Below, piece after piece: positions 1 through 64,000 of a DNA stretch of 64,000 nt. Source of the stretch: an uncultured Gammaproteobacteria bacterium (GTDB lineage: Bacteria; Patescibacteriota; Patescibacteriia; Magasanikbacterales; GWA2-37-8). Both the position numbers and the translations under genes were made by a program. Location of the stretch: the NCBI GenBank assembly GCA_964496095.1, contig CAZBWU010000004.1, positions 21,366 to 85,365 of the forward strand, written 5' to 3'. Under the pieces are notes generated by a model. The model ran no database searches. It was given only the letters and a program-made list of their open reading frames with translations, and had not been told where the DNA came from. The first letter of the stretch is position 1, and every line of letters starts with the position of its first letter.

Positions 1-1489
1 TACTGAAAACCAAGTAAATGACACAATTGACTATCTTCGCGGTCGCGCCACTCTTAAAAAAGCTCCGTTTATCAATCATGAAACTTTGAAAGAAAAAGGA
101 TTAACCGTTGCTGAGTTAGAAAAAATTGAAAAATCGTTAGCTGGTGTATTTGAGCTTGCCTTTGCTTTCAATGTTTGGACATTAGGTGAAGACTGTTTAC
201 AACGACTTGGATTCTCTAGTGAGCAATATAATGATCCTAACTTTAATTTGCTTTCTGCTCTTGGATTTACGGCTGAACAAATTGCAACTGCCAATGAATT
301 TGTCTGTGGAGCTATGACTATTGAAGGCGCCCCACATTTACGCAAAGAACATTACGCTGTCTTTGATACTGCGAATAAAAATGGTAAAAAAGGTCAGCGC
401 TATATTCACTTCCTTGGCCACATCCGGATGATGGCCGCTGTTCAACCATTTTTATCTGGCGCAATTTCCAAGACTATCAACATGCCACACGAAGCCACGC
501 TTGATGATGTCAAAACCGCTTATGTCGCTTCATGGAAGTTGGGTCTAAAAGCGATGGCCTTGTATCGTGACGGTTCTAAATTATCGCAACCTTTGTCTGC
601 CAAATCTGATAAGAAAAAAGAAGATGCTAGCGAAGTAAAAGTAGAAGAAAGTGTCAAAGTAACCATCTCTGAAAAAAATACAGTCGTAGAAGAACAAAAG
701 GTTAAGAGCTATAGTCTATCAAGTCAAAATGAAGCGGTAATTAATCAGATGGTTTCAGAGGCTCAGGCTTTAATAAAATATAACCATGACGGTTCGGTGC
801 AAGGTAATCGTATTTATGTTCACGGTGAACAAAGAAGGTTGCCGTATAAGCGAGGCGGAATTACAATCAAAGCCAAAATTGCCGGTCAATCACTCTTCTT
901 ACGCACAGGAGAGTATCCAGATGGTAAGTTGGGCGAAATCTTTATTGATATGCATAAAGAAGGTGCCGCTTTCCGCAGTATGCTCAACTTGTTTGCAATA
1001 TCAATCTCTACCGGTTTGCAATATGGTGTAACATTAGAAGAATATGTTGAGAAATTTACCTTTACACGCTTTGAACCAAGCGGAATTACCGATCATCCAA
1101 ATATAAAATTCTGCACATCTATTATTGACTTTGTTTTCCGAGTGCTTGGTATGGAATATCTTGGCCGAACAGATTTTGTCCAAGTTAAACCAACCGGTAT
1201 TCAAAAAAATAAAGCACAACAGATGGAAGAATTATCCGCCAAAGCCGTAGGCCAACATGTTATGCCGTTGGGAGGCAAAATCGAATCAACAGAAAAAACA
1301 CAAACCTCTTTGCCAAGTATGCACGATGAGGACGAGATGCAAGAGCCAGTATCAGATGGAGGTGTGGGCAAGCAATTATCAGGAATGATGGGGGATGCTC
1401 CAGCCTGTGGAACTTGTGGACATATTACAATCCGTAACGGAGCCTGTTATAAATGTCTGAATTGTGGCAGCACTACAGGGTGCTCATAA
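1..1489 (+). CDS. nrdJ: Adenosylcobalamin-dependent (class II) ribonucleotide reductase, C-terminal part. The 5' end is truncated by the window edge: the frame is open back to base 2.
   Basis: RNR-like motifs (KTINMPHEATLDDVKTAYVASWKLGLKAMALYRDGSK). The C-terminus carries a CxxC...CxxC zinc ribbon (CGTCGHITIRNGACYKCLNCG) as in NrdJ. No stop between position 2 and the annotated Met at 86. Confidence 0.6.
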   Translation, partial: TENQVNDTIDYLRGRATLKKAPFINHETLKEKGLTVAELEKIEKSLAGVFELAFAFNVWTLGEDCLQRLGFSSEQYNDPNFNLLSALGFTAEQIATANEFVCGAMTIEGAPHLRKEHYAVFDTANKNGKKGQRYIHFLGHIRMMAAVQPFLSGAISKTINMPHEATLDDVKTAYVASWKLGLKAMALYRDGSKLSQPLSAKSDKKKEDASEVKVEESVKVTISEKNTVVEEQKVKSYSLSSQNEAVINQMVSEAQALIKYNHDGSVQGNRIYVHGEQRRLPYKRGGITIKAKIAGQSLFLRTGEYPDGKLGEIFIDMHKEGAAFRSMLNLFAISISTGLQYGVTLEEYVEKFTFTRFEPSGITDHPNIKFCTSIIDFVFRVLGMEYLGRTDFVQVKPTGIQKNKAQQMEELSAKAVGQHVMPLGGKIESTEKTQTSLPSMHDEDEMQEPVSDGGVGKQLSGMMGDAPACGTCGHITIRNGACYKCLNCGSTTGCS

Positions 1490-1512
1490 AATTTACTTGA
1501 TCGTGGGTAATA

Positions 1513-1548
1513 ATCCCCGTCCCGCATGCGCGGGACGGGGATTATAGT
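1513..1548 (+). terminator. Rho-independent terminator-like GC hairpin after the RNR gene
   Basis: Perfect palindrome CCCCGTCCCGC-ATG-CGCGGGACGGGG followed by AT-rich sequence. Confidence 0.5.
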
Positions 1549-1566
1549 TTAATAATTGAATTCTAT

Positions 1567-2121
1567 ATGCCTATTTATACAAAAACTGGAGATAAAGGCG
1601 AAACCTCACTTCTTGGTGGTAAGCGAGTTAGCAAAAGTTGTCTTGAGATGCAAGTGATTGGAGAGATTGACGAACTCAATGCTTGTTTGGGAGTAATCGT
1701 AGCTTTGTTCAATGGTCATGCTGAGTCAAACGAAGAGCCGATGTCCAAATTTCTACAATCGATCCAGCGAGATCTTTTTAAAGTTGGCGCTGAGCTCGCT
1801 TCGCTTCAAAGTCCTTTGGGGGACAAGATAAATAAAATTGATAATACACGTGTAGGAGAAATGGAAGCTTATGTTGATAAATTTTGGGGCGATTTGCCAG
1901 AGTTAAAAAATTTTATTCTGCCTGGCGGTAGTTTGGCTGGTGCAGAAATCCATCGCGCTCGCACAGTATGCCGTCGAGCCGAAAGGCAATTGGTTGATTT
2001 TTCCAAAAACAATCCTATTCGTCCAGAGCTGAGTATATATATCAATAGACTAAGCGATTTTCTTTTTGCTCTGGCCAGGTTTGTGAATTCTAAAGAAGGG
2101 GCTGAAGAAATAATAGTCTAA
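1567..2121 (+). CDS. ATP:cob(I)alamin adenosyltransferase, PduO-type (MMAB family)
   Basis: N-terminal IYTKTGDKGETSL motif and a size of about 184 aa are typical of PduO-type adenosyltransferases. Confidence 0.8.
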   Translation: MPIYTKTGDKGETSLLGGKRVSKSCLEMQVIGEIDELNACLGVIVALFNGHAESNEEPMSKFLQSIQRDLFKVGAELASLQSPLGDKINKIDNTRVGEMEAYVDKFWGDLPELKNFILPGGSLAGAEIHRARTVCRRAERQLVDFSKNNPIRPELSIYINRLSDFLFALARFVNSKEGAEEIIV

Positions 2122-2281
2122 ACCGAGTCCTGTACCGTTTGCTCGGAGCAATCTGGTGCGGGGTTGATTTATTATCGTAATAATGATAATATTTTTTTGT
2201 AATTGTAATGAAGTGAGGGGAAAGGTTGTTGGACAAACTTTCTCGAACGAATTAGCAATTATTTGTTAATTTTTTGACAAT

Positions 2282-2365
2282 GCCCTGGTGGTGAAATTGG
2301 TAGACACAAGGGACTTAAAATCCCTCGCCGAAAGGCATGCGGGTTCGATTCCCGCCTAGGGCACA
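2282..2365 (+). tRNA. tRNA-Leu (anticodon TAA) with long variable arm
   Basis: Acceptor GCCCTGG/CTAGGGC, T-arm GCGGGTTCGATTCCCGC, anticodon loop CTTAAAA, long extra arm. Confidence 0.8.
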
Positions 2366-2366
2366 T

Positions 2367-2397
2367 ACAAAAAAACTCACGAAAGTGAGTTTTTTTG
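2367..2397 (+). terminator. Rho-independent terminator after tRNA-Leu
   Basis: AAAAAAACTCAC-GAAA-GTGAGTTTTTTT hairpin with T-run. Confidence 0.7.
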
Positions 2398-2530
2398 TAT
2401 TATAACTTTATGAGAGTTTAGGATTTATTCTTGGAAGGAATTAAATATACCATCGAGCGACCTTGCTATTCTCGGTATTTAATAAGTATGATAAAATTTA
2501 CATTAAGAATTGATTTAAAATATTTTTTAT

Positions 2531-3022
2531 ATGCAAAAAGCGCCTGTCCCCGCAAATGAAAAAGAGCGTGTCTGCGCTCTTGAAGGGTTAAAACTTTTGG
2601 ATACAGCCTCTGAAGAAAGATTTGATCGTCTGACAAAAGAAGCAACTAGTAGGTTTTCTGTGCCAATTTCCACCATCACACTGATAGATAAAGATCGTGA
2701 ATGGTTCAAATCAGCCCAAGGTCTACAAGCAAAAGAGGGTCCCAGAGGCGTATCTTTTTGTGGGCATGCATTAATGTCGCAAATAGTAATGATTATTCCT
2801 GACACTTCAGCTGATCCACGCTTTGCAGATAATCCAATGGTTAAGGGGAAACCATTTATCAGGTTCTATGCTGGCAAATCTTTGTATGACCACAAAAGCA
2901 ATCTGCCTGTAGGTGTGTTTTGTATAAAAGACCATAAGCCAAGAGAAATGAGTGTAAAAGATCTGAGCGACTTCCTTGATTTAGCTGACAGAGCCGAAAA
3001 GGAGATTAATAAACATATATAA
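2531..3022 (+). CDS. Stand-alone GAF domain protein
   Basis: GAF-like pattern (ERF..L...A...F..P.S.ITLID.DR.WFKS..GL.....PR..SFC). Confidence 0.55.
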   Translation: MQKAPVPANEKERVCALEGLKLLDTASEERFDRLTKEATSRFSVPISTITLIDKDREWFKSAQGLQAKEGPRGVSFCGHALMSQIVMIIPDTSADPRFADNPMVKGKPFIRFYAGKSLYDHKSNLPVGVFCIKDHKPREMSVKDLSDFLDLADRAEKEINKHI

Positions 3023-3040
3023 AATTTAAATGTTAATTGT

Positions 3041-3436
3041 ATGAAACCTAGGTATGTAATTTTAGCTTTATTAGTAATAGTTTTTGGTTTGGTTTATTAT
3101 TTTGTTTTGTATAAAACAAAAACAAAACCCGTAAATAATAAACAATTTCAACTTTCTTTGCAAGAAATGGTTAATGCAAGCACAACCCTGGAAGGTAAAG
3201 CGACTAACGCCAAGGCTGGGGCAATGGTATTGGTTGGTAATGATCCAGTGTATATAGATGGCCTAGATAGTTGGTCAAAGAATTTTCTTGATAAGCAAGT
3301 TTCAATCTCCGGTAAATTAGTTGTCAAAAGTTTTATACCTAAAGCCGAAGTTAATAAAAGTGGCGAGATAAGTCAAGGTGGGAGCGGGGATGAAGATTAT
3401 GTTTTGGAAGATGTGGATGTAAAAATGTATAAATAA
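3041..3436 (+). CDS. Hypothetical small membrane-anchored or secreted protein
   Basis: N-terminal hydrophobic helix (ILALLVIVFGLVYYFVLY); no recognisable domain. Confidence 0.4.
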   Translation: MKPRYVILALLVIVFGLVYYFVLYKTKTKPVNNKQFQLSLQEMVNASTTLEGKATNAKAGAMVLVGNDPVYIDGLDSWSKNFLDKQVSISGKLVVKSFIPKAEVNKSGEISQGGSGDEDYVLEDVDVKMYK

Positions 3437-3489
3437 GATGTAAATTTAATTTTTTATTTCTTCTATTCATTTCATGGTATAATATCCCC

Positions 3490-5289
3490 ATGAAAAAGAT
3501 TTTAAACCAGAAAGGTTTTACTCTGCTCGAAGTCGTAGTGGCCAGCGGAATTTTTTTGATTTTTGCGCTGGGGATTTATGGGGGAGTTAACTTAACTTTT
3601 AAAATTGTTTATCAGTCGCGCATGAAAATTTTGGAAACTGCTATTTTGGCTGAGCGGCTAGAAGTTGCGCGCAATCTGCCTTATGATCAAGTGGGGATTA
3701 TAAATGGTGTGCCAAGCGGTTTGTTACCTTCCTCTACTACCACTGTTCGTAATGGCCAAACATTTATCCTGGTGACTACAGTGAGAAATATAGATGATGC
3801 TTTTGATGGTACCTTGGGAGGAACACCAAACGATTTATCTCCCGCTGACTATAAATTGGTAGAGATATCAGCAATATGTAATAACTGTTTTCAAAAGACG
3901 CCAGTTATTTTGAGCACTGTAGTTGCGCCCAAACAACTTGAGGGAGCTAGTCAGAACGGTGCTTTGTTTATTCAAGTATTTGATTATAATGGCTTGCCTG
4001 TAGTAGGTGCTAGTGTGAGTGTTACAAACACTTCCAAGAACCCTAGTACTATCATTAGTGATGTCACCGACAGTAGTGGCTATTTGCGAATTGTAGATGC
4101 CCCGACTGGCACCTTGAGCTACAATATTAATGTTAGTAAATCTGGTTATTCAAGTGATTATACAATACCAGTTAGTTTATCTGTGCCAACCCCGGCTAAA
4201 CCCCCAGCCAACGTAGTCGGTCAAACAATTACTGATATTAGTTTTGCTATAGACAAACTAAGTAACCTGGATTTGCATTTTCTTACTCCCGCTTGTGTGG
4301 CTGTGCCAAATCAATCTTTTAATATTCATGGTGAAAAAATCATTGGCACCGATGCTAGTGATGTAAATATTTATAAGTACAACAAAAGTTTGACTGCTAA
4401 CGGTAGTGGAAATTATAGTTTTCCAAATTTTGAATGGGATAAATATCATGTTGCTATTAGTGGGGTTGTCTACAATATTGGTGGATCCACTCCGCTTCTT
4501 CCGTTTGATATTACTCCAGGCCTTACTCAAGATGCGTCTGTTATCCTAGAGCCATACTCAGCTAATTCTTTGCTTGTAAAAGTAAAAGACGCTGGTACGG
4601 GCTTACCGCTTTCTGACGCCACCATACATCTGACCGCCACTGGTTATGACGAAACTAGACTTACGGGTTATGGCTATGTGCGCCAGACAGATTGGAGTGG
4701 AGGTAGTGGTCAGGCAAGTTATTCCAATCAGACAAAATATTTTGCTGATAATGGAAATATAAAAAATAATTTACCAGCCGGAGATTTAAAATTAAAAAAA
4801 GTTGGTAATTCATATTTGAATAGCGGTACGTTAGAATCTTCCACTTTTGATCTTGGTACTACCGCCAATTTTAATAATATTATTTTCTCACCGTTATCTC
4901 AACCGGCGCAAACGGGTGTTAATCCTATTACATTTCAACTGGCTACTAGTAATTCTAGCAGTCTGGCTAGTTGGACATATAAAGGGCCAGATGGCACTGT
5001 TAATACATACTATACAGCTACCAGCACTATTATCTGGAGCGGAAATAACGATAATCGCTATTTGAGGTATAAGGTATTTTTAAATACTGCTAATACTGCT
5101 TTTACTCCTACTCTATCTGAAGTGGCTTTTACATATATTACTAGTTGTATACCTCCGGGGCAGAAATTTTTTAGTGGGCTATCTGCAGCAACTTATACGT
5201 TGGATGTCTCCCGTTCAGGCTATACAACCAATAATGGTACGGTAGATGTTTCTGGCGCTACCGAAGCGGTCGTAAATCTTTCTCCCTAG
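3490..5289 (+). CDS. Large type-IV-pilin-like (pseudopilin) protein with prepilin-type N-terminal cleavage/methylation domain
   Basis: N-terminus KGFTLLEVVVASGIFLIFALGIYGG matches class III signal (G/FTLxE + hydrophobic helix). Long Ser/Thr/Asn/Gly-rich beta-rich ectodomain. Confidence 0.7.
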   Translation: MKKILNQKGFTLLEVVVASGIFLIFALGIYGGVNLTFKIVYQSRMKILETAILAERLEVARNLPYDQVGIINGVPSGLLPSSTTTVRNGQTFILVTTVRNIDDAFDGTLGGTPNDLSPADYKLVEISAICNNCFQKTPVILSTVVAPKQLEGASQNGALFIQVFDYNGLPVVGASVSVTNTSKNPSTIISDVTDSSGYLRIVDAPTGTLSYNINVSKSGYSSDYTIPVSLSVPTPAKPPANVVGQTITDISFAIDKLSNLDLHFLTPACVAVPNQSFNIHGEKIIGTDASDVNIYKYNKSLTANGSGNYSFPNFEWDKYHVAISGVVYNIGGSTPLLPFDITPGLTQDASVILEPYSANSLLVKVKDAGTGLPLSDATIHLTATGYDETRLTGYGYVRQTDWSGGSGQASYSNQTKYFADNGNIKNNLPAGDLKLKKVGNSYLNSGTLESSTFDLGTTANFNNIIFSPLSQPAQTGVNPITFQLATSNSSSLASWTYKGPDGTVNTYYTATSTIIWSGNNDNRYLRYKVFLNTANTAFTPTLSEVAFTYITSCIPPGQKFFSGLSAATYTLDVSRSGYTTNNGTVDVSGATEAVVNLSP

Positions 5290-5293
5290 GAGT

Positions 5294-5911
5294 ATGTATT
5301 TGGTAGATAATTTAAAAAATAATAATAAAGGTATAACGCTAGTTGAACTATTGGTAGCTACGGGCATTTTTGTATTTTTAGCTGCCGGAATTGTGTCTCT
5401 TTATTTGACTAGTCGAAAATATAACGACATTGTTTGGGAGCAGTTAAAAACTCAGAATGAAGGCAGAAAAGTAGTGCAAGATTTTACCAATGAACTTCGT
5501 ATTGCTTCACAATCAAGTGTCGGTGCTTATCCTGTAGCGGGAGCGTCTAGTACTGAAATTATTTTTTATACCAATCTTGATAGTGATACTTTGATGGAAA
5601 GAGTGAGGTATTTTTTTTCAGGTAGAATTTTAAAAAAAGGCGTTATTAAGCCAACGGGCAATCCGCTTATCTATAATTCGGTGAATGAAGTTATTACCGA
5701 AGTGGCCCACGATGTAGTCACGTCCACTTCAAAGTTATTATATTATGATTCTAATTTTACAGGCTCAGAAACTCATTTAGTTAGCCCAATAAGCGTTACT
5801 AGTATTAGGGTGGTTGGTATTCAGCTAACATTGGAGGAAGACCCAAATGCATCACCTGTGCCGTTTTTTATAGAATCAAAAGTAATGCTGCGAAACTTGA
5901 AGGACAACTAG
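5294..5911 (+). CDS. Type-IV-pilin-like (minor pilin/pseudopilin) protein
   Basis: N-terminus KGITLVELLVATGIFVFLAAGIVSLY is a prepilin-type methylation motif. Confidence 0.65.
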   Translation: MYLVDNLKNNNKGITLVELLVATGIFVFLAAGIVSLYLTSRKYNDIVWEQLKTQNEGRKVVQDFTNELRIASQSSVGAYPVAGASSTEIIFYTNLDSDTLMERVRYFFSGRILKKGVIKPTGNPLIYNSVNEVITEVAHDVVTSTSKLLYYDSNFTGSETHLVSPISVTSIRVVGIQLTLEEDPNASPVPFFIESKVMLRNLKDN

Positions 5912-5920
5912 GTTATTTTT

Positions 5921-7318
5921 ATGATATTAGAAAATTTTAAAAATTTAATAAAAACTTTTTCTCAAAACACACGTGGAAATATTTTGTTGTTTGTTATGAT
6001 TTTTGGCACGATTAGTTTGTCTATTATTATCATCGGTGTTTCTGGTTATGCTATTTCTGAAAACTCAGCCTCTAATAGGAAACATAATAGTGAAATGGCC
6101 TTGCAAATTGCCGATGCTGGAATTAATTATTATCGTTGGCATTTAGCTCATAATAAGACCGATTATTATGACGGTAATAGTTCTAGTACGCCTGGGCCAT
6201 ATGTACATAGTTACACAGATAAGTTAGGTAATGTTATTGGTCATTTCTCTTTAGAGATTACTCCGCCTACTTTAGGTTCCAGTATTATTATTATTGAATC
6301 TACAGGTTGGCTGGATGCCCAGCCAAATAGTCGTGTAAAAATAAAGGCCAGAGTTGGTTTTCCAGCTTTGACTGATTATTCATTTTTGACAGCCACTGAT
6401 GTTTGGATTGGAGATACTGAAACTACTCATGGTAAATTTCATGCCAACGGTGGTATTAGGTTTGATGGTATCACAGACGCGCCTATTACCAGCGCTATGG
6501 CAACTTACACTTGTAAAGTTAGTCATGGTTGTGGAAACCAAACTAAATCTGGAATTTGGGGTACAGGCGGGCCAAACACTTATTGGAGTTACCCTCAGCC
6601 AGCCAAAGATTTTACTGCGATTACAGGGGTATTGGCTCAGATTGAAGATAACGCTAATCCCGATAACGGGGGGTTAAAGTTTACTTCTTCAGGTCAACAG
6701 GGTTGGCGTCTTAAATTTACTTCTTCTAGCCAGTTTGTTGCCTACAAAGTTTTGACTACAGATTGTTATAAAGCCAAAGATATAGGGGATAATAACTATT
6801 TTTGGCCATGTATTGATATTAAAACTACTGACGCCGGCACTACCTATGATTTACCAAGCAATGGTTTTATTTTTGTTGATGATAATGTTTGGGTTGATGG
6901 GGTGGTGCATGGTCGAGTCACCGTAGGTACTTCAGTTGGTAAGTCTATTATTATAAATGGAAATATTACTTATTATGCCAAAGATGGTACTGATGTGCTT
7001 GGGCTTATGGCTGAGCAAAATATTCTTATCCCGCACAACTCCCCCGACAGCCTAGAAGTTGACGGGGCGCTACTTGCCAAGAGCGGAGCTGCAAAAAGAT
7101 ATTATTATCCAAGTGATAAAAAAACGAGTTTGCTCATCTATGGTTCTATTATTACCTACAAAACTTGGACTTGGAGTTGGTCTTCTGGAGGGGGAGTTAT
7201 TATATCTGGCTATGTAAATACCGACGCTACCTATGATGCTAATCTTACTTATGGTCCGCCACCAGGTTTTCCAGTAGGTTCTGAATATAACCTATTGAGT
7301 TGGGAAGTTTTAAAATAA
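5921..7318 (+). CDS. Hypothetical membrane-anchored protein in the pilin cluster (PilX-like minor pilin candidate)
   Basis: Single N-terminal TM (ILLFVMIFGTISLSIIIIGVSGYAI), large Gly/Thr-rich ectodomain, directly downstream of two prepilin genes. Confidence 0.4.
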   Translation: MILENFKNLIKTFSQNTRGNILLFVMIFGTISLSIIIIGVSGYAISENSASNRKHNSEMALQIADAGINYYRWHLAHNKTDYYDGNSSSTPGPYVHSYTDKLGNVIGHFSLEITPPTLGSSIIIIESTGWLDAQPNSRVKIKARVGFPALTDYSFLTATDVWIGDTETTHGKFHANGGIRFDGITDAPITSAMATYTCKVSHGCGNQTKSGIWGTGGPNTYWSYPQPAKDFTAITGVLAQIEDNANPDNGGLKFTSSGQQGWRLKFTSSSQFVAYKVLTTDCYKAKDIGDNNYFWPCIDIKTTDAGTTYDLPSNGFIFVDDNVWVDGVVHGRVTVGTSVGKSIIINGNITYYAKDGTDVLGLMAEQNILIPHNSPDSLEVDGALLAKSGAAKRYYYPSDKKTSLLIYGSIITYKTWTWSWSSGGGVIISGYVNTDATYDANLTYGPPPGFPVGSEYNLLSWEVLK

Positions 7319-7399
7319 TGCAGTTAGCATTGAAAAGAATTGGTACATTTGCTACAATTAAAAACAGGATTTGATATTTATAACTTGAATTATAATGAT

Positions 7400-8266
7400 A
7401 TGTCTTCAATTCGTAAACTCGTTATTCCGGTTGCAGGTCTTGGTACAAGATTTTTACCTGCTACCAAAGCTCAGCCAAAAGAAATGTTACCAGTCGTTGA
7501 TAAACCCATTATTCAGTATGTGGTAGAGGATGCTGTAAAGTCAGGTATCACCGATATTATTTTAGTTACTGGTCCAAGCAAGCGCGCGGTTGAGGATCAT
7601 TTTAGCCCCAATTATGAATTGGTTAATTTGTTAAAAAAACAAGGCAAAGAAGATGTAGCTGAAGCAATCAAAAAGATTGCCGATATGGCCAATTTTATCT
7701 TTGTTAGGCAAAAAGGACCTTATGGAAATGGTACACCGGTGTTATGCGCCAAAAATATAGTCGGAGATGAACCCTTTGCGGTAATGTGGGGCGACGAATT
7801 CTTTTATACACCAAAGAAACCGCAACTTCAGCAGTTGATTGAGGTTTATGAAAAATATGGAGACCCGGTTTTGACTACTTATAAAGTAAGTGATGAAGAT
7901 ACCAAGAAGTACGGCATTATTGACGCGCTTCAAGTCGAAGACGGTGTGTTCAAAGTTAAAAAAATTGTAGAAAAACCAGGTCCAGAAAAAGCTCCATCCC
8001 GACTAGCTAGTTTGGGTGGTTTTATTTTTACCCCAGATATATTTGAAGCCTTAGAAAAAACTAAAATTGGCAAAGGTGGGGAGCTGTGGTTGGCAGATGC
8101 AAATGAAAAAGTTCTCAAAAAGAGGTCGATTTATGCTTGCTTAATCGAAGGTACCTATTACGACACTGGTTCCAAACTTGGTTATCTTAAGGCAAATGTT
8201 GATTTTGCTTTGCGCGATAAGAATTTATCAAAAGACTTTAGAGATTATTTGAAGAGTGTGGTATAA
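7400..8266 (+). CDS. galU: UTP--glucose-1-phosphate uridylyltransferase. The likely start is the in-frame ATG at about 7400 (MSSIRK); the track ORF begins at 7340.
   Basis: [40 protein letters not shown] is the canonical GalU N-terminus. Confidence 0.85.
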   Translation: [288 protein letters not shown]

Positions 8267-8366
8267 TTTAAGGAGCAGTTCTTAGTGAGTAAGAAGTAAT
8301 TCAAAATTTTTTTAGTCTACCTACCATTACACTGTAATTTAATCCTACTTTTCCTGTCAGGCATCT

Positions 8367-9740
8367 ATGAAAAAAAGAATATTCTTTTTTCTCGCGCTGG
8401 CCATGGCATTGCCCCTGGCTGGTTTGGGTTGTAAAGGTTTGTCTGCCCAGCAACAGGCAGCGATTGCGCCTGTCACCTTGGAATACTGGACTGTCTTTGA
8501 TGATGTGGATGCTTTGCAAGCACAGATAGATAAGTATAAAGCAGACAGGCCATATCTAACAATCAATTTAAAACAACTTCGTTTGGATGAGCTGTACCCT
8601 CGTTTGTTAGAAGCCCTGGCAGAGGATCGTGGTCCGGATATTATCTCTGTGCGCAATCGTTTCATGAATTTTTATAAGCCAAAACTGGCCACCATGCCTG
8701 ACAGTGTTTCTGATACAACCGTGCTAGTAGAAAAAACTAACTTTAACACCAAGACAACTGTCACTACTGTGAAGCAAAATTTGCCAAGCTTAACTCAGGT
8801 AGATAAAGAGTATGTCCAATCAGTAGGTAAAGACGTCGTTATTGAGGGTAAAATTTATGGCTTGCCATTGTCTTTGGATAATTTGGCACTATATTATAAT
8901 AAAGACCTGTTGGATCGCGCTGGTATTGCCGAGCCACCAAAAAATTGGGATGATTTTCAAAAAGATGTAAAAAAACTCGCTAAATTTGATAAAAATTTTA
9001 CTAAAATTTTACAGTCAGGAGCAGCGATTGGTACAGGGAATAATATTCCTGGTTTTGATGATCTGCTTTATATTCTCTTCAAACAAAGTAATATTAGTTT
9101 TGTAAATAAAAATGGACAAGCAGTGTTTAATAATCCCGGAAATAACGAAGCCAATCCAGCAATGTCCGTTATGAATTTCTATACCGATTTTGCCAATTCG
9201 GAGCGAGATACTTATACTTGGAACGAAGATATGGACAATGCTGTAGATAAATTTGTAAATGGTTCTCTCGCGTTTTTCTTTGGATATAGTTATCATTTGC
9301 CAGTTATAAAATCTCGAGCTCCTCAGCTCAATTTTTCTATATTACCAATGTTGCAACTTAACCCCGAACAGCCAGTAAACGTGGCTAATTATTGGGTACA
9401 GTCTGTGGTAGATAAATCAAAACATAAAAATGAATCCTGGGGTTTGGTTAATTATTTGACTCATTCCAAAGCCACTAAAGAATATTTAGAAATATCGAAC
9501 CGACCTTCAGCCCTACGAGCCTATATTAGTGGTCAATTAGAAAATGTTGAGCTATATCCGTTTGCTTCCCAGAGCCTAATTGCCGATAGTTGGTATAAGG
9601 GGAAGGATTATGACACGACTGTAAAAGCTCTCAAAGATATGGCTCACGAATGGCTATTACCAGCGCCAGTTGGTCAGGAGTTAAGACAAAAGCAGGAAGT
9701 GCTAAATAGGGCTGCAGCTAAAATAAATCAAACTTTATGA
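8367..9740 (+). CDS. Lipoprotein, extracellular solute-binding protein (ABC sugar-type, family 1); no permease adjacent
   Basis: Signal peptide with lipobox (LAGLGCKG) and a MalE-like SBP core (YGLPLSLDNLALYYNKDLL). Its stop overlaps the start of the first pilin-like gene (ATGA). Confidence 0.55.
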   Translation: MKKRIFFFLALAMALPLAGLGCKGLSAQQQAAIAPVTLEYWTVFDDVDALQAQIDKYKADRPYLTINLKQLRLDELYPRLLEALAEDRGPDIISVRNRFMNFYKPKLATMPDSVSDTTVLVEKTNFNTKTTVTTVKQNLPSLTQVDKEYVQSVGKDVVIEGKIYGLPLSLDNLALYYNKDLLDRAGIAEPPKNWDDFQKDVKKLAKFDKNFTKILQSGAAIGTGNNIPGFDDLLYILFKQSNISFVNKNGQAVFNNPGNNEANPAMSVMNFYTDFANSERDTYTWNEDMDNAVDKFVNGSLAFFFGYSYHLPVIKSRAPQLNFSILPMLQLNPEQPVNVANYWVQSVVDKSKHKNESWGLVNYLTHSKATKEYLEISNRPSALRAYISGQLENVELYPFASQSLIADSWYKGKDYDTTVKALKDMAHEWLLPAPVGQELRQKQEVLNRAAAKINQTL

Positions 9741-10177
9741 GTAGGTTTGTAAAAATAGTAGTGTCATTTTTAATTATAATTTCGGCGTTTTTTAATGTTA
9801 CCCAAGTCTTTGCCCAAGGAGTCGATGGTAAAGACTCTTCTTTGGTTGGTAAATTTATTCCAAAATGTGTTATAGATCCACCCACTGGAAATCCTGCAGA
9901 TGAAGGTCAATGTCGTAGTATTAGTATTTTTGTTATTTTACTTTTAAATGTTGCAAATTATTTATTTAGTATTGTGGGCGCGCTGGCTTTATTATTTTTT
10001 GTTTATGGTGGTTTTACCCTTATTTTATCTAGAGGAAATTCTGAACAAACTGGGAAAGGTGTAGAGATAATAACAGCCGCTGTTATTGGGTTAGTGGTAG
10101 TTTTTGGTGCCTATATGTTGGTGCGTTTCTTAGGAGAGGCTATAGGATTAAAGAGTGAATTTATTCTTAATCCTTGA
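9737..10177 (+). CDS. VirB2/TrbC-like pilin-family protein (array member 1)
   Basis: Signal peptide, short Cys-containing ectodomain, then TM-GGFTLILSRGNSEQTGKG-TM core shared with downstream paralogs. Confidence 0.55.
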   Translation: MSRFVKIVVSFLIIISAFFNVTQVFAQGVDGKDSSLVGKFIPKCVIDPPTGNPADEGQCRSISIFVILLLNVANYLFSIVGALALLFFVYGGFTLILSRGNSEQTGKGVEIITAAVIGLVVVFGAYMLVRFLGEAIGLKSEFILNP

Positions 10178-10181
10178 TTTT

Positions 10182-10973
10182 ATGAAGGGTTTAAGAAAGA
10201 AAAATATTTTAGTTAGTTTGTTATTACTATTTGTGGTATTTGTATTTATACCTACTAACGAAGCTTTAGCCGCAAAATGGGGTTGTTTAGACCCGAGCGG
10301 GGAGTGTATAGAAATAGAATCGGAAGATAGTACGAAAGCCGCTTTTGGTTGTAATGAAAAATGTGGTCAAGATTGCGCAATGTCTCGTAGATTAGGGGGC
10401 TGTCCTGTATTTGGTTGTATTCAAAAAAGAAGATGTGAGGATAAACCAGCTGCTTTTTATGGTGATTATTCTAGAAAAAGTTGTCCGGATAGGCCCCTTG
10501 CTTTTCCTTGTCCGTCACCAAGAGATTGGGGTTGTTTTGAAGCTGAAAAATGCCATAATGTTGTAGCTAAGATTTATGAAGAGGCACAGGATTTATGTCC
10601 CAACGGTAAAGCTACCCAAGATTCTTGTGGAGACGAAATGTCACTATCGAGCACTCTTAAAGAAAAGTACGGGCCCTTGGCAGGTACTAGTTTGATAGAT
10701 CTGCAAAAAAAAGCTGCTAAACAGTTAAACCCGGGGAATATTAGTGAACCAAAAAAACTTATTTCTCGCGCCATTAATTTAATGACCGCCTTTATCGGTT
10801 CTATTGCCTTGCTTTTGTATGTAGTGGCTGGATTTTTGTGGATGACGGCTAGTGGCGCTAGTGAGCAAGTGGATAAAGCTAAAAAAATATTGGTTTGGAC
10901 TACTTTAGGTGTGCTGGTCATGTTGTTTAGTTATATCTTAACAAATACATTTTTTGAACTTATTCCAAAGTAG
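10182..10973 (+). CDS. VirB2/TrbC-like pilin-family protein with large Cys-rich N-terminal ectodomain (array member 2). The track ORF 10155.. starts with GTG; the ATG at about 10182 (MKGLRKK) gives a clean signal peptide.
   Basis: C-terminal core LLLYVVAGFLWMTASGASEQVDKAKKILVWTTLGVLVMLFSYIL; about 16 Cys in the ectodomain. Confidence 0.55.
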   Translation: MKGLRKKNILVSLLLLFVVFVFIPTNEALAAKWGCLDPSGECIEIESEDSTKAAFGCNEKCGQDCAMSRRLGGCPVFGCIQKRRCEDKPAAFYGDYSRKSCPDRPLAFPCPSPRDWGCFEAEKCHNVVAKIYEEAQDLCPNGKATQDSCGDEMSLSSTLKEKYGPLAGTSLIDLQKKAAKQLNPGNISEPKKLISRAINLMTAFIGSIALLLYVVAGFLWMTASGASEQVDKAKKILVWTTLGVLVMLFSYILTNTFFELIPK

Positions 10974-10987
10974 GAAGATAAGCAAGT

Positions 10988-11488
10988 ATGAAAAAAATAT
11001 TTTTAGTATCTATTTTAGCTCTGACTTTTATTTTTAGTATGACGACGAGTCAAGTAAATGCGCAAACTGGTACACATCAATCCCTCGCGTTTATTGGTGA
11101 TTTTATTGATCAGGCAGGTGAGTTGCTTATTGATCAATTGCCTACACCAGATTCGTCACTACAACCTTCAACTACAGGCGATGGTAATCAATCCGGCTGC
11201 ACCTTTAACGGCCAAGGGGAAGAAAAATGCCAATTAGAAAATCCGATTGGAGCAACAGAAGTACCTGCTTTAATTAAACAAGTTATTACAGTCGCCTTGG
11301 GGGTTATAGGGTCTTTTACCTTGTTAATGCTAGTTTGGGGAGGCTTACAATGGCTAACTTCGGCAGGCAATCCTGAAAAAGTCAGCGCTGGTACTCAGAC
11401 AATGGTTTGGGCAGTAATTGGTGTTATGGTTGTGTTTGCCAGTTATGTATTATTATCCACTTTCTTGAATATTTTTGTTGGTGGATAA
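10988..11488 (+). CDS. VirB2/TrbC-like pilin-family protein (array member 3)
   Basis: Signal peptide (…SQVNA), Cys pair in ectodomain, core LMLVWGGLQWLTSAGNPEKVSAGTQTMVWAVIGVMVVF. Confidence 0.55.
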   Translation: MKKIFLVSILALTFIFSMTTSQVNAQTGTHQSLAFIGDFIDQAGELLIDQLPTPDSSLQPSTTGDGNQSGCTFNGQGEEKCQLENPIGATEVPALIKQVITVALGVIGSFTLLMLVWGGLQWLTSAGNPEKVSAGTQTMVWAVIGVMVVFASYVLLSTFLNIFVGG

Positions 11489-11587
11489 ATTGGGAAATGA
11501 TAAAAAATATGGTATAATATTTGAAGTTAAATATTTTAGATTTCCTAGTTTGAAACGTATGATTTTATATAGAAAGGGGGTGAAAAT

Positions 11588-11977
11588 ATGATGAAATTGA
11601 AAAAAATATTTGCTATTTTTGCTATGGCTTTAGTGATGGTATCTGCAACTCCAGTATTGGTAAGTGCTGATATTGGATCAGAAGCTGATCCGTTGGGTTT
11701 AAACCCAGTAGCTGCTACTGGTCTTGGTAAAAAAGATATTCGCGTAACAATAGCAAGTATCATTAAAACTGCAATGGGATTACTTGGTATCGTTGCTGTA
11801 GTTATTATCCTTATCGGTGGTTTTAAATGGATGACAGCTGGTGGAAGTGAAGAAGGTGCTGATGAAGGTAAAAAATATATCTTCTCAGGTATTATTGGTT
11901 TGGCCATCATTTTGTCGGCCTACGCTCTCGCTACTTATGTTATCAATAGCTTGATTCAAGCCACAACCGGCGTTTAG
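11588..11977 (+). CDS. VirB2/TrbC-like pilin-family protein (array member 4)
   Basis: Signal peptide, core IILIGGFKWMTAGGSEEGADEGKKYIFSGIIGLAIILSAYAL; RBS GGGGGTG upstream. Confidence 0.55.
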   Translation: MMKLKKIFAIFAMALVMVSATPVLVSADIGSEADPLGLNPVAATGLGKKDIRVTIASIIKTAMGLLGIVAVVIILIGGFKWMTAGGSEEGADEGKKYIFSGIIGLAIILSAYALATYVINSLIQATTGV

Positions 11978-12093
11978 TTCTTTAAACAGAGAATAAGAGG
12001 CGCGTTTGATCTGTTTGCTTTCCTAAGTAAACATTTCCCATGGGAATCAGACGCGCCATCCTCTGTTAAAATATACCTGTCAATTCGACCAAA

Positions 12094-12168
12094 GTGGAGG
12101 AATACCTTAAACATAGTGTTTGCAAAAACCAAGTTTAAGGCATCCCTCGGCTACGCTCGGGATGACAA
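12094..12168 (+). repeat. Dispersed palindromic repeat, family A (copy 1)
   Basis: GTGGAGGAATACCTTAAACATAGTGTTTGCAAAAACCAAGTTTAAGGCATCCCTCGGCTACGCTCGGGATGACAAAC is near-identical to 49595-49672. Confidence 0.6.
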
Positions 12169-12190
12169 ACGTTTTTCAATAAAGTGTATG

Positions 12191-12802
12191 TTTAAAAAAA
12201 CATTTTTGATTTTAGCTTTACTGGGTTTTATAACACCCGTTTTTGTTTTTGCAGATAAGTATGGTATAGACAAAGCTGCTAACGGAACAGACTTGATTCA
12301 AAGCTCTCTGTCTGTGCCTGAATTAATCGGAAGTGTTATTGGGACCGCCCTATCATTTGTCGGTATAATATTTTTCCTTTTGATTTTATATGCTGGTTTT
12401 CTGTGGATGACCGCATTTGGTAATGATGAAAAAGTGACAAGTGCAAAAAGTATTATGGAGCACGCGATTTTGGGTTTGATCATAGTTCTTTCTGCTTATG
12501 CTATTTCTAAATTTGTATTTAGTAATCTGCCAGGTGGTGGTGGGCAAACAACTCCAGCTAGCGCTAAGGGCTGTTGTGTTAATCCAGCAACCGGTGGTCA
12601 GATAGAGAATTTAGAATCGCAGTGTGTTCCTAACGCCCAAAATCCTAGAACATGGAAGGCCGGACCGTGTGTTGTTGGTTGTTGCTATGTAACAGTGCCT
12701 CCCGCAGACTGTGAGCCAAGAGCGATGGGCCAAGCAGAATGTCAATTGTGGGGTAATAGAGGTAGTTGGCAACAGGGGGCTTGTGCAAATTCCTGTCCTT
12801 AA
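12191..12802 (+). CDS. VirB2/TrbC-like pilin-family protein with Cys-rich C-terminal extension (array member 5). The likely start is about 12191 (MFKKTFLILALLGF); the track ORF 12116.. runs through an upstream repeat element.
   Basis: Core LILYAGFLWMTAFGNDEKVTSAKSIMEHAILGLIIVLSAYAI, followed by a C-terminal tail of about 90 aa with about 12 Cys. Confidence 0.5.
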   Translation, partial: FKKTFLILALLGFITPVFVFADKYGIDKAANGTDLIQSSLSVPELIGSVIGTALSFVGIIFFLLILYAGFLWMTAFGNDEKVTSAKSIMEHAILGLIIVLSAYAISKFVFSNLPGGGGQTTPASAKGCCVNPATGGQIENLESQCVPNAQNPRTWKAGPCVVGCCYVTVPPADCEPRAMGQAECQLWGNRGSWQQGACANSCP

Positions 12803-12823
12803 TTTTAAATAAGTTGATGTATT

Positions 12824-13198
12824 ATGAAAAAAATAATCATACCTGTGATAATAATTGGTATATTTTCATTAGTAGTTTTTGCCTCAGCCCAGGGTTTGCA
12901 AGGCGCTAGCGGAATGTTGGAAAAAGTTGGTGGTGCAAATGGTGAGAATATCGGTGTAACAGGGGATCTGCCTACAGCTATATCAACAGTAATTAAAGCC
13001 GTTCTATCTTTAGTGGGGACTATATTTTTGGTTTTGACTATCTATGCAGGTATTATGTGGATGACAGCTGCTGGGGATGAAGAAAAAGTTACAAAAGCAA
13101 CCTCAATTATAAGGATGGCAGTGATTGGTTTGGTAATAGTGATGTCTGCTTATGCTATTACTTACTTTGTGACAAGTAAGTTGGGCGCTTTAAAATAA
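12824..13198 (+). CDS. VirB2/TrbC-like pilin-family protein (array member 6)
   Basis: Core TIYAGIMWMTAAGDEEKVTKATSIIRMAVIGLVIVMSAYAI; near-identical core to member 7. Confidence 0.6.
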   Translation: MKKIIIPVIIIGIFSLVVFASAQGLQGASGMLEKVGGANGENIGVTGDLPTAISTVIKAVLSLVGTIFLVLTIYAGIMWMTAAGDEEKVTKATSIIRMAVIGLVIVMSAYAITYFVTSKLGALK

Positions 13199-13245
13199 AA
13201 TTAATATATGGGCTTAAAGCTCGTATAGTCTCATTCGTTTCGATT

Positions 13246-13620
13246 ATGAAAAAATACTTTTTAGCATTTTTGGTAAGTATAAGTTTGTTTGGAGGTTTAG
13301 TTGTGCCTGTTTTAGCTCAAACTGAACCTGATTTGTCTGTTCAGGTTGCTGAAAAAAGCGGTTATGGTCAAAATGGTGCACCTAATATATCTGAAACTGT
13401 TGGTAGAATAATTAGAATAATCTTAGGATTACTCGGTACTATATTTTTAGGCCTGACCGTATACGCAGGCGTGCTGTGGATGACAGCTGCTGGGGATGAA
13501 GAAAAAGTTACAAAAGCAACTGGAATAATAAGAATGGCAGTAATCGGCCTAATTGTTATTTTGGCTTCTTATAGTCTTAGTTATTTTGTTTTGGATAAAA
13601 TTTTTGAAGCCACATTATAA
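13246..13620 (+). CDS. VirB2/TrbC-like pilin-family protein (array member 7)
   Basis: Core TVYAGVLWMTAAGDEEKVTKATGIIRMAVIGLIVILASYSL. Confidence 0.6.
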   Translation: MKKYFLAFLVSISLFGGLVVPVLAQTEPDLSVQVAEKSGYGQNGAPNISETVGRIIRIILGLLGTIFLGLTVYAGVLWMTAAGDEEKVTKATGIIRMAVIGLIVILASYSLSYFVLDKIFEATL

Positions 13621-13625
13621 AATGT

Positions 13626-14105
13626 ATGAATAATCATAAAAACATTTCTCTAAAAATATTTTTAACACTTTTATTTTTTTCTTCTATTTTTTGTTCTCTT
13701 GTTCCCGGTTCAGTTTTGGCTGCCACTTCTTCGATTCGTGAAGATGCTTTTAGCCAGTTAAATTCTGCCGCCGGTACTGGTGGTGCTGATTTTGGTGCGT
13801 ATAAAGACCCTCGCGAAACAGCCGCAAAAATTATTAAGATAGCCCTTGAGTTAGTAGGGACAATTTTTATTGCGTTGGCAGTTTATGCGGGTTTTTTATG
13901 GATGACAGCTGGGGGCGGGGAAGAAAATATTGCAAAAGCTACCGGTATTTTAAGGATGGCAGTTATAGGGTTGATTATTATTTTGACAGCATATGCCCTT
14001 ACCGTTTTTGTTTTTGAGAGTCTTTTAAGAAGCACTTCAGACAATAATAACGTGACTGATATTTGTCCGGAGAACAACCCAGCTGACCCAAATTGCGCAC
14101 TATAA
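13626..14105 (+). CDS. VirB2/TrbC-like pilin-family protein with short Cys-pair C-tail (array member 8)
   Basis: Core AVYAGFLWMTAGGGEENIAKATGILRMAVIGLIIILTAYAL; C-terminal ...CPENNPADPNCAL. Confidence 0.6.
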   Translation: MNNHKNISLKIFLTLLFFSSIFCSLVPGSVLAATSSIREDAFSQLNSAAGTGGADFGAYKDPRETAAKIIKIALELVGTIFIALAVYAGFLWMTAGGGEENIAKATGILRMAVIGLIIILTAYALTVFVFESLLRSTSDNNNVTDICPENNPADPNCAL

Positions 14106-14111
14106 TAGGTC

Positions 14112-15188
14112 TTACTTTTGTGTAAAAATTCTATCCAAAATAATCTTACTTGCATCTGGGTAAGATTTTTTGGTTATGGAGATAAGATTGGCTAAAATAT
14201 TTTGCACTTTTAATGCAACGTCTTTGGCTGAATGAGCCTTGATTCCATAATGATTTAGTTCTAAGAATGTGGTGTTGTAGTCTTCTTGGCCAGGTATTGG
14301 GTTTATAACAATAATTGGCTTTTGCAAGTACATGGCTTCGGTAATTGTGAGCCCCCCAGCTTTACTAATGATTATATCTGAAACCCTCATCCATTCATCT
14401 ATATTATTTGTTCTATCTATAATCAATAAGTTTTCTGGAGTAGGCGTTTTTATTTTTTTTATAAGTTTATTTTTGTCGCCAATAATAATGAGGTTGATTT
14501 TTCTATCTGGATAATTAGAAAAAACCTCGTTTATAATATCTTCTGGTTTTATTTTTGCATGGGCTGTGGGCAGTAGTAAAATTACTGGCCAATTATTTTT
14601 AAGACCAAGTATAATTTTCAATTCACTAATATTTTTGACTTTCAAAAATTCCGGATTAATGGGGATGCCACTGGCAATGGAGTCTATATTTAATTTGGCT
14701 AGACTATTTTGGATTTCTTCAGTGGCTACAAAGGTGTATCTAATTTTGGTAGATAACCAAGTTTTGTGTGGATGATAATCAGTAATAATAGTATCGATAG
14801 GGGTAGGTAAATTTTTTGGAATGATGGTTTGAGCCAGATAATGTGTTGAAATTATAAAATCAGGCTTAAATTCGTATATTTTTTGTATAAATTTTCTACC
14901 ACCGAAGCTAATAAGCGGTGTTAAATTTTTAAATATTTTTTGAATCAGCCAAGTATCTGTAATTTCGTAGATTATTTTATATAAAAATGGTATGTAGTTG
15001 GTAATAAAATCATATGAATAAATAATTCCCGTATACGGAAACCAGCCTAGGTAGCTTGCAATATCCAGATGTAGAACAGTAATATTTGGATAATTTTTTT
15101 CACAACTAAGCCGAAGAGCTTCGGCTGCTCTAACATGTCCTGTTCCAGTCGAGCATGACAAGATTAGTAATTTTTTATTTGGGGTCAT
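14112..15188 (-). CDS. Glycosyltransferase family 28 (MGDG-synthase/MurG-like diacylglycerol or lipid glycosyltransferase)
   Basis: N-terminal LILSCSTGTGHVRAAEAL and C-terminal ISKAGGLTITEAMYLQKPIIVINPIPGQE resemble the GT28 MGDG synthase/UgtP fold. Confidence 0.6.
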   Translation of the reverse strand: MTPNKKLLILSCSTGTGHVRAAEALRLSCEKNYPNITVLHLDIASYLGWFPYTGIIYSYDFITNYIPFLYKIIYEITDTWLIQKIFKNLTPLISFGGRKFIQKIYEFKPDFIISTHYLAQTIIPKNLPTPIDTIITDYHPHKTWLSTKIRYTFVATEEIQNSLAKLNIDSIASGIPINPEFLKVKNISELKIILGLKNNWPVILLLPTAHAKIKPEDIINEVFSNYPDRKINLIIIGDKNKLIKKIKTPTPENLLIIDRTNNIDEWMRVSDIIISKAGGLTITEAMYLQKPIIVINPIPGQEDYNTTFLELNHYGIKAHSAKDVALKVQNILANLISITKKSYPDASKIILDRIFTQK

Positions 15189-15264
15189 AATTCTAGGGAA
15201 GAGTCAAAAAGAAAGCTCGTTTTCTTTTTGTGAAGTCCGACGAATTAAAAGCTTTGTTTCTAAT

Positions 15265-15340
15265 TGGGGTGGCCTACGGGAGTTGAACCCGTGTTGCGAG
15301 ATCCACAATCTCACGTAATAACCGTTATACCAAGGCCACC
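15265..15340 (-). tRNA. tRNA-His (anticodon GTG)
   Basis: Minus-strand sequence GGTGGCC...anticodon loop TTGTGGA...GGGTTCAACTCCCGT...GGCCACC-CCA. Confidence 0.75.
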
Positions 15341-15352
15341 ATATTATTCCTC

Positions 15353-15427
15353 TGGTGTCTCCAGTAGGAATCGAACCTACACATCCAGCTTAGAAGGCTA
15401 GTGTCCTATCCATTAAACGATGGAGAC
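15353..15427 (-). tRNA. tRNA-Arg (anticodon TCT)
   Basis: Minus-strand GTCTCCA...anticodon loop CTTCTAA...GTAGGTTCGATTCCTAC...TGGAGAC-A. Confidence 0.75.
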
Positions 15428-15522
15428 AAAATAAATAAAGCAAAATTATTCTACCTTATTTTTACAGATTAATCAAGGTGTGATAATATATCATCATAAA
15501 TTTGGTATTTAACTAGTTTTGT

Positions 15523-15876
15523 ATGTTTAAAAAGGTGTTTCTTGTTTTCTTGTTTTCTTTAGCAATGTTATGTTCTGTGGCTCCTGTTTTTGCTCAAGAT
15601 TTTGGTTTACAAGCCACAGCTGAGAAAGCTCAGTATGGTGAAACAACCGACATTTATTCAATGATTGGCACAATTTTGCGTTTAGGGCTCTCGGCAATAG
15701 GTATAATTTTTTTAGCCGTGATGTTTTATGCAGGAATGCGTTGGATGACAGCTCGCGGCAATGAAGAATTTGCTACCAAGGCCAAAGAGGCTATGTTTGC
15801 TGCTATGATGGGCTTTTTCTTGGTTGTTGCTGCTTATGGCCTCACCCTCTTTGTTTTTAGTAAGTTGGTAAAATAA
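15523..15876 (+). CDS. VirB2/TrbC-like pilin-family protein (array member 9, separated from the array by the glycosyltransferase and two tRNAs)
   Basis: Signal peptide, core VMFYAGMRWMTARGNEEFATKAKEAMFAAMMGFFLVVAAYGL. Confidence 0.55.
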   Translation: MFKKVFLVFLFSLAMLCSVAPVFAQDFGLQATAEKAQYGETTDIYSMIGTILRLGLSAIGIIFLAVMFYAGMRWMTARGNEEFATKAKEAMFAAMMGFFLVVAAYGLTLFVFSKLVK

Positions 15877-15910
15877 GAACTTATAATCTTGGCCTTTAGG
15901 AAGCAAGGGG

Positions 15911-15939
15911 TTGACATTTTTGCCGTTTTAAACTATAGT
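15911..15939 (+). promoter_or_regulatory. Consensus sigma70 promoter upstream of rpsO
   Basis: TTGACA, 17-nt spacer, TATAGT. About 80 nt of GC-rich leader follows (CCCGTTACCCGGGGGCGGACGGCC), a possible S15 autoregulatory structure. Confidence 0.6.
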
Positions 15940-16023
15940 TATTACGTTATTTATAAATCCCGTTACCCGGGGGCGGACGGCCAAGAAACATACTCATGGC
16001 CAGCTCGTTAACTATAATTTCGT

Positions 16024-16389
16024 ATGTTAGAAAAAAAGAAAAAGTTAGCCATAATCAAAAAGTTCCAGGTCCATAAAGGAGACACAGGTTCCAATGAAGT
16101 GCAGATTGCAATCTTGGCAGCCGAAATCGACGAATTGGCTCAGCACTTAAAAACTCACCCAAAAGACCACTCTTCCCGCAGAGGCTTGCTCCGCAAGGTC
16201 AGTAGTCGCAGAAACTTAATGCGTTACCTTAAAAAAGAAAACCCAAAAAGTTACGAAGATCTCGTTAAAAAATTAAAAATCAAACAAGTCAGAACTATCA
16301 GTAAACTAGACGGAACTTCTGTTGAGGTAGAAGAAGACTTGGGAGAAGATGTAGATTTAATCGGAGATAGTCATGAGTCTGCAAGTTAG
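16024..16389 (+). CDS. rpsO: 30S ribosomal protein S15 (with C-terminal extension)
   Basis: HKGDTGSNEVQIAILAAEIDELAQHLKTHPKDHSSRRGLLRKVSSRRNLMRYL is the S15 signature. Confidence 0.85.
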   Translation: MLEKKKKLAIIKKFQVHKGDTGSNEVQIAILAAEIDELAQHLKTHPKDHSSRRGLLRKVSSRRNLMRYLKKENPKSYEDLVKKLKIKQVRTISKLDGTSVEVEEDLGEDVDLIGDSHESAS

Positions 16390-16978
16390 TAAAAAAAGAA
16401 ATACCCTTAAACACCCCGATCAAAGAGTAGGGGTGTTTATTGATGTTCAGAATATGTACTACAGCGCCAAAAACCTGTTTGGCGCCAAAGTAAATTTTGG
16501 CAATATTGTCAAAGAAGCTACTGCCGGGCGTAAACTCATTCGCGCCATTGCTTATGTGGTCAGCACCGAGAGTAAAGAAGAACAACCATTTTTTGATGCT
16601 CTGTATAATCTTGGTATAGAAACCAAAGATAAGCCTTTACAGATATTTTGGGGTGGTGAGAAGAAAGCTGACTGGGATGTGGGTTTGGCAGTTGACGCTA
16701 TCAGATTTTCTACAAATTTAGATGCGATAGTACTTGTTGGTGGGGATGGTGACTATGTGCCTTTGGTAGAATACTTGCGAGGTCATGGTAAGCAAGTAGA
16801 AGTAATTTCTTTTGGTGGTACCACTTCAGCCAAGTTGATTGATGCAGCGGACGATTTCATTGACCTTGGTCAAGACAAAGCCAAGTTCCTTATTACCGAC
16901 AAAAGATTTGTGCCAGTAAAAAAAGTTTATCCGCCAAAACAAAACGGAGTAAATCATAATTTAAAAGTTAAAATTTAA
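16373..16978 (+). CDS. NYN-domain (LabA/limkain-like PIN-fold) putative RNase; overlaps the rpsO stop
   Basis: VGVFIDVQNMYYSAKNLFGAKVNFGNIVKE...WDVGLAVDAIRFSTNLDAIVLVGGDGDYVPLVEYLRGHGKQVEV matches the NYN/LabA pattern. Confidence 0.7.
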   Translation: MSLQVSKKRNTLKHPDQRVGVFIDVQNMYYSAKNLFGAKVNFGNIVKEATAGRKLIRAIAYVVSTESKEEQPFFDALYNLGIETKDKPLQIFWGGEKKADWDVGLAVDAIRFSTNLDAIVLVGGDGDYVPLVEYLRGHGKQVEVISFGGTTSAKLIDAADDFIDLGQDKAKFLITDKRFVPVKKVYPPKQNGVNHNLKVKI

Positions 16979-17039
16979 TTATTTAAAAGAAGCTGGTTTG
17001 AGGACACATAGACCTTTTTGGTCTGTAGCTCTCAAATCA

Positions 17040-17100
17040 TCTTCGCCACGCTTAGCGTGGTTATTGTCCCGCTTAGCGGGACAGAAAGTACTAAAGTAAT
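17040..17100 (+). promoter_or_regulatory. Structured pnp leader with three consecutive hairpins
   Basis: GCCACGCTTAGCGTGGT, GTCCCGCTTAGCGGGAC and AGTACTAAAGTAATACTTTAGTA palindromes immediately upstream of the pnp ATG. Consistent with an RNase III-processed autoregulatory leader. Confidence 0.45.
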
Positions 17101-17111
17101 ACTTTAGTAAA

Positions 17112-19325
17112 ATGTATATGGCAGTAAAAAATTGGTCCACGCAGTGGGGTGGTAGAACTTTATCTGTTGAAGTTGGAAAGTTAGCTCTTCAAGCTAATGC
17201 TTCCTGTTTAGTAAGTTACGGCGATACTGTAATTTTGGCTACTGCCACCATGAGTAAAAACACTCGTGATGGTATAGACTTTTTTCCGCTCATGGTAAAC
17301 TTTGAAGAAAAGTTATATGCCGCTGGAAAAATAAAAGGCAGTCGTTTTATCAAAAGAGAAGGTCGTCCAACTGATGAAGCTATTTTGTCAGGTAGATTGG
17401 TTGATCGCGCTATTCGTCCTCTTTTTGATGAAGGCATGCGCAATGATATTCAGGTAATTCTTACCGCTCTGTCTTTTGATGGTGAAGTAGATTCTCAAAT
17501 CCCGGCGATGGTTGCCGCTTCTATGGTTTTGTCCATTTCCTCCATTCCTTGGAACGGTCCTATCGGCGGTGTTCGCGTTGGTCAAGTAGACGGAAACTGG
17601 AAAATCAATCCAACTATTGCTGAGAAACAATTAAGCACGGTAGATATTGTGATTGCTGGCACTCCAGAAAAAGTCATTATGGTAGAAGCTGGTTGTAAAG
17701 AAACCACCGAAGATCAAGTGATAGAAGCGATGCAGTTTGGCGCCAAAGAATTAGCTCCGCTTTTGGATTTTATCAAAAAAATTCAATCCGAAGTTGGTCA
17801 GACAAAGTTAGATTTAGCGGGCAAAGAAAGTGAAGCTAAAACAAATTTACAAACAGCTGAAAAGTTAGCCGATGAATTAGTTGCTAGTCATGTCGATGAT
17901 TGGATTTTTAATACTCCAAAAATGGACAGACGTGAAAGAGTGGCTCTTATAGAAAAATTCAGCGAAGCTATCAAACAAATGTTGGTAGAAAAAGAAACCG
18001 ACGAAACTACAATGAAAATTGTCTTGGGTCGGGTCAAAATTTATGTTGAAAAATATATCACCGAACAAATCTTAAAAAATAATCAACGCTTAGATGGTCG
18101 TGGTATTACTGATGTTCGTAATCTTACTGCCGAAGTAGCGCTTCTTCCTCGTACTCATGGTACTGGTATGTTTATGCGTGGTGATACTCAGGTCTTGTCT
18201 GTGGTGACTCTTGGCGCTCCTGGTGATGTCCAGACTGTTGATACCATGGAAGAAGATGGTACCAAGCGTTATATGCATCATTATAGTGATACTCCAGCTA
18301 CTTATGGCGAAACTGGTCCTTTACGTGGACCAGGTAATCGCGCCATTGGTCACGGAGCACTGGCCGAACGCGCCCTCGAACCTTTACTTCCTCCAGAGGC
18401 AGATTTTCCTTATGCTATTCGCGTAGTGTCTGAAGTTTTAGGTTCAAACGGATCCAGTTCTATGGCTTCGGTTTGTGGTTCAACTTTAGCTCTGATGGAT
18501 GCAGGTGTGCCAATTACCAAACCAGCTGCTGGTATTGCTATGGGTCTAGCAAGTGACAAGAGCGGAAACTGGAAAGTGATTACTGACCTACAAGATGTAG
18601 AAGACGGTCCAGGCGGTATGGACTTCAAGATTGCGGGTACTCGTGATGGTGTCACTGCTATCCAAATGGATACCAAGACCGAAGGTCTAAATTGGGAAAT
18701 TGTAAAACAAACTTTTGCCCAATCAAAAGAAGCGCGCTTGAAAATTTTGGATGTCATGAAAAATGTGATTGCTGAGCCTCGCAATGATTTGTCTAAGTAC
18801 GCTCCTCGCATTGTCACTATCAAGATCAATCCAGAAAAGATTAGAGATGTTATTGGTCCAGGTGGTAAGATGATTAACAAGATTATTGCTGAGACAGGAG
18901 TGTCTATTGATATTGAAGATGACGGACGTGTGTTTGTGACTTCTTCTGATGCAGCTGGTATGGAAAGAGCTGTGCAGTGGGTCAAAGAACTAACTCATGA
19001 AGTGACTGCCGGAGAATTGTTTGACGGAACCGTTGTTCGCTTAGAAGACTTTGGTGCATTTGTCCAAGTCCTTCCAGGCCAAGACGGTTTGGTGCATGTT
19101 AGTGAAATTTCTTGGGGCAGAACCAACAGCCCAAGTGATGTCTTACACATTGGCGATGTTATCAAAGTAGTTGTAAAAGAAATTGATAGCATGGGCAGAA
19201 TCAATCTTAGTATGAAACAGTTGCTTCCAAAACCAGAAGGTTATGTAGAACAGCCCCGCTTTGAAAGACCGCCTCGCAGTAATGGTGGTTTCAAAGGTGG
19301 AAATGGTGGAAGTAGACAAAGATAA
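17112..19325 (+). CDS. pnp: Polyribonucleotide nucleotidyltransferase (PNPase)
   Basis: Two RNase PH domains, KH (IGPGGKMINKIIAETG) and S1 domains, Gly-rich basic C-tail; 737 aa. Confidence 0.95.
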   Translation: MYMAVKNWSTQWGGRTLSVEVGKLALQANASCLVSYGDTVILATATMSKNTRDGIDFFPLMVNFEEKLYAAGKIKGSRFIKREGRPTDEAILSGRLVDRAIRPLFDEGMRNDIQVILTALSFDGEVDSQIPAMVAASMVLSISSIPWNGPIGGVRVGQVDGNWKINPTIAEKQLSTVDIVIAGTPEKVIMVEAGCKETTEDQVIEAMQFGAKELAPLLDFIKKIQSEVGQTKLDLAGKESEAKTNLQTAEKLADELVASHVDDWIFNTPKMDRRERVALIEKFSEAIKQMLVEKETDETTMKIVLGRVKIYVEKYITEQILKNNQRLDGRGITDVRNLTAEVALLPRTHGTGMFMRGDTQVLSVVTLGAPGDVQTVDTMEEDGTKRYMHHYSDTPATYGETGPLRGPGNRAIGHGALAERALEPLLPPEADFPYAIRVVSEVLGSNGSSSMASVCGSTLALMDAGVPITKPAAGIAMGLASDKSGNWKVITDLQDVEDGPGGMDFKIAGTRDGVTAIQMDTKTEGLNWEIVKQTFAQSKEARLKILDVMKNVIAEPRNDLSKYAPRIVTIKINPEKIRDVIGPGGKMINKIIAETGVSIDIEDDGRVFVTSSDAAGMERAVQWVKELTHEVTAGELFDGTVVRLEDFGAFVQVLPGQDGLVHVSEISWGRTNSPSDVLHIGDVIKVVVKEIDSMGRINLSMKQLLPKPEGYVEQPRFERPPRSNGGFKGGNGGSRQR

Positions 19326-19345
19326 GCAAAACTTAAAATTAATTA

Positions 19346-19378
19346 AAACAACCCTGAATAAAGTGGGGTTGTTTTTTT
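19346..19378 (+). terminator. Rho-independent terminator after pnp
   Basis: AAACAACCC-TGAATAAAGT-GGGGTTGTTTTTTT. Confidence 0.7.
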
Positions 19379-19478
19379 ATTATTATGGAAGCAAAGCTTT
19401 GCAATTACGTCGGTGATCGCAAGAAAAAATTAATTTTTTCTTGACTCGTACCTAGTAATTGTGGTAAATTCCTACCAT

Positions 19479-19560
19479 GCTGGAATGGCGGAATTGGTAT
19501 ACGCGCCAGTCTTAGGAACTGGTTCCGTAAGGATTGAGGGTTCGAGTCCCTCTTCCAGCA
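19479..19560 (+). tRNA. tRNA-Leu (anticodon TAG) with long variable arm
   Basis: GCTGGAA...anticodon loop CTTAGGA...extra arm...GAGGGTTCGAGTCCCTC TTCCAGC-A. Confidence 0.75.
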
Positions 19561-19633
19561 CATATTACAGTAGAAAGTGTAAGTTTTTTCTAGCAGCACG
19601 GCGGTAAAAGCTAATTCACTTAATCTACTTCCT

Positions 19634-20647
19634 ATGTTAATAAATAGAACTCTTTTAAAGGTTTTTTTACCCGTATTTTTTCTTGGTATATTTTTTTTAG
19701 TTTTGTTTCCTTTTCTTAATCCGATTGTTTCTCAAAATGTAGAGATGCTCACAAACACTACGCCATCTTCTGCAGTAGAAAAATCTTTGGATATTACCAC
19801 CACTTCATCTTCTTTAATTAATCCAGCTAGGACAACTAGTGTTATTATAACAAAAGCAAAAAGCCCCCCTGTTGCTTCTAAACCAGAAGTACCTAAAACA
19901 GTTGTGCAGCCAGTGCCTCCTAGCCCAACTCCGACAGCTCCTGTCATAACACCAGTTGCATCTCTGCCTAAAATGAAAATTGCACTTCCTTTATATGTTT
20001 ACCCATCTCCGAATGAAAAAAATTGGCAAATGGCTATAGATGCAGATGATCAGGTAGATTTTATTATTGCCAATGTACATAACGGACCCGGCATGGAAAT
20101 TAAAATTAACTGGACAGACATGATACAAAAAACTGTAACGGCAGGAGTAAAAGTTTATGGGTATGTGTATACCGAGTATGGTAAAAGAGATGCAGGATTA
20201 GTGGATACAGACGTAGCACTTTGGTTTAAATTCTATCCGCAAATCAGCGGAATATTTTTTGACGAAGTGGCTTCAGGGGCCGACAAGCTTCCGTACTATA
20301 AAGCGCGGCATCAGTATGTAAAAAATATTAATTCAAAATTACAAGTTGTTATTAATCCAGGCACCAATACTGACGAAGGGTATATGAACGTATCTGATGT
20401 AAATATTGTTTTTGAAAGTGGTTATGGTAGTTGGCTGACTAAAAAAATGCCAGCTTGGGTTCCTAAGTATCCTAAGGAGAGGTTTTATGCTATTATTTAT
20501 GATGTGCCAAATGAAATTAAAATGAAAGAAGCAGTGCAAGTTGCTAAGGAAAGAAATTTTGGTAGAATATTTATTACTAGCGCCAGCGGCCCTTCCAGCC
20601 CGCTGCCTCCATACTTTCAAGCGGAGCTTTCAGAAATTGCTAAGTAA
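19634..20647 (+). CDS. Membrane-anchored protein with Pro/Thr-rich linker and spherulin-4-like (glycoside-hydrolase-like) domain
   Basis: N-terminal TM and PT-rich linker. The domain YVYPSPNE..W......D.VDFIIANVHNGPG...YGYVYT.YG.R looks like spherulation-specific family 4; low certainty. Confidence 0.4.
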   Translation: MLINRTLLKVFLPVFFLGIFFLVLFPFLNPIVSQNVEMLTNTTPSSAVEKSLDITTTSSSLINPARTTSVIITKAKSPPVASKPEVPKTVVQPVPPSPTPTAPVITPVASLPKMKIALPLYVYPSPNEKNWQMAIDADDQVDFIIANVHNGPGMEIKINWTDMIQKTVTAGVKVYGYVYTEYGKRDAGLVDTDVALWFKFYPQISGIFFDEVASGADKLPYYKARHQYVKNINSKLQVVINPGTNTDEGYMNVSDVNIVFESGYGSWLTKKMPAWVPKYPKERFYAIIYDVPNEIKMKEAVQVAKERNFGRIFITSASGPSSPLPPYFQAELSEIAK

Positions 20648-20672
20648 TGATTATTAGTTTGGGTAAATTTAT

Positions 20673-20993
20673 ATGAAAATACATAATGATACTATATTTT
20701 CTGTGCTAGAATATGATAAAAATTTACCGAAACTTGATTTACATGGAGTTAGAGTAGAAGATGTAGAAACAGAAATTATAAATTTTATTTCAAAGCAAAT
20801 TAGTTTTGGTCATGATAAAATACAGATTATCTACGGTCGCGGAGGGAAAGGAATTTTAAGAGAAAAAACAAAAGAAGTTTTGGCGGAAAATATAACAGAA
20901 AAAGACTTGAACAAAAAGTTTGTTAAAGCCTGGAAAGAGGCAGAACAGGTAAATGCTGGGGCTAGGTGTCTCGTTTTGTTATTAATTGATTAG
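20673..20993 (+). CDS. Smr (small MutS-related) domain protein
   Basis: LDLHGVRVEDVETEIINFISKQISFGHDKIQIIYGRGGKGILREK matches the Smr motif (LDLHG...I.HGKG.G.LR). Confidence 0.6.
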   Translation: MKIHNDTIFSVLEYDKNLPKLDLHGVRVEDVETEIINFISKQISFGHDKIQIIYGRGGKGILREKTKEVLAENITEKDLNKKFVKAWKEAEQVNAGARCLVLLLID

Positions 20994-21018
20994 TATTTAC
21001 GTTAAAAATTAGTAAGAT

Positions 21019-22650
21019 ATGAAAGCCTCAGATTTATTTGTTAAAAGTTTAGAAGCAGCCGGGGTGCGCTATATTTTTGGTTTGCCTGGCGAAGAAAATT
21101 TGGCATTTATAGAAGCAGTACGCACTTCTTCAATTCGGTTTATTACCACCCGAAACGAACAGACAGCTGTCTTTATGGCCGCAACAGTCGGTCGTCTTAC
21201 CGGACGGGTTGGGGTAGCTCTTTCCACTCTTGGTCCAGGTGCGACCAATCTTGTCACTGGCGTGGCCTACGCGCAACTCGGTGGTTTGCCAACCCTTGTG
21301 ATTACCGGACAGAAGCCAATTAAAAAAAGCAAGCAGGGAAAGTTTCAGATAATTGATGTCGTGGCTATGATGAAACCGATCACTAAAATGTCTGAGACTA
21401 TAGTCAGTGCTACACGCATTCCGACGATGGTGGCTCAGGCTATTCGTGTTGCTGAAGCGGAGAGACCAGGTGCCGTACACCTAGAGTTCCCCGAAGATAT
21501 CGCCGAAGAAAATGCTGATGAAGAGCCTTTGCTGTGGAGTAAAGTCAGACGCCCTTTGCCTGATGATAAAAGCATTGAAACAGTCGTAGCTGCTATAGAA
21601 AGCGCGCAGTCGCCTCTTATTACTATTGCTGCGGGCGCCAACCGTAAGCTTATCCGTAAACAGCTTCGGAATTTTATTCAAAAAACCAATATTCCTTTTG
21701 TTACTACACAGATGGGAAAGGGAGTTGAAGATGAAAGTTTGGAAGGCTATATTGGCACAACCGCCCTTTCTAGTAATGACATAGTACACCAAGCGATTGC
21801 TACTGCTGACCTAATTATTCTTGTTGGACATGATATTACCGAAAAGCCACCGGCGCTTGCCATATCGCATCAACACATAGTGCATATAAATTTTTCTCCG
21901 GCCGAAATAAATGAAGTATACAAACCAAAGTATGAAGTAATTGGTGATATTTCGCATGCGCTCTGGGCTATGACTGAACGAATTAATGTACAATCTAGAT
22001 GGAATTTTGAGAATGCCAAAAAAGTAAAAGAGGAACTGCTCACTGATATTAAAGTTAAATCTAATGATGCTAATTTTCCGATTAAGCCACAACGATTTGT
22101 ACACGATTTGCGCCAAGTCATGCCGCGAGACGCTATTCTTTCTCTTGATAACGGAATGTACAAACTCTGGATTGCGCGCAATTATCCGGCGTATGAACAA
22201 AATACGGTTTTGCTTGATAATGCCTTTGCCACGATGGGCGCGGGTTTTGGAGTTGGGATGGCTGCTAAACTTATTAATCCTCAAACCAAAGTTGTGGTGG
22301 TCGCCGGAGATGGTGGATTTATGATGAACATTGGTGATTTAGAGACAGCTACAAGGTTGGGTCTAGATTTAGTCGTAGTCGTACTCGAAGACAATGGTTA
22401 TGGTATGATAAAATGGAAACAAGCTGCCATGAATTTGCCAGATTTTGGCCTTGATTTTACCAATCCTGATTTTGTAAAACTTGCTGAAAGTTTTGGGGCG
22501 ACTGGCCATCGTATAACCTCTGCGGATGCATTTGCGCCGACATTAGCGCAGGCGCTTGCTGGTAGAGGGGTGCATGTGATTGTGTTGCCGATAGATTATA
22601 GCGAGAACACAACTACTTTTGGCTCGCTTTTAAAAACAATGCATAAATAA
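21019..22650 (+). CDS. Thiamine-pyrophosphate enzyme of the acetolactate-synthase large-subunit family
   Basis: N-terminal GLPGEENLAFIEAV...RNEQTAVFMAATVGRLTGRVGVALSTLGPGATNLVTGVAYAQLGGLPTLVITGQ and a C-terminal TPP-binding GDGGFMMN motif. Confidence 0.7.
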   Translation: MKASDLFVKSLEAAGVRYIFGLPGEENLAFIEAVRTSSIRFITTRNEQTAVFMAATVGRLTGRVGVALSTLGPGATNLVTGVAYAQLGGLPTLVITGQKPIKKSKQGKFQIIDVVAMMKPITKMSETIVSATRIPTMVAQAIRVAEAERPGAVHLEFPEDIAEENADEEPLLWSKVRRPLPDDKSIETVVAAIESAQSPLITIAAGANRKLIRKQLRNFIQKTNIPFVTTQMGKGVEDESLEGYIGTTALSSNDIVHQAIATADLIILVGHDITEKPPALAISHQHIVHINFSPAEINEVYKPKYEVIGDISHALWAMTERINVQSRWNFENAKKVKEELLTDIKVKSNDANFPIKPQRFVHDLRQVMPRDAILSLDNGMYKLWIARNYPAYEQNTVLLDNAFATMGAGFGVGMAAKLINPQTKVVVVAGDGGFMMNIGDLETATRLGLDLVVVVLEDNGYGMIKWKQAAMNLPDFGLDFTNPDFVKLAESFGATGHRITSADAFAPTLAQALAGRGVHVIVLPIDYSENTTTFGSLLKTMHK

Positions 22651-22653
22651 AAT

Positions 22654-24024
22654 ATGACTTTACGTTCTATTAATCCAGCCACGCTGGGAGTAATATTAGA
22701 GACAGAAGAACTTTCCTCAGCAGAGCTTGAAGCAAAAATTTCTATTGCCGAGATCGCAGCTAGAGCTTGGAAAGAAACATCTTTTGCAGAGCGCAGTATC
22801 TTGATGAAGCGTGCGGCCTTAGAGTTGCGTACGCAAAGTGCGTCACTCGCCAAAATTATTACCGGCGAAGTGGGTAAAACCTTAGCTGCCTCAGCAGCTG
22901 AAATTGAAAAATGCGCGACGGTCTGTGATTATTATAGTGACAACGCTGAGAATTTTTTACAGCCTGAAATTGTGCTCACAGAAACAAGTAAAAATTATAT
23001 ACGATGTGAACCTCTTGGGATTGTGTTAGCTGTAATGCCATGGAACTTTCCTTTGTGGCAAGTATTTCGTTTTGCAGCACCAGCGTTGATGGCTGGGAAT
23101 ATAGGCATACTTAAACATGCTTCCAATGTGCAGGGGAGTGCTGCGGCTATTGAGCGGATATTTATTGAGGCTGGATTTCCAAGTGGTGTGTTTTCTAATT
23201 TGGCTTTAGGCTCTGCGCGTGTGGCTGGTATTATTCGAGATCCACGTATCAAAGCTGTAACCCTGACTGGTAGTGAGAAAGCTGGTAGTGATGTTGCTTC
23301 TATTGCCGGTAAAGAGATAAAAAAGGTGGTGCTTGAACTTGGTGGCAGTGACCCATTTATTGTCTTGTCTGATGCTGATTTAAATATGGCTGTAGCAACA
23401 GCTGTATCTGCACGGATGCAATCAAATGCTGGTCAGAGTTGTATCGCGGCCAAGAGATTTATTGTACATGAAAGTATCGCCGATGAATTTGTCAAACTTT
23501 TAGTGGAAGCAGTTAGTAAGCTCAAAGTTGGAGATCCGCTTGAGTCTACTACTAATGTAGGGCCACTTGCTAACGAACAGATGGTGAGAGATATTGAACA
23601 GCAAGTTGCATTATCAGTAGCCAAAGGCGCTCGTGTTTTGGTTGGTGGTTCGCACGCAGATATGAAAGGGTGTTTTTATCTGCCAACTGTATTAACTGAG
23701 GTCACCAAAGGAATGCCTGTCTATGACGAAGAAGTCTTTGGACCAGTATTGCCAGTTATTACTTTTAAAGATGTAGATGAGGCTGTCGCTATTGCCAATG
23801 ACAGCCCGTATGGTTTGGGCGCAACCATCTTCAGTCGTGATATTGCCCTGGCAACAAGTCTTGCAGAGAAAATAGAGTCTGGCAGTGTATTTATAAATAG
23901 TCAGGTGAAATCAGATCCACGACTTCCTTTTGGCGGTATCAAAAAATCAGGCTATGGTCGTGAGTTGTCGCACTATGGCATCAAAGAATTTGTGAGCATT
24001 AAGACAATTTCAGTGTCTGAATAA
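22654..24024 (+). CDS. NAD(P)-dependent aldehyde dehydrogenase family protein
   Basis: Catalytic motifs ELGGSDP and GQSCIAAKR; 456 aa. Confidence 0.85.
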   Translation: MTLRSINPATLGVILETEELSSAELEAKISIAEIAARAWKETSFAERSILMKRAALELRTQSASLAKIITGEVGKTLAASAAEIEKCATVCDYYSDNAENFLQPEIVLTETSKNYIRCEPLGIVLAVMPWNFPLWQVFRFAAPALMAGNIGILKHASNVQGSAAAIERIFIEAGFPSGVFSNLALGSARVAGIIRDPRIKAVTLTGSEKAGSDVASIAGKEIKKVVLELGGSDPFIVLSDADLNMAVATAVSARMQSNAGQSCIAAKRFIVHESIADEFVKLLVEAVSKLKVGDPLESTTNVGPLANEQMVRDIEQQVALSVAKGARVLVGGSHADMKGCFYLPTVLTEVTKGMPVYDEEVFGPVLPVITFKDVDEAVAIANDSPYGLGATIFSRDIALATSLAEKIESGSVFINSQVKSDPRLPFGGIKKSGYGRELSHYGIKEFVSIKTISVSE

Positions 24025-24121
24025 GGCTAAAGTACTGTTAATAAAATAGCACCTTCTAGGTCAGTGTTCTGGGTACAAAACTTATCCACAGACTTCCACT
24101 TTTAGCCCGCCTATAAAGGGG

Positions 24122-24150
24122 TTGACAGATGTTTTAGTTTTAGCTATAAT
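24122..24150 (+). promoter_or_regulatory. Perfect-consensus sigma70 promoter driving the 23S-5S operon
   Basis: TTGACA, 17 nt, TATAAT; followed by about 450-nt leader with no 16S gene. Confidence 0.7.
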
Positions 24151-24594
24151 CGTCTGTACGTGTAAAGTCTCGACTCATTCGAGAGCCATGTCCACTACTG
24201 GACCTCTGGGTAAATCTAAGTTTTTCCCCGATTTATCGGGATTATCCTAACCATGATAAACAAGACTAAAATTTTCCTCAGATAATCCAGGTGGTAAAAA
24301 TCTCAATTTTGAGAGACCGCTTGCAGGCGGTCGTTGTGTTTTATAAAAGCATTTCAAACGAAGCGAAAAATTTAAAATAGATTTTTCACTTGGGTTGAAA
24401 TGATAGTGCCGGTTGAAAAGAGTGTACGTTGACAATTCATTGGTCAATTCAACAATAATAGGGTATGTAGTTCCCAAATATAAGTTTGGGATACCTTGAT
24501 GTCAGGCTACGGTTTGACGTCAGGTACATCTACACAAAACACGATGAATTTTCTACAGGACAATAGGCCTGTACGTAGAGAAGCACTCTTTAGT

Positions 24595-27850
<3,256 letters not shown>

Positions 27851-27944
27851 GTGCTTTGATTCTAGAAGTCTTCGTCTGATTTCTAGAAAGACCCTGTTAT
27901 TGTTGGATCAATGAATTGAATTTTTAAAATAAAAAGACCATTTT

Positions 27945-28053
27945 CTTGGTGACATGAGCGATTGGGTCACACCTGTTCCCATCCCGAACACAGAAGTTAA
28001 GCCAATCAGCGCCGATGATAGCCGCAAGGCAAAAGTAGGCCGTCGCCAGGACA
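27945..28053 (+). rRNA. rrf: 5S ribosomal RNA
   Basis: CCCATCCCGAACACAGAAGTTAAGC core with terminal helix CTTGGTGAC/GTCGCCAGG. Flanked by the inverted repeat AAAAAGACCATT...AATGGTCTTTTTTT, which serves as processing stem and terminator. Confidence 0.85.
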
Positions 28054-28193
28054 ATGGTCTTTTTTTAATTTAACGAAATTATGTCGCGTACCGTCCATTG
28101 AAACGCGGCGCTTTATTATTTTTTATAGGAGTGTTTTTTTATTTCTTTTTATGTTATTATTTCCTATATCCTAATTCCTGTATTCTAAATAAT

Positions 28194-29015
28194 ATGGATC
28201 TCTCAATTTTTCAAAATCAAGGCAAATATTTAATGTTGGCTTTTGACCATCGTGATAGTTTTAAAAAATATGTTAATCCTGCTAATCCAGATAAAGCTAC
28301 TGACGAAGATTTAATCAAGGTTAAAAGCATGGTTATAAACGCCCTTGAAGATCAATTTAGCGGTGTGCTTTTAGATGTAGATTGGGGTTTAGCTGGCTAC
28401 AAATCAAAAAATAAACCTTATCTGTTACCTTTAGAAAAAAGCGGTTACACAGATGTTGAAGGTGATAGAACAACAGAATTAGAATACACAGCCAAACAAT
28501 TAAAAGATCTGGGAGCAAGCGGAACAAAATTATTATTGTATTTTAATCCAGAAGCCAAAAATTGTGACGAGCAGCTAGAAACTGCTAAACAAGCCTTGGA
28601 AGATTCGCGTCAAAACGACCTGCCTTTATTTTTGGAAATTGTGACATATGGTAATGAAGAATTAGGCAAGAGCCGATGTGAGTGGGTTCTGCGCTCGGTG
28701 CAAATGTTATTAGAAAGCGAAGTTGTGCCAGATGTGTGGAAATTGGAGTATCCAGGTGATTTGGAATCATGTAAAAAAATAGATGAGTTGGTTGGGAATA
28801 TTCCTTGGATTCTTCTAACTCGAGGAGAAAAGTTTGATAAATTTGATGAGCAACTGAAAGACGCGGTGGCAGCCGGAGCGGTTGGATTTTTGGCTGGCAG
28901 AGCCTTGTGGCAGGAGATAGGAGAGTGCAGGACAGATGAAGATAGACAGGAGTTTTTGGACAAAACAGTGAAAAATAGGTTTAAGATTATTTCAGATATT
29001 GTTTTAGGAAAATAA
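28194..29015 (+). CDS. Class I aldolase of the LacD/DeoC-like family (tagatose/fructose-bisphosphate aldolase-like). The start is uncertain: the track ORF begins at 28098, but the ATG at about 28194 is preferred.
   Basis: GKYLMLAFDHRDSF resembles the LacD motif (ALAIDQRGAL). The upstream 32 codons are hydrophobic and overlap the rRNA terminator. Confidence 0.45.
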   Translation: MDLSIFQNQGKYLMLAFDHRDSFKKYVNPANPDKATDEDLIKVKSMVINALEDQFSGVLLDVDWGLAGYKSKNKPYLLPLEKSGYTDVEGDRTTELEYTAKQLKDLGASGTKLLLYFNPEAKNCDEQLETAKQALEDSRQNDLPLFLEIVTYGNEELGKSRCEWVLRSVQMLLESEVVPDVWKLEYPGDLESCKKIDELVGNIPWILLTRGEKFDKFDEQLKDAVAAGAVGFLAGRALWQEIGECRTDEDRQEFLDKTVKNRFKIISDIVLGK

Positions 29016-29039
29016 ATTTTTTTTGTTCCACCTTTTGTA

Positions 29040-29520
29040 ACCAAAAGCTGGAGTGAAAAGTTTCCGAAGCCTTATACTCGCCGTCGGTACTTCCATCGGT
29101 TCAAACTCACTGTTGTCCTGAACTCAATCGGCCGTCTCTAACGGCCGATCTCACACAGCAGGACAACTTCCAGTCGCTCAAGCGACTGGCAACCGCTCGT
29201 TTTCACCGTGGCAAGTACACGCCGTTTTGTATAGGCTCGGATAGACAATCGTTGTTGTTGGTGCGAGACTTGAAATTAGGAGGTAGCAGACAGAGATGAG
29301 CCGGAGCGGTTCTTCAAAAGAATTCGCCCTGCTGTTTGAGTCCGCCCAAGGCGGATGAGTTCAGGGCGGAAGCGAGGGTGAGTCCTGTCTGGCTCCGAGT
29401 AGTTTCATTAGCTCGCGCTTCTTGCTTACTTCTTCTAAAGAAGTAAGGAAAAGTACTTTATCCACAGAAAAGCTGTCAGAAAAAAATTGACAGCTTTTTT
29501 TGTCTATGTTATGCTTATTT
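29040..29520 (+). ncRNA. Unidentified GC-rich, highly structured noncoding segment (candidate structured RNA); strand unknown
   Basis: No ORF in the track across about 480 nt. GC is clearly above the local background. Nested palindromes: GTTGTCCTG...CGGCCGTCTCTAACGGCCG...CAGGACAAC; CCAGTCGCTCAAGCGACTGG; GCCCTG...TCCGCCCAAGGCGGA...CAGGGC; CTTACTTCTTCTAAAGAAGTAAG. A terminal AGCTGTCAGAAAAAAATTGACAGCTTTTTTTG terminator precedes the downstream gene. Confidence 0.3.
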
Positions 29521-29530
29521 TAGCCAAAAT

Positions 29531-30265
29531 ATGCATACTAATTTCTTACAAAAACTTGGTTTTTCTGACAAGATGTCTACTGTGTATGTAGGCTTGCTTC
29601 GTTTGGGGCCATCTTCAGTACGAGAAGTGGCTGAAAATACAGGTATTAACCGTGGTACCGTCCATGAGCTCCTGAAAGAGTTGAGAGAAAAGGACTTGGT
29701 TGGTTTTTATGAAAAGGATTCTAAGCAGTATTTTGTTGCTGAAGATCCAGCTCGTCTCAATGTCTTGCTTGCCAAGCAGATGGAAGATTTACAAGAAGTA
29801 AAAAAAGATATAGATCAGCTCGTACCGGAATTGAAATCCTTGCACGACAAAGGCGGAGAGCGCCCGGTAGCTCGTTATTTTGAAAAAGAAAAAATCCATG
29901 AAATTTTAGAAGATGTTTTGGAAGTTTGTGAACGAACTGGAGAAATGGAATATCGGATTTATTCTACGGCTGGAATTCGTGAATATATTTATGATGGTTT
30001 TGAAACATTTAGCGACGCGCGTTTGGCTAAAGGCATTGCAGTTAAAGTAATTGCGATTGGTAAAGGTGGTGAGTTGCGCGGTTTGGATGAGCGTAAGTGG
30101 CTCGAAGCATCTTCAGACACACAAACATATATTATTATCTATCCTGGTAAAACTGCATATATTTCTTTGGATGCCAAAAATGAACCAGTGGGAGTAGTGA
30201 TAGAGAATTCCGGCGTCTATGAAACCCAAAAAAATATTTTTGATAGTTTGTGGATTAAAATTTAG
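29531..30265 (+). CDS. TrmB-family transcriptional regulator (HTH)
   Basis: N-terminal KLGFSDKMSTVYVGLLRLGPSSVREVAENTGINRGTVHELLKELREKDLV winged-helix as in TrmB. Confidence 0.55.
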   Translation: MHTNFLQKLGFSDKMSTVYVGLLRLGPSSVREVAENTGINRGTVHELLKELREKDLVGFYEKDSKQYFVAEDPARLNVLLAKQMEDLQEVKKDIDQLVPELKSLHDKGGERPVARYFEKEKIHEILEDVLEVCERTGEMEYRIYSTAGIREYIYDGFETFSDARLAKGIAVKVIAIGKGGELRGLDERKWLEASSDTQTYIIIYPGKTAYISLDAKNEPVGVVIENSGVYETQKNIFDSLWIKI

Positions 30266-30268
30266 CAT

Positions 30269-30907
30269 ATGTTTAATTATTCTTTTATAGATTGGGATAA
30301 TACTTTATATGACACTGTGGCTCTGCAAGCCGATATTTTTGGTATCTTTTCTAAGTTTGGAGCCACTGAAAATCATATTAAAGAAACTTTTCAGCGTTCG
30401 CTTTGTACAGTATCTCCTCATCAGTACGACTATACATTTGAGGAACATGCACAGTTTTTGCGGGAATTAGGTTATAATATTCCAAGTATTGTCGAAGACG
30501 AGCTTAACGCTTTGTTTTTAAAAGACTATCTTTTTTCAGATACGGTATTATTTTTAGACTTTTTAAAAAAAATTTCAAAAAACCTTATTTTACTTTCCGC
30601 TGGAGATGAAAAATTTCAGTTAAATAAGATTAAAAATAGTAAAATTTATAAAAATTTTAATGAAGTAGTTATTGTTAGCGGTGGAAAAGAAAATTATTTA
30701 TTAAATCGTTGCAAAAACGAAAAGATTTTTTTTGTTAATGATAATTTGCGAGAGAATGCATCTGTAAAAAATACATTGCCATCTGTTGTTTTAATTACAA
30801 AGCTTAATACGACGCGTTACTCAGAAGAAGATGCTAAACAAATCAAAGTTCCTTATTTTTCAACCTTAACTCAAATTAAACAATATGTTGAACAACAACT
30901 TGGATAA
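30269..30907 (+). CDS. HAD-superfamily hydrolase
   Basis: Motif I FIDWDNTLYD (DxDxT) near N-terminus. Confidence 0.55.
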   Translation: MFNYSFIDWDNTLYDTVALQADIFGIFSKFGATENHIKETFQRSLCTVSPHQYDYTFEEHAQFLRELGYNIPSIVEDELNALFLKDYLFSDTVLFLDFLKKISKNLILLSAGDEKFQLNKIKNSKIYKNFNEVVIVSGGKENYLLNRCKNEKIFFVNDNLRENASVKNTLPSVVLITKLNTTRYSEEDAKQIKVPYFSTLTQIKQYVEQQLG

Positions 30908-31643
30908 AGTAGGAGTAGTAGTGTTGGCCGCTGGTAAGGGCACTCGCCTCAATTGTGTAGACAAGCCAAAAGTAATGCTTGAAATTGGCGGTAGGCCCAT
31001 TATTAGTTATATTACAGAAACCTTAAAAGAAGTAGGTTTTCAAAATAGTCAGATAATGCTGGTTGTGGGTTTTTTTAGAGAAAAGGTAAAAGAATTTTTA
31101 CAAAACGAAGTGCTTTATGCAGATCAAAATGAGCAAAAGGGCACTGCTCACGCTGCCTTTACAGGGTCTCAGATGTTGTCTCCCGAAGCAGATAATATCT
31201 TGGTTATAAATGGAGATGATAGCGCTTTTTATAAAGAAGAAACTATTGTTAATTTTATTAATGAACATTTGTCCGCTCAAGCAACGGTGTCTGTTTTGTC
31301 GGCTGAGATTGAAGACCCGAGCGCACTTGGAAGAATTATCAGACATGATGATGGCAAAATTGAAATAATCGAAAAAGAATATTTAACAGATGAGCAAAAA
31401 ATGATAAAAGAAATTAGCACAGGCACTTTTTGCTTTGATCGTAAATGGTTTGAGGCTATGTTTCCGTCTATGCCACCCCTTCGTAAATTAGGGGAATATG
31501 GTTTGCCAACAGCCTTAACAGTAGCCGGTAATGAGAATAAAAAAATCCAAGTAGTAAAATTAAAAAATAGCAATGAGTGGTTTGGTATAAACACACCGGC
31601 AGAACTGGAAGAGGCAGACAAACGTAAGCGGGCGGTGTTATAA
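30885..31643 (+). CDS. Sugar-phosphate nucleotidyltransferase (GlmU N-terminal-domain-like; no acetyltransferase domain)
   Basis: VGVVVLAAGKGTRLNCVDKPKVMLEIGGRPII matches the NTP-transferase G-x-G-T-R motif; located directly upstream of glmS. Confidence 0.65.
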   Translation: MLNNNLDKVGVVVLAAGKGTRLNCVDKPKVMLEIGGRPIISYITETLKEVGFQNSQIMLVVGFFREKVKEFLQNEVLYADQNEQKGTAHAAFTGSQMLSPEADNILVINGDDSAFYKEETIVNFINEHLSAQATVSVLSAEIEDPSALGRIIRHDDGKIEIIEKEYLTDEQKMIKEISTGTFCFDRKWFEAMFPSMPPLRKLGEYGLPTALTVAGNENKKIQVVKLKNSNEWFGINTPAELEEADKRKRAVL

Positions 31644-31678
31644 GGAAGAGTTAAGTAAGTTTTTCTATCATAAATCAT

Positions 31679-33502
31679 ATGTGTGGAATTGTTGCCTACA
31701 TTGGAAATAAGCAAGCCCTGCCAATTTTGATAAATGGTCTGCGTCGTTTGGAATACCGCGGTTATGATAGTGCTGGTATTGCTGTTTTTGATGACGGTAA
31801 ACCTTGTACAATCAAAGCGGTTGGTAAGATTGATAATTTGGCCGAGAAACTAAAAACTCAAAATTTTGATAGCACATTTGGTATTGCTCATACGCGCTGG
31901 GCTACTCACGGTAGCGTGACTGAAAGCAACGCTCACCCGCACGCTGACTGCACCGGCAAAATTATTCTAGCTCATAATGGTATTATTGAAAATTATCGAG
32001 AGTTAAAAGAAAAGCTTGGTGCAAATCATGTATATAAATCAGAAACAGACTCTGAAGTTTTGGCGCACTTGATTGAAACATATTACACAGGTGATTTGCG
32101 CAAAGCGGTCTTGGAAGCATTAGCCCGTGTTCGAGGTACTTATGGACTCGTTGTGATGCATGCAGACCGCCCTGGACAGCTCGTAGTGGCTCGCATGGGG
32201 AGTCCGCTGGTAGTTGGCATTGGTGAAGAGGAATATTTTGTGGCTAGCGATGCGACACCGATGTTGGCTTATACCAAGAAAGTAATTTTTCTTGAAGATG
32301 GCGAGGTGGCCGATATTAGCCGAACCCAGCTACATACGGTAAATCTCAAAGATCATAATGTGACTAAACATGTAGAAGAGATTGAATGGGATGAAGCACA
32401 AGCTCAGAAACAAGGCTTTCCTCATTTTATGTTGAAAGAGATTTTTGATCAGCCAAATGTAGTCCAGGACGCTATTCGTGGACGGTATAAATTAGAAGAT
32501 GGTACCGCTCATCTAGGTGGGCTCAATATGAGTGATGAACAAATGCGTAGTATCAAAAGAATTATTCTTATTGCTTGTGGAACTGCTTCATATGCTGGTA
32601 TTGTGGGAAAATATATGTTTGAAAGGTTGGCCGGAATTCCAACCGAAGTTGATGTGGCTAGTGAATTTCGTTATCGTGATCCTATTATTGATAATCAAAC
32701 TTTGGTCTTTGGTATTTCTCAGTCTGGAGAAACGGCCGATACCCTTGCGGCTCTCAAAGAAGCCAAGAGAAAAGGTGCTTTTGTGCGCGGGATTGTCAAT
32801 GTGGTTGGTTCAACCATTGCCAGAGAAACTGATGGTGGTACTTATATTCATGCCGGACCAGAGTTGGCGGTTGCTTCTACTAAAGCCTACACAAACATGG
32901 TGGCAGTATTACTTTTGTATGCGTTGCAGTTTGGCCGGTTGAATAAACTTAGTATTGCCACCGGGCAAAGATTGTTGCAAGCTCTCGTAGAGATTCCAGA
33001 AAAAATGAAATCTATTTTGAGTCAGAGTGATAAAATAAAAGAGTTAGCTGAAAAGTATAAGAATTCTCGGGATATGTTGTATTTAGGTAGAGGGATAAAT
33101 TTTCCAGTTGCCTTGGAAGGCTCTCTCAAGTTAAAAGAAATTTCCTATATTCATAGCGAAGCTTATCCTGGAGGAGAAATGAAGCATGGTGCGATTGCGC
33201 TTCTTTCGCCAGAATTTCCCGTCATGGCGATTATGACCAAGAATCAATTATATGATAAGATGCGCAGTAATGTCGAAGAAATAAAAGCGCGAAAAGCGCC
33301 AATAATTCTAGTAGCTACCGAAGGGGATGATAAGGCAATTGAACTGGCGCAAGACGTGATTTATGTGCCACCGACGATGGAGCTGCTTGAACCTTTATTA
33401 AACACCCTTCCGCTTCAGCTTTTTGCCTACCATACAGCGGTGGCACTGGGTAGAGATGTAGACCGACCACGTAATTTAGCAAAGAGTGTTACGGTTGAAT
33501 AA
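31679..33502 (+). CDS. glmS: Glutamine--fructose-6-phosphate aminotransferase (isomerizing)
   Basis: N-terminal MCGIVAYIG (Ntn Cys), two SIS domains, 607 aa, C-terminal ...KSVTVE. Confidence 0.95.
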   Translation: MCGIVAYIGNKQALPILINGLRRLEYRGYDSAGIAVFDDGKPCTIKAVGKIDNLAEKLKTQNFDSTFGIAHTRWATHGSVTESNAHPHADCTGKIILAHNGIIENYRELKEKLGANHVYKSETDSEVLAHLIETYYTGDLRKAVLEALARVRGTYGLVVMHADRPGQLVVARMGSPLVVGIGEEEYFVASDATPMLAYTKKVIFLEDGEVADISRTQLHTVNLKDHNVTKHVEEIEWDEAQAQKQGFPHFMLKEIFDQPNVVQDAIRGRYKLEDGTAHLGGLNMSDEQMRSIKRIILIACGTASYAGIVGKYMFERLAGIPTEVDVASEFRYRDPIIDNQTLVFGISQSGETADTLAALKEAKRKGAFVRGIVNVVGSTIARETDGGTYIHAGPELAVASTKAYTNMVAVLLLYALQFGRLNKLSIATGQRLLQALVEIPEKMKSILSQSDKIKELAEKYKNSRDMLYLGRGINFPVALEGSLKLKEISYIHSEAYPGGEMKHGAIALLSPEFPVMAIMTKNQLYDKMRSNVEEIKARKAPIILVATEGDDKAIELAQDVIYVPPTMELLEPLLNTLPLQLFAYHTAVALGRDVDRPRNLAKSVTVE

Positions 33503-33519
33503 TTTAATTTTAAATTTTT

Positions 33520-34677
33520 ATGAGGGCGTTAGTTTTTGATAAGAGCAAAACAGACTGGGAAAGTTCGCGCGGGTTTGATTTGGTAGATATTCCAAAGCCA
33601 GTTTTGGATAAAACAAATTCAGCCGAAGACAATCATGTTATTTTGAAAGTTCGTTATGCTGGGATTTGTGGTACCGACAGAGGTATTTGGAATAGGGTTG
33701 CTTTTCGAGATGCTATTTTAAACACGATTGATAAGCAGATAGAAAATGGTGGCAACTCGTATCGCATTATTGGTCATGAATTTTTTGGAGAAATAATGGA
33801 TGTTGGATCTAAGGTAGAAAATGTTAAGGTTGGAGATTTAGTTTCGTCAGAGTCACATCTTTTTTGTCAGAAATGTTATCAGTGTGCCCGCGGGCAACGA
33901 GAGGTTTGTACTAATGAAACAATTTTGGGCATTCATCATGATGGCGGTTTGGCGGAATTTATAAAATTACCAGATCATGTGTTACGCAAAACTGATACGA
34001 GTAAAATCCGTCCGGAAATTGCGGCTATGCAAGAGCCATTTGGTAACGCCGTGCATGCGGGTAGTAAAGTTGATGTAAAAGATAAAACTGTCGCTATTTT
34101 TGGTTTAGGGCCAATTGGTTTATTTTTGACTTTAGTCATGAAGGGTTTGGGAGCAAAAACAATTATTGGTGTCGAGCCAAATCTGACCGCTATTGAAATG
34201 GCCAAAAAATTAGGAATTGATCACGTAATACCTCTTGGCAAATCAGACAACGCGAAACCATACGCGCACGATATGGCTGTGGCCGAAGAAATCAAAAAAT
34301 TGACTGATGATGTTGGTGTAGATGTAAGTTTTGAAATGTCAGGATTTAATTCGTCTGCTAATAATTGTTTATACGCTACCCGCCGAGGCGGAGATATTAT
34401 CTTATTTGGAATTAAACAGGGAGATTTTGTTTTTGAAGATTACAACAGGATGATATTTAATGGATTCACACTTCATTTAGTGATTGGCCGGCAATTATGG
34501 CGCACATGGGATATTACAAAGCAGTTATTTGAAGACCAAACAAACGGTATTCAGGAAAAGTTATTTGATGTGATTTTAAATGGTGGTCAGGGCACTATTT
34601 TGCCAATCGCTGAATATTCCAAAGAAAAATTCGAAGAGATGATGACTAAGCACCCTAAACTTTTGATCAAGTTTTAA
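33520..34677 (+). CDS. tdh: L-threonine 3-dehydrogenase (Zn-dependent MDR family)
   Basis: GICGTD, GHEFFGEI, structural-zinc Cys cluster (CQKCYQCARGQREVC), QEPFGNAVH and GLGPIGL motifs; followed by kbl. Confidence 0.8.
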   Translation: MRALVFDKSKTDWESSRGFDLVDIPKPVLDKTNSAEDNHVILKVRYAGICGTDRGIWNRVAFRDAILNTIDKQIENGGNSYRIIGHEFFGEIMDVGSKVENVKVGDLVSSESHLFCQKCYQCARGQREVCTNETILGIHHDGGLAEFIKLPDHVLRKTDTSKIRPEIAAMQEPFGNAVHAGSKVDVKDKTVAIFGLGPIGLFLTLVMKGLGAKTIIGVEPNLTAIEMAKKLGIDHVIPLGKSDNAKPYAHDMAVAEEIKKLTDDVGVDVSFEMSGFNSSANNCLYATRRGGDIILFGIKQGDFVFEDYNRMIFNGFTLHLVIGRQLWRTWDITKQLFEDQTNGIQEKLFDVILNGGQGTILPIAEYSKEKFEEMMTKHPKLLIKF

Positions 34678-34686
34678 TTACAAATT

Positions 34687-35889
34687 ATGTACACAAATTA
34701 CAAACAACAATTTGAACAAGAATTACAAGAAATAAAAGATGGAGGTATGTGGAAAGATGTGGGCGTGCTTGATGGCAAACAAGAACCAGAAATATCGGTT
34801 GGTGGTAAGACGTTGTTAAATTTTTGTGCTAATAACTATTTGGGACTAGCTTCGTCGGAAGAATTAGCTGAGGCGGCAATTGCTGGTGTCAAAAAATATG
34901 GCTTTGGCGAAGCTTCGGTGCGTTTTATAGTTGGCACCTCGTCTGTGCATAAAGATTTAGAAGCGGAAATCTGTAAGTTTTTTGGCATGGAAGATGCTAT
35001 TAGCTACACTTCTTGTTTTGATGCTAATACCGGATTATTTGAAACTATTCTTAAAGAAGGTGATGCGATTTTTTCAGATGAACTCAATCATGCTAGTATT
35101 ATCGATGGCGTTCGGTTGTGTAAGGCCGAAAGATATCGTTATAAAAATAGCGATATGGAAGATTTGGAGAATCAACTCAAAGCTTGTTTAGCCGTATCTA
35201 AACCTCGTCGGATACTTATTGCCACTGACGGCGTATTCTCTATGGATGGTATAACTGCTAAGTTAAAAGAAATTTGTGACTTGGCAGACAAGTATTGCGC
35301 TATGGTAATGGTAGATGATAGTCATGCCAGTGGCGTGCTTGGCAAAACCGGTCGGGGGAGTATTGAACAAGCGGGAGTGATGGGTAGAGTAGATATTTTG
35401 ACTTCTACTTTTGGTAAAGCCTTGGGTGGAGCAGGGGGAGGATTTACTGCTGGACGCAAAGAAATTATACAAGTTTTACACCAAAGAAGCCGTACGAGTT
35501 TGTTTAGTAATTCTTTGCCACCGATGATTGTCAGCGCCGCTTTGTATGTGTTGCAAAATTATGACAATAAGTTTATAAAAAGCAGAGAAAGGTTAGAAGA
35601 AAATACAAATTACTTTAGAAGTAAAATGGAAGCGCTTGGGTTTAGTCTTGGTGGTGACGGTAAACACCCAATAACACCAGTTATGCTTATGGAGGAAACA
35701 CTCGCCAGAGATATGGCTTCAGCTTTATTTAAGAAAGGTATCTATGTTCGCGGGTTTACTTATCCGGTTGTGCCTAAAGGCAAAGCACGCATTAGAGTTC
35801 AGATCTCCGCAGCCCACACTAAGGAACAGATGGATCAGGCCCTGTCTGCTTTTGCTGAGGTAGGTAAGGCTATGAATATTATCAAATAA
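34687..35889 (+). CDS. kbl: 2-amino-3-ketobutyrate CoA ligase (glycine C-acetyltransferase)
   Basis: AONS-family PLP enzyme with N-terminus typical of Kbl (...LLNFCANNYLGL...), FSMDG and TFGKALGG (PLP Lys). Confidence 0.85.
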   Translation: MYTNYKQQFEQELQEIKDGGMWKDVGVLDGKQEPEISVGGKTLLNFCANNYLGLASSEELAEAAIAGVKKYGFGEASVRFIVGTSSVHKDLEAEICKFFGMEDAISYTSCFDANTGLFETILKEGDAIFSDELNHASIIDGVRLCKAERYRYKNSDMEDLENQLKACLAVSKPRRILIATDGVFSMDGITAKLKEICDLADKYCAMVMVDDSHASGVLGKTGRGSIEQAGVMGRVDILTSTFGKALGGAGGGFTAGRKEIIQVLHQRSRTSLFSNSLPPMIVSAALYVLQNYDNKFIKSRERLEENTNYFRSKMEALGFSLGGDGKHPITPVMLMEETLARDMASALFKKGIYVRGFTYPVVPKGKARIRVQISAAHTKEQMDQALSAFAEVGKAMNIIK

Positions 35890-35897
35890 TAATTTGT

Positions 35898-36842
35898 ATG
35901 AAAAATGTAGTCGTAATTGGCGGAGGTAATGGTTCGGCAATTTGTTTGGAAGCGTTGAAAAAATATGCAGATGATTTGGGTATCTCAGCGATAGTTTCTA
36001 TGAGTGATTCCGGGGGTTCTTCTGGTAAGCTTCGCAAAGAATTAAATACTTTACCACCAGGGGATGTGTTGCGGGCGATTTTGTCTCTTTCTATCTATGA
36101 TTATCAATCTCTTAAAAAGATTTTTTATAAGCCAAGATTTAAAAATACCGGTAGATTAAATAGTCATAACTTAGGTAATTTATTTTTAACTTTATCTGGT
36201 CAATTTTCCGGTAATTTTATTTATGCTTTGGACGCCTTATCCCAGAGTGTAGAAGCGCAAGGAAAAGTTTTTCCAGTCACCTTGGAAAATACCGATTTAG
36301 TAGCTGAGTTAGATAATGGTAAAATTATAAGAACAGAAGAGTTTATAGATACTCCGAGGTATAATAGGGGTTGGAAGATAAAACGAGTTTGGTTAGAGCC
36401 AAATTGTCGAGCTTATCCTCAAGCTGTACAGGCAATAACAAAAGCAGATACAATAGTAATTGGCTCTGGTAGTCTATATACAAGTTTGGTAGCGACCTTA
36501 TTACCTGTTGGAATAAAAGAAGCGATAAAAAAATCCAAAGCTAAAATAATATTTTTGGCTGGTAGTGCTTATAGGCTCAATGGTGAGACTGGGCCAGAAA
36601 AACTAAGTGAAATGGTGGCGCAATTAGAGAAGTATCTGCCTAGAAAGGTTGATATGGTTATTCATAATAGTCATAAACTTAATGCTAAACAAAAAAAGAT
36701 TTATCAAGAAAATAGTTGGGGAGTTTTTTCTTTTGATAAAGAAAATTTGAAAAATAGAAAGGTTGTAAGTGTAGGTTTTGAAAGAAATGAAGGCGGGCTG
36801 GATCCAAAAAAACTAAGTCCTATTTTAAAAAAGTATATTTAA
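35898..36842 (+). CDS. YvcK/UPF0052 (CofD-like) gluconeogenesis-factor family protein
   Basis: VVVIGGGNGSA and SMSDSGGSSGKLR motifs. Confidence 0.75.
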   Translation: MKNVVVIGGGNGSAICLEALKKYADDLGISAIVSMSDSGGSSGKLRKELNTLPPGDVLRAILSLSIYDYQSLKKIFYKPRFKNTGRLNSHNLGNLFLTLSGQFSGNFIYALDALSQSVEAQGKVFPVTLENTDLVAELDNGKIIRTEEFIDTPRYNRGWKIKRVWLEPNCRAYPQAVQAITKADTIVIGSGSLYTSLVATLLPVGIKEAIKKSKAKIIFLAGSAYRLNGETGPEKLSEMVAQLEKYLPRKVDMVIHNSHKLNAKQKKIYQENSWGVFSFDKENLKNRKVVSVGFERNEGGLDPKKLSPILKKYI

Positions 36843-36844
36843 TT

Positions 36845-37180
36845 ATGGAATTACAGAAAGAAATTTTAAAAGATAGCTATGCGGTTAAGATAACCGCTCG
36901 AGAAAATAGCCAAGAAGTTGGTAGGGTTCGATTGTATATTATTTATAATGATGTGCATAAAGAACCAGTTGGTTTATTAGAGGATGTGTTTGTTGATGAA
37001 TCACAGAGAGGAAGTGGTCTAGGTACAAAGTTAGTAGAGTCAGCTATAGATGAAGCCAAGAAAATTGGTTGTTATAAGGTAATTTGCACCAGTCGTTTTG
37101 GCAGAGAAAAACTCCATGCATGGTACGAGAAATTAGGATTTAAAAAACATGGAGTAGAATTTAGAATGGATTTTATATAG
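36845..37180 (+). CDS. GNAT-family N-acetyltransferase
   Basis: Acetyl-CoA-binding motif VDESQRGSGLGTKLVESAIDEAKK. Confidence 0.6.
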   Translation: MELQKEILKDSYAVKITARENSQEVGRVRLYIIYNDVHKEPVGLLEDVFVDESQRGSGLGTKLVESAIDEAKKIGCYKVICTSRFGREKLHAWYEKLGFKKHGVEFRMDFI

Positions 37181-37181
37181 T

Positions 37182-38330
37182 ATGAATTTATACGAATTTG
37201 AAGGGAAAAATTTATTTGCCAAGCATGGTGTAGCTACTCCGAAAGGGGTGGTAGTTTGGCGCGGGGATGATATCAAAAGTAAATACCACGAACTAGGAGT
37301 TTCTAGCGTCGTGGTGAAAGCTCAGATTTTGGCAGGCAAACGTGGTAAGAATAATGGTATCAAGTTTTGCGCTAGCTCTGAAGAAGTGGAAACTGCTGTT
37401 ACAGAACTTTTTAGTGGTAATATCAAAGGCCAATATGTAGAAGCGGTTTTGATTGAAGAAAAATTGGATATTGCCGAAGAGCATTATATTTCTATTACTT
37501 ACGATACTATTACTAAACAGCCAATTTTAATTTACAGTTCGCAAGGTGGAATGGATATAGAAGATGTAGCTGAAGATAAAATAACTAAAAAGTTGTTAGA
37601 TATAAGAAGCGAAGTTATTGTTTCAGGCTTGCCATGCGCAGAAAAATTATGGCAATGTTTTTTGCAAGAAGACGCACGTGTGGTAGAAATAAATCCACTT
37701 GTTAAAACAAAAGATGGGGAGTGGTTTGCGGCTGATGCCAAAATTGCTTTGGATGACGATGCTTTTTATCGCCATGAAGAATGGAATAGTTTGGCGCCAC
37801 GCACCATGATGGGGCGCCTGCCTACCGAAAGAGAATTATCCGCCAAAAAAATAGATGAGGGCGAAGCCTATTATCGTGGTACGGCTGGCAAGTATATTGA
37901 AATGGATGGAGATATTGCAGTTATTTTAAATGGTGGTGGTGCTAGTATCGCCAATATGGACGCACTTATAGGTGTTGGTCTCAAGCCGGCAAATTATACT
38001 GAGTATTCTGGTAATCCTCCGCGTGAAAAAGTTTATGCTTTGGCCAAAGTGGTTTTGTCCAAACCTGGTATTCGTGGGCTCTGGATGGCAGGAGTAGTCG
38101 CCAACTTTACCAACATTAAAGAAACATTTTTAGGTATTATTGATGCTTTGGATGAAATTAAACCCACCTATCCAATCGTAGTTCGTCGTGACGGTACAGA
38201 GAGCGCTGAAGCTTTTAGGCTTTTGGCAGAATGCGCCGAGCGTAATCATTTAAATATTAAAATGTTTAAAAAAGAAATCGGTATGAGCGCCACCGCTCAG
38301 ATTTTGGCTGATATGGTTAGTAAAAATTAA
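37182..38330 (+). CDS. ATP-grasp beta subunit of a succinyl-CoA-synthetase-like ligase (SucC/CcsA/AclB family)
   Basis: MNLYEFEGKNLFAKHGVATPKG...VVVKAQILAGKRGK matches the SucC N-terminus. Confidence 0.75.
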   Translation: MNLYEFEGKNLFAKHGVATPKGVVVWRGDDIKSKYHELGVSSVVVKAQILAGKRGKNNGIKFCASSEEVETAVTELFSGNIKGQYVEAVLIEEKLDIAEEHYISITYDTITKQPILIYSSQGGMDIEDVAEDKITKKLLDIRSEVIVSGLPCAEKLWQCFLQEDARVVEINPLVKTKDGEWFAADAKIALDDDAFYRHEEWNSLAPRTMMGRLPTERELSAKKIDEGEAYYRGTAGKYIEMDGDIAVILNGGGASIANMDALIGVGLKPANYTEYSGNPPREKVYALAKVVLSKPGIRGLWMAGVVANFTNIKETFLGIIDALDEIKPTYPIVVRRDGTESAEAFRLLAECAERNHLNIKMFKKEIGMSATAQILADMVSKN

Positions 38331-38334
38331 TCAT

Positions 38335-38589
38335 ATGTCATGGCAGGATATCGTTCTTACCCTCACTAGCGTCGCTTTTTGTGTGTCGCTGATGCCACAG
38401 GCTATCCAGGGGTTTAGAGAGAAGAGAGGGCCGATTACATTGCAAACTTCAATCCCGACATTTATCGGTTTGTATATTACGTCTGCAGTTTATTTTTCCC
38501 TATCATTTTATTTTGCGACGGTAACGTGTTTTATTACCGGTACAATATGGCTTATTTTATTTATTCAGCGAGTGATCTATAAAAAGTAG
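38335..38589 (+). CDS. 3-TM PQ-loop (semiSWEET-like) small membrane protein
   Basis: 84 aa with three predicted TM helices and a PQ motif in TM1 (VSLMPQAIQGF), as in bacterial semiSWEET sugar transporters. Confidence 0.4.
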   Translation: MSWQDIVLTLTSVAFCVSLMPQAIQGFREKRGPITLQTSIPTFIGLYITSAVYFSLSFYFATVTCFITGTIWLILFIQRVIYKK

Positions 38590-38591
38590 AT

Positions 38592-39479
38592 ATGAGCATT
38601 TTAATATCCCAAAATACAAAAGTATTGGTGCAAGGCATTACCGGTAAAGAAGGTGCTAAAGGCGCTAAGGCTATGTTAGATTATGGCACCAATGTCCTTT
38701 GTGGTGTCACGCCAAAAAAAGGTGGACAAGAGGTAGAAGGCAAACCAGTTTTTAATTCTATTGCTGAAGCTTTTGCTCAGTTCCCAGAGATAAATACATC
38801 GGTTGTATATGTGCCTCCTTTTGCTGCGAAGGCCGCCATTCTTGAGGCAATTGAAAGTGGTATAAGTCTAATCAATGTTTTTGTAGAACGAATACCAATT
38901 AAGGATACAGCCTATTGTCTGGCAGTGGCCAAAGAAAAAAATATTCAAATCTTGGGACCTAGTTCTCTGGGTTTAGTTGTTCCTGGTATTGGTCGCTTGG
39001 GAGTGATGGGTGGTCCACTGGTAAATGAAATTTTTAAACCGGGTTCAATTGGCGTTATCTCTCGTTCTGGTGGAATGAGTAACGAACTATCATGGCAACT
39101 CTCTCAAAACGGTTTAGGTCAAAGCGCTACCGTGCATGTTGGGGGAGATTTACTAATGGGTACCACTTATGCGGACTTGTTAAAATTATTTGAAAAAGAT
39201 GAGCAGACAAAAGGGGTGGTAATTTTTGGAGAACATGGCGGTGGCTTTGAGTTTGAGATAGTTGATTTAATCAATAATAAAGAATATACTAAACCATTGG
39301 CTATCTATATCGGCGGTAAGTTTGCCAATGTTTTCCCCGAAGGCGCTAATATTGGCCATGCTGGGGCTATTGTGGGCCGTGGTCAGAGCGCAGAGGAAAA
39401 AGAAGTAGCCCTGTTAGCCGTGGGAGTCCAAATCGCAGATAAGTACGAAGACTTGGCAATACTAGCTAAATCATTTTAA
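38592..39479 (+). CDS. CoA-binding alpha subunit of a succinyl-CoA-synthetase-like ligase (SucD/CcsB/AclA-N family)
   Basis: NTKVLVQGITGKEGAKGAKAMLDYGTNVLCGVTPKKGG and the phospho-His region SRSGGMSNE...G.GH. Confidence 0.8.
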   Translation: MSILISQNTKVLVQGITGKEGAKGAKAMLDYGTNVLCGVTPKKGGQEVEGKPVFNSIAEAFAQFPEINTSVVYVPPFAAKAAILEAIESGISLINVFVERIPIKDTAYCLAVAKEKNIQILGPSSLGLVVPGIGRLGVMGGPLVNEIFKPGSIGVISRSGGMSNELSWQLSQNGLGQSATVHVGGDLLMGTTYADLLKLFEKDEQTKGVVIFGEHGGGFEFEIVDLINNKEYTKPLAIYIGGKFANVFPEGANIGHAGAIVGRGQSAEEKEVALLAVGVQIADKYEDLAILAKSF

Positions 39480-39489
39480 ATTACAGACT

Positions 39490-40218
39490 ATGCAATGGAA
39501 AACAGCTATTACAAATGTAAACAACGGGCAAGAAATAATCCGTGGTCAAAGTCATGATAAATTAGCGCTTGAAAAAAGCTTTACCGATGTAATTTTTTTG
39601 ATTTTAAAAGAAGTTTTACCGACCGAAAAAGAAGCAAGAATGATGAATACGATACTTGTGGAAATGATAGATCATGGTCCGGGTACTCCTTCGGCTCTTG
39701 CTGCTCGTATTGTTGCTTCCACAAGCACAAGTCTTTACAGCTCAGTCGCAGCTGGATTAATAGGTCTTGGTGGTATTCGACATGGTGGGGCGTTGGGAAG
39801 CGCAGCCAAGTTTTTTGTTGAAAATATTAATATAAACGACTTACCAGGATTACTCGCTGAACTGAAATCCAAAAAAATCTATGTCCCTGGATTTGGTCAT
39901 AAAGTTTTAAAAGTAGATAACCGTGCAGAAACATTATTAAAAGTGGCAAAAGAAAATGGTTTTTTTGGTAAGTATAGCGAGTTTGCTGTTAAAGTTAAAG
40001 AAGAAATAAATAAAACTTCTTCAAAACCATTGCCATTAAATATGGATGGCGCTAATGCGGCCATTTTATTGGATATGGGTTTTAGTCAGAAATTGATCGA
40101 CGGATTTTTTATTATCGCCCGTACGCCTGGGCTCGTAGCTCATGCGGTAGAGGAAGTCGAGTCGGGTGAAGGTTTGCGACGACTTGATGAAAAAGATATT
40201 GAATATATTGGTAAATAA
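39490..40218 (+). CDS. Short citrate-synthase-fold protein (citryl-CoA-lyase-like; resembles AclA C-terminal domain)
   Basis: 242 aa. Citrate-synthase catalytic motifs retained: GGIRHGGA (His), PGFGHKV (His), NMDGANAAILLDMGF (Asp region). Confidence 0.55.
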   Translation: MQWKTAITNVNNGQEIIRGQSHDKLALEKSFTDVIFLILKEVLPTEKEARMMNTILVEMIDHGPGTPSALAARIVASTSTSLYSSVAAGLIGLGGIRHGGALGSAAKFFVENININDLPGLLAELKSKKIYVPGFGHKVLKVDNRAETLLKVAKENGFFGKYSEFAVKVKEEINKTSSKPLPLNMDGANAAILLDMGFSQKLIDGFFIIARTPGLVAHAVEEVESGEGLRRLDEKDIEYIGK

Positions 40219-40219
40219 T

Positions 40220-41101
40220 ATGACTGATTATAATATTTTAACTATTCCGTCAGAAAAAGACTACGAATTATTAGACAGTGGTGATGGAGAAAAATTAGAA
40301 CGCTATGGCGATGTGGTGGTGGCTAGACCAGATCCGCAAACTTTGTGGAAAAAAAATCTAAGCGAAGAAGATTGGCAGAAAGCCGACGCTTATTTTTATC
40401 GCGACAGCACCGATGCCAATTGGAATGTGCGTCGTGAATTACCAGAACGTTGGCCGATAGAAATCGCTGGTTTGAAGTTTTGGATTAAGCTCTCTGCTTT
40501 CAAGCATACAGGTGTCTTTCCAGAACAGGCTAGTAATTGGAATTGGATTCGAGAAAAAATCAAGAAAGCAAAGAGAGCTGAGAGTCCAAAAGTCTTAAAT
40601 CTTTTTGGTTATACCGGTGGTGCAACTTTGGCGGCTGCTCAAGCTGGAGCCGAGGTAGTCCATATTGATGGCTCCAAATCAGCTATTGGTTGGGCTCGTG
40701 ATAATGCTGAATTATCTGGTTTGTCAGAGAAGCCAGTTCGCTGGATTTTGGATGATGCGCAAAAATTTGTGACTCGAGAGATAAAACGTGGTAAAAAATA
40801 TGACGGCATTATTATGGATCCGCCAGCTTTTGGTCATGGTCCGGGCGGAGAAATGTGGAAAATAGAAGAAGACTTTTTGGGGCTTTTAGATTCTTGTAAA
40901 GAAATACTGAGCGACAAACCTCTATTTTTTATTGTTAATGGTTATGCTTCTGGTTATTCGGCGATTGCCTATAAAAATAGCTTGGGTGATTTGCTGAAAG
41001 ATTTTGGTGGTGAGATTGAAATTGGAGAATTGACTATGGGAGAATCGTCCAGCGACCGAGTTTTGCCAGCTGGTATTTTTGCGCGCTGGAGCTCTATTTA
41101 A
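40220..41101 (+). CDS. Class I SAM-dependent methyltransferase (RlmI/RlmK-like rRNA methyltransferase). The start is likely the ATG at about 40220 (MTDYNIL).
   Basis: VLNLFGYTGGATLAAAQAGA (motif I), IIMDPPAFG (motif IV DPP), PUA-less. Confidence 0.7.
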   Translation: MTDYNILTIPSEKDYELLDSGDGEKLERYGDVVVARPDPQTLWKKNLSEEDWQKADAYFYRDSTDANWNVRRELPERWPIEIAGLKFWIKLSAFKHTGVFPEQASNWNWIREKIKKAKRAESPKVLNLFGYTGGATLAAAQAGAEVVHIDGSKSAIGWARDNAELSGLSEKPVRWILDDAQKFVTREIKRGKKYDGIIMDPPAFGHGPGGEMWKIEEDFLGLLDSCKEILSDKPLFFIVNGYASGYSAIAYKNSLGDLLKDFGGEIEIGELTMGESSSDRVLPAGIFARWSSI

Positions 41102-41107
41102 AAAATT

Positions 41108-41776
41108 ATGTCCATTCAAATATTATACGAAGATAACCATTTAGTGGCTGTTTATAAACCACTTGGACTTTTGGTGCAAGGAGATAAGAGTGGAGATATT
41201 TGTTTGATGGATGAAGTTAAGGAATATTTAAAAAATAAGTACGAAAAACCGGGTAATGTTTTTTTGGGGCTAATTCATAGGCTCGATCGTAATGTGCAAG
41301 GTATTGTTTTGTTTGCCAAAACCAGCAAAGGCGCTAGCCGTTTGTCTGAGCAATTTCGTGAGCATACTGTCGAAAAAATTTATCATGCGGTGGTGGTTGG
41401 CAGACCTTCAAAAAATAAAGATACTTTATTGCATTGGTTAAAAAAAGATGAAAATGCCAACCGCACTACGGTTTATAATCAAAAAACCAAAGACGCTCAA
41501 GAAGCCCAATTGTCCTATGAAGTTGTAAAATCAAATGGAAATTATTCTTTGCTTAAAATTAAATTAGGCACTGGCAGATCTCATCAAATCCGTGCCCAGC
41601 TTGCTTTTATGGGGTGTCCGATTATTGGTGATATTAAATATGGTGCACCTGATGTTTTGCCAGACCACGCTATAATGCTCGCAGCCACTTCTCTTAGCTT
41701 TGATTTGGCAACTGGTGAGGAAAGAAAAAATATTACTGTTTCAGTGCCAAAAGATTGGGCCGAAGTGTATGCTTAA
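41108..41776 (+). CDS. RluA-family pseudouridine synthase
   Basis: Catalytic HRLDRNVQGIVLFAKT (HRLD...SG) motif. Confidence 0.85.
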   Translation: MSIQILYEDNHLVAVYKPLGLLVQGDKSGDICLMDEVKEYLKNKYEKPGNVFLGLIHRLDRNVQGIVLFAKTSKGASRLSEQFREHTVEKIYHAVVVGRPSKNKDTLLHWLKKDENANRTTVYNQKTKDAQEAQLSYEVVKSNGNYSLLKIKLGTGRSHQIRAQLAFMGCPIIGDIKYGAPDVLPDHAIMLAATSLSFDLATGEERKNITVSVPKDWAEVYA

Positions 41777-43037
41777 AAAATTTTTAGATTTTCATATTCA
41801 TTCTCGTTACTCTCGCGCTTGCTCGAAGGATTTAGACTTACCAAATATTGCCCGAGCCTGTGAGCAAAAGGGGATAAATATTGTTTCAACTGGCGACTTC
41901 ACGCACCCAGCCTGGTTTAAACACATCCAAGAAAATTTGGCTGAAGACAATCAAGGGCTGTATAAATTAAAAAATAATACTAGTCAGACCAGGTTTATTT
42001 TAGGCACCGAAATTTCTTGTATTTACAAAGACAAAGACGTGACTCGTCGCGTGCACTTACTTATCCTAGCACCTAGCATAGAAGCGGTAGCTAAGTTTAA
42101 TCAAGTTTTGACTGATAAAGGCGTAAATATTCGTTCGGATGGTCGCCCGATAATGGGTCTGTCCGCCAAAAATATCCTACAAATTTTATTAGATATTGAC
42201 CCTGGCTTTGTCTTGATCCCTGCCCATATTTGGACGCCCTGGTTTGCTGTTTTTGGTTCAAAATCAGGCTATGATAGGCTGGAGGATTGTTTTGAAGAGC
42301 TAACTCCGTATATTCGAGCTATCGAAACTGGACTGTCTAGCGACCCGACGATGAATCATCGTTTATCGGCTTTGGATAATATTACTTTGCTTTCAAATTC
42401 AGATGCACATAGTTTGAGTAATTTAGGTAGAGAAGCTAACGTTTTTGCATTTGATAGTGATAAAGAAATAACTTTTTATGAAATAAAAAGAATTATCCAA
42501 ACGGGTGATCGTAAAAAGTTTTTGTATAGTGTAGAATTTTACCCTGAAGAGGGGAAGTACCATTATGACGGCCATGCGACTTGTGAAGTTTGTTTGTCGC
42601 CAGTCCAGACGAAGCAAAATAAATTTATTTGTCCAAAGTGTAAAAAAAATTTAACGGTTGGAGTTTTACACCGCGTTGAAGATTTAGCTGACAGAAAAAA
42701 AATTGATATTCCGATAGAAAAGTTTATTCCACATCGATACATTGTCCCCCTTCGAGAGATTATTGCCAAAGTTTTTGAAGTGGGAGTGAGTAGTAAGAAA
42801 GTTTTAAAAGAGTATGATTTGTTAATCAGTAAAATTGGTAATGAATTTTTTATTTTATTAGATGCGGATGTTGGAGAAATCAAAAAACAAACAACTGATA
42901 AAAATATTGCGTTAGCTATCGCCAATATGCGTGAGGGAAATGTCAAAGTTAGTCCTGGTTATGATGGAATTTTTGGCTCAGTTGAGGTAAATTTACCGGT
43001 TGCTAAATTTAATAAAAAACAGAGCCGACTTTTTTAA
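41769..43037 (+). CDS. PHP-domain phosphoesterase with Zn-ribbon (endonuclease-Q-like). Start is likely about 41769 (MLKKFLDFHIHS), overlapping rluA by 8 nt.
   Basis: PHP signature FLDFHIHSRYSRA...DAHSLSNLGREANVF and a CxxC...CxxC ribbon (CEVCLSPVQTKQNKFICPKCKK). Confidence 0.5.
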   Translation: MLKKFLDFHIHSRYSRACSKDLDLPNIARACEQKGINIVSTGDFTHPAWFKHIQENLAEDNQGLYKLKNNTSQTRFILGTEISCIYKDKDVTRRVHLLILAPSIEAVAKFNQVLTDKGVNIRSDGRPIMGLSAKNILQILLDIDPGFVLIPAHIWTPWFAVFGSKSGYDRLEDCFEELTPYIRAIETGLSSDPTMNHRLSALDNITLLSNSDAHSLSNLGREANVFAFDSDKEITFYEIKRIIQTGDRKKFLYSVEFYPEEGKYHYDGHATCEVCLSPVQTKQNKFICPKCKKNLTVGVLHRVEDLADRKKIDIPIEKFIPHRYIVPLREIIAKVFEVGVSSKKVLKEYDLLISKIGNEFFILLDADVGEIKKQTTDKNIALAIANMREGNVKVSPGYDGIFGSVEVNLPVAKFNKKQSRLF

Positions 43038-43157
43038 TTGTCATCCTGAACTTGCTTCAGGATCTCTATATACTAATGGATGCTGAAATAAATTCAGCAT
43101 CACAGAATTTTAAGAATAAAAAAACTCCTCGAATTTAATCGGGGAGTTTTTTGAAGA

Positions 43158-43229
43158 CTATCTGCGAGCCTTTTTAGCTGTTTTCTTTTTTGCTACTTTC
43201 TTAGCCTTAGCTTTCTTTTTAGCTGCCAT
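43158..43229 (-). CDS. Putative 23-aa Lys/Ala-rich basic peptide (MAAKKKAKAKKVAKKKTAKKARR)
   Basis: Strong RBS GAGGAGGTG 6 nt upstream of ATG; followed by a bidirectional hairpin terminator (43119-43152). Too short to be in the ORF track. Confidence 0.25.
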   Translation of the reverse strand: MAAKKKAKAKKVAKKKTAKKARR

Positions 43230-43511
43230 ATTGTGCACCTCCTCTCATTTTTATAATTTATATAAGTTTTTTCTACTCGCGAGGAAAGAAAAAACTTATT
43301 GAAGAAACTTTTACAAGACAAGCATTGCTGTAAAAATTTATCTCGACTTATTTATTATAGAATGTTTTTTATAAATTGTGAATAGTAAAAGTGAAAGTTA
43401 TACACAGGGTAGGTAAAATTTTATTTTTTTAAAAATAAAATAAAAAATATTTTATTAAAAAATTATAAATAAAAAATTCCGATGAAGTCGGAATTTTAAA
43501 TTTATCTTATG

Positions 43512-43583
43512 TGCTCCCGAAGGGAATCGAACCCCTGTCTTCAGGTTCGAAGCCTGATATTCTATCCGCTGAACTACGGGAGC
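43512..43583 (-). tRNA. tRNA-Arg (anticodon TCG)
   Basis: Minus-strand GCTCCCG...anticodon loop CTTCGAA...GGGGTTCGATTCCCT...CGGGAGC-A. Confidence 0.7.
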
Positions 43584-43639
43584 AATTTATTTTTGTTTGT
43601 GTGGGACGCTTAGCGTCCCAGGTACAACGCTTAACGTTG

Positions 43640-43712
43640 TGGGTCGCGTGGGGATCGAACCCACGACCTTATCCTTAAGAGGGATCTGCTCTACCAGCTG
43701 AGCTAGCGACCC
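43640..43712 (-). tRNA. tRNA-Lys (anticodon CTT)
   Basis: Minus-strand GGGTCGC TAGCTCAGCTGGTAGAGC...anticodon loop CTCTTAA...GTGGGTTCGATCCCCAC GCGACCC-A. Confidence 0.7.
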
Positions 43713-43835
43713 GATTGTGCATTGACTATGCTTTATCGGAAAAATTTATTTTATTTATAACTGATTATAGTGTGTCGCTAGCGAGGCTGTAAGCTGCCTG
43801 CCCCGCTACTGCGGGGAGCTAGCGACCCGGTTGTT

Positions 43836-44594
43836 TTATTCGTTTAGTTTTATTATATTTATCTTTGGTCCTTTCCATCCTTTGATTTTGAGTCCTGCCT
43901 CAGCCGCTTCAGTTTGGGCTTCTTGTTTGCTAGTACCGCTACCGGTAGCGATTAATTCTTTGTTTAAATAAATACCTACTTTAAACGATTTGATATGGTC
44001 AGGCCCTTCTTCTTCTAGAACTTTGTAGGTTGGGGTAACTCCTTCTATTTCTTGGGCAGATTCTTGGAAGCGACTCTTTGCATCCATATATAGTCCATTT
44101 TCTAAAATGTAAGGAAGTTTTGGTAAAACCCATTGGCCGATAAATTTTTGGGTTACTTCATAACCTCTGTCTATATAGATAGAGCCGATGAGCGCTTCGA
44201 TGGCATTGGCCATAATATAGTCTCGAGCTTTGGTGCCTGCGTCTTTGGCTTCGCCATGACTAAGGAATAAATATTCTTCCATGCCAATTTCGTAAGCGAT
44301 GCTTGCGAGAATTTTGGCATTAACGAGAGCTGCGCGCCAGTTGGTAAGTTCGCCTTCAGGGTTGCCGTATTCTCGAAAAAGAAATTCAGTGACAATAAGT
44401 TCCAAAACCGCATCTCCCAAAAATTCTAAACGTTCATTATGTCCCAAAATAAAATCATGATGTTCGTTGAGGTATGATCGGTGGACAAAAGCTTGTACCA
44501 AAATTTCAGGATGCTTAAATTTGATATCTAATTTTTCCTGTAATCCTGGAAAATCTTTTTCCTTAACTTCTTCCAGATCAAAAACTTTTGACAT
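43836..44594 (-). CDS. rnc: Ribonuclease III. The likely start is MSKVFDL at about 44594; the track ORF extends to 44663.
   Basis: RNase III signature ERLEFLGDAVLELIV; C-terminal dsRBD. Confidence 0.9.
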   Translation of the reverse strand: MSKVFDLEEVKEKDFPGLQEKLDIKFKHPEILVQAFVHRSYLNEHHDFILGHNERLEFLGDAVLELIVTEFLFREYGNPEGELTNWRAALVNAKILASIAYEIGMEEYLFLSHGEAKDAGTKARDYIMANAIEALIGSIYIDRGYEVTQKFIGQWVLPKLPYILENGLYMDAKSRFQESAQEIEGVTPTYKVLEEEGPDHIKSFKVGIYLNKELIATGSGTSKQEAQTEAAEAGLKIKGWKGPKINIIKLNE

Positions 44595-44601
44595 AATAAT
44601 T

Positions 44602-45039
44602 TTATTTACTTGTTTCTTTTTCTTTATCATCCATTTCTTTGTAGATAGCGCCAAGGACGCCATTTACAAATCTACCAGAGGATGGACCGCCAAAATTTTT
44701 AGCTAGTTCGATTGCCTCATTGATGGCTACTTTGGGCGGGACTTCGTTCTTAAATTTGAGTTCGTAGATACCAATACGTAAGACATTTCTATCAATAATA
44801 GTAATTTGATCAATCGGCCATTGCGGAGCATATTTTTGGATCAAAGTGTCTATTTCTTTCATATTGCCCACAACTTCCTCTATAATTTTTTTGGCAAATT
44901 CAGTTTCGTCCAACCCCGGGCCAAACTCTCTTAGATCTCTATCCATAATAGTCGGCAAAATATCCGCCGGTTGCCCGCGGAAATCCCATTCAAAGAGTGC
45001 CTGCATAGCAATACTTCTTGCTAAATGGCGGTTAGACAT
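44602..45039 (-). CDS. nusB: Transcription antitermination factor NusB
   Basis: [20 protein letters not shown]...[13 protein letters not shown] NusB fold, 145 aa. Confidence 0.85.
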
Positions 45040-45075
45040 ATGTTATGTGCGAAGATAGGAAATTGAAGAATCAAA

Positions 45076-45294
45076 CTATTTAGAAGCCTTTGTTTTTCTT
45101 GTGGTGCGAGTAGCGCGTTTGTCAACATTTACTACACTGCGTCCCTTGTAAGTGCCACAAAAAGCGCACGCGCGATGTGGGCGAAGAGGTTTTTTGCATT
45201 TAGGACAAGCGTTGAAAGCGGTTGTCTCAAGCGCAAAATGCGCGGCGCGTCGGCGTTTGTGTGAAGATGTTCGTCTATGGCCAGGTAAACCCAT
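45076..45294 (-). CDS. rpmF: 50S ribosomal protein L32. The likely start is MGLPGHRR at about 45294; the track ORF extends to 45354.
   Basis: Basic N-terminus (HRRTSSHKRRR) and the zinc-ribbon CPKCKKPLRPHRACAFCGTYKGR. Confidence 0.8.
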   Translation of the reverse strand: MGLPGHRRTSSHKRRRAAHFALETTAFNACPKCKKPLRPHRACAFCGTYKGRSVVNVDKRATRTTRKTKASK

Positions 45295-45496
45295 ATTTTT
45301 TAAGGTTGAGCCAAATGAAAAAAATGTTGTTTTTTCATTTGCGAAGCCTGACAAAAATTCAAGCTTTGCTTCTATGTCTGAATTTAAGGTAAGTAAATTA
45401 GGTTAATGATGAATAATATTCTACTATAAATTGATAATTTTGGCAAGAGCTAGGCCAAAAATAGTGCCAAAAACCCTATATTTTAAGCAATTTGGA

Positions 45497-45525
45497 TTGA
45501 CAAAATGGCTAAAATATGCTATAAT
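45497..45525 (+). promoter_or_regulatory. Perfect-consensus sigma70 promoter upstream of the 45561 hypothetical operon
   Basis: TTGACA, 17 nt, TATAAT. Confidence 0.65.
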
Positions 45526-45560
45526 ATTTAAGTAAATTTAGTTATTTTAAGTTATTTTTT

Positions 45561-46958
45561 ATGAGAGTACCAGAGGGGGAACAATTATTTAAAATAGACA
45601 CTAGTTCCTTAGTTCACAGCAAGGGAGCCAGAACCAAGTCTGTAGTTGTTGACTCCCGGTATTTACAGGCGATTGAAGAGGAAAAAAATGCCCTTGAACA
45701 AGGTAAACCAGTAGCTACAACAGAGGTTGCTTTAACAGCCTCTAATGCAAAAAATTTAGAAAGAGATGGAGTTGATAATCTTGCAAGAGAACTTGAATTG
45801 TTAAGCGAACAAATTGCTCCAGAAAGTAACCTTATTAGAGATAACCTAAGGGCTACTAGGGAAATGAAAAATGCAAAATTAATAGCTGAAAATGAATTTG
45901 CAAAAAAAATAGTAGCAGACTTTTCAAGTGCCGCAATGTTGAGAAAAGATCATATTTTAAAAGATAAAACAGTCAAGCCGTTAGGTAAAAATAAAAAAGT
46001 ATCAGCCAAGATTTCTAATACTGATACTACTTATACTGAGAAACAAATGGTTGGCTCGACTCCAAAAATAATGACTATGGCCGAGGCTAAACGTATTTTA
46101 GATAAGAAAAACAATCCAGTTCAGACAATTTTTGTTCATGAATCGGCATCCCAGCTTTCAGATGCTCAATTAAGAGATATTGAAGCTAAGAAAATCGAAG
46201 TAATAAGAAAGCATAAACAGGAAGAGGTGAATATTAGAAATCAAAAAGAAGAGATAAGGAAAACACGATTTATAGCAGACGGTTTTCAAGTAGCTTATGC
46301 TACGGCTTTAAGAGAAGTGTATCCCCAAAAGTATGGCAAAGTAAGTGTTGAGGATCTTGTTTTTGAAAAACCACCTAAAGTGACTTGGTTTTCAAGAAAT
46401 AAGACAAAAAAACAATCTTTAAATGATCTTTATAATAAAATGATTTTAGCCGTGGATGTGGCAGATGAGGCAGCTGGGCAAAGTACGATATATAAAAATG
46501 CGCTAAAATTAAAAGAAAATATTGATTTAGATCTAGAATCAATTAATGCCAAAGATCCTGAATTTTTAAAAGTTAAGGAGCAATTGCCAAATTTAAGAAA
46601 AGCAATTCAAGAGGCTGAAGAGAAAGAAAGTCAAGTAATACATTCAAAAAACATTACAGAAGGTTTGTATTTGCCTAAAGAACATCTAGCCTTCCAGTTA
46701 AAAGCTGGTGAAGCTGAAGAAGAGAGAGAGCTGGCAAAAATGAGATTGCAAAATGAAGCAGAGGGCATAGAGTATTTAAGTGAAGCTGAACTGCAAAAGC
46801 AGTTAAAGCCCAGAGATCTGAAATTTGATGAAGCAAATATAGAAAATTGGTATATTAAAGACAATGAACAGCTACCTGAACAAAAGGTAGAATCAAAGCC
46901 GGGTCTTTGGGGGAAGTTAAAGAGTGGATTAAAAGGAATTTTTTCCAAATCTAAATAA
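45561..46958 (+). CDS. Hypothetical Lys/Glu-rich coiled-coil protein
   Basis: 465 aa, no TM, no recognisable domain; C-terminal basic amphipathic tail ...KPGLWGKLKSGLKGIFSKSK. Confidence 0.4.
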   Translation: MRVPEGEQLFKIDTSSLVHSKGARTKSVVVDSRYLQAIEEEKNALEQGKPVATTEVALTASNAKNLERDGVDNLARELELLSEQIAPESNLIRDNLRATREMKNAKLIAENEFAKKIVADFSSAAMLRKDHILKDKTVKPLGKNKKVSAKISNTDTTYTEKQMVGSTPKIMTMAEAKRILDKKNNPVQTIFVHESASQLSDAQLRDIEAKKIEVIRKHKQEEVNIRNQKEEIRKTRFIADGFQVAYATALREVYPQKYGKVSVEDLVFEKPPKVTWFSRNKTKKQSLNDLYNKMILAVDVADEAAGQSTIYKNALKLKENIDLDLESINAKDPEFLKVKEQLPNLRKAIQEAEEKESQVIHSKNITEGLYLPKEHLAFQLKAGEAEEERELAKMRLQNEAEGIEYLSEAELQKQLKPRDLKFDEANIENWYIKDNEQLPEQKVESKPGLWGKLKSGLKGIFSKSK

Positions 46959-46976
46959 TTTTTAATTTAAAATTAT

Positions 46977-47912
46977 ATGAGCCCAGAAGTAGGAACAAGA
47001 TCTCCCCATGAAGAAACAGTGCATATGCGACCATCGGGTCGTGAACATCAAGATGCCGGTGGCGATACAGAGCACGTATTAACTGACGGTGATTTGGAGT
47101 TATTGAACAAAGATGAAAACGGTGATGCTGAAACAGTCGATGAATTTAAAGACGAGTACACAGCTGTAACCCCATCTCCGTTTAAAGTTAAGGATACAAG
47201 GGGCACAATTGAAGATATTGTCGCAGCAAGCCCTCAAATGAATCCTAATAGAAATATTAGTCACCGAGATGTTAGTAGACCAATCGGTCAGTTTGCCAAA
47301 GGCACATCTCCACGCAAGAGAGAGTTGCCTTTAAAGCCCCCGTCTGATAATGATGCAGTCGCAACACGAGATTTTTCAGCTTTGACTAGAGAGCTCCAAA
47401 CTGGAGAAGTTGCGACAAGAACTAGTGTTAAGCTAAAGAGCGGGGATTATGTTGAAGATGTAGATGATGTTGATCTGGAACCAGATGATATAACACGTGA
47501 GCAGCTCTTAGCTGACGTTCATGGTGAAAGAAAATTTATTAATCATCTTACTCCAGTAGAGGTTGTAGAAATTATGAATCGAGAGCCCGTAATGGAATTA
47601 GGTATTAATGATTTAGAGGAAATTACAGTCAAGGATTTTGAAGGTAAAGCCGGCGAAAAATTACGTGCCAAACTTACCGGAGAAGAAGTGTATCAGATTA
47701 TGGCTAGAGAAGCTGAAGAACTTAAGGGGGCCGAGCCAATCTTGGATCATCAACTTCAGCAGGTAACTGTAGCAGATTTAAATAATCCAAACATTATTAG
47801 ACAACTTGGTAAAGAAGGAGTTTGGCAGGTTGTAAACCAAAAACCAGCAAAAATGGGCCTTGGCGCAAAAATTGCATCTTTCGGAAGAAAATTATTTGGT
47901 ATATCTAAATAA
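46977..47912 (+). CDS. Hypothetical acidic (Asp/Glu-rich) protein
   Basis: 311 aa, likely disordered N-half; C-terminal basic tail ...KPAKMGLGAKIASFGRKLFGISK similar to the upstream gene. Confidence 0.4.
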   Translation: MSPEVGTRSPHEETVHMRPSGREHQDAGGDTEHVLTDGDLELLNKDENGDAETVDEFKDEYTAVTPSPFKVKDTRGTIEDIVAASPQMNPNRNISHRDVSRPIGQFAKGTSPRKRELPLKPPSDNDAVATRDFSALTRELQTGEVATRTSVKLKSGDYVEDVDDVDLEPDDITREQLLADVHGERKFINHLTPVEVVEIMNREPVMELGINDLEEITVKDFEGKAGEKLRAKLTGEEVYQIMAREAEELKGAEPILDHQLQQVTVADLNNPNIIRQLGKEGVWQVVNQKPAKMGLGAKIASFGRKLFGISK

Positions 47913-47930
47913 TTTATTAACGTAAATTGT

Positions 47931-48254
47931 ATGAAACAGCCTAGACCAGAAAATTTTTACCAGGATCTTAACAGAGTAAGAAAATCAGTAAAAATCCCTG
48001 ATAAAAAACTGGAAAAAATATTAGCAGATCAAGCAGCTGATAATGGGCGTTTGTTAGACTCAGAGGTTCCATACCAACAAGCTATGGCAGAAGGAATTGA
48101 AAAAAGCGATCAAAGGTTAAATGCTGAAATAGCTAATCGAGAAGCAAGTCGGGAAGCTGCAATAGCAAAATCCATGGCGGAAATAAGAGCTGCCCGTGAA
48201 GTAGCTGATGAAAATAGACGAGCGGAAATAAAAGCAAAATTTAATATTGAATAA
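47931..48254 (+). CDS. Hypothetical small coiled-coil protein
   Basis: 107 aa, Ala/Glu/Arg-rich heptad-like C-terminus; last gene before the terminator at 48261-48285. Confidence 0.35.
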   Translation: MKQPRPENFYQDLNRVRKSVKIPDKKLEKILADQAADNGRLLDSEVPYQQAMAEGIEKSDQRLNAEIANREASREAAIAKSMAEIRAAREVADENRRAEIKAKFNIE

Positions 48255-48260
48255 TTTATA

Positions 48261-48285
48261 AAAAGACCCTTGTAGGGTCTTTTTA
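48261..48285 (+). terminator. Rho-independent terminator
   Basis: AAAAGACCCT-TGTA-GGGTCTTTTT. Confidence 0.7.
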
Positions 48286-48361
48286 AGTACTCTAATTTGA
48301 TTTTTCATCTCTATTTAGGTAAGATGGGCTAATGGAAATACAAAATATTATGCCGATTTTG

Positions 48362-48420
48362 CCTCAGCAAAATCGAGCATCCACGATCTCTATGCGAATC
48401 GAGATCGGGACAGATCAAAA
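48362..48420 (+). repeat. Two-hairpin structured repeat, family B (copy 1)
   Basis: GCCGATTTTGC-CTCA-GCAAAATCGAG CATCCA CGATCTC-TATGCGAATC-GAGATCG GGA. Confidence 0.6.
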
Positions 48421-49558
48421 ACACTGGGATCAGTGGCTTGTAGACAACGCAAGCTCGGGAAATTTTACTCAGTCTTGGGCTTGGGGCGATGTTTTGATTG
48501 CAGAAGGAAAAAAGGTAGAACGATTGGTAGTGGTAGAAAATGGTGAAGTGTTAGCGCAAGCGCAGGTGGTTTATAGCCAGATTTTTTTTAGTTGGCAGTA
48601 TGCTTTTTGCTCACAAGGACCCATTATTAGTTCACAGTTTGCAGTTCATAGCCTGCCTGCCGGACAGGCAGGTTCGCAGGTTTACGAATGCATTTTAAAA
48701 TATTTAGAAAATAAAAACTGTATTTTTTTTAGAGTAGAGCCCGAAACAATGGTTCCCAGTTCCAAGTTTGCAGTTCAGAAAACAATTGATATAAATCCAT
48801 CTGCGACGTTAGTTTTAGATTTGAATAAATCTTTAGATGGTTTACTTGGAGGTATGCACAGTAAAACTAGATATAATATTCATCTGGCAGAAAAGAAAAA
48901 TTTGGAAATTAAAAATGAAAAGAACTTGGAAGTATTTTGGGGCTTGATGAATAAAACCGGCAGTCGAGATAAGTTTGGTTTGCACCATAAGAGTCATTAT
49001 GAGAAGGTCCTAGCTTCGCCAATGGTGTATCAATTAACGGCTTATCACCGCCTAAGTGGGACCCCGCCTCATGGCGGTGGCGAACAAGATAAGCCGGTGG
49101 CTTGTGCTGTCTTTGTTAGATTTGGCAATACATTTACTTATCTTTACGGCGCTTCGGATTATGAATTCAGAAATTTGATGGCGCCATATCTGTTGCAATG
49201 GGAAGGAATGAAAATGGGAAAAAAATTTGGTTGTGAGCGATATGATTTTTTTGGGGTGGCACCACGGCTAAATGTCATTCCCGCCACAAGCGGGAATCCA
49301 GACAATTTGAACGTACCCTGGATTCCCAATCAAGTTGGGAATGACAACGGACAAACCGGACAGGGATCCTTCGGGGCGTTAACCTCTCAGGATGACAGTT
49401 ATAAATACGACTCCAAGCATCAGTATGCAGGTGTCACTCGTTTTAAATTAGGTTTTGGTGGTGCATCTCAACAAATGCCAGGCACTTTTGATTTAGTGAT
49501 TGATAGAAAAAAATATTTTATTTATGGACTGTTGAGAAAATTACGGCGACTGTTTTAA
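48392..49558 (+). CDS. FemAB-family peptidoglycan bridge-formation (aminoacyl-tRNA-dependent) transferase. The start is probably MRIEIG at about 48392; the track ORF (48332) reads through a repeat element.
   Basis: SGNFTQSWAWGDVL...VVYSQIFFSWQYAFCSQGPI...HSKTRYNIHLAEKKNLEIK typical of FemX/FemA. Contains a Gly/Asn-rich insertion (about 50 aa) near the C-terminal third. Confidence 0.65.
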   Translation: MRIEIGTDQKHWDQWLVDNASSGNFTQSWAWGDVLIAEGKKVERLVVVENGEVLAQAQVVYSQIFFSWQYAFCSQGPIISSQFAVHSLPAGQAGSQVYECILKYLENKNCIFFRVEPETMVPSSKFAVQKTIDINPSATLVLDLNKSLDGLLGGMHSKTRYNIHLAEKKNLEIKNEKNLEVFWGLMNKTGSRDKFGLHHKSHYEKVLASPMVYQLTAYHRLSGTPPHGGGEQDKPVACAVFVRFGNTFTYLYGASDYEFRNLMAPYLLQWEGMKMGKKFGCERYDFFGVAPRLNVIPATSGNPDNLNVPWIPNQVGNDNGQTGQGSFGALTSQDDSYKYDSKHQYAGVTRFKLGFGGASQQMPGTFDLVIDRKKYFIYGLLRKLRRLF

Positions 49559-49562
49559 GTGC

Positions 49563-49672
49563 GTTGTCATTCCGACCGAAGGAGCTTCTGCGATTGAGTG
49601 GAGGAATCCCTTAAACATATTATTTGCAAAAACTTAGTATAAGGGATCCCTCGACTTCGCTCGGGATGACAG
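49563..49672 (+). repeat. Dispersed palindromic repeat, family A (copy 2, longest)
   Basis: GTTGTCATTCCGACCGAAGGAG...GGAGGAATCCCTTAAAC...TAAGGGATCCCTCGACTTCGCTCGGGATGACAGC; internal inverted repeats GGAATCCCTTA/TAAGGGATCC and GTCATTCC/GGGATGAC. Confidence 0.6.
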
Positions 49673-49681
49673 CTTGGTATC

Positions 49682-49753
49682 GCCTTCGTAGTCCAATGGA
49701 TAGGATACCAGCTTCCGAAGCTGATGATGCAGGTTCGATCCCTACCGAAGGCA
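49682..49753 (+). tRNA. tRNA-Arg (anticodon CCG)
   Basis: GCCTTCG TAGTCCAATGGATAGGATA...anticodon loop TTCCGAA...GCAGGTTCGATCCCTAC CGAAGGC-A. Confidence 0.65.
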
Positions 49754-49765
49754 CGAGTTTAAAAC

Positions 49766-49796
49766 AAAAAACTCCCAAGTATTTAGGGAGTTTTTT
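49766..49796. terminator. Bidirectional rho-independent terminator (tRNA-Arg on the + strand, topA on the - strand)
   Basis: AAAAAACTCCC-AAGTATTTA-GGGAGTTTTTT with runs on both sides. Confidence 0.7.
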
Positions 49797-49806
49797 GTTT
49801 GTATTT

Positions 49807-52068
49807 TTATTCTTCGGTAGGAGTTTTTTCAGCTTCAGTTGGTGTGGTGTCTTCAGCTTCTTTTTTGAAATCACATTCTTTACTAGAGCATTTGATAACA
49901 CCTTTGGCCGCATAGACGAGCGGTTGTTTGCACTTAGGGCAGTATTCACCATTTGGTTTTTCCCATAACGCAAAATCACAGTCAGGGTATTTATTACAAC
50001 CGTAAAATGGCTTGCCACGCTTGCTTCGGCGCTGACAAATATCACCCTCGCCACACTTAGGGCATTTCATGTTCATTTTTACCTCAATATTTTTGATGTT
50101 CTTGCACTTTGGGTAACCAGAACAACCTAAGAATGGACCAAAGCGTCCGCGACGCAAGCTCATCGGTTCGCCACACTTTTCGCATTTTTCATTGGTGGCT
50201 TCCACCGCTTCTTGTTGCTTGGCTTCTTCGGGATTGAGAGATTTGGTGTGTTTGCATTCTGGATAATTACTACAAGCCAAGAATTTACCAAAGCGTCCCG
50301 TTTTGATAATCATTGGTGAATTACATTTTTCACAAACTTCATCGGACTTTTCTTCAGTCAGTTCTTTTTTGGAAATTTCTATTTCTTTTTTATCCAGGTT
50401 AGCTTTGAATGGTGCCCAAAAACCGCCAATGACTTTACGCCATTCTTTTTTGCCGTGGCCGATTTCATCTAGACTGTTTTCCATCTCAGCGGTAAATTGA
50501 TAATCAACCACATGTGGAAAATGCTCAACCAGTAAATCGTTAACTACGTAGGCGATATCATTTGGGAAAAACTTTTTTCGTTCATCTCGCGCGATATAGC
50601 CACGGTCTTCGATAGTGGCAATAGTTGGCGCGTAAGTAGAAGGTCGGCCAATCCCATAGGCTTCCATTTCTTTGACCAGAGTTGCGTCTGAATATCGAGC
50701 GGGCGGTTCGGTAAAGTGTTGTTCGGGTTTGAGTTCGGCGCAGGTCAGAGGTTCTCCGGTGTTTACTTTTGGTAGTAGATTTTCTTTGGTACGGTCAGGG
50801 AAAAGTTTGAGAAAGCCATCAAAAATAATTGTCTGGCCATTGGCGCGGAATGTGTAATTCTTATCGGAAGCAATATTGATGGTGGTAGCGTTGAGTTCGG
50901 CCGGCGCCATTTGGGTGGCGGTGGCTCGGCGCCAGATGAGATCGTAGAGCCTGAATTGATTTCTATCCAAGTATTGTTCGATTGACTGTGGAGTGTGACT
51001 GACTTCAGTCGGGCGGATAGCTTCGTGGGCTTCTTGAGCATTTTTACTTTTATTGTTATATTTTCTTGGCTCAGATAGTTGGTATTTTTTACCAAACTCA
51101 GTACCAATCAATTCTTTGGCTTCGGTCAGAAATTTGTCAGAGAGGTTGACGGCGTCGGTACGCATGTAGGTGATAAGACCAATGGCGCCCTTGGTGCCGA
51201 GCTCCACACCTTCGTAAAGTTGTTGTGCCAAGCGCATGGTTTGTTTGGCAGAAAAACCCAAGTGGTTATTGGCCTCTTGTTGTAATGTAGAAGTGGTAAA
51301 AGGAGGAGAGGGGAGGCGTTTGGTTTTTTTCTCTTCTACTTCGGTAATTTTATAATTACTTTTTGCCAAGTCAGCCAAAATTTTATCTACCTGTTCTTTG
51401 TTTTTTATTTCTAGTTTGTCTATTTTTTTATCGCCAATAGTATAAAGTTTGGCAGTGATTTGATCTTTGGTGTTTGTATTAAAAATACCATCAATACCCC
51501 AGTATTCTTCAGGGACAAAGGCTTTGATTTCTCGTTCTCGCTCCACTACTAGTCTCACAGCCACAGACTGTACACGGCCTGCGGAGAGGCCTTTGGCTAC
51601 CTTTCTCCACAAGAAGGGTGATAGTTCATAGCCAACCAGTCTATCGAGCACACGACGGGCTTGTTGGGCATCTACCATCTTAAGGTCCAAGGGGCGAGGA
51701 TTTTCGATAGCATGAATAATGGCATGTTTGGTGATTTCATGGAAAACAATACGCTTTGCTTTTTCCGGTTCTACTCCCAAGATACTGGCTAAATGCCAAG
51801 AGATAGCTTCTCCTTCACGGTCCTCATCAGTTGCAAATAGGATCGCGTCACATTTTTTGGCTGCCTCTTTGAGTTCCTTGGCAATCTTGGTTTTGTCTCG
51901 GCTGACAATATAGTGTGGTTCAAAATTGTGTTCAACATCAACACCAAGTTTGCTTTTCGGCAAATCTCGCACATGACCAAAAGAAGATTTAACAATATAA
52001 TCTCTGCCAAGAAATTTGGAAATGGTTTTGGCTTTGGTGGGGGATTCTACAATTACGAGGTTTTTCAT
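49807..52068 (-). CDS. topA: DNA topoisomerase I with C-terminal zinc-ribbon repeats
   Basis: TOPRIM N-terminus MKNLVIVESPTKAKTISKFLG, catalytic Tyr region, four CxxC...CxxC ribbons at the C-terminus; 753 aa. Confidence 0.95.
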   Translation of the reverse strand: MKNLVIVESPTKAKTISKFLGRDYIVKSSFGHVRDLPKSKLGVDVEHNFEPHYIVSRDKTKIAKELKEAAKKCDAILFATDEDREGEAISWHLASILGVEPEKAKRIVFHEITKHAIIHAIENPRPLDLKMVDAQQARRVLDRLVGYELSPFLWRKVAKGLSAGRVQSVAVRLVVEREREIKAFVPEEYWGIDGIFNTNTKDQITAKLYTIGDKKIDKLEIKNKEQVDKILADLAKSNYKITEVEEKKTKRLPSPPFTTSTLQQEANNHLGFSAKQTMRLAQQLYEGVELGTKGAIGLITYMRTDAVNLSDKFLTEAKELIGTEFGKKYQLSEPRKYNNKSKNAQEAHEAIRPTEVSHTPQSIEQYLDRNQFRLYDLIWRRATATQMAPAELNATTINIASDKNYTFRANGQTIIFDGFLKLFPDRTKENLLPKVNTGEPLTCAELKPEQHFTEPPARYSDATLVKEMEAYGIGRPSTYAPTIATIEDRGYIARDERKKFFPNDIAYVVNDLLVEHFPHVVDYQFTAEMENSLDEIGHGKKEWRKVIGGFWAPFKANLDKKEIEISKKELTEEKSDEVCEKCNSPMIIKTGRFGKFLACSNYPECKHTKSLNPEEAKQQEAVEATNEKCEKCGEPMSLRRGRFGPFLGCSGYPKCKNIKNIEVKMNMKCPKCGEGDICQRRSKRGKPFYGCNKYPDCDFALWEKPNGEYCPKCKQPLVYAAKGVIKCSSKECDFKKEAEDTTPTEAEKTPTEE

Positions 52069-52169
52069 AGCACAGATTTAAGCAGATTTTGAACGGATTT
52101 AGACAGATTAATGAGTGTGAGTTTGTCTAACGATAATATAAAAAAATGCAATTGTCAATCTAAGTCAAT

Positions 52170-53249
52170 TTATCTCAATACAAAATTCATCCCACCCAAG
52201 TTGCGAATCATACCTTTCATTTCCATTAAAATCATAGCGCTACTAATGGTAGAACTATCCAAACCGCTTGTTTTTATAATTACATCTATATGTTGTGGTT
52301 CTTTGGAAAGGCAGGTCAGAATTCCAGCTTCAGTAGGGCTGGAGGGTAAAATCTCTCGATTCTTAATAGTTTCAACTAATCCTTCAATATTAAAAGCTTC
52401 GGTAATATCTTGAGATTGGGTAGTTAGTTTAGCGCCCATTTTTATGAGGTTGTTTGGGCCAATGCCCGTGGGTGAATGAATTGGGTGTGGAATAGCAAAA
52501 ACTTCTCGGTTGTAATCTAAGGCGCAACGGGCAGTAATGAGAGCCCCGGAAGTTTCTGGAGCTTCTATGACAAGTGTGCCCAAGCTTAGACCGGCAATAA
52601 TACGATTGCGAGCGGGAAAAGAATATTGAGTTGGGGCAAAACCGGGAGGATATTCGGAGATAACAGCTCCGCCTGAATTGATAATTTTTTCTGCCAAGGG
52701 TTGATGAAAAGTTGGGTAGACACTACTTTTGTTGATACCAGTACCAAGCACAGCTACGGTTGTGCCGCCGTTATCAAGAGTGATTTGGTGCGCAACACCA
52801 TCAATCCCAAGCGCTAGACCGCTAATGATGACAAAGCCTTGTTTAGCGAGCGGACCGACAATATCTTCGCAAGCTCGTTTGCCATAAGAAGTAAATTTAC
52901 GGGTGCCGACTACGCCCAAAGTTGGTAGACCGTCAGCTGGTAATTTACCGCGAATAAATAATGTGTGCGGTGGGTCAGAAATTTCTTTGAGTAGTTTTGG
53001 GTAACTGGTTTCGTTGATAGAAACAGTTTCTATTTTTTCTTTCTCCAATCTCTCCATAATTTTCTCTATTGGATTGGCTTCGCGCCAAACCAAAAATTCT
53101 TGCGCAATATTTTCTTCCAGACCAGAGGGGATAAGGTCGCTAATTTCGGCTTCCCAAACATTTTTCAGATCAGAAAAATAAGCCGCAAGTTTTTGATAGC
53201 GGTTGTAGGTGATTTTTGGGAAGTGCGCCAAGGCGGCGTGGTATTTCAT
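52170..53249 (-). CDS. dprA: DNA-processing protein DprA (Smf)
   Basis: Rossmann-like core GVVGTRKFTSYG...IISGLALGIDGVAHQ and C-terminal winged helix. Confidence 0.85.
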   Translation of the reverse strand: MKYHAALAHFPKITYNRYQKLAAYFSDLKNVWEAEISDLIPSGLEENIAQEFLVWREANPIEKIMERLEKEKIETVSINETSYPKLLKEISDPPHTLFIRGKLPADGLPTLGVVGTRKFTSYGKRACEDIVGPLAKQGFVIISGLALGIDGVAHQITLDNGGTTVAVLGTGINKSSVYPTFHQPLAEKIINSGGAVISEYPPGFAPTQYSFPARNRIIAGLSLGTLVIEAPETSGALITARCALDYNREVFAIPHPIHSPTGIGPNNLIKMGAKLTTQSQDITEAFNIEGLVETIKNREILPSSPTEAGILTCLSKEPQHIDVIIKTSGLDSSTISSAMILMEMKGMIRNLGGMNFVLR

Positions 53250-53300
53250 GTATGTTAGCTTTTTAGGTTGTAGCTGGTTAGCTTATTAGGATTGTCCGTA

Positions 53301-53392
53301 TTGTCATCCCGAGTGAGGCCGTAGCCGACGAGGGATCTTTCCGAAAATTAGTTCTGTTAACGGAAAGATTCTTCGCCTTGCTCAGAATGACA
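53301..53392 (-). repeat. Dispersed palindromic repeat, family A (copy 3, inverted orientation)
   Basis: TTGTCATCCCGAGTGAGGCCGTAGCCGACGAGGGATCTTTCCG...CGGAAAGATTCTTCGCCTTGCTCAGAATGACAA is the reverse complement of the family A core. Confidence 0.55.
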
Positions 53393-53393
53393 A

Positions 53394-53927
53394 CTATGCC
53401 AGAGTTTGTAGTTCCTTAATAATATTTTCAGTCACCTGATTCAAAACCTTTTTTTCAGAAGCGGTAAATTTTCCTAACACAAAACTAGCTGTATCTTTAA
53501 TACCTCCTTGTTCGGTTGGAGCGACACCAACACGGATGCGAGTGAAATCTTGAGTGCCTAGATGTTCGATAATAGATTTTATGCCATTATGTCCGGCTGG
53601 ACCGCGATTAGTTTGGATGCGAGTTTCACCAAGCGGAATATCTTTGTCATCGTGAATAACAATAATATCTTTCATTGTAAGTTTATAAAAATCAAGAAGA
53701 GCTCGGACAGCTACGCCAGAATGGTTCATATATGTTTGAGGCATGGCCAAGACTACGCGTTTGCTGTCGGCTTCTCCTTTGGAGATCAAAGAGTTTGTTT
53801 TTTTGTTGAAGCTAAATTCTGGAAGTTTGTAGTAGGTAACCAGTTTTTCTAAAATTAAAAATCCGGCATTATGGCGAGTGTTTTCGTATTCTTTTTCTGG
53901 ATTGCCGAGGCCAACTATAAGGCGCAT
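53394..53927 (-). CDS. pth: Peptidyl-tRNA hydrolase. The likely start is MRLIVGLGNP; the track ORF extends to 53984.
   Basis: LIVGLGNPEKEYENTRHNAGF and HNG motifs. Confidence 0.9.
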   Translation of the reverse strand: MRLIVGLGNPEKEYENTRHNAGFLILEKLVTYYKLPEFSFNKKTNSLISKGEADSKRVVLAMPQTYMNHSGVAVRALLDFYKLTMKDIIVIHDDKDIPLGETRIQTNRGPAGHNGIKSIIEHLGTQDFTRIRVGVAPTEQGGIKDTASFVLGKFTASEKKVLNQVTENIIKELQTLA

Positions 53928-53943
53928 AAGAAGGTTTGTATGT

Positions 53944-54252
53944 TTAACTTCTATACTTATTCGGATTAAATTTCGTAATGTCATTTTGTAATTCCTGTAA
54001 CATTGATATTGCGTTGTCTATTTTTTTTGTGTCGTATCCGCTTTGTAAATAAAATTGCACAATATTATCTAGTCTATTTGAAAATTCGTGTATTCTTTGC
54101 ACCCCACGGTTGGAAAAATTTCTTAATCTACTACAATAAATTATTGTATTATTGAGAGCAACACCAATAATATCTCTAAGTTCATTATATTGATTTTCTT
54201 TAGATTTTAAAACTTCTTCCCGTTGCCCCCCCCAACTAAACCAGTCTCTCAT
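53944..54252 (-). CDS. Hypothetical small helical protein
   Basis: 102 aa, no TM, no recognisable motif; tightly packed between der and pth. Confidence 0.35.
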   Translation of the reverse strand: MRDWFSWGGQREEVLKSKENQYNELRDIIGVALNNTIIYCSRLRNFSNRGVQRIHEFSNRLDNIVQFYLQSGYDTKKIDNAISMLQELQNDITKFNPNKYRS

Positions 54253-54255
54253 ATA

Positions 54256-55674
54256 CTATTTTAAGTTTGTCACATTCCTTCGAAGTTTAGTTAATTTTAT
54301 CACAATTGGCGAAGCAAAAAAACCAAATCTGGCGCGCAGGCGATTTTGGATATAGTGCACGTACGAAAAGTGAATAGAAGTTTTGAATTTGATCATCATC
54401 TCAAATAGCGGTGGGTTGTTGTGCAATTGATGGAAGGATAAAATATCTGGATGGCGTGTACCCTTACCGCGAGAAGGGCGATGGTCTTTGGTCGCTTCTT
54501 TGAAAAATGTTTTTAGTTCATCTTCAGGTACAATAGTATGTCTTTCTTCCCAAGCGCGCATGATGAGCGGGAAAATTTGATGGATTTTATATTTGGTTTT
54601 GGCGCTAGTAAAAATAACAGGCGCGAAATCAAGATGGGGGAAGTCGGCATAAATCCTGTCTCTGAATTTGTTTCGGAATTCTTCCGTGCCAGCGCCGTCA
54701 CGAGATGGAGTGCCGCCTTGTTGGTAGTTTTCTATTAAGTCCCATTTGTTGACCACAATAATAGTGCTCCGAGTGTTTTCTCTCAGTAGCCCGGCTAATT
54801 GTTGATCTTGAGTACTGATAGGTTCGGATGCATCAAGAATTAAAAGTACAATGTCAGATTTTTTAATCATGTTTAAGCTCTTGCCAATACCAGCTCTTTC
54901 TAGTTCGCCATCAACTCGGGCTTTGCGACGGATACCAGCAGTGTCGACAAAAATTATTGGCTGTCCATCTACTTCTACGAGAGTATCGTGCGGTTCACGA
55001 GTGGTGTGTGCCAAACTACTAACAATCACTTCTTCTTTGCCAATCAAATCGTTAAATAGTGAAGACTTACCGACGTTGGGTTTGCCGATTAGAGCTACCT
55101 TGATAGGTTTTACATCTTTTAATTTCTTTGGTTTTTTGGAAGTTTTGGTTAAACGTTTGTAAATTTGATCTAACAAATTGCCGACGTTGGCGCCGTTGGT
55201 AGCCGAAATTGGAAATGGTTCACCAAGCCCTAGTTTGAGCCATTCGCCTTCGTGGACCATTACTCGTAATTTTTCACTGTCAGCTTTGTTGGCCACAAAA
55301 ATTATTTTGCTTTTATCTTTGATGAGGCGTTTAGCTATCTCTCTTTCTTGGGGGAGAAGTCCGGTTTGAGCGTCAACGACAAAAATAATCAAATCGGATT
55401 CTTTGATAGCCAGTTCGGTTTGTTTAACTATTTCATCTTCAAGTTCAATGTCTTCGGCAAAAGTAATACCGCCAGTATCTACAAGAGTAAAGTTTTTACC
55501 TCGCCAAGTCACTAGGCCAATATTTCTGGTACGAGTGGTGCCGGGAATAGTGGAGACAATCGCCTTATTTTCATCGATCATTTTATTGAAGAGAGTTGAT
55601 TTGCCAACGTTAACTCGGCCAACCAGGGCAACGGAAGGGAGTTCTTGGTCTATAATTTTTGCGGGAGTAGCCAT
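54256..55674 (-). CDS. der: Ribosome-biogenesis GTPase Der (EngA), tandem GTPase domains plus KH-like domain
   Basis: Two P-loops (VALVGRVNVGKSTLFN and VALIGKPNVGKSSLFN), two DTAG/DTGG motifs, C-terminal KH-like domain. Confidence 0.9.
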   Translation of the reverse strand: MATPAKIIDQELPSVALVGRVNVGKSTLFNKMIDENKAIVSTIPGTTRTRNIGLVTWRGKNFTLVDTGGITFAEDIELEDEIVKQTELAIKESDLIIFVVDAQTGLLPQEREIAKRLIKDKSKIIFVANKADSEKLRVMVHEGEWLKLGLGEPFPISATNGANVGNLLDQIYKRLTKTSKKPKKLKDVKPIKVALIGKPNVGKSSLFNDLIGKEEVIVSSLAHTTREPHDTLVEVDGQPIIFVDTAGIRRKARVDGELERAGIGKSLNMIKKSDIVLLILDASEPISTQDQQLAGLLRENTRSTIIVVNKWDLIENYQQGGTPSRDGAGTEEFRNKFRDRIYADFPHLDFAPVIFTSAKTKYKIHQIFPLIMRAWEERHTIVPEDELKTFFKEATKDHRPSRGKGTRHPDILSFHQLHNNPPLFEMMIKFKTSIHFSYVHYIQNRLRARFGFFASPIVIKLTKLRRNVTNLK

Positions 55675-55732
55675 ATCATTTCATTTTAAATCTCCACCGC
55701 CATGAGGCGGGGTCCCGCTGTAGCGGGATAAA

Positions 55733-57202
55733 TTACAACGCGTCTTCTCCTAGCATAATCACAATGTCCGGTTCGGGCGGACGTGCTTCTGTAGAGGTAT
55801 TGGCCTCAGTATACGCTATTTTTAGCCATTCTGGCAAGTTGGTCGTAAAAGGAGCCTTTAGTTTGGCTGCTAGGGTAGTTATTACCTTATCAGGCACGTT
55901 TTTATTAACAATATATATAGTAGTGTTAGCAATAGGTCTTTTGGCGCTATTGGCTAGATTGGAGATGAAAACTCCGTCTTTTTCTAGATCCTGTTTCTTT
56001 GAGGCTGCAAGACCAGCTCGCCAAGTACCGTTTTGAATATCTATTCTAGCGCTAGGGATAGTCATTGATGGTGCATTTGTCTTTGTTTCTGTTGGTGTAT
56101 AGAGAGCAGGTGTTGTCGTGCTATCAAAAATAGTATTAATAGAAGTTTCTATGTCTGAGAAATTGCCGGTTTTTGGTACAAGCAGGTAGGCACCCCCTTC
56201 GCCTATAATGGATTTTAAAAATCCATTTGGTGAATCATCTAAAACCAGAGTTTTAATTTGGTCCGTGTTTATTTCTTTAGCAAAACTAGCCAAAAACATC
56301 ATCTGACCAAAATCAACGTTTGTGACTATATGTTGGGAAAGAGACGAGACAATTTTTTGCAAAGTGAGAGGGTTGAGAAAAGTTTCGGTAGAGAGAAGTT
56401 TTTTCTTGAAAGCGGCTAAAACCATTTGCTGTCTTTTAGCACGAGCAAAATCCGAACCCTCGCCGTTTGAGCCATGACGGGAGCGGCTAAAAATTAAAGC
56501 TCTATCTCCATTCATATGTTGTGGACCAGCATCAAATATTACAGTCTGGTAAGAGTCGTTCTCTCCAGGGTAAGAACTATCTACAAAAGACCTCTCTACA
56601 TCGAGGTTTACTCCGCCGATTGCATCTATCAATTCTTTGAAGGCGGTAAAATCAACTCTGGCATAGTAAGGTATACTGATTCCAAAAGTTTCTTCAAAAA
56701 TTTTTCTGGCGTATTCTCCACCATTGCCAGACTGAGCCGCTTCACCAAAAGCATTGGCATTATTTATTTTTCTGACTCCATGTCCAGGAATTTTTACAGA
56801 AAGATCTCTAGGGACAGAAACCATGGAGACTTGTTTGGTGCTTGGTTTGATGCTTAAAATAATATTAGTATCGCTTAGGTAGGCTCCGTCATGACCGGGA
56901 CCGCCAATTCCCAAAAGTAAAATATTTATTCTGTCATCCTGCTGGCCGACCATCACATTGTCCGATTTGAAAATAAAATTTCTGACATTTTGTAAGAAAC
57001 CAATTTTTTTTGGTTTGAGTGTAAGCGGGTCATAATCAGACGCTCCTCCTGGCCATTTGGTCATATTATGGTTTCTGACAAGCAATACAACAATGATAGC
57101 TATGCCAATAAACAAAAATCCCAACCTTTTTGTTTTATTTTTAGGTGGGGGAGAAAGGGGTAAATCTTGAGGTTGTAGAAGGTTTATTTTTTGATCATCC
57201 AT
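55733..57202 (-). CDS. LytR-CpsA-Psr (LCP) family cell-envelope phosphotransferase
   Basis: N-terminal TM, ILLLGIGGPGHDGAYLSDTNIILSI...VSVPRDLSVKIPGHGVRKINNA LCP core. Confidence 0.8.
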   Translation of the reverse strand: MDDQKINLLQPQDLPLSPPPKNKTKRLGFLFIGIAIIVVLLVRNHNMTKWPGGASDYDPLTLKPKKIGFLQNVRNFIFKSDNVMVGQQDDRINILLLGIGGPGHDGAYLSDTNIILSIKPSTKQVSMVSVPRDLSVKIPGHGVRKINNANAFGEAAQSGNGGEYARKIFEETFGISIPYYARVDFTAFKELIDAIGGVNLDVERSFVDSSYPGENDSYQTVIFDAGPQHMNGDRALIFSRSRHGSNGEGSDFARAKRQQMVLAAFKKKLLSTETFLNPLTLQKIVSSLSQHIVTNVDFGQMMFLASFAKEINTDQIKTLVLDDSPNGFLKSIIGEGGAYLLVPKTGNFSDIETSINTIFDSTTTPALYTPTETKTNAPSMTIPSARIDIQNGTWRAGLAASKKQDLEKDGVFISNLANSAKRPIANTTIYIVNKNVPDKVITTLAAKLKAPFTTNLPEWLKIAYTEANTSTEARPPEPDIVIMLGEDAL

Positions 57203-57307
57203 AATTTTTAGAGTGTTAAGTCAGAACTGGATTATTTTTTTAGCGAATAATTAATTTTAACATAGAGAAGGGGTAAAAGCAACCTTGGAATTTATTAAAT
57301 ATTTTTA

Positions 57308-57337
57308 TTTTTTCTTTGACTCAAAACTATAAAATAT
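57308..57337 (+). promoter_or_regulatory. Sigma70-like promoter upstream of tRNA-Val
   Basis: TTGACT, 18 nt, TATAGT. Confidence 0.5.
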
Positions 57338-57371
57338 GGTATAGTTTGTCACAAGGAGGGTCGCTTTAAGC

Positions 57372-57445
57372 GGCCACTTGGCTCAGTTGGTTAGAGCGTT
57401 GCATTCACATTGCAAAGGTCACTGGTTCGAATCCAGTAGTGGCCA
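57372..57445 (+). tRNA. tRNA-Val (anticodon CAC)
   Basis: GGCCACT TGGCTCAGTTGGTTAGAGC...anticodon loop TTCACAT...CACTGGTTCGAATCCAGT AGTGGCC-A. Confidence 0.75.
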
Positions 57446-57510
57446 CATGAGATAAATTCTAAATTTAATTTTAGTATTTATAATTTAGCTCTTAGTATTT
57501 TATAAATCGT

Positions 57511-58017
57511 ATGTCCGTAAACTTAAATAGAGAAGATGCAAGCACGGGTGAGCTGGTTTTTTCTTGGACTGTTCCCGAATACGATCAGCATGATCGTAGT
57601 CGTCAGTGGTATATCATTGCCGGGGTGATTGGCGCCGGGCTCTTGCTTTTTTCTCTTATTTCTGGTAATTATCTATTTACCCTTATAGTGGTACTGTTTG
57701 GGATTATCCTGTTCTTGCAGGATATTCAACCTCCAATGGATGTTTTCTTCGGAATTACCGAGGCTGGCATCATTGTTGGAGATATATACTATCCTTTTAA
57801 AGACATTGTTAACTACTGGATAGTCTATAATCCACCGGGAGTAAAAAATCTGTATTTTACAACCAACAACATTCTCAAACATCGTTTACAAGTTCCGCTT
57901 TTGGACAATGATCCTCGGCCGATTAGGGATTTTCTTAATCAGTTTATTGTAGAGGATTTAGATCAAGAAGAAGAGCCTTTGAGCGACAGGTTGGGGAGAG
58001 TTCTAAAGTTGCATTAG
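57511..58017 (+). CDS. Hypothetical integral membrane protein
   Basis: Two to three predicted TM helices (IIAGVIGAGLLLFSLISGNYLFTLIVVLFGIILFL); acidic C-terminus. Confidence 0.4.
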   Translation: MSVNLNREDASTGELVFSWTVPEYDQHDRSRQWYIIAGVIGAGLLLFSLISGNYLFTLIVVLFGIILFLQDIQPPMDVFFGITEAGIIVGDIYYPFKDIVNYWIVYNPPGVKNLYFTTNNILKHRLQVPLLDNDPRPIRDFLNQFIVEDLDQEEEPLSDRLGRVLKLH

Positions 58018-58040
58018 GAATAGAAAAGATACGTCCTCGT

Positions 58041-58100
58041 GCCGACTTTGCTTCGGCAAAGTCGAGCATCCACGATTCTGTGCGAACAGAATCGGGATCG
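58041..58100 (+). repeat. Two-hairpin structured repeat, family B (copy 2)
   Basis: GCCGACTTTGC-TTCG-GCAAAGTCGAG CATCCA CGATTCTG-TGCGAA-CAGAATCG GGA. Both stems are preserved by compensatory changes relative to copy 1. Confidence 0.6.
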
Positions 58101-58120
58101 TTCAATGGATATGAAATCGT

Positions 58121-58360
58121 ATGTTCCAAATGTATATTTTGAAACTTATTGACGGGTCATATTATGTTGGTAGCACTGAGAACTTAGAAAAACGACTGGA
58201 TAAACATTCGAAAGGAAGGGTTAGTTCGACTAAGAGTAAGTTACCGTTTACATTGGTGTATGAAGAATCATTTGTGAGTAGGAGCGAAGCTCAGAGTCGT
58301 GAGTATCAGATTAAAAAATGGAAAAGTAGAAAAGCGATTGAAAGGTTAATTGGTAAGTAG
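58121..58360 (+). CDS. GIY-YIG nuclease-domain protein (small, UPF0213-like)
   Basis: YILKLIDGSYYVGSTENLEKRLDKHSKG matches GIY-x10-YIG...R...H; 79 aa. Confidence 0.7.
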   Translation: MFQMYILKLIDGSYYVGSTENLEKRLDKHSKGRVSSTKSKLPFTLVYEESFVSRSEAQSREYQIKKWKSRKAIERLIGK

Positions 58361-58369
58361 TATTAGTCC

Positions 58370-58441
58370 TCGTCGTTCAATGGATAGGACACTAGCCTGC
58401 GAAGCCGGAAATCCAGGTTCGACTCCTGGCGAGGACACAAT
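58370..58441 (+). tRNA. tRNA-Arg; the anticodon reads GCG by manual folding (unusual; needs confirmation)
   Basis: GTCCTCG TCGTTCAATGGATAGGACA CTAGC-CTGCGAA-GCCGG...CCAGGTTCGACTCCTGG CGAGGAC-A. Shares D-arm/backbone with the TCT and CCG Arg tRNAs in this window. Confidence 0.55.
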
Positions 58442-58562
58442 TTGTATTCATCAAGTTAAAGTTATACACAGCTAGGTAATACCTAGCTTTTGTGGTATAA
58501 TATTTGTGGTCAATAGTGTTTTTACTGTTGGCTGTGAACTATTTTATCAATAACTAAAACTT

Positions 58563-59708
58563 ATGATCACTCATAGAGTTACCACTCAACTTGCGCCTGA
58601 ACCGCCAGTGCGTTTTTATCGTACTATTGCTGTTACTTTTTTAGTTGTCACTTTGCTTTTGTTAGGTGTGATAATATTTTTTACTTCCAAAAAAGCTTCT
58701 ATTGTTATTGTTGCCAAGACTGATAATAAAAATGTAAATCTAATGGTAGATGTTGGTGAAAGAAAAAATGGCGACATGTCTATTTTAGGTCTTGTGACCA
58801 CTACTAAGTTTAGTTATTCTCAAAGATATTCTCCAACCGGAAATAAAACAACCGATGGTCTGGCTGGTGGGGAAGTGACTTTGTATAATGAAACTTCTGC
58901 TCCGCAAACTTTGGTAAAGACTACTAGGCTACTCACATCTAGTGGTGTTTTGTTCCACTTATCAAATCAAGTTATTGTGCCAGCTAAAGGAGATGTAGTC
59001 GCTACGGTCTATGCAGATCAACCGGGAGTGACTGGTAATATTGGTCCAAGCAAGTTTACTATACCAGGTCTTAATGAAGAAAAACAAAAAGTTATTTATG
59101 CTTCCAGCGACAAAGATATGAGTGGAGGTGTTCGCACTATCGGTGTGCTTAGCGCTGAAGATATCAAATCCGCCAAAGTTGATTTCTCAACCAAGATAAA
59201 ACAAGCTGTAGAAAAATCTTTGTCTCCAGTTGGTTCGTATAATCAAAAATTACTTTTTGTTCCGGACAATAACGTAGTAGTTGATAAAGATATTGGTCAA
59301 GAAGTTTCTGAATTTAATTTGTCTGGCACGAGCACTGTAGTAGTTGTGTATTACAATAACGAAGACCTCAAAACACTTTTATCAAAAGAAGTTGCGAATC
59401 GAGTTGATGCCACTACCGAAAAAGCTTTGTCTATCGGTAAAGATTCTCAAGTGACACTAGCTAGTTATGATTTGGAAAAACAAAAAGCGCAATTATCAGT
59501 TTATCAGGATGTGCTTGTTACCTTAGATGTTAATGCTGAAAAATTAGCCGTAAATAATTTCTTTGGCAAGAAAAAAGATGAAATAGAAAGGTATGTTTTT
59601 GGTCTCGGCCATGTGGTCGGAGTAGATGTTAAGTTTTCACCTGGTTGGATCCGCACTGCGCCATCAGTTCCAGACAAGGTGCAGGTAGTGGTGAAAAATG
59701 TAGAGTAA
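58563..59708 (+). CDS. Hypothetical membrane-anchored protein with a large extracytoplasmic domain
   Basis: Single N-terminal TM (IAVTFLVVTLLLLGVIIFFTS), beta-rich Thr/Val/Ser-rich remainder; no recognisable domain. Confidence 0.4.
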   Translation: MITHRVTTQLAPEPPVRFYRTIAVTFLVVTLLLLGVIIFFTSKKASIVIVAKTDNKNVNLMVDVGERKNGDMSILGLVTTTKFSYSQRYSPTGNKTTDGLAGGEVTLYNETSAPQTLVKTTRLLTSSGVLFHLSNQVIVPAKGDVVATVYADQPGVTGNIGPSKFTIPGLNEEKQKVIYASSDKDMSGGVRTIGVLSAEDIKSAKVDFSTKIKQAVEKSLSPVGSYNQKLLFVPDNNVVVDKDIGQEVSEFNLSGTSTVVVVYYNNEDLKTLLSKEVANRVDATTEKALSIGKDSQVTLASYDLEKQKAQLSVYQDVLVTLDVNAEKLAVNNFFGKKKDEIERYVFGLGHVVGVDVKFSPGWIRTAPSVPDKVQVVVKNVE

Positions 59709-59716
59709 TTGACTCT

Positions 59717-59763
59717 GTTAAATCCCCGCTAAGCGGGGTCGCCGAAGGCGAATTTAACTGGGT
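59717..59763 (+). repeat. 47-nt direct repeat, copy 1 (GTTAAATCCCCGCTAAGCGGGGTCGCCGAAGGCGAATTTAACTGGGT)
   Basis: Identical to 59878-59924. Internally palindromic: CCCCGCTAAGCGGGG and TCGCCGAAGGCGA hairpins nested inside GTTAAAT...ATTTAAC. Confidence 0.7.
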
Positions 59764-59877
59764 TGACAATCTAATTGGTTTAGATTAAGATAAATTAAAA
59801 GCGCGTTAATAAGAGAACCAGCCCAGTTGTGCAAAGCGCAATATGGTACCACTCTCTGAGTGCTTGTAGTTCACCCC

Positions 59878-59924
59878 GTTAAATCCCCGCTAAGCGGGGT
59901 CGCCGAAGGCGAATTTAACTGGGT
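59878..59924 (+). repeat. 47-nt direct repeat, copy 2
   Basis: 47/47 identical to copy 1; separated by a unique spacer of about 114 nt. Confidence 0.7.
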
Positions 59925-59971
59925 AAAAAAGTGAAACGTTCGGGTGGAACCGTCTTAAATAACATTTAGGA

Positions 59972-60009
59972 CCCCGATATACAGAATTTTTGTATATCGG
60001 GGTTTTTGT
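59972..60009 (+). terminator. Rho-independent terminator upstream of thrS
   Basis: CCCCGATATAC-AGAATTTTT-GTATATCGGGG-TTTTT. Confidence 0.7.
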
Positions 60010-60096
60010 TTAAATAAATTTAATTTAATAAATCGACTAAACAAAGTACACATATATTCATTCGCCCCGCTTAGCGGGGGCTAACTCATTTCGTAT

Positions 60097-61851
60097 ATGA
60101 ACCCAGAAAAATTAGACCACATGCGCCACTCTGCCGCTCACATGCTTGCTGCTGCGGTGTTAGAATTATACCCAGGCACCAAACTGGCTATTGGTCCAAC
60201 CATTGAAAATGGTTTTTATTATGATTTCAAATTTCCAGAAGGCGTTTCGGTTTCAGAAAATGATTTGGAAAAAATTGAAGAAAAAATGAAGAGTATTGCT
60301 AGTGGAGCGCATTCTTTTGTGCGCAAAGAAGTTTCTGTAGATGAAGCCAAAAATTTTGAAAAAGATCAGCAATTTAAATTGGAACTTATTGAGGATTTTG
60401 CTAAAGAAAGTAAAACGCTTACTTTGTATGAATCAGGTCCTTTTACTGATCTGTGTCGTGGTGGCCATGCGGAAAACACAAAAGAGATTCCGCTTGATGG
60501 TTTGAAACTACATAAAGTAGCTGGGGCTTATTGGCGTGGGAGTGAAAAAAATCCTATGTTAACCAGAATTTACGGGTTATTGTTTGCCAACAAGAATGAG
60601 CTAGATGAGTATTTGGCAATGCTTGAAGAAGCCAAAAAACGAGATCATCGCAAGATTGGTCAAGAACAAAATTTGTTCTTTTTTGATGATCTAATTGGTA
60701 AAGGTTTAGTCTTATGGCAACCAAATGGCACAATTATTCGTGATGAAGTAGAAAAATTTGCTAAGGAAGTTGAGCAGCAGTATGGTTATGTGCGTGTGTC
60801 TACTCCGCATTTAGCAAAAGAAGAAACCTATCTTACTTCCGGTCACTTACCATACTATAAAGATAGTATGTATCCGGCTATGGTTATGGATGATGGTACC
60901 TATTATCTCAAAGCCATGAACTGTCCTCACCACCATGTGATTTATCGTCATGAGATGCGAAGTTACCGCAGTCTACCTGTGCGTATTGCCGAATACGGCA
61001 CTTGTTATCGTAATGAACTTTCGGGCGCTTTGGCTGGATTGTTGCGTGTACGTGCGCTTACTATGAATGACGCCCACATATATTGCCGCAAGGATCAGAT
61101 TAAACAAGAGTTTAGAAGTGTGTTAGAAATGACCATGCAGTACTTTAAAGTTTTTGGTCTATCAAATTACTGGTTCCGTTTGTCAAAATGGAGTTCTGCG
61201 CATACTGATAAATATATCAATGAACCAGAGAACTGGGAAATTGCCGAACAGTCTTTGCGAGAAGTATTGCAAGAAATGGGAGTGCAGTTTACTGAAGCCG
61301 AAGACGAAGCTGCTTTTTATGGACCAAAGGTGGATGTGCAGTTTAAGTCTGTGGTTGGTCGAGAAGAGACAATGTCTACGGTCCAGCTTGATTTTGCGGC
61401 CAAGAAACGGTTTGAACTTAAGTATACTGATGAAACTGGCCAGGAAAATAATGAAGTATTTGTTATTCACCGCGCCCCGTTATCTACCCATGAACGCTTT
61501 ATGGCTTTTTTGATTGAGCATTATGCCGGCGTATGGCCACTATGGCTTTCACCTGTACAAGTGTTACTTGCTCCAGTTTCTTCTAAGCACGTAGATGGCG
61601 CTAGGGTTTTGCTTAAAGAATTAGAAGAAGCAGGTATCCGTGTCGCGACAGACGAAGCCGACGAAACTATTGGCAATAAAGTTCGAAAAGCCGCTGGGCA
61701 GAAAATTCCTTATATCGTGGTCGTGGGAGATAAAGAGCTTGGCGGTGAGCCCTGGATGATTAGGGTGCGGGGTCAAAAGGATCAAGTTCAGATGACTAAG
61801 CAAGAATTCATAGAAAGAGTAAAGAAAGAAATTAAGGAAAAAATTAGCTGA
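60097..61851 (+). CDS. thrS: Threonine--tRNA ligase (lacks the N-terminal TGS domain)
   Basis: Editing-domain HSAAHML motif, class II core (motif 2/3), C-terminal anticodon-binding domain; 584 aa. Confidence 0.9.
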   Translation: MNPEKLDHMRHSAAHMLAAAVLELYPGTKLAIGPTIENGFYYDFKFPEGVSVSENDLEKIEEKMKSIASGAHSFVRKEVSVDEAKNFEKDQQFKLELIEDFAKESKTLTLYESGPFTDLCRGGHAENTKEIPLDGLKLHKVAGAYWRGSEKNPMLTRIYGLLFANKNELDEYLAMLEEAKKRDHRKIGQEQNLFFFDDLIGKGLVLWQPNGTIIRDEVEKFAKEVEQQYGYVRVSTPHLAKEETYLTSGHLPYYKDSMYPAMVMDDGTYYLKAMNCPHHHVIYRHEMRSYRSLPVRIAEYGTCYRNELSGALAGLLRVRALTMNDAHIYCRKDQIKQEFRSVLEMTMQYFKVFGLSNYWFRLSKWSSAHTDKYINEPENWEIAEQSLREVLQEMGVQFTEAEDEAAFYGPKVDVQFKSVVGREETMSTVQLDFAAKKRFELKYTDETGQENNEVFVIHRAPLSTHERFMAFLIEHYAGVWPLWLSPVQVLLAPVSSKHVDGARVLLKELEEAGIRVATDEADETIGNKVRKAAGQKIPYIVVVGDKELGGEPWMIRVRGQKDQVQMTKQEFIERVKKEIKEKIS

Positions 61852-61879
61852 GATTAGCCTAAATTTGGCTAAAATCTAT

Positions 61880-61908
61880 TGACAAAATGGGCAAAATTTG
61901 ATATAATA
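61880..61908 (+). promoter_or_regulatory. Perfect-consensus sigma70 promoter
   Basis: TTGACA, 17 nt, TATAAT; drives the 61920-62180 unit. Confidence 0.65.
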
Positions 61909-61919
61909 TATTTTATAAA

Positions 61920-62180
61920 CCTCCTTAAGTTTAAGAGTAAAATATAAGGGAGAAAGAGCTACGCCCCGGGAAATAAGAGCTGGTCTTAACAAAGCGGCTG
62001 AGATTAAAAGCCAGAGACGGGCATTGGTTGGCGAACCTTCTTATAAAACAGGAACAGTCAGGCAAGGTAAGCCTATTGAAGTGGTGCATGTTATATCTGC
62101 CGATCACGCAGAAGAAGCGCTAAGAATAGCTAGTAGTAATTATGGTGGTTTAAGTGAGAAAGAAACTGATATAAATTAAA
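61920..62180 (+). other. Promoter-to-terminator unit with an 86-codon open frame that lacks ATG (either a small protein with a non-canonical start or a ncRNA)
   Basis: Stop-free frame from 61920 to TAA at 62178 (...KYKGERATPREIRAGLNKAAEIKSQRRALVGEPSYKTGTVRQGKPIEVVHVISADHAEEALRIASSNYGGLSEKETDIN). RBS-like AAGGGAG at about 61947 but no ATG; only an internal TTG. Confidence 0.3.
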
Positions 62181-62192
62181 ATTTAAAAATAA

Positions 62193-62226
62193 AAAACATC
62201 CAAAAAATAAAAGGATGTTTTTTAAT
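62193..62226 (+). terminator. Rho-independent terminator before miaA
   Basis: AAAAAACATCC-AAAAAATAAAA-GGATGTTTTTT. Confidence 0.7.
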
Positions 62227-62234
62227 CCTAAAAC

Positions 62235-63152
62235 ATGCAAAATATTTTGCCAAAAATTATAATCATTCTTGGTCCCACCGCTTCTGGTAAGACAGGCCTT
62301 GGTTTGTTGTTGGCAAAAAAATATAACGGCGAAATAATCTCTGCGGACTCTCGTCAGGTCTATAAAAAAATGGATATTGGGACGGCGAAGACGATAGGTG
62401 AGTGGGTAAATGATGACTATATTGTTGATGGTATCCCGCATCACCTGATAGATATTATAAATCCAGATATAGATTTTAGTTTGGCGGATTTTAAGAAAAT
62501 GGCCGTTGATTCTATAAATGGTATTTTAAAAAGAGGTAAATTGCCGATTGTGGTCGGAGGTACTGGTTTGTATATTTGGGCTTTGGTAGATAATTTGGAT
62601 ATCCCCAAAACTCAGCCTGATAATACGTTAAGGGGAGGGCTAGAAAGGAAACCACTAGTAGAGTTGGTAAACATGCTAACCGAAAAGGATCCAGAGAGCG
62701 CCCAAAAAATAGACCTAAAAAATCCTCGTCGTGTTATTCGTGCCCTTGAAGTAGTAATGACTACGGGTCAATCTTTTTTTAATCAACGGACAAAATCAAA
62801 TCCGCTTTTTGAAGCTTTGCAAATTGGGCTTGATGTACCAAAAGAAGAATTATTTAAGCGTATTAATGAAAGGGTTGATAGGCAGATTGAAGCAGGGCTA
62901 GTTGAAGAAGTAAAGCAACTTGTTAATGATGGTTATAGTTGGGATTTGCCTAGTATGAGTGGAATTGGGTATAGACAAATCGGGTTGCATTTGAGAGGTG
63001 AAGTGACGTTAGCAGAAGCTATGGAAATATTAAAACAAGATACTCGGCAATATGCCAAACGACAGATGACTTGGTTTAAGAGGGATAAGCGGATACAGTG
63101 GGTAAAGAATATAGAAGAGGCAGAGAAAAAAGTCACAGATTTTTTAACATAA
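62235..63152 (+). CDS. miaA: tRNA dimethylallyltransferase
   Basis: P-loop ILGPTASGKT, ...ISADSRQVYK..DIGTAK... MiaA core; 305 aa. Confidence 0.9.
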   Translation: MQNILPKIIIILGPTASGKTGLGLLLAKKYNGEIISADSRQVYKKMDIGTAKTIGEWVNDDYIVDGIPHHLIDIINPDIDFSLADFKKMAVDSINGILKRGKLPIVVGGTGLYIWALVDNLDIPKTQPDNTLRGGLERKPLVELVNMLTEKDPESAQKIDLKNPRRVIRALEVVMTTGQSFFNQRTKSNPLFEALQIGLDVPKEELFKRINERVDRQIEAGLVEEVKQLVNDGYSWDLPSMSGIGYRQIGLHLRGEVTLAEAMEILKQDTRQYAKRQMTWFKRDKRIQWVKNIEEAEKKVTDFLT

Positions 63153-63200
63153 TACTTCGGCAAACCACCCCTACCCCTCCTTGGAAAGGAGGGGATTTGA

Positions 63201-64000
63201 CTACGGTTTAATTGGAGTTTCATCTCCCATAAAATCAAGCTTCTCGCCAGAAACCATATCATCAGCCTGGACAAGAACTTTGGAAACCAGTAATTCTTGA
63301 GCGGGATCGGTTTTGTTAATAGTGATTGTAATTGGTAAAGCCAGCACATCTACACTATCTGGCATCTCGGCAATAGTCCAAGTAATTTTTTTGGTTTTAG
63401 CGTCAAATTTTACTTCTCCAGCTGGGGTTGGTGTTGGTAATTCTACATTTACATCTCCGATTATATCAGCAGAAAGAATTATATTTTTGAGCGGGTGGAA
63501 ATTATTAGTTAAGACCCAGTTGATTTTGTGCGCTAAGCCATTGGCGCTATCACGTGCTTCAAATTTAAGATCGGAATTTACAGTAATAGCTATTTGGTTG
63601 CTGGAAATTTTTTGATCCTTTTTGTCAGCGTCTTTAAATGCTAATTCTGCTAAGGCGATGATTTTATTGGAATCTTTCAAGTCTGATAAATTGATGGCGG
63701 TCGCATCTCGTAGTGGTAATACTACATCAATCGTTATTTCTTGGCCTTTTTTTAATGATGCAAGAGCCGGGATTTTTGCCTTGTCCCAAGTAATTTCTCC
63801 GCGCCTGATGCTGTCGCTGATTTGAGAGCCGACAATGTTGCCGTCATATTTATCTTCTATCTTTGCCCAATTGAGGAGCGTTTGTTTTTTGATAGCTGGA
63901 CCATTGAGTCCAAGCTTGAGCACAGCGTTATCTATATCTTCATCGCTAGTATTTTTTATAGTAAGAGTCATGTTTAGCTCGCCACCAGGTTGAATGCTAA
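63201..64000 (-). CDS. Hypothetical protein. Its N-terminus is truncated by the window edge: the frame stays open upstream of the annotated Met to 64000.
   Basis: Stop-free reading frame continues past 63971 to the window end; beta-rich, Asp/Lys/Thr-rich; no recognisable domain. Confidence 0.4.
   Translation of the reverse strand, partial: SIQPGGELNMTLTIKNTSDEDIDNAVLKLGLNGPAIKKQTLLNWAKIEDKYDGNIVGSQISDSIRRGEITWDKAKIPALASLKKGQEITIDVVLPLRDATAINLSDLKDSNKIIALAELAFKDADKKDQKISSNQIAITVNSDLKFEARDSANGLAHKINWVLTNNFHPLKNIILSADIIGDVNVELPTPTPAGEVKFDAKTKKITWTIAEMPDSVDVLALPITITINKTDPAQELLVSKVLVQADDMVSGEKLDFMGDETPIKP

Follow-up and report, generated by a model that had tools for sequence, protein, structure and literature searches.

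Nine paralogous T4SS_pilin genes (PF18895, 'VirB2-like'), members of a family expanded in Patescibacteria, were found as a chromosomal 8+1 array in a Magasanikbacteria-like Patescibacterium of class ABY1, an ultrasmall bacterium of the candidate phyla radiation (CPR). The window, meaning the whole 64-kb stretch of DNA that was analysed, is chromosomal. The array is coupled in operon fashion to GalU and to a solute-binding protein of lipoprotein type. Comparison with a close strain shows that it varies by recombination, through allele replacement and short-tract gene conversion. The paralogues are old positional orthologues in a fixed order, for which non-redundant subunits fit better than interchangeable antigenic variants. 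With moderate confidence, we favor a VirB4-driven heteromeric pilus or stalk in which gene 4 would supply the bulk and the other genes would supply minor subunits for host contact.

Nine members of the T4SS_pilin family

A preliminary description of this DNA, made from the sequence alone, had proposed nine consecutive small genes, eight together and one detached, encoding VirB2/TrbC-like pilins. Nine open reading frames with a shared architecture were found, all on the + strand, eight at 9737-14105 and the ninth at 15523-15876 (Table 1); alternative GTG starts are possible for gene 2 (10155) and gene 5 (12116). All nine proteins matched PF18895 in a Pfam search (E 2e-11 to 2.5e-5), eight of them exceeding the gathering score of 26.6 bits and gene 2 falling short at 24.7 bits. 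A locally built family HMM matched exactly these nine genes in the 64 kb and found no further members there. The classical TrbC/VirB2 model, PF04956, stayed below its cut-off of 27.9 throughout, with a top score of 20.6 bits among the nine and gene 4 as the best match (E 5e-4). The family and the topology first proposed are correct.

Eight of the nine proteins also matched NF045849 below its curated cut-off of 40 bits (E 1e-8 to 0.03). Profile-profile comparison with Agrobacterium-type VirB2 (hhalign) gave a weak match, with a probability of 36% and E 3.9e-4, in which TM1, loop, and TM2 are aligned in register and WM falls on WM. Weakly but consistently, these matches suggest distant kinship of the array family to TrbC/VirB2 and the ICE conjugation protein family. 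A PDB sequence search returned no match.

Each of the nine proteins begins with a Sec signal peptide, whose cleavage site is of the AxA type, and continues with two further hydrophobic helices, in keeping with the two-TM topology first proposed, and an AF2 model of gene 6 is a helical hairpin (pLDDT ~ 90). The conserved order is TM1, the loop Y(A/G)GxxWMT(A/S)xGx(E/D)E(K/Q)(V/I)xKA, and TM2. Among 716 relatives, conservation reaches 99% for G32, 87% for W35, 75% for M36, 78% for T37, 100% for A/S38, 98% for G40, 99% for G58, and 91% for Y66. The motif is therefore homologous, but as originally written it does not cover the loops of gene 1 (GGFTLILSRGNSEQ) and gene 3 (QWLTSAGNPEK). Loops in the array family are acidic or neutral, whereas those of F-type and T-type pilins are basic and lipid-binding.

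Transmembrane helices inflate similarity scores and fold searches are non-specific, so unrelated small hydrophobic proteins might look alike by chance; we give this reading practically no weight. Composition as the source of the shared motif is refuted by Pfam E-values down to 1e-11, by 1:1 orthologues in other genomes, and by the 716 sequences, in which non-hydrophobic G, W, T, G, E, K, G, and Y are near-invariant. A profile search across sequence clusters gave 69,747 family representatives at 50% identity, which agrees with the expansion of the family in CPR bacteria that had been stated earlier and is found in the literature (PMC12102498, PMC10633639, PMC12857230).

Table 1. Coordinates of the array and its neighboring features in the window
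Feature	Position	Strand	Remarks
Three type IV pilus-like (prepilin-type) genes	3490-7318	+	N_methyl motif in 3490-5289 and 5294-5911
GalU, UTP-glucose-1-phosphate uridylyltransferase	7400-8266	+	TIGR01099, 330.8 bits (cut-off 326.8)
Solute-binding lipoprotein, SBP_bac_1, carbohydrate type	8367-9740	+	Pfam SBP_bac_1, SBP_bac_8
Pilin-like gene 1	9737-10177	+	146 aa; PF18895 E 4e-10; N-terminal ectodomain, one Cys pair; atypical loop without WMT
Pilin-like gene 2	10182-10973	+	263 aa; PF18895 24.7 bits; ~160-aa ectodomain, 14 Cys
Pilin-like gene 3	10988-11488	+	166 aa; PF18895 E 5e-10; N-terminal ectodomain, one Cys pair
Promoter-like site before gene 4	11490-11518	+	TTGGGA, 17 nt, TG-extended TATAAT
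Pilin-like gene 4	11588-11977	+	129 aa; PF18895 E 2.6e-10; bare, Cys-free
Strong RNA hairpin directly 3' of gene 4	11985-12067	+	Predicted fold
Pilin-like gene 5	12188-12802	+	204 aa; PF18895 E 3e-7; C-terminal 98-aa tail, 10 Cys
Pilin-like gene 6	12824-13198	+	124 aa; PF18895 E 1.7e-11; contains tract 13056-13101
Pilin-like gene 7	13246-13620	+	124 aa; PF18895 E 1.4e-10; contains donor or partner tract 13475-13520
Pilin-like gene 8	13626-14105	+	159 aa; PF18895 E 7e-8; C-terminal tail, one Cys pair
GT28-type glycolipid synthase-like glycosyltransferase, between genes 8 and 9	14112-15188	-	MGDG_synth + Glyco_tran_28_C
tRNA-His(GTG), tRNA-Arg(TCT)	15265-15427	-	ARAGORN, Rfam
Promoter-like site of gene 9	15461-15489		
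Pilin-like gene 9	15523-15876	+	117 aa; PF18895 28.1 bits; detached member

Fixed gene order and exchange between strains

The 8+1 layout, with positional orthologues, is kept in ~ 50 related genomes, and the position-specific architecture holds over 51 loci; related loci have up to 12-16 array members. The core of gene 1 is 79% and 56% identical to its orthologues in two of these loci (L005 and L007, respectively) and at most 40% identical to the other paralogues, and gene 3 has positional orthologues in both. Pairwise identity among the nine averages 25%, with a maximum of 51%. The detached ninth gene is conserved ahead of S15-NYN-PNPase in relatives. Junctions of 3-12 nt within the array indicate co-transcription.

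Gene 1 directly follows the solute-binding protein in 55 related loci (median gap 4 nt), and 50 of these 55 proteins have a lipobox-like motif; the order GalU, solute-binding protein, array persists even in distant lineages. The ATGA overlap reported between the two reading frames was confirmed at 9737-9740, but this protein had been called an orphan, and its conservation beside the array in 55 loci marks it as a partner instead. It has weak NCBIfam matches to GanS, UgpB, and MalE, and Pfam found no permease or ATPase for it among the window ORFs. The convergent GT28 glycosyltransferase noted earlier was recovered by its Pfam domains; it resembles diglucosyl-diacylglycerol synthase (150 bits, below cut-off). 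Arrays of this kind usually contain such a gene, with 40 related loci having it at the equivalent site on one strand or the other. The two tRNAs, also as described and now assigned to His and Arg, are intervening genes outside the system. The prepilin-type trio upstream, in which the gene at 5294-5911 resembles the ComGE minor pilin, is conserved context in the Magasanikbacteria-like lineage only.

In a near-identical sister strain (L001), we observed mosaic allele replacement inside the array, with dS of 0.3-1.7 there versus 0.01-0.04 in the flanks. Its gene 2 is an unrelated 339-aa allele in which the core is identical and the ectodomain is replaced wholesale, while gene 8 is a divergent allele over the whole gene (DNA identity 57-71%, dS 1.3) between flanks of 99-100%. 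Genes 6 and 7 had been described as near-identical; in fact their identity is 51% from end to end and 58% for the core alone, and they have in common one exact 46-nt tract (13056-13101 and 13475-13520), the longest exact word in any other gene pair being at most 15 nt. The sister strain differs at more than 10 nt within the gene 6 tract, and the tract is one of gene conversion. Pairwise dN/dS against this strain is below 1 in every alignable gene and region, so positive selection is unsupported. What the comparison shows in place of the diversifying selection suggested earlier is the import of divergent alleles, exchange of the whole gene 2 ectodomain, and gene conversion.

If the array served classical antigenic or phase variation, the former being among the drivers first suggested, it would consist of nine interchangeable versions of one surface protein under positive selection, with one or few in use at once. 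The completely different exposed parts of the paralogues, the allele replacement and gene conversion, and the published analogy with Bartonella and Anaplasma, which have VirB2 paralogues of their own (PMC12102498), speak for it, but the ancient positional orthologues in the same order in ~ 50 genomes, with their position-specific architecture, the junctions pointing to co-transcription, and the dN/dS values speak against it. Promoter and terminator scans, spacer folding, and an Rfam search gave no obvious switching element, a Pfam scan of window ORFs showed no recombinase domain, and the pilins of the Ca. Southlakia epibionticum array are all individually essential (PMC10633639). We consider such a repertoire quite improbable.

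Exposed modules, gene 4, and possible assembly

The ectodomains do differ completely between paralogues, as initially described, but they are not solely N-terminal: disulfide-rich modules are N-terminal at positions 1-3 and C-terminal at positions 5-8. Cys-containing C-terminal tails belong to genes 5 and 8 in the window, and occur at positions 5-8 in 43-65% of 51 loci. The gene 2 ectodomain is modeled (AF2) as three modules of a beta-hairpin and a helix (residues 32-61, 76-100, and 114-138), and its homologues, of 147 to 378 aa, vary in module number. Ectodomain length reaches at least 160 aa, and more than 600 aa in relatives; a tight filament could not carry one this large on each of its subunits. 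Very large adhesin-like tails were also seen in some relatives.

C-terminal tails of 725 related pilins contain no Cys in 522 cases, an even number in 202, and an odd number in 1, and N-terminal ectodomains show a strong even-number bias. Natural fusion proteins carry 2-8 hairpins in series after a single signal peptide, which only side-by-side units with N-out/C-out orientation would fit. From the even Cys counts and these fusions, we infer that both hairpin termini lie outside.

Gene 4 is the most conserved member, with core identity of 78-83% to its orthologues, and in 51 loci the protein at position 4 is short and has few Cys. A spacer of ~ 91 nt preceding it is conserved in these loci, and the promoter-like site here has 10 of 12 consensus matches with TG, as a pattern match in a consensus scan. 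The 90 nt past the stop codon fold with an MFE of -36.3 kcal/mol (z = -5.8 for the whole spacer), and in the 51 loci the median is -33.2 kcal/mol after position 4 versus -11 to -17 elsewhere. This hairpin is a candidate terminator, attenuator, or 3' stabilizer. Gene 4 is bare and most conserved, a promoter-like site of its own precedes it, and the hairpin on its 3' side is kept in relatives; it is therefore likely the major subunit.

VirB4, VirB6, VirD4, and VirB11 had no Pfam matches among window ORFs of at least 110 aa, which bears out the earlier remark that VirB4, VirB6, and VirB11 are missing from the window. In 80 related loci, the 10 kb around the array likewise showed no VirB4, VirB6, or VirD4, a result based on conserved housekeeping synteny and on ten of the largest unassigned neighboring ORFs, which had other Pfam domains or none. 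Six Magasanikbacteria genomes with the orthologous array are listed as VirB4-positive (Table S1 of PMC12102498). In Ca. Southlakia epibionticum, the pilin array is essential and forms part of the T4SS cluster (PMC10633639, PMC12857230). Such a pilus has yet to be observed in a Patescibacterium (PMC12857230).

In the assembly that we favor, each protein would be exported, lose its signal peptide, and come to lie in the membrane as a hairpin whose two ends face outward. A VirB4-type T4S machine encoded elsewhere in the genome would then draw the hairpins out of the membrane into a heteromeric pilus or a short envelope-spanning stalk. Gene 4 would be the source of bulk subunits, and the other eight would be minor subunits showing different Cys-rich binding modules outward for host-cell contact, with module swapping between strains tuning host surface recognition. 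Counting against this assembly are the lack of T4SS genes in the window and near the array in the related loci, the sub-threshold PF04956 scores, the empty PDB search, the acidic or neutral loops, the size of the largest ectodomains, and the absence of any observed patescibacterial pilus of the kind.

Alternatively, no pilus would form. The hairpins could remain membrane-bound in a hetero-oligomeric bundle or ring on which the Cys-rich modules are anchored and displayed, and which, with the co-transcribed solute-binding lipoprotein, would make up a VirB4-independent device for surface capture or uptake. The direct coupling of that lipoprotein to gene 1, the gene order held in distant lineages, and the lack of T4SS genes near the array in the related loci examined are in line with this, as are the adhesin-like tails and the polytopic fusions, which resemble such a bundle at 6-8 hairpins per chain. 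Fused hairpins are also compatible with adjacent positions on a filament surface, however, and by Pfam the window has no permease or ATPase for the lipoprotein. The kinship to TrbC/VirB2 and the ICE conjugation family, weak but consistent, also argues against a bundle, and the only family members studied experimentally lie in a T4SS cluster and are essential along with it (PMC10633639). We regard the bundle as rather unlikely.

Comparison with known systems

This kind of system is already described. Published VirB2 arrays number 441, with 2-11 genes each, a mean identity of 25%, and a maximum of 54% (Quinonero-Coronel et al. 2025, PMC12102498), and host adaptation has been proposed for them (PMC12102498). 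The Ca. Southlakia epibionticum cluster, SEML1_0006-0019, contains an essential pilin series (Wang et al. 2023, PMC10633639), and the TM7x 'Sec secreted array' is another known patescibacterial VirB2 array. The present array resembles these in its PF18895 membership, its tandem arrangement or splitting by one non-pilin gene, its nearly equal identities, and its chromosomal location without a relaxase, and in the proposed host-interaction role. Unlike them, it lies neither in nor close to a T4SS cluster, and it has a fixed place beside GalU and the solute-binding lipoprotein, with a glycolipid synthase-like gene between two of its members. Its lineage is class ABY1, whereas published arrays are reported as most abundant in Saccharimonadia or Microgenomatia (PMC12102498), and its related loci exceed the published range of members.

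Agrobacterium VirB2, RP4 TrbC, and F TraA (PF04956) have in common with the array proteins a cleaved signal peptide, two hydrophobic helices with a short loop, ends that would both lie outside, and, in VirB2, an alignable 'WM' that closes helix 1. The array proteins differ in scoring below the PF04956 cut-off, in having acidic or neutral and not basic loops, and in forming nine paralogues where the others have one gene. Their extensions, at either the N- or the C-terminus, are long and disulfide-rich, and their genes are unlinked to virB3, virB4, and virB6. The organism here is also monoderm, and classical monoderm T4SSs lack VirB2.

The VirB2 expansions of Bartonella and Anaplasma (PMC12102498) are likewise divergent tandem paralogues, for whose variation a role in host interaction or immune evasion has been suggested, yet they are PF04956 pilins of diderms, in or beside virB operons, whereas the paralogues here keep a set order as positional orthologues and differ in architecture. 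NF045849, the Mbov_0395 family of Mycoplasma ICE pilin-like conjugal transfer proteins, offers small two-helix proteins in a monoderm T4SS context, but these are single-copy and adjoin VirB4 and VirD4 homologues. The present array is a well-preserved new example, and what it adds is the conserved 8+1 order, the coupling to the solute-binding protein and GalU, the features of gene 4, the placement of the modules, and the strain mosaic.

Family assignment and possible kinship with VirB2

Eight small genes lie in one uninterrupted run in the ORF listing, and a ninth follows after the glycosyltransferase (GT) gene and two minus-strand tRNA genes, His and Arg. [quoted passage not shown] The gathering score of this model is 26.6 bits; genes other than gene 2 scored 28.1–44.5 bits, while gene 2 lay about 2 bits under the cut-off (24.7 bits, E 2.5e-5). 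Gene 2 was also recovered by a locally built family HMM, which returned exactly genes 1–9 when searched over the 64 kb, and of two more distant genomes, L005 has a clear positional orthologue of it (core identity 74%), with a core identity of 43% in L007. Here, the core is the two-helix membrane hairpin (TM1, loop, TM2).

Cleavage-site inspection found a signal peptide in every protein, ending in an AxA-type site after which Q or D mostly came next, and hydropathy placed two hydrophobic helices beyond it in all nine. AlphaFold2 (AF2) modelled the hairpin as H49-81 and H86-122. The non-hydrophobic positions G32, W35, T37, A/S38, G40, G58, and Y66 were 78–100% conserved among 716 relatives; the shared loop motif is homologous, as originally claimed. 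A purely compositional origin of the motif was excluded by the PF18895 matches, the 1:1 orthologues, and this loop conservation. Membership of the array proteins in PF18895, as judged by these profile and alignment comparisons, is firm.

The link to VirB2 is more distant. The gathering score of the classical TrbC/VirB2 model PF04956 (27.9 bits) was reached by none of the nine, with gene 4 the best at 20.6 bits (E 5e-4) and the other eight at E 0.06–0.55 or without a match. Eight of the nine gave sub-threshold matches to the Mycoplasma ICE family NF045849 ("pilin-like conjugal transfer protein"). When the pilin alignment was compared using hhalign with 32 sequences built from Agrobacterium VirB2 homologues, TM1, loop, and TM2 fell in register over 67 columns, with WM on WM, yet as a weak match (probability 35.6%, E 3.9e-4). 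A PDB search with the nine-protein profile found no match, and neither did tblastn of gene 4 against 72,556 plasmids, so no tie to a cultivated conjugative element emerged. A distant kinship with VirB2 is plausible, resting largely on inference by curators and authors, with weak support from hhalign.

Coordinates of the array, its neighbours, and other features in the window
Feature	Position	Strand	Remark
Type IV pilus-like genes (three)	3490-7318	+	two with prepilin N-methylation motif, one of these ComGE-like; third 465 aa, no family match
GalU gene	7400-8266	+	
Solute-binding lipoprotein (SBP) gene	8367-9740	+	
Run of genes 1–8	9737-14105	+	
Gene 1	9737-10177	+	
Gene 2	10182-10973	+	
Gene 2 ectodomain swapped in L001	10103-10746		
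Gene 3	10988-11488	+	
Gene 4	11588-11977	+	
Palindromic element, copy 1	12078-12167		gene 4–gene 5 spacer
Gene 5	12188-12802	+	
Gene 6	12824-13198	+	
Tract identical in genes 6 and 7	13056-13101; 13475-13520		46 nt
Gene 7	13246-13620	+	
Gene 8	13626-14105	+	
Divergent block versus L001	13587-14163		gene 8 and 3' end of GT gene
GT28-type glycosyltransferase gene	14112-15188	-	
Gene 9	15523-15876	+	
23S and 5S rRNA genes	24606-28051		group I intron in 23S at 26704-26906
Citrate-enzyme-like genes (three)	37182-40218		ATP-grasp_2 + Citrate_bind; CoA_binding + Ligase_CoA; Citrate_synt C-terminal domain
Palindromic element, copy 2	49598-49671		ends 10 nt before tRNA-Arg(CCG)

Topology and fused hairpins

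Every cysteine of the mature proteins sat in an N-terminal ectodomain or a C-terminal tail, and the counts were even throughout (2, 14, 2, 10, and 2). A similar picture emerged from 725 related pilin ORFs, where 522 C-terminal tails had no cysteine, 202 had an even number, and a single tail had an odd number; N-terminal ectodomains of related pilins were likewise strongly skewed to even numbers. Even numbers at both termini point to disulfide-bonded, extracytoplasmic ends on either side of the hairpin, which indicates a predicted N-out/C-out orientation, as in VirB2-type pilins. The variable parts had been described as ectodomains preceding the membrane helices; such N-terminal ectodomains do exist, but genes 5 and 8 vary at the C-terminus. 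For gene 2, AF2 (pLDDT 70) placed three modules of a beta-hairpin and a helix ahead of the membrane hairpin, and a fold search with these modules found no matching solved fold.

Among 1.84 billion cluster representatives, a profile search picked out 69,747 members of the pilin family. At least two cores were found in roughly one in three of the 150 best hits. These "poly-pilin" proteins carry 2–8 cores behind one signal peptide, with up to 16 predicted TM helices; P0281 and P0288, among the best hits, have 6 or 8 hairpin units in one polypeptide. Six two-unit fusions were also found in related loci (L039:6396-7304, L044:6381-7265, L061:6793-7686, L066:2437-3276, L069:854-1594, and L072:10553-11341). 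N-out/C-out is the sole topology that allows such fusions, and by Rosetta-stone logic they indicate that different hairpins would neighbour each other in the final assembly. Very large adhesin-like tails were seen on the same core in relatives. In one of the related loci (L087:1555-3777), the core continues into a fused C-terminal extension exceeding 600 aa, in an ORF running off the contig end, with Cys-rich stretches and repeats that by eye resemble Ig/IPT-type domains and have an adhesin-like look.

Ordered orthology and recombinational variation

The array was compared with the near-identical sister strain L001, with L005 and L007, and with 80 further loci. In about 50 loci, we observed a recurrent order of three type IV pilus (T4P)-like genes, GalU, SBP, 8–12 pilin genes, a glycolipid-synthase-like GT, one more pilin gene, S15, NYN, and PNPase; the order GalU–SBP–array was retained even in distant lineages. 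The T4P-like trio is kept just upstream of GalU in the Magasanikbacteria-like lineage. Pilin gene 1 directly follows the SBP gene in 55 loci (median gap 4 nt), and 50 of these 55 SBPs have a lipobox-like motif. Here, the SBP stop and the gene 1 start overlap as ATGA, and the GT28-type gene is convergent with the run, both as first described. Arrays after an SBP comprise 8–15 pilin genes, most commonly 9, within a range of 4–16 over all loci. Some related lineages have a shorter six-gene array without an SBP, as in L063, L070, and L075 (at about 1.5–10 kb; L075 is titled Falkowbacteria). It adjoins a class A PBP gene and dnaN, the latter checked by Pfam in L063 alone, and dnaA probably lies upstream, which places the six-gene array at the replication origin; T4SS genes at the replication origin have been reported (PMC12102498).

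Genes 1–4 have unambiguous 1:1 orthologues, and genes 5–9 form a younger subgroup. The gene 4 core is 78–83% identical to its orthologues versus at most 44% to other paralogues. N-terminal Cys ectodomains occur at positions 1, 2, and 3 in 100%, 82%, and 73% of loci, and C-terminal Cys tails at positions 5–8 in 43–65%; the member at position 4 is short and lacks cysteines. Position 4 is also set apart by spacers of ~90 nt, other junctions being 3–12 nt. A strong hairpin lies 3' of it in 80% of loci, with a median MFE over the 90 nt past the stop of −33 kcal/mol versus −11 to −17 at the other positions; the window itself gives −36.3 kcal/mol past the gene 4 stop (spacer z = −5.8). A pattern match placed a TG-extended −10 promoter-like site upstream of gene 4. 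We infer from these features that gene 4, the undecorated and most conserved member, may form a cistron with its own expression, stabilisation, or attenuation, as expected for a major subunit. The spacer between genes 4 and 5 also contains a palindromic element of ~75–90 nt, of which the window holds exactly two copies, 88% identical, with none expected by chance. L001 also has the element, the L005 spacer lacks it, and Rfam gave no match to it; over the array, Rfam returned the two tRNAs and, on the strand opposite them, one spurious match below threshold.

Relative to L001, the flanks are 99–100% identical (dS 0.01–0.04) and the array itself is mosaic. The gene 2 ectodomain is swapped in L001 for an unrelated Cys-module sequence (339 aa vs 263 aa) on an identical core, and gene 2 homologues overall span 147–378 aa and differ in module number. 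The block spanning gene 8 and the 3' end of the GT gene has 57–71% identity and a dS of 1.3, and blocks in genes 1, 5, 6, and 7 have a dS of 0.3–0.7. Pairwise dN/dS against L001 was below 1 wherever alignable, with no detectable signal of positive selection; the two ectodomain alleles of gene 2 could not be aligned, making a dN/dS value there meaningless, and paralogue comparisons are saturated. The mosaic of high-dS blocks with dN/dS below 1 points to old, divergent alleles having been brought in through recombination; it gives no detectable sign of the diversifying selection suggested in the preliminary description. Genes 6 and 7, initially called near-identical, are in fact 51% identical. 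They share an exact 46-nt tract, within which gene 6 of L001 has more than 10 differing positions, and other pairs share at most 15 nt; the tract is a case of short-tract gene conversion. These comparisons show directly that differences between close strains stem mainly from recombination within the array. An antigenic-variation repertoire is a very improbable reading, as positional orthologues are fixed, junctions are operon-like, no obvious switching element turned up in the promoter/terminator, spacer-fold, and Rfam scans, and dN/dS is below 1.

Proposed assembly, genomic context, and described systems

As first noted, VirB4, VirB6, and VirB11 are absent from the window; Pfam was negative for these and VirD4 in all ORFs of at least 110 aa. 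The arrangement in Ca. Southlakia epibionticum, a Patescibacterium with pilins within or beside a virB4, virB6, and virB3 cluster, was likewise not seen in window ORFs of that size. No T4SS genes were found within 10 kb of the array in 80 related loci by synteny labelling and Pfam scanning of ten of the largest unassigned ORFs. Considered as VirB4 candidates beside related arrays, these ten either lacked Pfam domains or matched different ones (PBP1, DnaN, NusA, H+-pyrophosphatase, trigger factor, DUF2079, and acyl-CoA synthetase-like). Pilins are reported to lie apart from virB4 in ~40% of assemblies, and six Magasanikbacteria genomes in which the orthologous array occurs are VirB4-positive in Table S1 (PMC12102498).

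Named homologues of gene 6 belong to MAGs of Candidatus Magasanikbacteria and "Parcubacteria". Among the 80 best genomic matches, Magasanikbacteria (Magasanikiibacteriota) predominate, followed by Falkow-, Uhr-, Buchanan-, and Portnoybacteria; Magasanikbacteria and Falkowbacteria genomes belong to GTDB class ABY1 (Table S1, PMC12102498). Many clearly patescibacterial related contigs (L009–L088) are titled "uncultured Gammaproteobacteria bacterium" in TPA records, labels that look misassigned. The window also encodes the housekeeping genes S15, PNPase, TopA, DprA, Der, ThrRS, and MiaA. Its intron-bearing 23S rRNA gene is followed by a 5S gene, with no adjacent 16S gene, and three adjoining genes resemble pieces of an ATP-citrate-lyase or citryl-CoA-type enzyme, unexpected in a genome-reduced CPR bacterium.

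With moderate confidence, we favour a heteromeric pilus or stalk. Of its elements, membership of the family, topology, the order of orthologues, and variation through recombination are observed. Export by Sec and removal of the signal peptide would yield a membrane pool of N-out/C-out hairpins, which a VirB4-type machine encoded elsewhere would extract and build into the filament. The gene 4 product would be the bulk subunit, and the other eight would be minor subunits presenting swappable disulfide-rich modules that may bind the host. The main alternative, which we consider unlikely, is a membrane-resident hairpin hetero-oligomer that forms a capture or uptake device with a coupled binding lipoprotein. 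The SBP linkage, the lack of T4SS genes found nearby, and the poly-hairpin fusions argue for such a device, while the Southlakia precedent and the resemblance to conjugation families argue against it. Known conjugative pili are protein-lipid co-polymers, and GalU and a diglucosyl-diacylglycerol-synthase-like enzyme are conserved beside the array, so a glycolipid partner for the pilins is conceivable, if speculative. Extending the pilus or stalk model in this direction, the array, SBP, GalU, and glycolipid synthase could together form an ordered T4SS-type structure in a monoderm, with bare gene 4 as major subunit, eight decorated minors, and glycolipid co-assembled instead of phospholipid. It would act in host contact and uptake as a "feeding tube" whose cargo the SBP captures, genetically uncoupled from the remaining T4SS; we regard this extension as improbable.

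The locus bears on how ultrasmall CPR bacteria attach to host cells and draw nutrients from them. The predicted pilin series in the Southlakia T4SS cluster is essential (Wang et al. 2023, PMC10633639); this T4SS, with its unusual pilin-like set, is essential in the one species tested, a picture the present locus leaves unchanged. A pilus is only a possibility, an extracellular filament having not yet been demonstrated for any Patescibacterium (PMC12857230). The locus is a clean, deeply conserved example outside Saccharibacteria, with testable features: gene 4 as candidate major subunit, minor subunits that are ordered and bear exchangeable disulfide-rich modules, a constant association with a binding lipoprotein and sugar-lipid enzymes, and recombination within the array. 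These could steer experiments on the existence, composition, and binding targets of a pilus.

Using PF04956 and PF18895, Quinonero-Coronel et al. (2025, PMC12102498) surveyed 3,035 Patescibacteria genomes and described 441 "VirB2 arrays" of 2–11 pilin genes in 383 assemblies, in tandem or with one non-pilin gene between, at a mean identity of 25% and a maximum of 54%. They proposed that array variability aids adaptation to different host strains, drawing an analogy to Bartonella and Anaplasma. The window array has the same form, at least two highly divergent pilin genes in tandem or with one non-pilin gene between, and its pairwise identities (mean 25%, maximum 51%) are an exact fit. Both the kind of system and its initial interpretation are therefore already in the literature; the array belongs to this described kind, to which our comparative details are incremental.

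Follow-up and report, generated by a model that had tools for sequence, protein, structure and literature searches.

What does a pilin-like protein gain from a long, cysteine-rich domain placed in front of its conserved membrane core? The question is raised by a gene at positions 10182-10973 (+ strand) of the 64,000-nucleotide stretch of DNA analyzed here (the window), one of a series of adjacent pilin genes, for which a reading made from the sequence alone (the sequence-only reading) had proposed a disulfide-knotted or metal-binding module displayed on a pilin scaffold, possibly an adhesin or toxin-like tip or a redox-active surface module. Arrays of VirB2-like pilin genes have been described in CPR bacteria, in which 441 arrays of 2-11 genes each were found and a pilin gene lies near virB4 in 1,135 of 1,948 assemblies (Quinonero-Coronel et al. 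2025, PMC12102498). They are indispensable to Southlakia epibionticum (Wang et al. 2023, PMC10633639; PMC12857230), no pilus of a CPR T4SS has been reported yet (PMC12857230), and the variability among pilin paralogs has been proposed to serve host adaptation (PMC12102498, PMC10633639). Because these arrays are already known, the array itself is not new; what would be new is the putatively disulfide-rich, modular head carried by this pilin and its replacement between strains.

Results

An intact gene with a cysteine-rich ectodomain

The target gene is a single uninterrupted ORF of 263 aa with an ATG start and no internal stops, and the coordinates and quoted peptide strings of the sequence-only reading proved exact. 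A GTG at 10155 would give a longer ORF overlapping the preceding gene and is an unlikely start, because the ATG at 10182 yields a canonical Sec signal peptide and agrees with the starts of the orthologs. This signal peptide runs from a basic n-region (MKGLRKKN) through a hydrophobic core to EALA followed by AK, and cleavage is predicted from the AxA rule after residue 30 (ALA, then AK). The start codon lies 5 nt past the stop of pilin member 1. The protein contains 14 cysteines, rather than the 16 or so first estimated, all within residues 35-149, so that the signal peptide and the hydrophobic C-terminal region are free of them. Cysteine makes up 12% of residues 35-149 as against 0.84% in the 61 other ORFs of the window (binomial P=1.4e-12), and the target and member 5 of the array rank highest in cysteine content of all ORFs in the window. 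The segment between the predicted cleavage site and the first transmembrane helix (residues 31 to ~197) is ~165 aa long, close to the ~170 aa expected, but it is cysteine-rich for just ~120 aa, its final ~33 aa forming a linker. The overall architecture, a pilin-family protein with a long extracytoplasmic cysteine-rich domain ahead of a conserved core, thus agrees with what had been read from the sequence. The CxxxC/CxxC-like spacing noted at the time holds only in part, since the target has no CxxC motif and its C-x3-C spacing is confined to one C-x3-C-x3-C run (residues 57/61/65); the true regularity is a module repeated three times (Table 1).

Table 1. Coordinates of the target gene's parts and of the surrounding pilin genes in the window
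Feature	Position (nt)	Strand	Residues, pattern, and basis
Signal peptide, Sec-type	10182..10271	+	residues 1-30; sequence and hydropathy (hydrophobic segment 3-32)
Module 1, 6 Cys	10278..10409	+	residues 33-76; C-x6-C-x14-C-x3-C-x3-C-x8-CP; module profile i-E 4e-11
Module 2, 4 Cys	10410..10520	+	residues 77-113; C-x5-C-x15-C-x8-CP; module profile i-E 3e-08
Module 3, 4 Cys	10527..10637	+	residues 116-152; C-x5-C-x14-C-x9-C; module profile i-E 7e-09
Conserved linker	10671..10769	+	residues 164-196; GPLAGTS...LNPGNISEP..LISR; alignments A1 and A3
Pilin core	10770..10970	+	residues 197-263; PF18895 match, BLASTP, hydropathy
Strain-variable cassette	10182..10702	+	signal peptide, three modules, and first linker codons; blastn, breakpoint alignments
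Tandem PF18895 array, 8 genes (target is member 2)	9737..14105	+	Pfam
Ninth PF18895 pilin gene	15523..15876	+	Pfam, 28.1 bits

The core belongs to the VirB2/TrbC-type pilins

The C-terminal part of the target comprises a first hydrophobic helix (TM1, 197-223; hydrophobic segment 193-226 by hydropathy), a short basic loop, SGASEQVDKAKKI (224-236), and a second helix (TM2, 237-263; hydrophobic segment 235-262). The Pfam family PF18895 (T4SS_pilin) aligns to residues 191-257 over 66 of its 71 profile positions with 24.7 bits (E 2.5e-05), which narrowly misses the gathering score of 26.6 bits. We judge this match to be real because the whole core aligns with array member 3 (BLASTP E 5e-16) and member 6 (E 4e-12), both of which exceed the gathering score themselves, because 5 of the 6 members of the target's pilin subfamily match PF18895, and because the target shows the layout of the family, i.e. 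a signal peptide and two hydrophobic helices with a short basic loop between them. A precomputed PF18895 match is also present in the orthologs P0008 and P0009. On these sequence grounds the target is a VirB2/TrbC-type (PF18895) pilin paralog despite its sub-threshold score. The array members also weakly match the model of the mycoplasma ICE "Mbov_0395 pilin-like conjugal transfer protein," and the match of the target to PF04956 (TrbC/VirB2) is insignificant at 13.9 bits. A type IV pilus pilin was considered and rejected, the target having neither a PF07963 (N_methyl) match nor a class III signal with its G/F-x-x-x-E motif. The designation "pilin" therefore stands for the family, in the sense of a VirB2/TrbC-type T4SS pilin and not of a type IV pilus pilin. 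The linker that joins core and ectodomain is specific to the target's pilin subfamily and is predicted to be helical by AlphaFold2 (AF2).

A small cysteine-rich module is repeated three times

The ectodomain consists of three diverged modules of ~40 aa, each of which opens with [FW]GC-x5-6-C-x14-15-C and closes with C-P or C-G, and the pattern generalizes across relatives to [FWY]-G-C-x5-9-C-x14-C...C-P. The string aromatic-G-C-x5-6-C-x14-15-C occurs three times in the target, and when the ectodomain was shuffled 100,000 times with its composition preserved, no shuffle reached three occurrences. No tandem repeat is detectable at the DNA level within the head, which suggests that the modules are old duplicates. 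Two module alignments (A2, 22 sequences; A4, 13 sequences) share four core cysteines with an optional extra pair, an aromatic-Gly ahead of the first cysteine, and an Ala in the helix. From alignment A4, AF2 gave a confident model of module 1 (mean pLDDT 86.7) with a beta-beta-alpha-beta order (strands 2-5 and 11-14, helix 19-30, strand 37-40). The full-length model was poor (pLDDT 59), with module 2 at low pLDDT, and showed a hairpin plus helix in modules 1 and 3 (pLDDT 70-75) and two long core helices.

The number of cysteines per module is 4, 6, or 8 in all 28 distinct modules from related Patescibacteria; the count is likewise even in 16 of 17 mature ectodomains, and additional cysteines come and go two at a time. 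Even, pairwise-conserved cysteines in a Sec-exported segment are the pattern taken here to mark a disulfide-bonded extracellular module. Together with the Sec signal, the predicted location outside the membrane, and the absence of CxxC and His motifs, the even counts favor modules that would be disulfide-stapled rather than metal sites. Disulfide-stabilized display is accordingly the part of the earlier "disulfide-knotted module" that we would keep, with the qualification that there are three tandem small modules and not one knot. Many CPR bacteria inhabit anoxic water, and no Dsb or VKOR oxidoreductase was found among the ORFs of at least 100 aa scanned in the 64-kb window; for both reasons we treat disulfide formation as a prediction.

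The module is found on pilins of related Patescibacteria

A word-indexed search of 5.8 billion proteins with the ectodomain returned nothing but the ectodomain itself, and the module profile from A2 gave no scoring candidate in the same set; this index is insensitive here, as a query with linker and core also gave few matches. Exhaustive phmmer of the ectodomain against 1.84 billion cluster representatives, on the other hand, retrieved three true relatives (P0002, P0005, and P0008), all of them pilins that share linker and core and carry cysteine-rich N termini of varied length. Four further phmmer matches were translated CRISPR repeats ("SSPREWGCF") and were rejected on inspection. When the subfamily alignment was used to scan contigs of genomes and metagenomes, 37 loci were obtained, for which the named organisms are mostly Magasanikbacteria/Magasanikiibacteriota or another Patescibacteria group, several MAGs having plainly wrong taxon labels. 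In nearly all of these loci the second pilin of the array has a cysteine-rich ectodomain (protein length 158-444 aa, 3-20 Cys), in many of them with 1-4 module copies, and the pilin at position 3 sometimes has one copy. The profile built from 22 modules recovers modules outside its training set (in L024, L025, L028, L029, L032, L022, and L014), and among 839 ORFs from 43 sequences all its matches up to E 0.003 are pilin-type ORFs. P0005 is a positional ortholog of 263 aa with the same three-module layout, from a syntenic genome with a DNA identity of only ~70%, and the architecture of the target occurs in at least 10 other genomes. The sequence-only reading had staked its proposal on conserved cysteine spacing in orthologs, and this spacing is indeed kept, with the same module present on pilins of related Patescibacteria, so that the proposal passes this test.

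Remote homology gave no functional hint for ectodomain or module. Pfam found nothing beyond two chance-level matches in six module-bearing ectodomains, neither the ectodomain nor the module profile matched any PDB sequence, and Foldseek with the module 1 model against PDB and viral models returned generic beta-beta-alpha-beta mini-proteins only (E>0.2); a Foldseek search with the full-length model is meaningless given the quality of that model. Phage genomes contained no tblastn match to the ectodomain. We found no description in the literature of cysteine-rich heads on CPR VirB2-like pilins, and both the module family and the strain-variable modular head appear to be undescribed.

Several of the relatives merit separate mention. 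In L026 (736-1509), the same pilin slot carries two copies of another cysteine-rich repeat that passes the Pfam WAP "four-disulfide core" threshold (27.3 vs 20.8 bits, E 4e-6), which by sequence would be an unusual bacterial occurrence unless it is a coincidence of cysteine pattern. In L006 (595-1608; P0014 and P0009) a frameshift or stop interrupts the ortholog and leaves a 141-aa cysteine-rich piece and a core piece, and the ENA version of the same gene (P0013) is intact, with 337 aa and at least 25 Cys; from the sequences, the gene in that MAG would be a pseudogene or else contain a sequencing error. Furthermore, MAGs with the syntenic array (L005/L007, DATION010000005.1, and several CAY.../CAZ... 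contigs) are labeled "Candidatus Udaeobacter sp." or "uncultured Gammaproteobacteria," which are probable mislabels because the gene content appears Patescibacteria-like.

The head is exchanged between near-identical strains

A near-identical strain is represented by contig L001 and by L002-L004, i.e. by four contigs from four runs. Compared by blastn with L001, the window is 98.1% identical over 2301-10240 and 93% identical over 10664-16403, whereas the intervening region (~10241-10663) has no nucleotide match to the 656 nt found at the same place in L001. The L001 head has four modules in a protein of 339 aa, as compared with three modules and 263 aa in the window. Linker and core of the two proteins are 97% identical, whereas the heads share just a 33-aa local match; the array genes flanking the target are 92-100% identical in protein, except for members 7 (82%) and 8 (57%). 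These two members form a second variable spot (window 13246-14105, + strand; L001 11217-12066).

On the left side, the breakpoint falls in the interval from the final ~60 nt of member 1 to the target's start codon. On the right side, the GPLAGTS motif is kept in the protein while synonymous sites differ up to ~10702, and the sequences are identical only from ~10703. Breakpoints near the start codon and in the linker indicate that the head was replaced by recombination, and a motif that is conserved in protein yet synonymously diverged points to a diverged allele imported by homologous recombination and not to local mutation or hypermutation. As far as the aligned sequences tell, the head is replaced wholesale between near-identical strains with the core constant, a feature that the sequence-only reading had missed. 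The head in the window is closer to the distant P0005 head (collinear, 3 modules, 51 bits) than to that of L001, although the P0005 core is only 57% identical to the target core. A six-frame search of the window detected no silent donor cassettes and no second copy of the module, so that nothing in the 64 kb speaks for pilS-like stores or a DGR template; DGR-type point mutagenesis is itself ruled out by the change in length (423 vs 656 nt). Two head alleles have thus been seen at this locus. That of the window was assembled independently from SRR10036082 (L043) with 0 nt differences, and SRR10036080 (L044) encodes an identical partial protein of 167 aa that ends at the contig end.

The array and its genomic neighborhood

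The target takes second place in the array, as had been stated from the sequence. The array consists of eight contiguous PF18895 genes, and a ninth pilin gene lies beyond, separated from the array by a glycosyltransferase gene (- strand) and two tRNA genes (15265-15427). Seven of the eight score above the PF18895 gathering score, with the target alone below it, and the array is syntenic in L001 and L005. It includes short paralogs of 124-129 aa that resemble major subunits. Outside the signal peptides, members 1-8 have 2, 14, 2, 0, 10, 0, 0, and 2 cysteines, all even numbers. The surrounding genes are ordinary chromosomal ones (GalU, a solute-binding protein, MGDG synthase, S15, PNPase, 23S rRNA, and tRNAs), together with type IV pseudopilins at 3490-5911 (genes 3490-5289 and 5294-5911) that carry the N-methyl prepilin motif. 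Among the ORFs of at least 100 aa scanned in the 64-kb window, none matched Pfam models of the VirB4, VirB6, VirB3, or VirD4 machinery. Pilin member 1 begins at the very end of the solute-binding-protein gene (8367-9740), its start and the stop of that gene overlapping in the ATGA at 9737-9740, and this overlap, together with the 5 nt between member 1 and the target, suggests that the solute-binding-protein gene and the array may be co-transcribed and translationally coupled. A scan for promoters and terminators in the window gave nothing informative.

Array member 5 (12188-12802, + strand) carries a different cysteine-rich extension, which is C-terminal, after TM2 (residues ~125-204), is preceded by a GGGG linker, and contains 10 cysteines including two CC pairs without a Pfam match; comparable C-terminal cysteine-rich tails occur on the position-2 pilins of L009 and L025. 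With tails at one end and heads at the other, both outward-facing ends of the pilin would serve as display sites.

Two further elements of the window were recorded. An intergenic sequence of ~75 nt is present in two copies of ~85% identity (12093-12167 and 49597-49671), one upstream of pilin member 5 and the other beside tRNA-Arg(ccg), and is also kept in L001; it can form a long hairpin (z = -3.1), its 23-nt core occurs exactly twice vs 0 expected, and it has no Rfam match. A 23S rRNA gene with a group I intron (26704-26906) is followed by 5S rRNA (region 24606-28051), and Rfam reported no 16S rRNA in the window. Introns in rRNA and unlinked rRNA genes are typical of CPR bacteria.

Discussion

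A pilin that may display a variable head

Taken together, these features suggest how the protein may work. The target would be exported by Sec, with its signal peptide cut after ALA30, and would sit in the membrane as a helical hairpin with its basic loop in the cytoplasm, a topology that would leave the N-terminal ~165 aa extracellular. This outside part would comprise three tandem beta-beta-alpha-beta modules of ~40 aa with 2 or 3 disulfides each, joined to the core by a helical linker. Subunits of the F pilus turn their inter-helix loop to the lumen and have their N and C termini on the outside (Costa et al. 2016, PMC5018250), so that an N-terminal addition would decorate a VirB2-type filament, or the cell if the protein stays membrane-bound. 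The head would evolve by gain and loss of modules and by recombinational replacement of the whole cassette on a fixed core, and its most likely role is that of a variable surface, under diversifying selection, for recognition of or adhesion to a host cell or some other partner outside. Its wholesale replacement probably marks the head as a variable surface-recognition device; a predicted position at the surface, modules that come and go, and alleles that are exchanged on an unchanging scaffold are features seen together in recognition and adhesion molecules under diversifying selection.

On balance we lean toward reading the target as a minor VirB2/TrbC-like pilin paralog that displays a disulfide-locked, strain-variable recognition or adhesion head. 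From sequence and models we infer the disulfides, the incorporation into a pilus, and an adhesin or host-specificity function, and the head may act as an adhesin or at the tip. The target is most plausibly a minor, head-bearing subunit, given the eight further paralogs, of which the short ones (124-129 aa) resemble major subunits; a head of ~130 aa on every subunit might clash with the fit of a helical filament, which is a point against this reading. A more specific possibility, which we put forward tentatively, is that such heads are a class, not recognized before, of exchangeable host-recognition cassettes on a constant VirB2-like pilin, displayed on a T4SS pilus and swapped by homologous recombination between lineages, in a manner that recalls phage receptor-binding proteins or pilE/pilS variation. 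If so, the range of host cells open to attachment by the episymbiont would be set or shifted by the head.

Alternative explanations

A serious alternative, although we consider it rather unlikely, is that the PF18895 hairpin is a mere membrane anchor and that the protein is a surface receptor, an adhesin, or a structural protein of the envelope that forms no filament. No T4SS genes were found among the ORFs scanned in the 64-kb window, the array lies among envelope and pilus genes (the pseudopilins at 3490-5911, GalU, the solute-binding protein, and MGDG synthase), and no CPR T4SS pilus has been seen (PMC12857230), all of which would fit a simple anchor. The strong constraint on the core motifs (GFLWMTA...KAK) and the 97% identity between strains, on the other hand, exceed what an anchor needs, and pilin arrays are often linked to a T4SS in other CPR bacteria (PMC12102498).

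Other proposals concern the modules themselves. That they act as a secreted or displayed antimicrobial, toxin, or inhibitor-like effector on the host envelope, akin to defensins or WAP domains, would suit small, disulfide-rich alpha/beta units and the WAP-matching repeats that occupy the same pilin slot in L026 (27.3 vs 20.8 bits), but it is improbable, and the earlier suggestion of a toxin-like tip has no support: the module matches no family of toxins, defensins, or inhibitors in sequence or fold; there is no obvious processing site for release, and the head is covalently joined to the conserved linker and membrane core. Less credible still is a role of the cysteines in metal binding or redox chemistry, as in a surface metallothionein, an Fe-S or zinc site, or a thiol-oxidoreductase. 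The cysteine density of 12% and the one C-x3-C-x3-C run speak for it, but the earlier proposal of a metal-binding or redox-active module has essentially no support, because CxxC and His motifs are lacking and the number of cysteines per module is always even. No conserved His and no cofactor-binding Pfam match were found, extra cysteines change in pairs, the location behind a Sec signal would be extracytoplasmic, and in the model the cysteines flank beta strands and helix, as they do in disulfide-stapled mini-domains. Finally, the source assembly is metagenome-derived and frameshifted versions of such genes exist (P0009/L006), so one may ask whether two ORFs were joined by an assembly or sequencing error, a possibility that the sequence-only reading had itself raised, or whether a chimeric contig mimics a cassette swap. 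Such an artifact is extremely unlikely, as the gene is intact, the identical allele was assembled independently (L043, 0 nt differences, and the identical partial protein of L044), the alternative allele is present on four contigs from four runs (L001-L004), and the same architecture recurs in at least 10 other genomes.

Relation to known systems

The preferred reading, a minor pilin with a variable head, has partial parallels in several known systems. As in the CPR arrays (PMC12102498, PMC10633639), the genes studied here, nine in number, are chromosomal, divergent PF18895 genes in tandem that encode a signal peptide and a two-helix core. These reports describe small pilins and divergence among paralogs but no disulfide-rich modular ectodomain of ~130 aa and no replacement at the strain level; also, unlike the arrays linked to virB4, the one described here has no virB4 among the ORFs of at least 100 aa scanned in the 64 kb. 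TraA of the F pilus and VirB2 of the T pilus (PF04956) share with the target a leader peptide, a hydrophobic helical hairpin, and a basic inter-helix loop, but their mature forms are of ~65-75 aa with no extra domain, and the target organism is an ultra-small CPR bacterium of the monoderm type. In Bartonella and Anaplasma, multiple variable VirB2 copies are thought to serve antigenic variation or host-surface recognition (as cited in PMC12102498); going by that account, it is the pilin itself that varies in these animal pathogens, whereas in the target a separate cysteine-rich head is exchanged on a constant core.

The variable pilins of type IV pili, such as Neisseria PilE/pilS and minor pilins with extra domains, offer a functional analogy only. 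Like PilE, the target combines a conserved assembly core with a hypervariable, putatively disulfide-containing exposed region altered by recombination; unlike PilE, it belongs to another protein family, has no class III signal, and has no donor cassettes in the window. The module also resembles WAP four-disulfide cores, hevein/CBM18, and cysteine-stabilized alpha-beta defensins in its size of ~40 aa, its 2-3 predicted disulfides, and its mixed alpha/beta content, these domains being often in tandem and having extracellular binding functions. This is a resemblance only, as the order and spacing of the module's cysteines (C-x5-9-C-x14-C-[x3-C...C]-...-CP) differ from those of all three.

Significance

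The module adds to the protein catalogue a small-domain family that is apparently undescribed. The ~120-aa segment, or single modules of 40 aa, would provide a defined target for expression, structure determination, binding assays, and antibodies, and the locus offers a place where population metagenomics could address diversifying selection and links between alleles and hosts. From the point of view of the biology of CPR bacteria, the head is a concrete candidate for the host-contacting part of an apparatus that is essential in the one species examined.

What the first reader, a model, noticed from the sequence alone, without database searches (positions are those of the whole stretch)
29040..29520. 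GC-rich, hairpin-dense 480-nt ORF-free segment: candidate large structured RNA
In an AT-rich, tightly packed genome this is the longest stretch without any ORF, and it is visibly GC-enriched. It is built of nested perfect palindromes (GTTGTCCTG..[CGGCCGTCTCTAACGGCCG]..CAGGACAAC; CCAGTCGCTCAAGCGACTGG; GCCCTG..[TCCGCCCAAGGCGGA]..CAGGGC) and ends with a strong terminator. I could not match it by eye to RNase P, tmRNA, SRP or 6S consensus blocks. AGUCCUGUCUGGCUCC vaguely recalls RNase P P4, and CAGGGCGGAAGCGAGG vaguely recalls SRP domain IV.
Basis: seen in the sequence. Interest (0 to 1): 0.6.

Follow-up and report, generated by a model that had tools for sequence, protein, structure and literature searches.

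The report
Dispersed palindromic hairpin repeat, not unique RNA
The GC-rich hairpin segment is real and its fold is conserved, but it is one inserted copy of a previously undescribed family of palindromic intergenic repeats in tiny groundwater (CPR) bacteria, not a one-off housekeeping RNA.

Summary
Window 29016-29530 is ORF-free. The core, 29028-29456, is 51% GC in a 39% GC window and folds far better than shuffles (z = -8.2). No Rfam family matches it.

The segment is not a unique RNA gene. It is missing from the same aldolase/TrmB junction in the closest relatives and present in only one other species (L001). It is an imperfect palindrome of two inverted ~200-nt Y-shaped hairpin units. More than 30 homologous copies lie between unrelated housekeeping genes in Magasanikbacteria-like contigs, sometimes two per contig. 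Their helices covary strongly.

Both units share an apex motif, CCTGAACTC-(hairpin)-CTCAAACAGCAGG. The same motif caps otherwise unrelated hairpin elements in contigs from 34% to 72% GC.

It is the conserved operator/promoter hairpin of the TrmB-like gene and is present in relatives that lack the element.

Best reading: a non-autonomous, MITE/BIME-like mobile palindromic repeat whose hairpins are under selection. Here it is probably co-transcribed as the aldolase 3' UTR. Three things remain open: whether RNA or single-stranded DNA is the folded form, which strand folds, and what mobilises the element.

The parts
29028..29456 (.). Whole palindromic element: two inverted ~200-nt hairpin units, a short centre and terminal hairpins. 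It is an insertion relative to close relatives.
   Evidence: 88% identical copy in L001, where flanking DNA is ~85% identical. Empty site with an ~80-nt spacer in L003, L081, L082, L086, L090 and the P0012 contig. Full-length homologues in more than 15 metagenome loci.
29028..29051 (.). Terminal hairpin P0 (CCACCTTTTG-TAAC-CAAAAGCTGG), preceded by a T-run.
   Evidence: Found at one or both ends of nearly all family copies, with covarying stems; consensus ACWTTTT + CCACCTTTTG..CAAAAGGTGG.
29028..29245 (.). Left ('alpha') unit: a long lower stem (29063-29106 with 29199-29241) and a three-way junction carrying module A and hairpin H.
   Evidence: RNAalifold with L001. A profile of 23 halves hits 29029-29243 at E = 1e-49. 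Covariation score 0.208 against 0.088 in shuffles and at most 0.07 with slid partners.
29112..29167 (+). Module A: stem GTTGTCCTG/CAGGACAAC enclosing the apex motif CCTGAACTC-(hairpin 29127-29149)-CTCACACAGCAGG.
   Evidence: The inner 9-bp stem differs completely between copies, while the loop TYTMTAA is conserved.
29170..29189 (.). Hairpin H (CCAGTCGC-TCAA-GCGACTGG). Its length and sequence vary among copies, but it is always a hairpin.
   Evidence: helix 8: 6 of 8 pairs show changes on both sides.
29244..29259 (.). Central variable hairpin, the symmetry centre of the palindrome.
   Evidence: 8-nt indel relative to L001, where it forms a perfect 8-bp hairpin. The centres of the long-range inverted repeats lie at 29241-29245.
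29260..29419 (.). Right ('beta') unit, a diverged inverted copy of the unit: closing stem GGTGCGAG/CTCGCGCT, small hairpin 29308-29325 and module B.
   Evidence: The alpha profile hits 29384-29297 on the - strand at E = 2.8e-8. Solo units of this type occur in L045, L042 and L078.
29326..29367 (-). Module B: the same apex motif as module A on the opposite strand (the + strand reads GCCCTGCTGTTTGAG-hairpin-GAGTTCAGGGC).
   Evidence: A 70-nt alignment of A with the reverse complement of B gives z = 7.2, 0 of 300 shuffles. Exact pattern match at 29328-29365 on the - strand.
29425..29447 (.). Right terminal hairpin (CTTACTTCTT-CTA-AAGAAGTAAG). In L001 a degenerate copy also sits at the left end, giving a 25-nt terminal inverted repeat; that left copy is deleted in the window.
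   Evidence: L001 2316-2340 against 2753-2776, 92% complementary, E = 1.5e-5. L168 has a ~41-nt TIR of the same type.
29458..29515 (+). NOT part of the element. It comprises a DnaA-box-like TTATCCACA (29458-29466), a palindrome/terminator-like hairpin (29466-29500) and the TTGACA-17-TATGCT promoter of the TrmB-like gene.
   Evidence: Conserved upstream of the TrmB-like gene in about 40 of 80 related loci, including those without the element.

Best explanation
Window 29028-29456 is one copy of a dispersed, insertion-polymorphic family of palindromic intergenic repeats found in Magasanikbacteria-like CPR (Patescibacteria) genomes. Each copy is built from two inverted ~200-nt units. Each unit folds into a Y-shaped hairpin: a terminal hairpin, a long imperfect stem, and two apical arms. 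One arm carries the invariant motif CCTGAACTC-(hairpin)-CTCAAACAGCAGG.

Shown: it is an insertion at this site; it has homologues at unrelated loci; it carries no ORF; its hairpins are kept by compensatory change; and it diverges more slowly than the neutral rate estimated from synonymous sites.

Inferred: it spreads, or once spread, as a non-autonomous mobile DNA comparable to a MITE or BIME. The mobilising enzyme, or selection on the transcript, would recognise the folded hairpins rather than the duplex sequence. That would explain why stems covary while loops and the apex stay fixed. The window copy has lost its left terminal repeat and is probably immobile.

The copy sits between the aldolase stop codon and the pre-existing TrmB operator/terminator hairpin. 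With no terminator in between and no internal sigma-70-like promoter, it is most likely co-transcribed as the aldolase 3' UTR, where a stable structure could act as an mRNA 3'-end protector.
For: Insertion: an ~80-nt spacer replaces the ~515-nt one in L003, L081, L082, L086, L090 and the P0012 contig. L085 and L086 are closer to the window in TrmB DNA (93% and 91%) than the carrier L001 (89%). A second polymorphic site exists: the element is in the ftsK-rpoB spacer of L167 but not in L185-L187, which share 90-93% RpoB identity.

Family: the module pattern gave 92 metagenome stretches. nhmmer finds about 34 element copies or halves. There are two copies on the 389-kb contig behind L160/L168 and two in L166.

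Neighbouring genes are unrelated housekeeping genes: RNase J, an EF-G-like GTPase, S1, FtsW, an aminoacyl-tRNA synthetase, GatB, RpoB, FtsK, MnmA and YebC. No recurrent protein gene lies nearby.

Palindromic dimer. TIRs: L001 25 nt at 92%, L168 about 41 nt, L045 about 30 nt perfect.

Structure selection: window against L001 gives 6 broken pairs where ~20 are expected and 4 double changes where 0.65 are expected. Across the family, 37 of 68 pairs carry double changes and the covariation score is 0.203-0.226, against at most 0.076 with slid partners.

Constraint: the element is 88% identical between two species whose TrmB genes are 89% identical in DNA but 98% in protein. Synonymous sites are therefore far more diverged than the element.

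Host: the RpoB next to the L167 copy is 77-88% identical to Patescibacteria and Magasanikbacteria proteins. No sigma-70-like promoter lies inside the element. No Rfam family matches.
Against: Only one copy lies in the 64-kb window, and none in about 650 kb of related TrmB-anchored loci apart from L001 and same-strain contigs. Copy number in this lineage is therefore low for a MITE.

No transposase or autonomous relative was found. Target-site duplication is unresolved: possibly TA in L001 and L045, ATCT in L078.

The part conserved across families is the hairpin apex, not the termini. That is the opposite of what a TIR-binding transposase predicts and is more typical of a functional RNA or a structure-specific single-stranded DNA site.

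Orthologous copies persist across species with compensatory changes: window/L001, and L042/L045 after the 5S rRNA. This suggests host-level function rather than pure selfishness.
Confidence: 0.6

Rival explanations
1. The two units are separate structured small RNA genes (~200 nt each), transcribed divergently from the element centre: the left unit on the - strand, the right unit on the + strand ending at the 29466-29500 hairpin/T-run. They would be a multi-copy ncRNA family whose conserved apex motif binds a protein or another RNA.
For: The strand that reads outward from the centre folds better in 34 of 39 halves, by a mean of 5.8 kcal/mol. In the window the left half gives -99.4 (-) against -87.4 (+), and the right half -84.7 (+) against -64.1 (-). 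On that strand the apex gains an invariant U.G/U-A/U.G/G.U(C) helix, and several G.U-to-Watson-Crick exchanges appear. The same divergent arrangement of two units occurs in a 72% GC contig, L121. Sequence conservation is highest in loops and internal loops, as in functional RNAs. Element orientation is mostly co-directional with neighbouring genes, 9 against 2.
Against: No sigma-70-like promoter lies in or near the centre of the window copy, and the centre is only ~16 nt long. There is no U-tract after the terminal hairpins on the outward strand. The inward strand also holds conserved G.U pairs in the lower stem, and overall covariation is equal on both strands, 0.203 against 0.226. Loops are not enriched in GNRA or UNCG. 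The minimal apex loops read GCGNAGC, which from memory is a classic stable DNA mini-hairpin. Filled/empty polymorphism among very close relatives is unusual for a needed RNA.
Confidence: 0.2
2. One reading: one ~430-480-nt structured RNA on the + strand, either an independent large ncRNA or a 3'-UTR-derived RNA of the aldolase gene, with a trans-acting function and ending at the strong terminator.
For: The + strand MFE for the whole segment is 13 kcal/mol lower than the - strand. The RNAalifold consensus with L001 has 141 pairs, with 4 double and about 10 G.U-compatible single changes and none broken. Both flanking genes are on the + strand, and a terminator-like hairpin follows.
Against: In L001 the - strand folds better than the + strand for the same element, -187.6 against -181.9. 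The element is two-fold symmetric, so half of any + strand RNA is the antisense of the conserved unit. The terminator predates the element. The element is absent in the nearest relatives. It is multi-copy and dispersed elsewhere. No Rfam family matches.
Confidence: 0.1
3. A decayed gene remnant, or a chance cluster of hairpins with no function.
For: Both the window and L001 have an 80-aa stop-free frame on the + strand.
Against: That frame has no start codon, and its substitutions are not biased towards synonymous changes. Six-frame peptides found no protein homologue. Folding z-scores of -8, covariation and dozens of homologous non-coding copies argue against it.
Confidence: 0.02

Closest known systems
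Bacterial MITEs and palindromic intergenic repeats (Correia/NEMIS, ERIC/IRU, RPE, RUP)
   Same: No ORF. Terminal inverted repeats. Intergenic, often between a stop codon and a terminator or between convergent genes. Presence/absence polymorphism among close relatives. Folds into a long hairpin when transcribed. Several copies per genome.
   Different: The element is much larger (430-480 bp) and has an elaborate, covarying Y-shaped internal architecture. Copy number is low. Across families the conserved part is the hairpin apex rather than the TIR. No parent IS or transposase was identified, and the TSD is unresolved.
REP / BIME / REPIN elements mobilised by RAYT (IS200/IS605-like HUH transposases)
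   Same: A mosaic of palindromic units in alternating (inverted) orientation. The units occur solo (L045, L042, L078) or combined (alpha-beta, alpha-alpha'). Hairpin structure rather than sequence is maintained, which suggests recognition as folded single strands.
   Different: REP units are 20-40 nt with a GTAG head and occur in hundreds of copies. Here the units are ~200 nt and few. No RAYT gene was seen, and the loci available cannot show whether one exists elsewhere in these genomes.
IS200/IS605 PATEs and TnpB/IscB omega-RNA scaffolds
   Same: A structured ~150-250-nt unit that abuts the element terminus and, on the better-folding strand, reads outward towards the flank. Non-autonomous derivatives are known.
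   Different: IS200/IS605 ends are asymmetric, with LE and RE hairpins on one strand; this element is two-fold symmetric. No tnpA, tnpB or iscB lies within ~3 kb in 17 loci. The Rfam HEARO and IS605-orfB models do not match.
Y/T-shaped terminal foldbacks of single-strand-replicating DNAs (parvovirus ITRs, Streptomyces telomere 3' overhangs, plasmid ssoA origins). This resemblance is recalled from memory, not tested.
   Same: Three-way-junction hairpins in inverted pairs. A conserved apical sequence on variable stems. Minimal apex loops of the GCGNAGC type. The better-folding strand is the one whose 3' end lies at the terminus.
   Different: These elements are chromosomal and tiny, with nothing between the two 'ends'. 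No Rep, terminal protein or primase gene is associated, and there is no evidence of a free replicon.

Membership tests
Known Rfam RNA families (RNase P, SRP, tmRNA, 6S, group I/II introns, HEARO, IS605-orfB, OLE/GOLLD/ROOL, raiA and others) | A covariance-model match at or near the family's gathering score. | tested here: not met
   No hit in 29028-29456 at gathering thresholds. At E <= 10 there are only sub-threshold noise hits of 16-22 bits to snoRNA and sRNA models over the AT-rich 3' flank. ARAGORN finds no tmRNA. Six other copies and 16 other motif-bearing loci also give no hit.
MITE (non-autonomous TIR transposon) | Terminal inverted repeats. | tested here: met
   L001 has a 25-nt TIR, 92% complementary. 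L168 has about 41 nt. L045 has about 30 nt, perfect. In the window the left TIR is lost through a 26-nt deletion.
MITE (non-autonomous TIR transposon) | Target-site duplication flanking the element. | tested here: inconclusive
   Filled and empty sites were compared. TA fits L001 and L045, ATCT fits L078, and L042 shows none. The flanks are too diverged to decide.
MITE (non-autonomous TIR transposon) | Small, non-coding, multi-copy and dispersed, with filled/empty site polymorphism. | tested here: met
   No conserved ORF. More than 30 copies at unrelated loci, with two on a single contig twice. Empty sites exist at two loci. There is only one copy in this 64-kb window.
MITE (non-autonomous TIR transposon) | A related autonomous element with a transposase that shares the termini. 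| tested here: not met
   No recurrent protein family lies near the copies. No phage, plasmid or viral match. Whole genomes could not be searched.
REP/BIME/REPIN | 20-40-nt palindromic units, high copy number, and an associated RAYT gene. | tested here: not met
   The units are ~200 nt. Copy density is low, with none in about 650 kb of related loci. RAYT association cannot be tested with the loci held.
IS200/IS605 PATE / omega-RNA | Asymmetric LE/RE hairpins on one strand, and adjacency to or derivation from tnpB or iscB. | tested here: not met
   The element is two-fold symmetric. The flanking genes are housekeeping genes.
Intrinsic terminator (for 29466-29500 only) | A GC-containing hairpin followed by a U-tract at the end of a transcription unit. 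| tested here: met
   A 14-bp stem followed by T7. The same sequence carries the -35 box of the TrmB promoter and is conserved in relatives that lack the element, so it is not the element's own terminator.

The most novel reading that the evidence does not exclude
The invariant apex motif reads CCUGCUGUUUGAG-(loop/hairpin)-GAGUUCAGG on the better-folding strand. It sits on covarying stems in unrelated element families from 34% to 72% GC, and often in divergent inverted pairs. It may mark a new, phylum-spanning class of structure-specific nucleic-acid module. That module could be a new widespread ncRNA class with a dedicated protein partner. Alternatively it could be the folded single-stranded DNA substrate of an unrecognised transposition or replication machinery, with Y-shaped, ITR-like ends.
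Probability: 0.3. Interest if true: 0.8.

Novelty: new variant of a known kind. Interest (0 to 1): 0.55.

Why it matters
CPR/Patescibacteria genomes are tiny and tightly packed, and few mobile or regulatory non-coding elements have been described in them. I found no paper describing this family, and it is not in Rfam 15. It is unusual among intergenic repeats in three ways: its internal Y-shaped structure is maintained by extensive compensatory change, its units recombine in a modular way, and its most conserved part is a hairpin apex shared with unrelated elements in other phyla. If the apex is the handle for an unknown enzyme or RNA-binding protein, it opens a testable route to a new mobilisation mechanism or RNA-protein system. 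On the practical side, such GC-rich structured repeats break assemblies (L083, L087) and can be mistaken for ncRNA genes in GC-content or folding screens of AT-rich genomes.

Tried and rejected
(1) Rfam at gathering and permissive thresholds, on the window, six other copies and 16 further loci: nothing relevant.

(2) tmRNA and tRNA-like features by ARAGORN: none.

(3) Six-frame peptides of the element against the 5.8-billion-protein collection, hoping to catch spurious ORFs called on homologous copies: nothing.

(4) Exact 20-22-mers from invariant blocks in viral and metagenome collections: nothing. The search succeeded only when the two-part apex motif shared by both halves was used.

(5) blastn against phages, plasmids and E. 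coli genomes, for the window element and for two other motif carriers: no match. This also rules out an rRNA-like fragment.

(6) Manual checks for group I (P/Q/R/S) and group II (GUGYG, domain V) features: not convincing, and not supported by the covariance models.

(7) Small-ORF or type I toxin idea: the SD+ATG at 29281-29298 is not conserved in L001 (ATG becomes ACG).

(8) L083 as a third independent carrier: rejected, because the contig is a chimera of L001-like and L084-like sequence.

(9) Strand assignment by G.U counting: inconclusive.

(10) Search for a recurrent neighbouring protein: none.

(11) Literature searches by topic and by motif sequence: nothing.

Full report
**1. What is in the sequence**

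The window comes from a CPR/Patescibacteria genome of the Magasanikbacteria type. The TrmB-like protein at 29531-30265 has hundreds of homologues at 60-99% identity. Those that carry a name are labelled Candidatus Magasanikbacteria, sugar-specific regulator TrmB, or an unnamed helix-turn-helix protein.

Upstream lie a 23S rRNA with a group I intron and a 5S rRNA. Next comes a DeoC/LacD-DUF2090 aldolase-like gene that ends at 29015.

The finding is accurate on four points:
- 29016-29530 has no ORF beyond 36 aa.
- The core is 50.7% GC in a 39.2% GC window.
- The listed palindromes are at the stated coordinates.
- The fold is far more stable than shuffled controls: z = -8.2 on the + strand and -7.6 on the - strand.

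**2. The terminator is not part of the element**

The last ~75 nt hold three features:
- TTATCCACA at 29458-29466.
- The palindrome AAAAGCTGTCA-N9-TGACAGCTTTT inside the 29466-29500 hairpin.
- TTGACA-17-TATGCT.

This block is conserved immediately upstream of the TrmB-like gene in about 40 of 80 related species. That includes relatives whose aldolase-TrmB spacer is only ~80 nt. It is therefore the TrmB promoter and presumed operator. It can double as the terminator of whatever lies upstream, and it predates the GC-rich element.

**3. The GC-rich body is an insertion**

Only L001 carries it at this site; L001 is a different species, with ~85% DNA identity in the flanks. In L001 the element is 88% identical.

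The same junction is empty in these relatives:

| Locus | TrmB identity to the window |
|---|---|
| L086 | 98% protein, 91% DNA |
| L090 | 97% protein |
| L081 | 93% protein |
| L082 | 92% protein |
| P0012 contig | 90% protein |
| L003 | 84% protein |

L085 (93% DNA identity) has a different upstream gene and no element. L084 has an IS3-like remnant at the site. By TrmB DNA identity, L085 and L086 are closer to the window than L001 is, so presence is patchy.

L083 looked like a third carrier but is a chimeric contig. L087 and L088 are the same strain as the window.

**4. Anatomy**

The consensus fold of the window and L001 has 141 pairs. From 5' to 3' it contains:
- a terminal hairpin, 29028-29051;
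- a 5' domain whose long stem (29063-29106 with 29199-29241) carries two apical arms, 29112-29167 and 29170-29189;
- a short variable central hairpin, 29244-29259;
- a 3' domain, 29260-29419, with arms at 29308-29325 and 29326-29367;
- a terminal hairpin, 29425-29447.

The apical arm of the 3' domain is an inverted copy of the apical arm of the 5' domain (70-nt alignment, z = 7.2). A profile built from left halves of family members also hits the right half on the opposite strand. The element is therefore an imperfect palindrome of two inverted ~200-nt units.

L001 keeps a 25-nt terminal inverted repeat. In the window a 26-nt deletion has removed the left copy.

**5. Structure is under selection**

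*Window against L001.* I used a structure predicted from one sequence only. The 43 substitutions break 5-6 pairs where 14-20 are expected if they are placed at random, and give 4 double compensatory changes where 0.65 are expected (P about 0.003).

*Rate of change.* The element is 88% identical between two species whose TrmB genes differ at 11% of nucleotides but only 2% of residues. It therefore evolves well below the synonymous rate.

*Across the family.* In 23 homologous half-elements, 37 of 68 pairs have changes on both sides. The covariation score is 0.208, against 0.088 +/- 0.006 in shuffles and at most 0.07 with slid partners. Some stems, such as the 9-bp inner hairpin of the apex module, share no sequence between copies, yet they keep their length and the loop TYTMTAA.

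**6. It is a dispersed family**

Single invariant 20-22-mers found nothing in viral or metagenome collections. The two-part motif shared by both halves, CCTGAACTC-N(6-36)-CTCAMACAGCAGG, found 92 metagenome stretches.

nhmmer with the window element then detects about 34 copies or halves, many of them full length. Two copies sit on one 389-kb contig (L160/L168) and two in L166.

The neighbouring genes are unrelated housekeeping genes, and no protein family recurs next to the copies. The RpoB next to the L167 copy is 77-88% identical to Patescibacteria and Magasanikbacteria proteins. That copy is absent from the ftsK-rpoB spacer of relatives with 90-93% RpoB identity. This is a second filled/empty polymorphism.

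The units are modular:
- alpha-beta dimers (window, L001, L168, L163 and others);
- alpha-alpha' dimers (L152, L153, L160, L167);
- solo beta-type units, which lie directly after the 5S rRNA in L045 and L042 and also in L078.

Truncated extra terminal hairpins lie just outside several copies. They suggest repeated insertion or rearrangement at the ends.

**7. A wider superfamily**

Of the 59 pattern hits outside this family, 33 have the motif at the apex of a further hairpin, with at least 5 extra consecutive pairs. They include:
- a second structured family of ~450-630 nt in low-GC contigs;
- a 28-nt minimal apex on ~120-nt hairpins in about 15-19 contigs, some from human gut;
- a 64-72% GC group, in which L121 carries two inverted units in the same divergent arrangement.

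The rest appear to be coding or chance matches. None of these matches Rfam.

**8. Which molecule and which strand folds is not settled**

The strand that reads from the centre towards each terminus is more stable in 34 of 39 halves. On that strand the apex gains an invariant U.G/U-A/U.G/G.U(C) helix, and G.U-to-Watson-Crick exchanges appear in the upper helices.

The other strand holds conserved G.U pairs in the lower stem, and overall covariation is equal on both strands, 0.203 against 0.226.

For the whole window element the + strand is favoured. For L001 the - strand is favoured.

Several features would fit recognition at the DNA or single-stranded DNA level. Conserved loops and internal loops would fit RNA. 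The DNA-leaning features are:
- the two-fold symmetry;
- loops that are not GNRA or UNCG;
- minimal apex loops of the GCGNAGC type (from memory, a stable DNA mini-hairpin).

No sigma-70-like promoter lies inside the element.

**9. Verdict**

The interpretation as one large structured RNA gene is only partly supported.

The best-supported account is a non-autonomous, MITE/BIME-like palindromic repeat that was inserted between the aldolase stop codon and the TrmB operator/terminator. It is maintained by selection on its hairpins and is probably co-transcribed as a 3' UTR.

The main rival is a divergent pair of ~200-nt structured RNAs. The element is not in Rfam 15, and I found no description of it in the literature. 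The phylum-spanning apex motif is the most intriguing and least explained feature.

Noticed in passing
window 29458-29515, and the equivalent region in about 40 loci (e.g. L002 3318-3391, L003 1328-1389): The TrmB-like gene has a highly conserved upstream block: TTATCCACA (a perfect DnaA-box sequence), the palindrome CTGTCAG-N7-TTGACAG, and a TTGACA-17-TATGCT promoter. It is probably an autoregulatory operator that also terminates the upstream gene.
   Followed up: partly
window 24606-27833 and 26704-26906: The 23S rRNA carries a group I intron (58 bits) and extra helices. A 5S rRNA follows at 27945-28051. No 16S gene precedes the 23S; a protein ORF ends at 24024. This unlinked rRNA layout is typical of CPR genomes.
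   Followed up: no
window 24082 and 29458; L167 flanks of 5820-6238; L140: An exact TTATCCACA lies within 150 nt of element ends at three independent loci, and as an inverted pair around the L167 copy. The background rate is ~0.07 per kb. The element may prefer insertion near DnaA-box-like sites, or both may simply prefer regulatory spacers.
   Followed up: partly
L084 1-1330; L004 ~2560-2680: The spacer upstream of the TrmB-like gene is an insertion hot spot. L084 has an IS3-like transposase remnant there. L004 has a different GC-rich hairpin repeat (CTGTCATCCCCGTGAAAACGGGGATCCAG...).
   Followed up: no
L083 1-200 against 200-3011; L087 start: Logan contigs break inside the element. L083 is a chimera: its first 200 nt are identical to L001 and the rest to L084, joined in the conserved promoter. 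Such repeats disturb assemblies.
   Followed up: yes
L093 4320-4950, and L098, L106, L110, L131, L132, L169, L171, L172, L174-L176: A second family: a ~450-630-nt structured, partly self-complementary intergenic element in low-GC contigs. It has the same apex motif, lies mostly between convergent genes, and has no Rfam match.
   Followed up: partly
L045 1101-1315; L042 436-650; L078 1197-1384: Solo ~200-nt hairpin units with the apex motif. In L045 and L042 they sit directly after the 5S rRNA, in terminator geometry (A-tract, hairpin, T-tract), and a C-G to U-A compensatory change separates the two species.
   Followed up: partly
L121 1060-1590: A 72% GC contig carries two inverted hairpin units with the same apex motif about 350 nt apart. 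This mirrors the divergent arrangement seen in the CPR element.
   Followed up: partly
window 30269-30907: The 212-aa ORF downstream of the TrmB-like gene has no Pfam hit here, but its homologues in relatives are weak HAD/Hydrolase matches. The TrmB - HAD-like - nucleotidyltransferase - GlmS-like gene order is conserved across loci.
   Followed up: no
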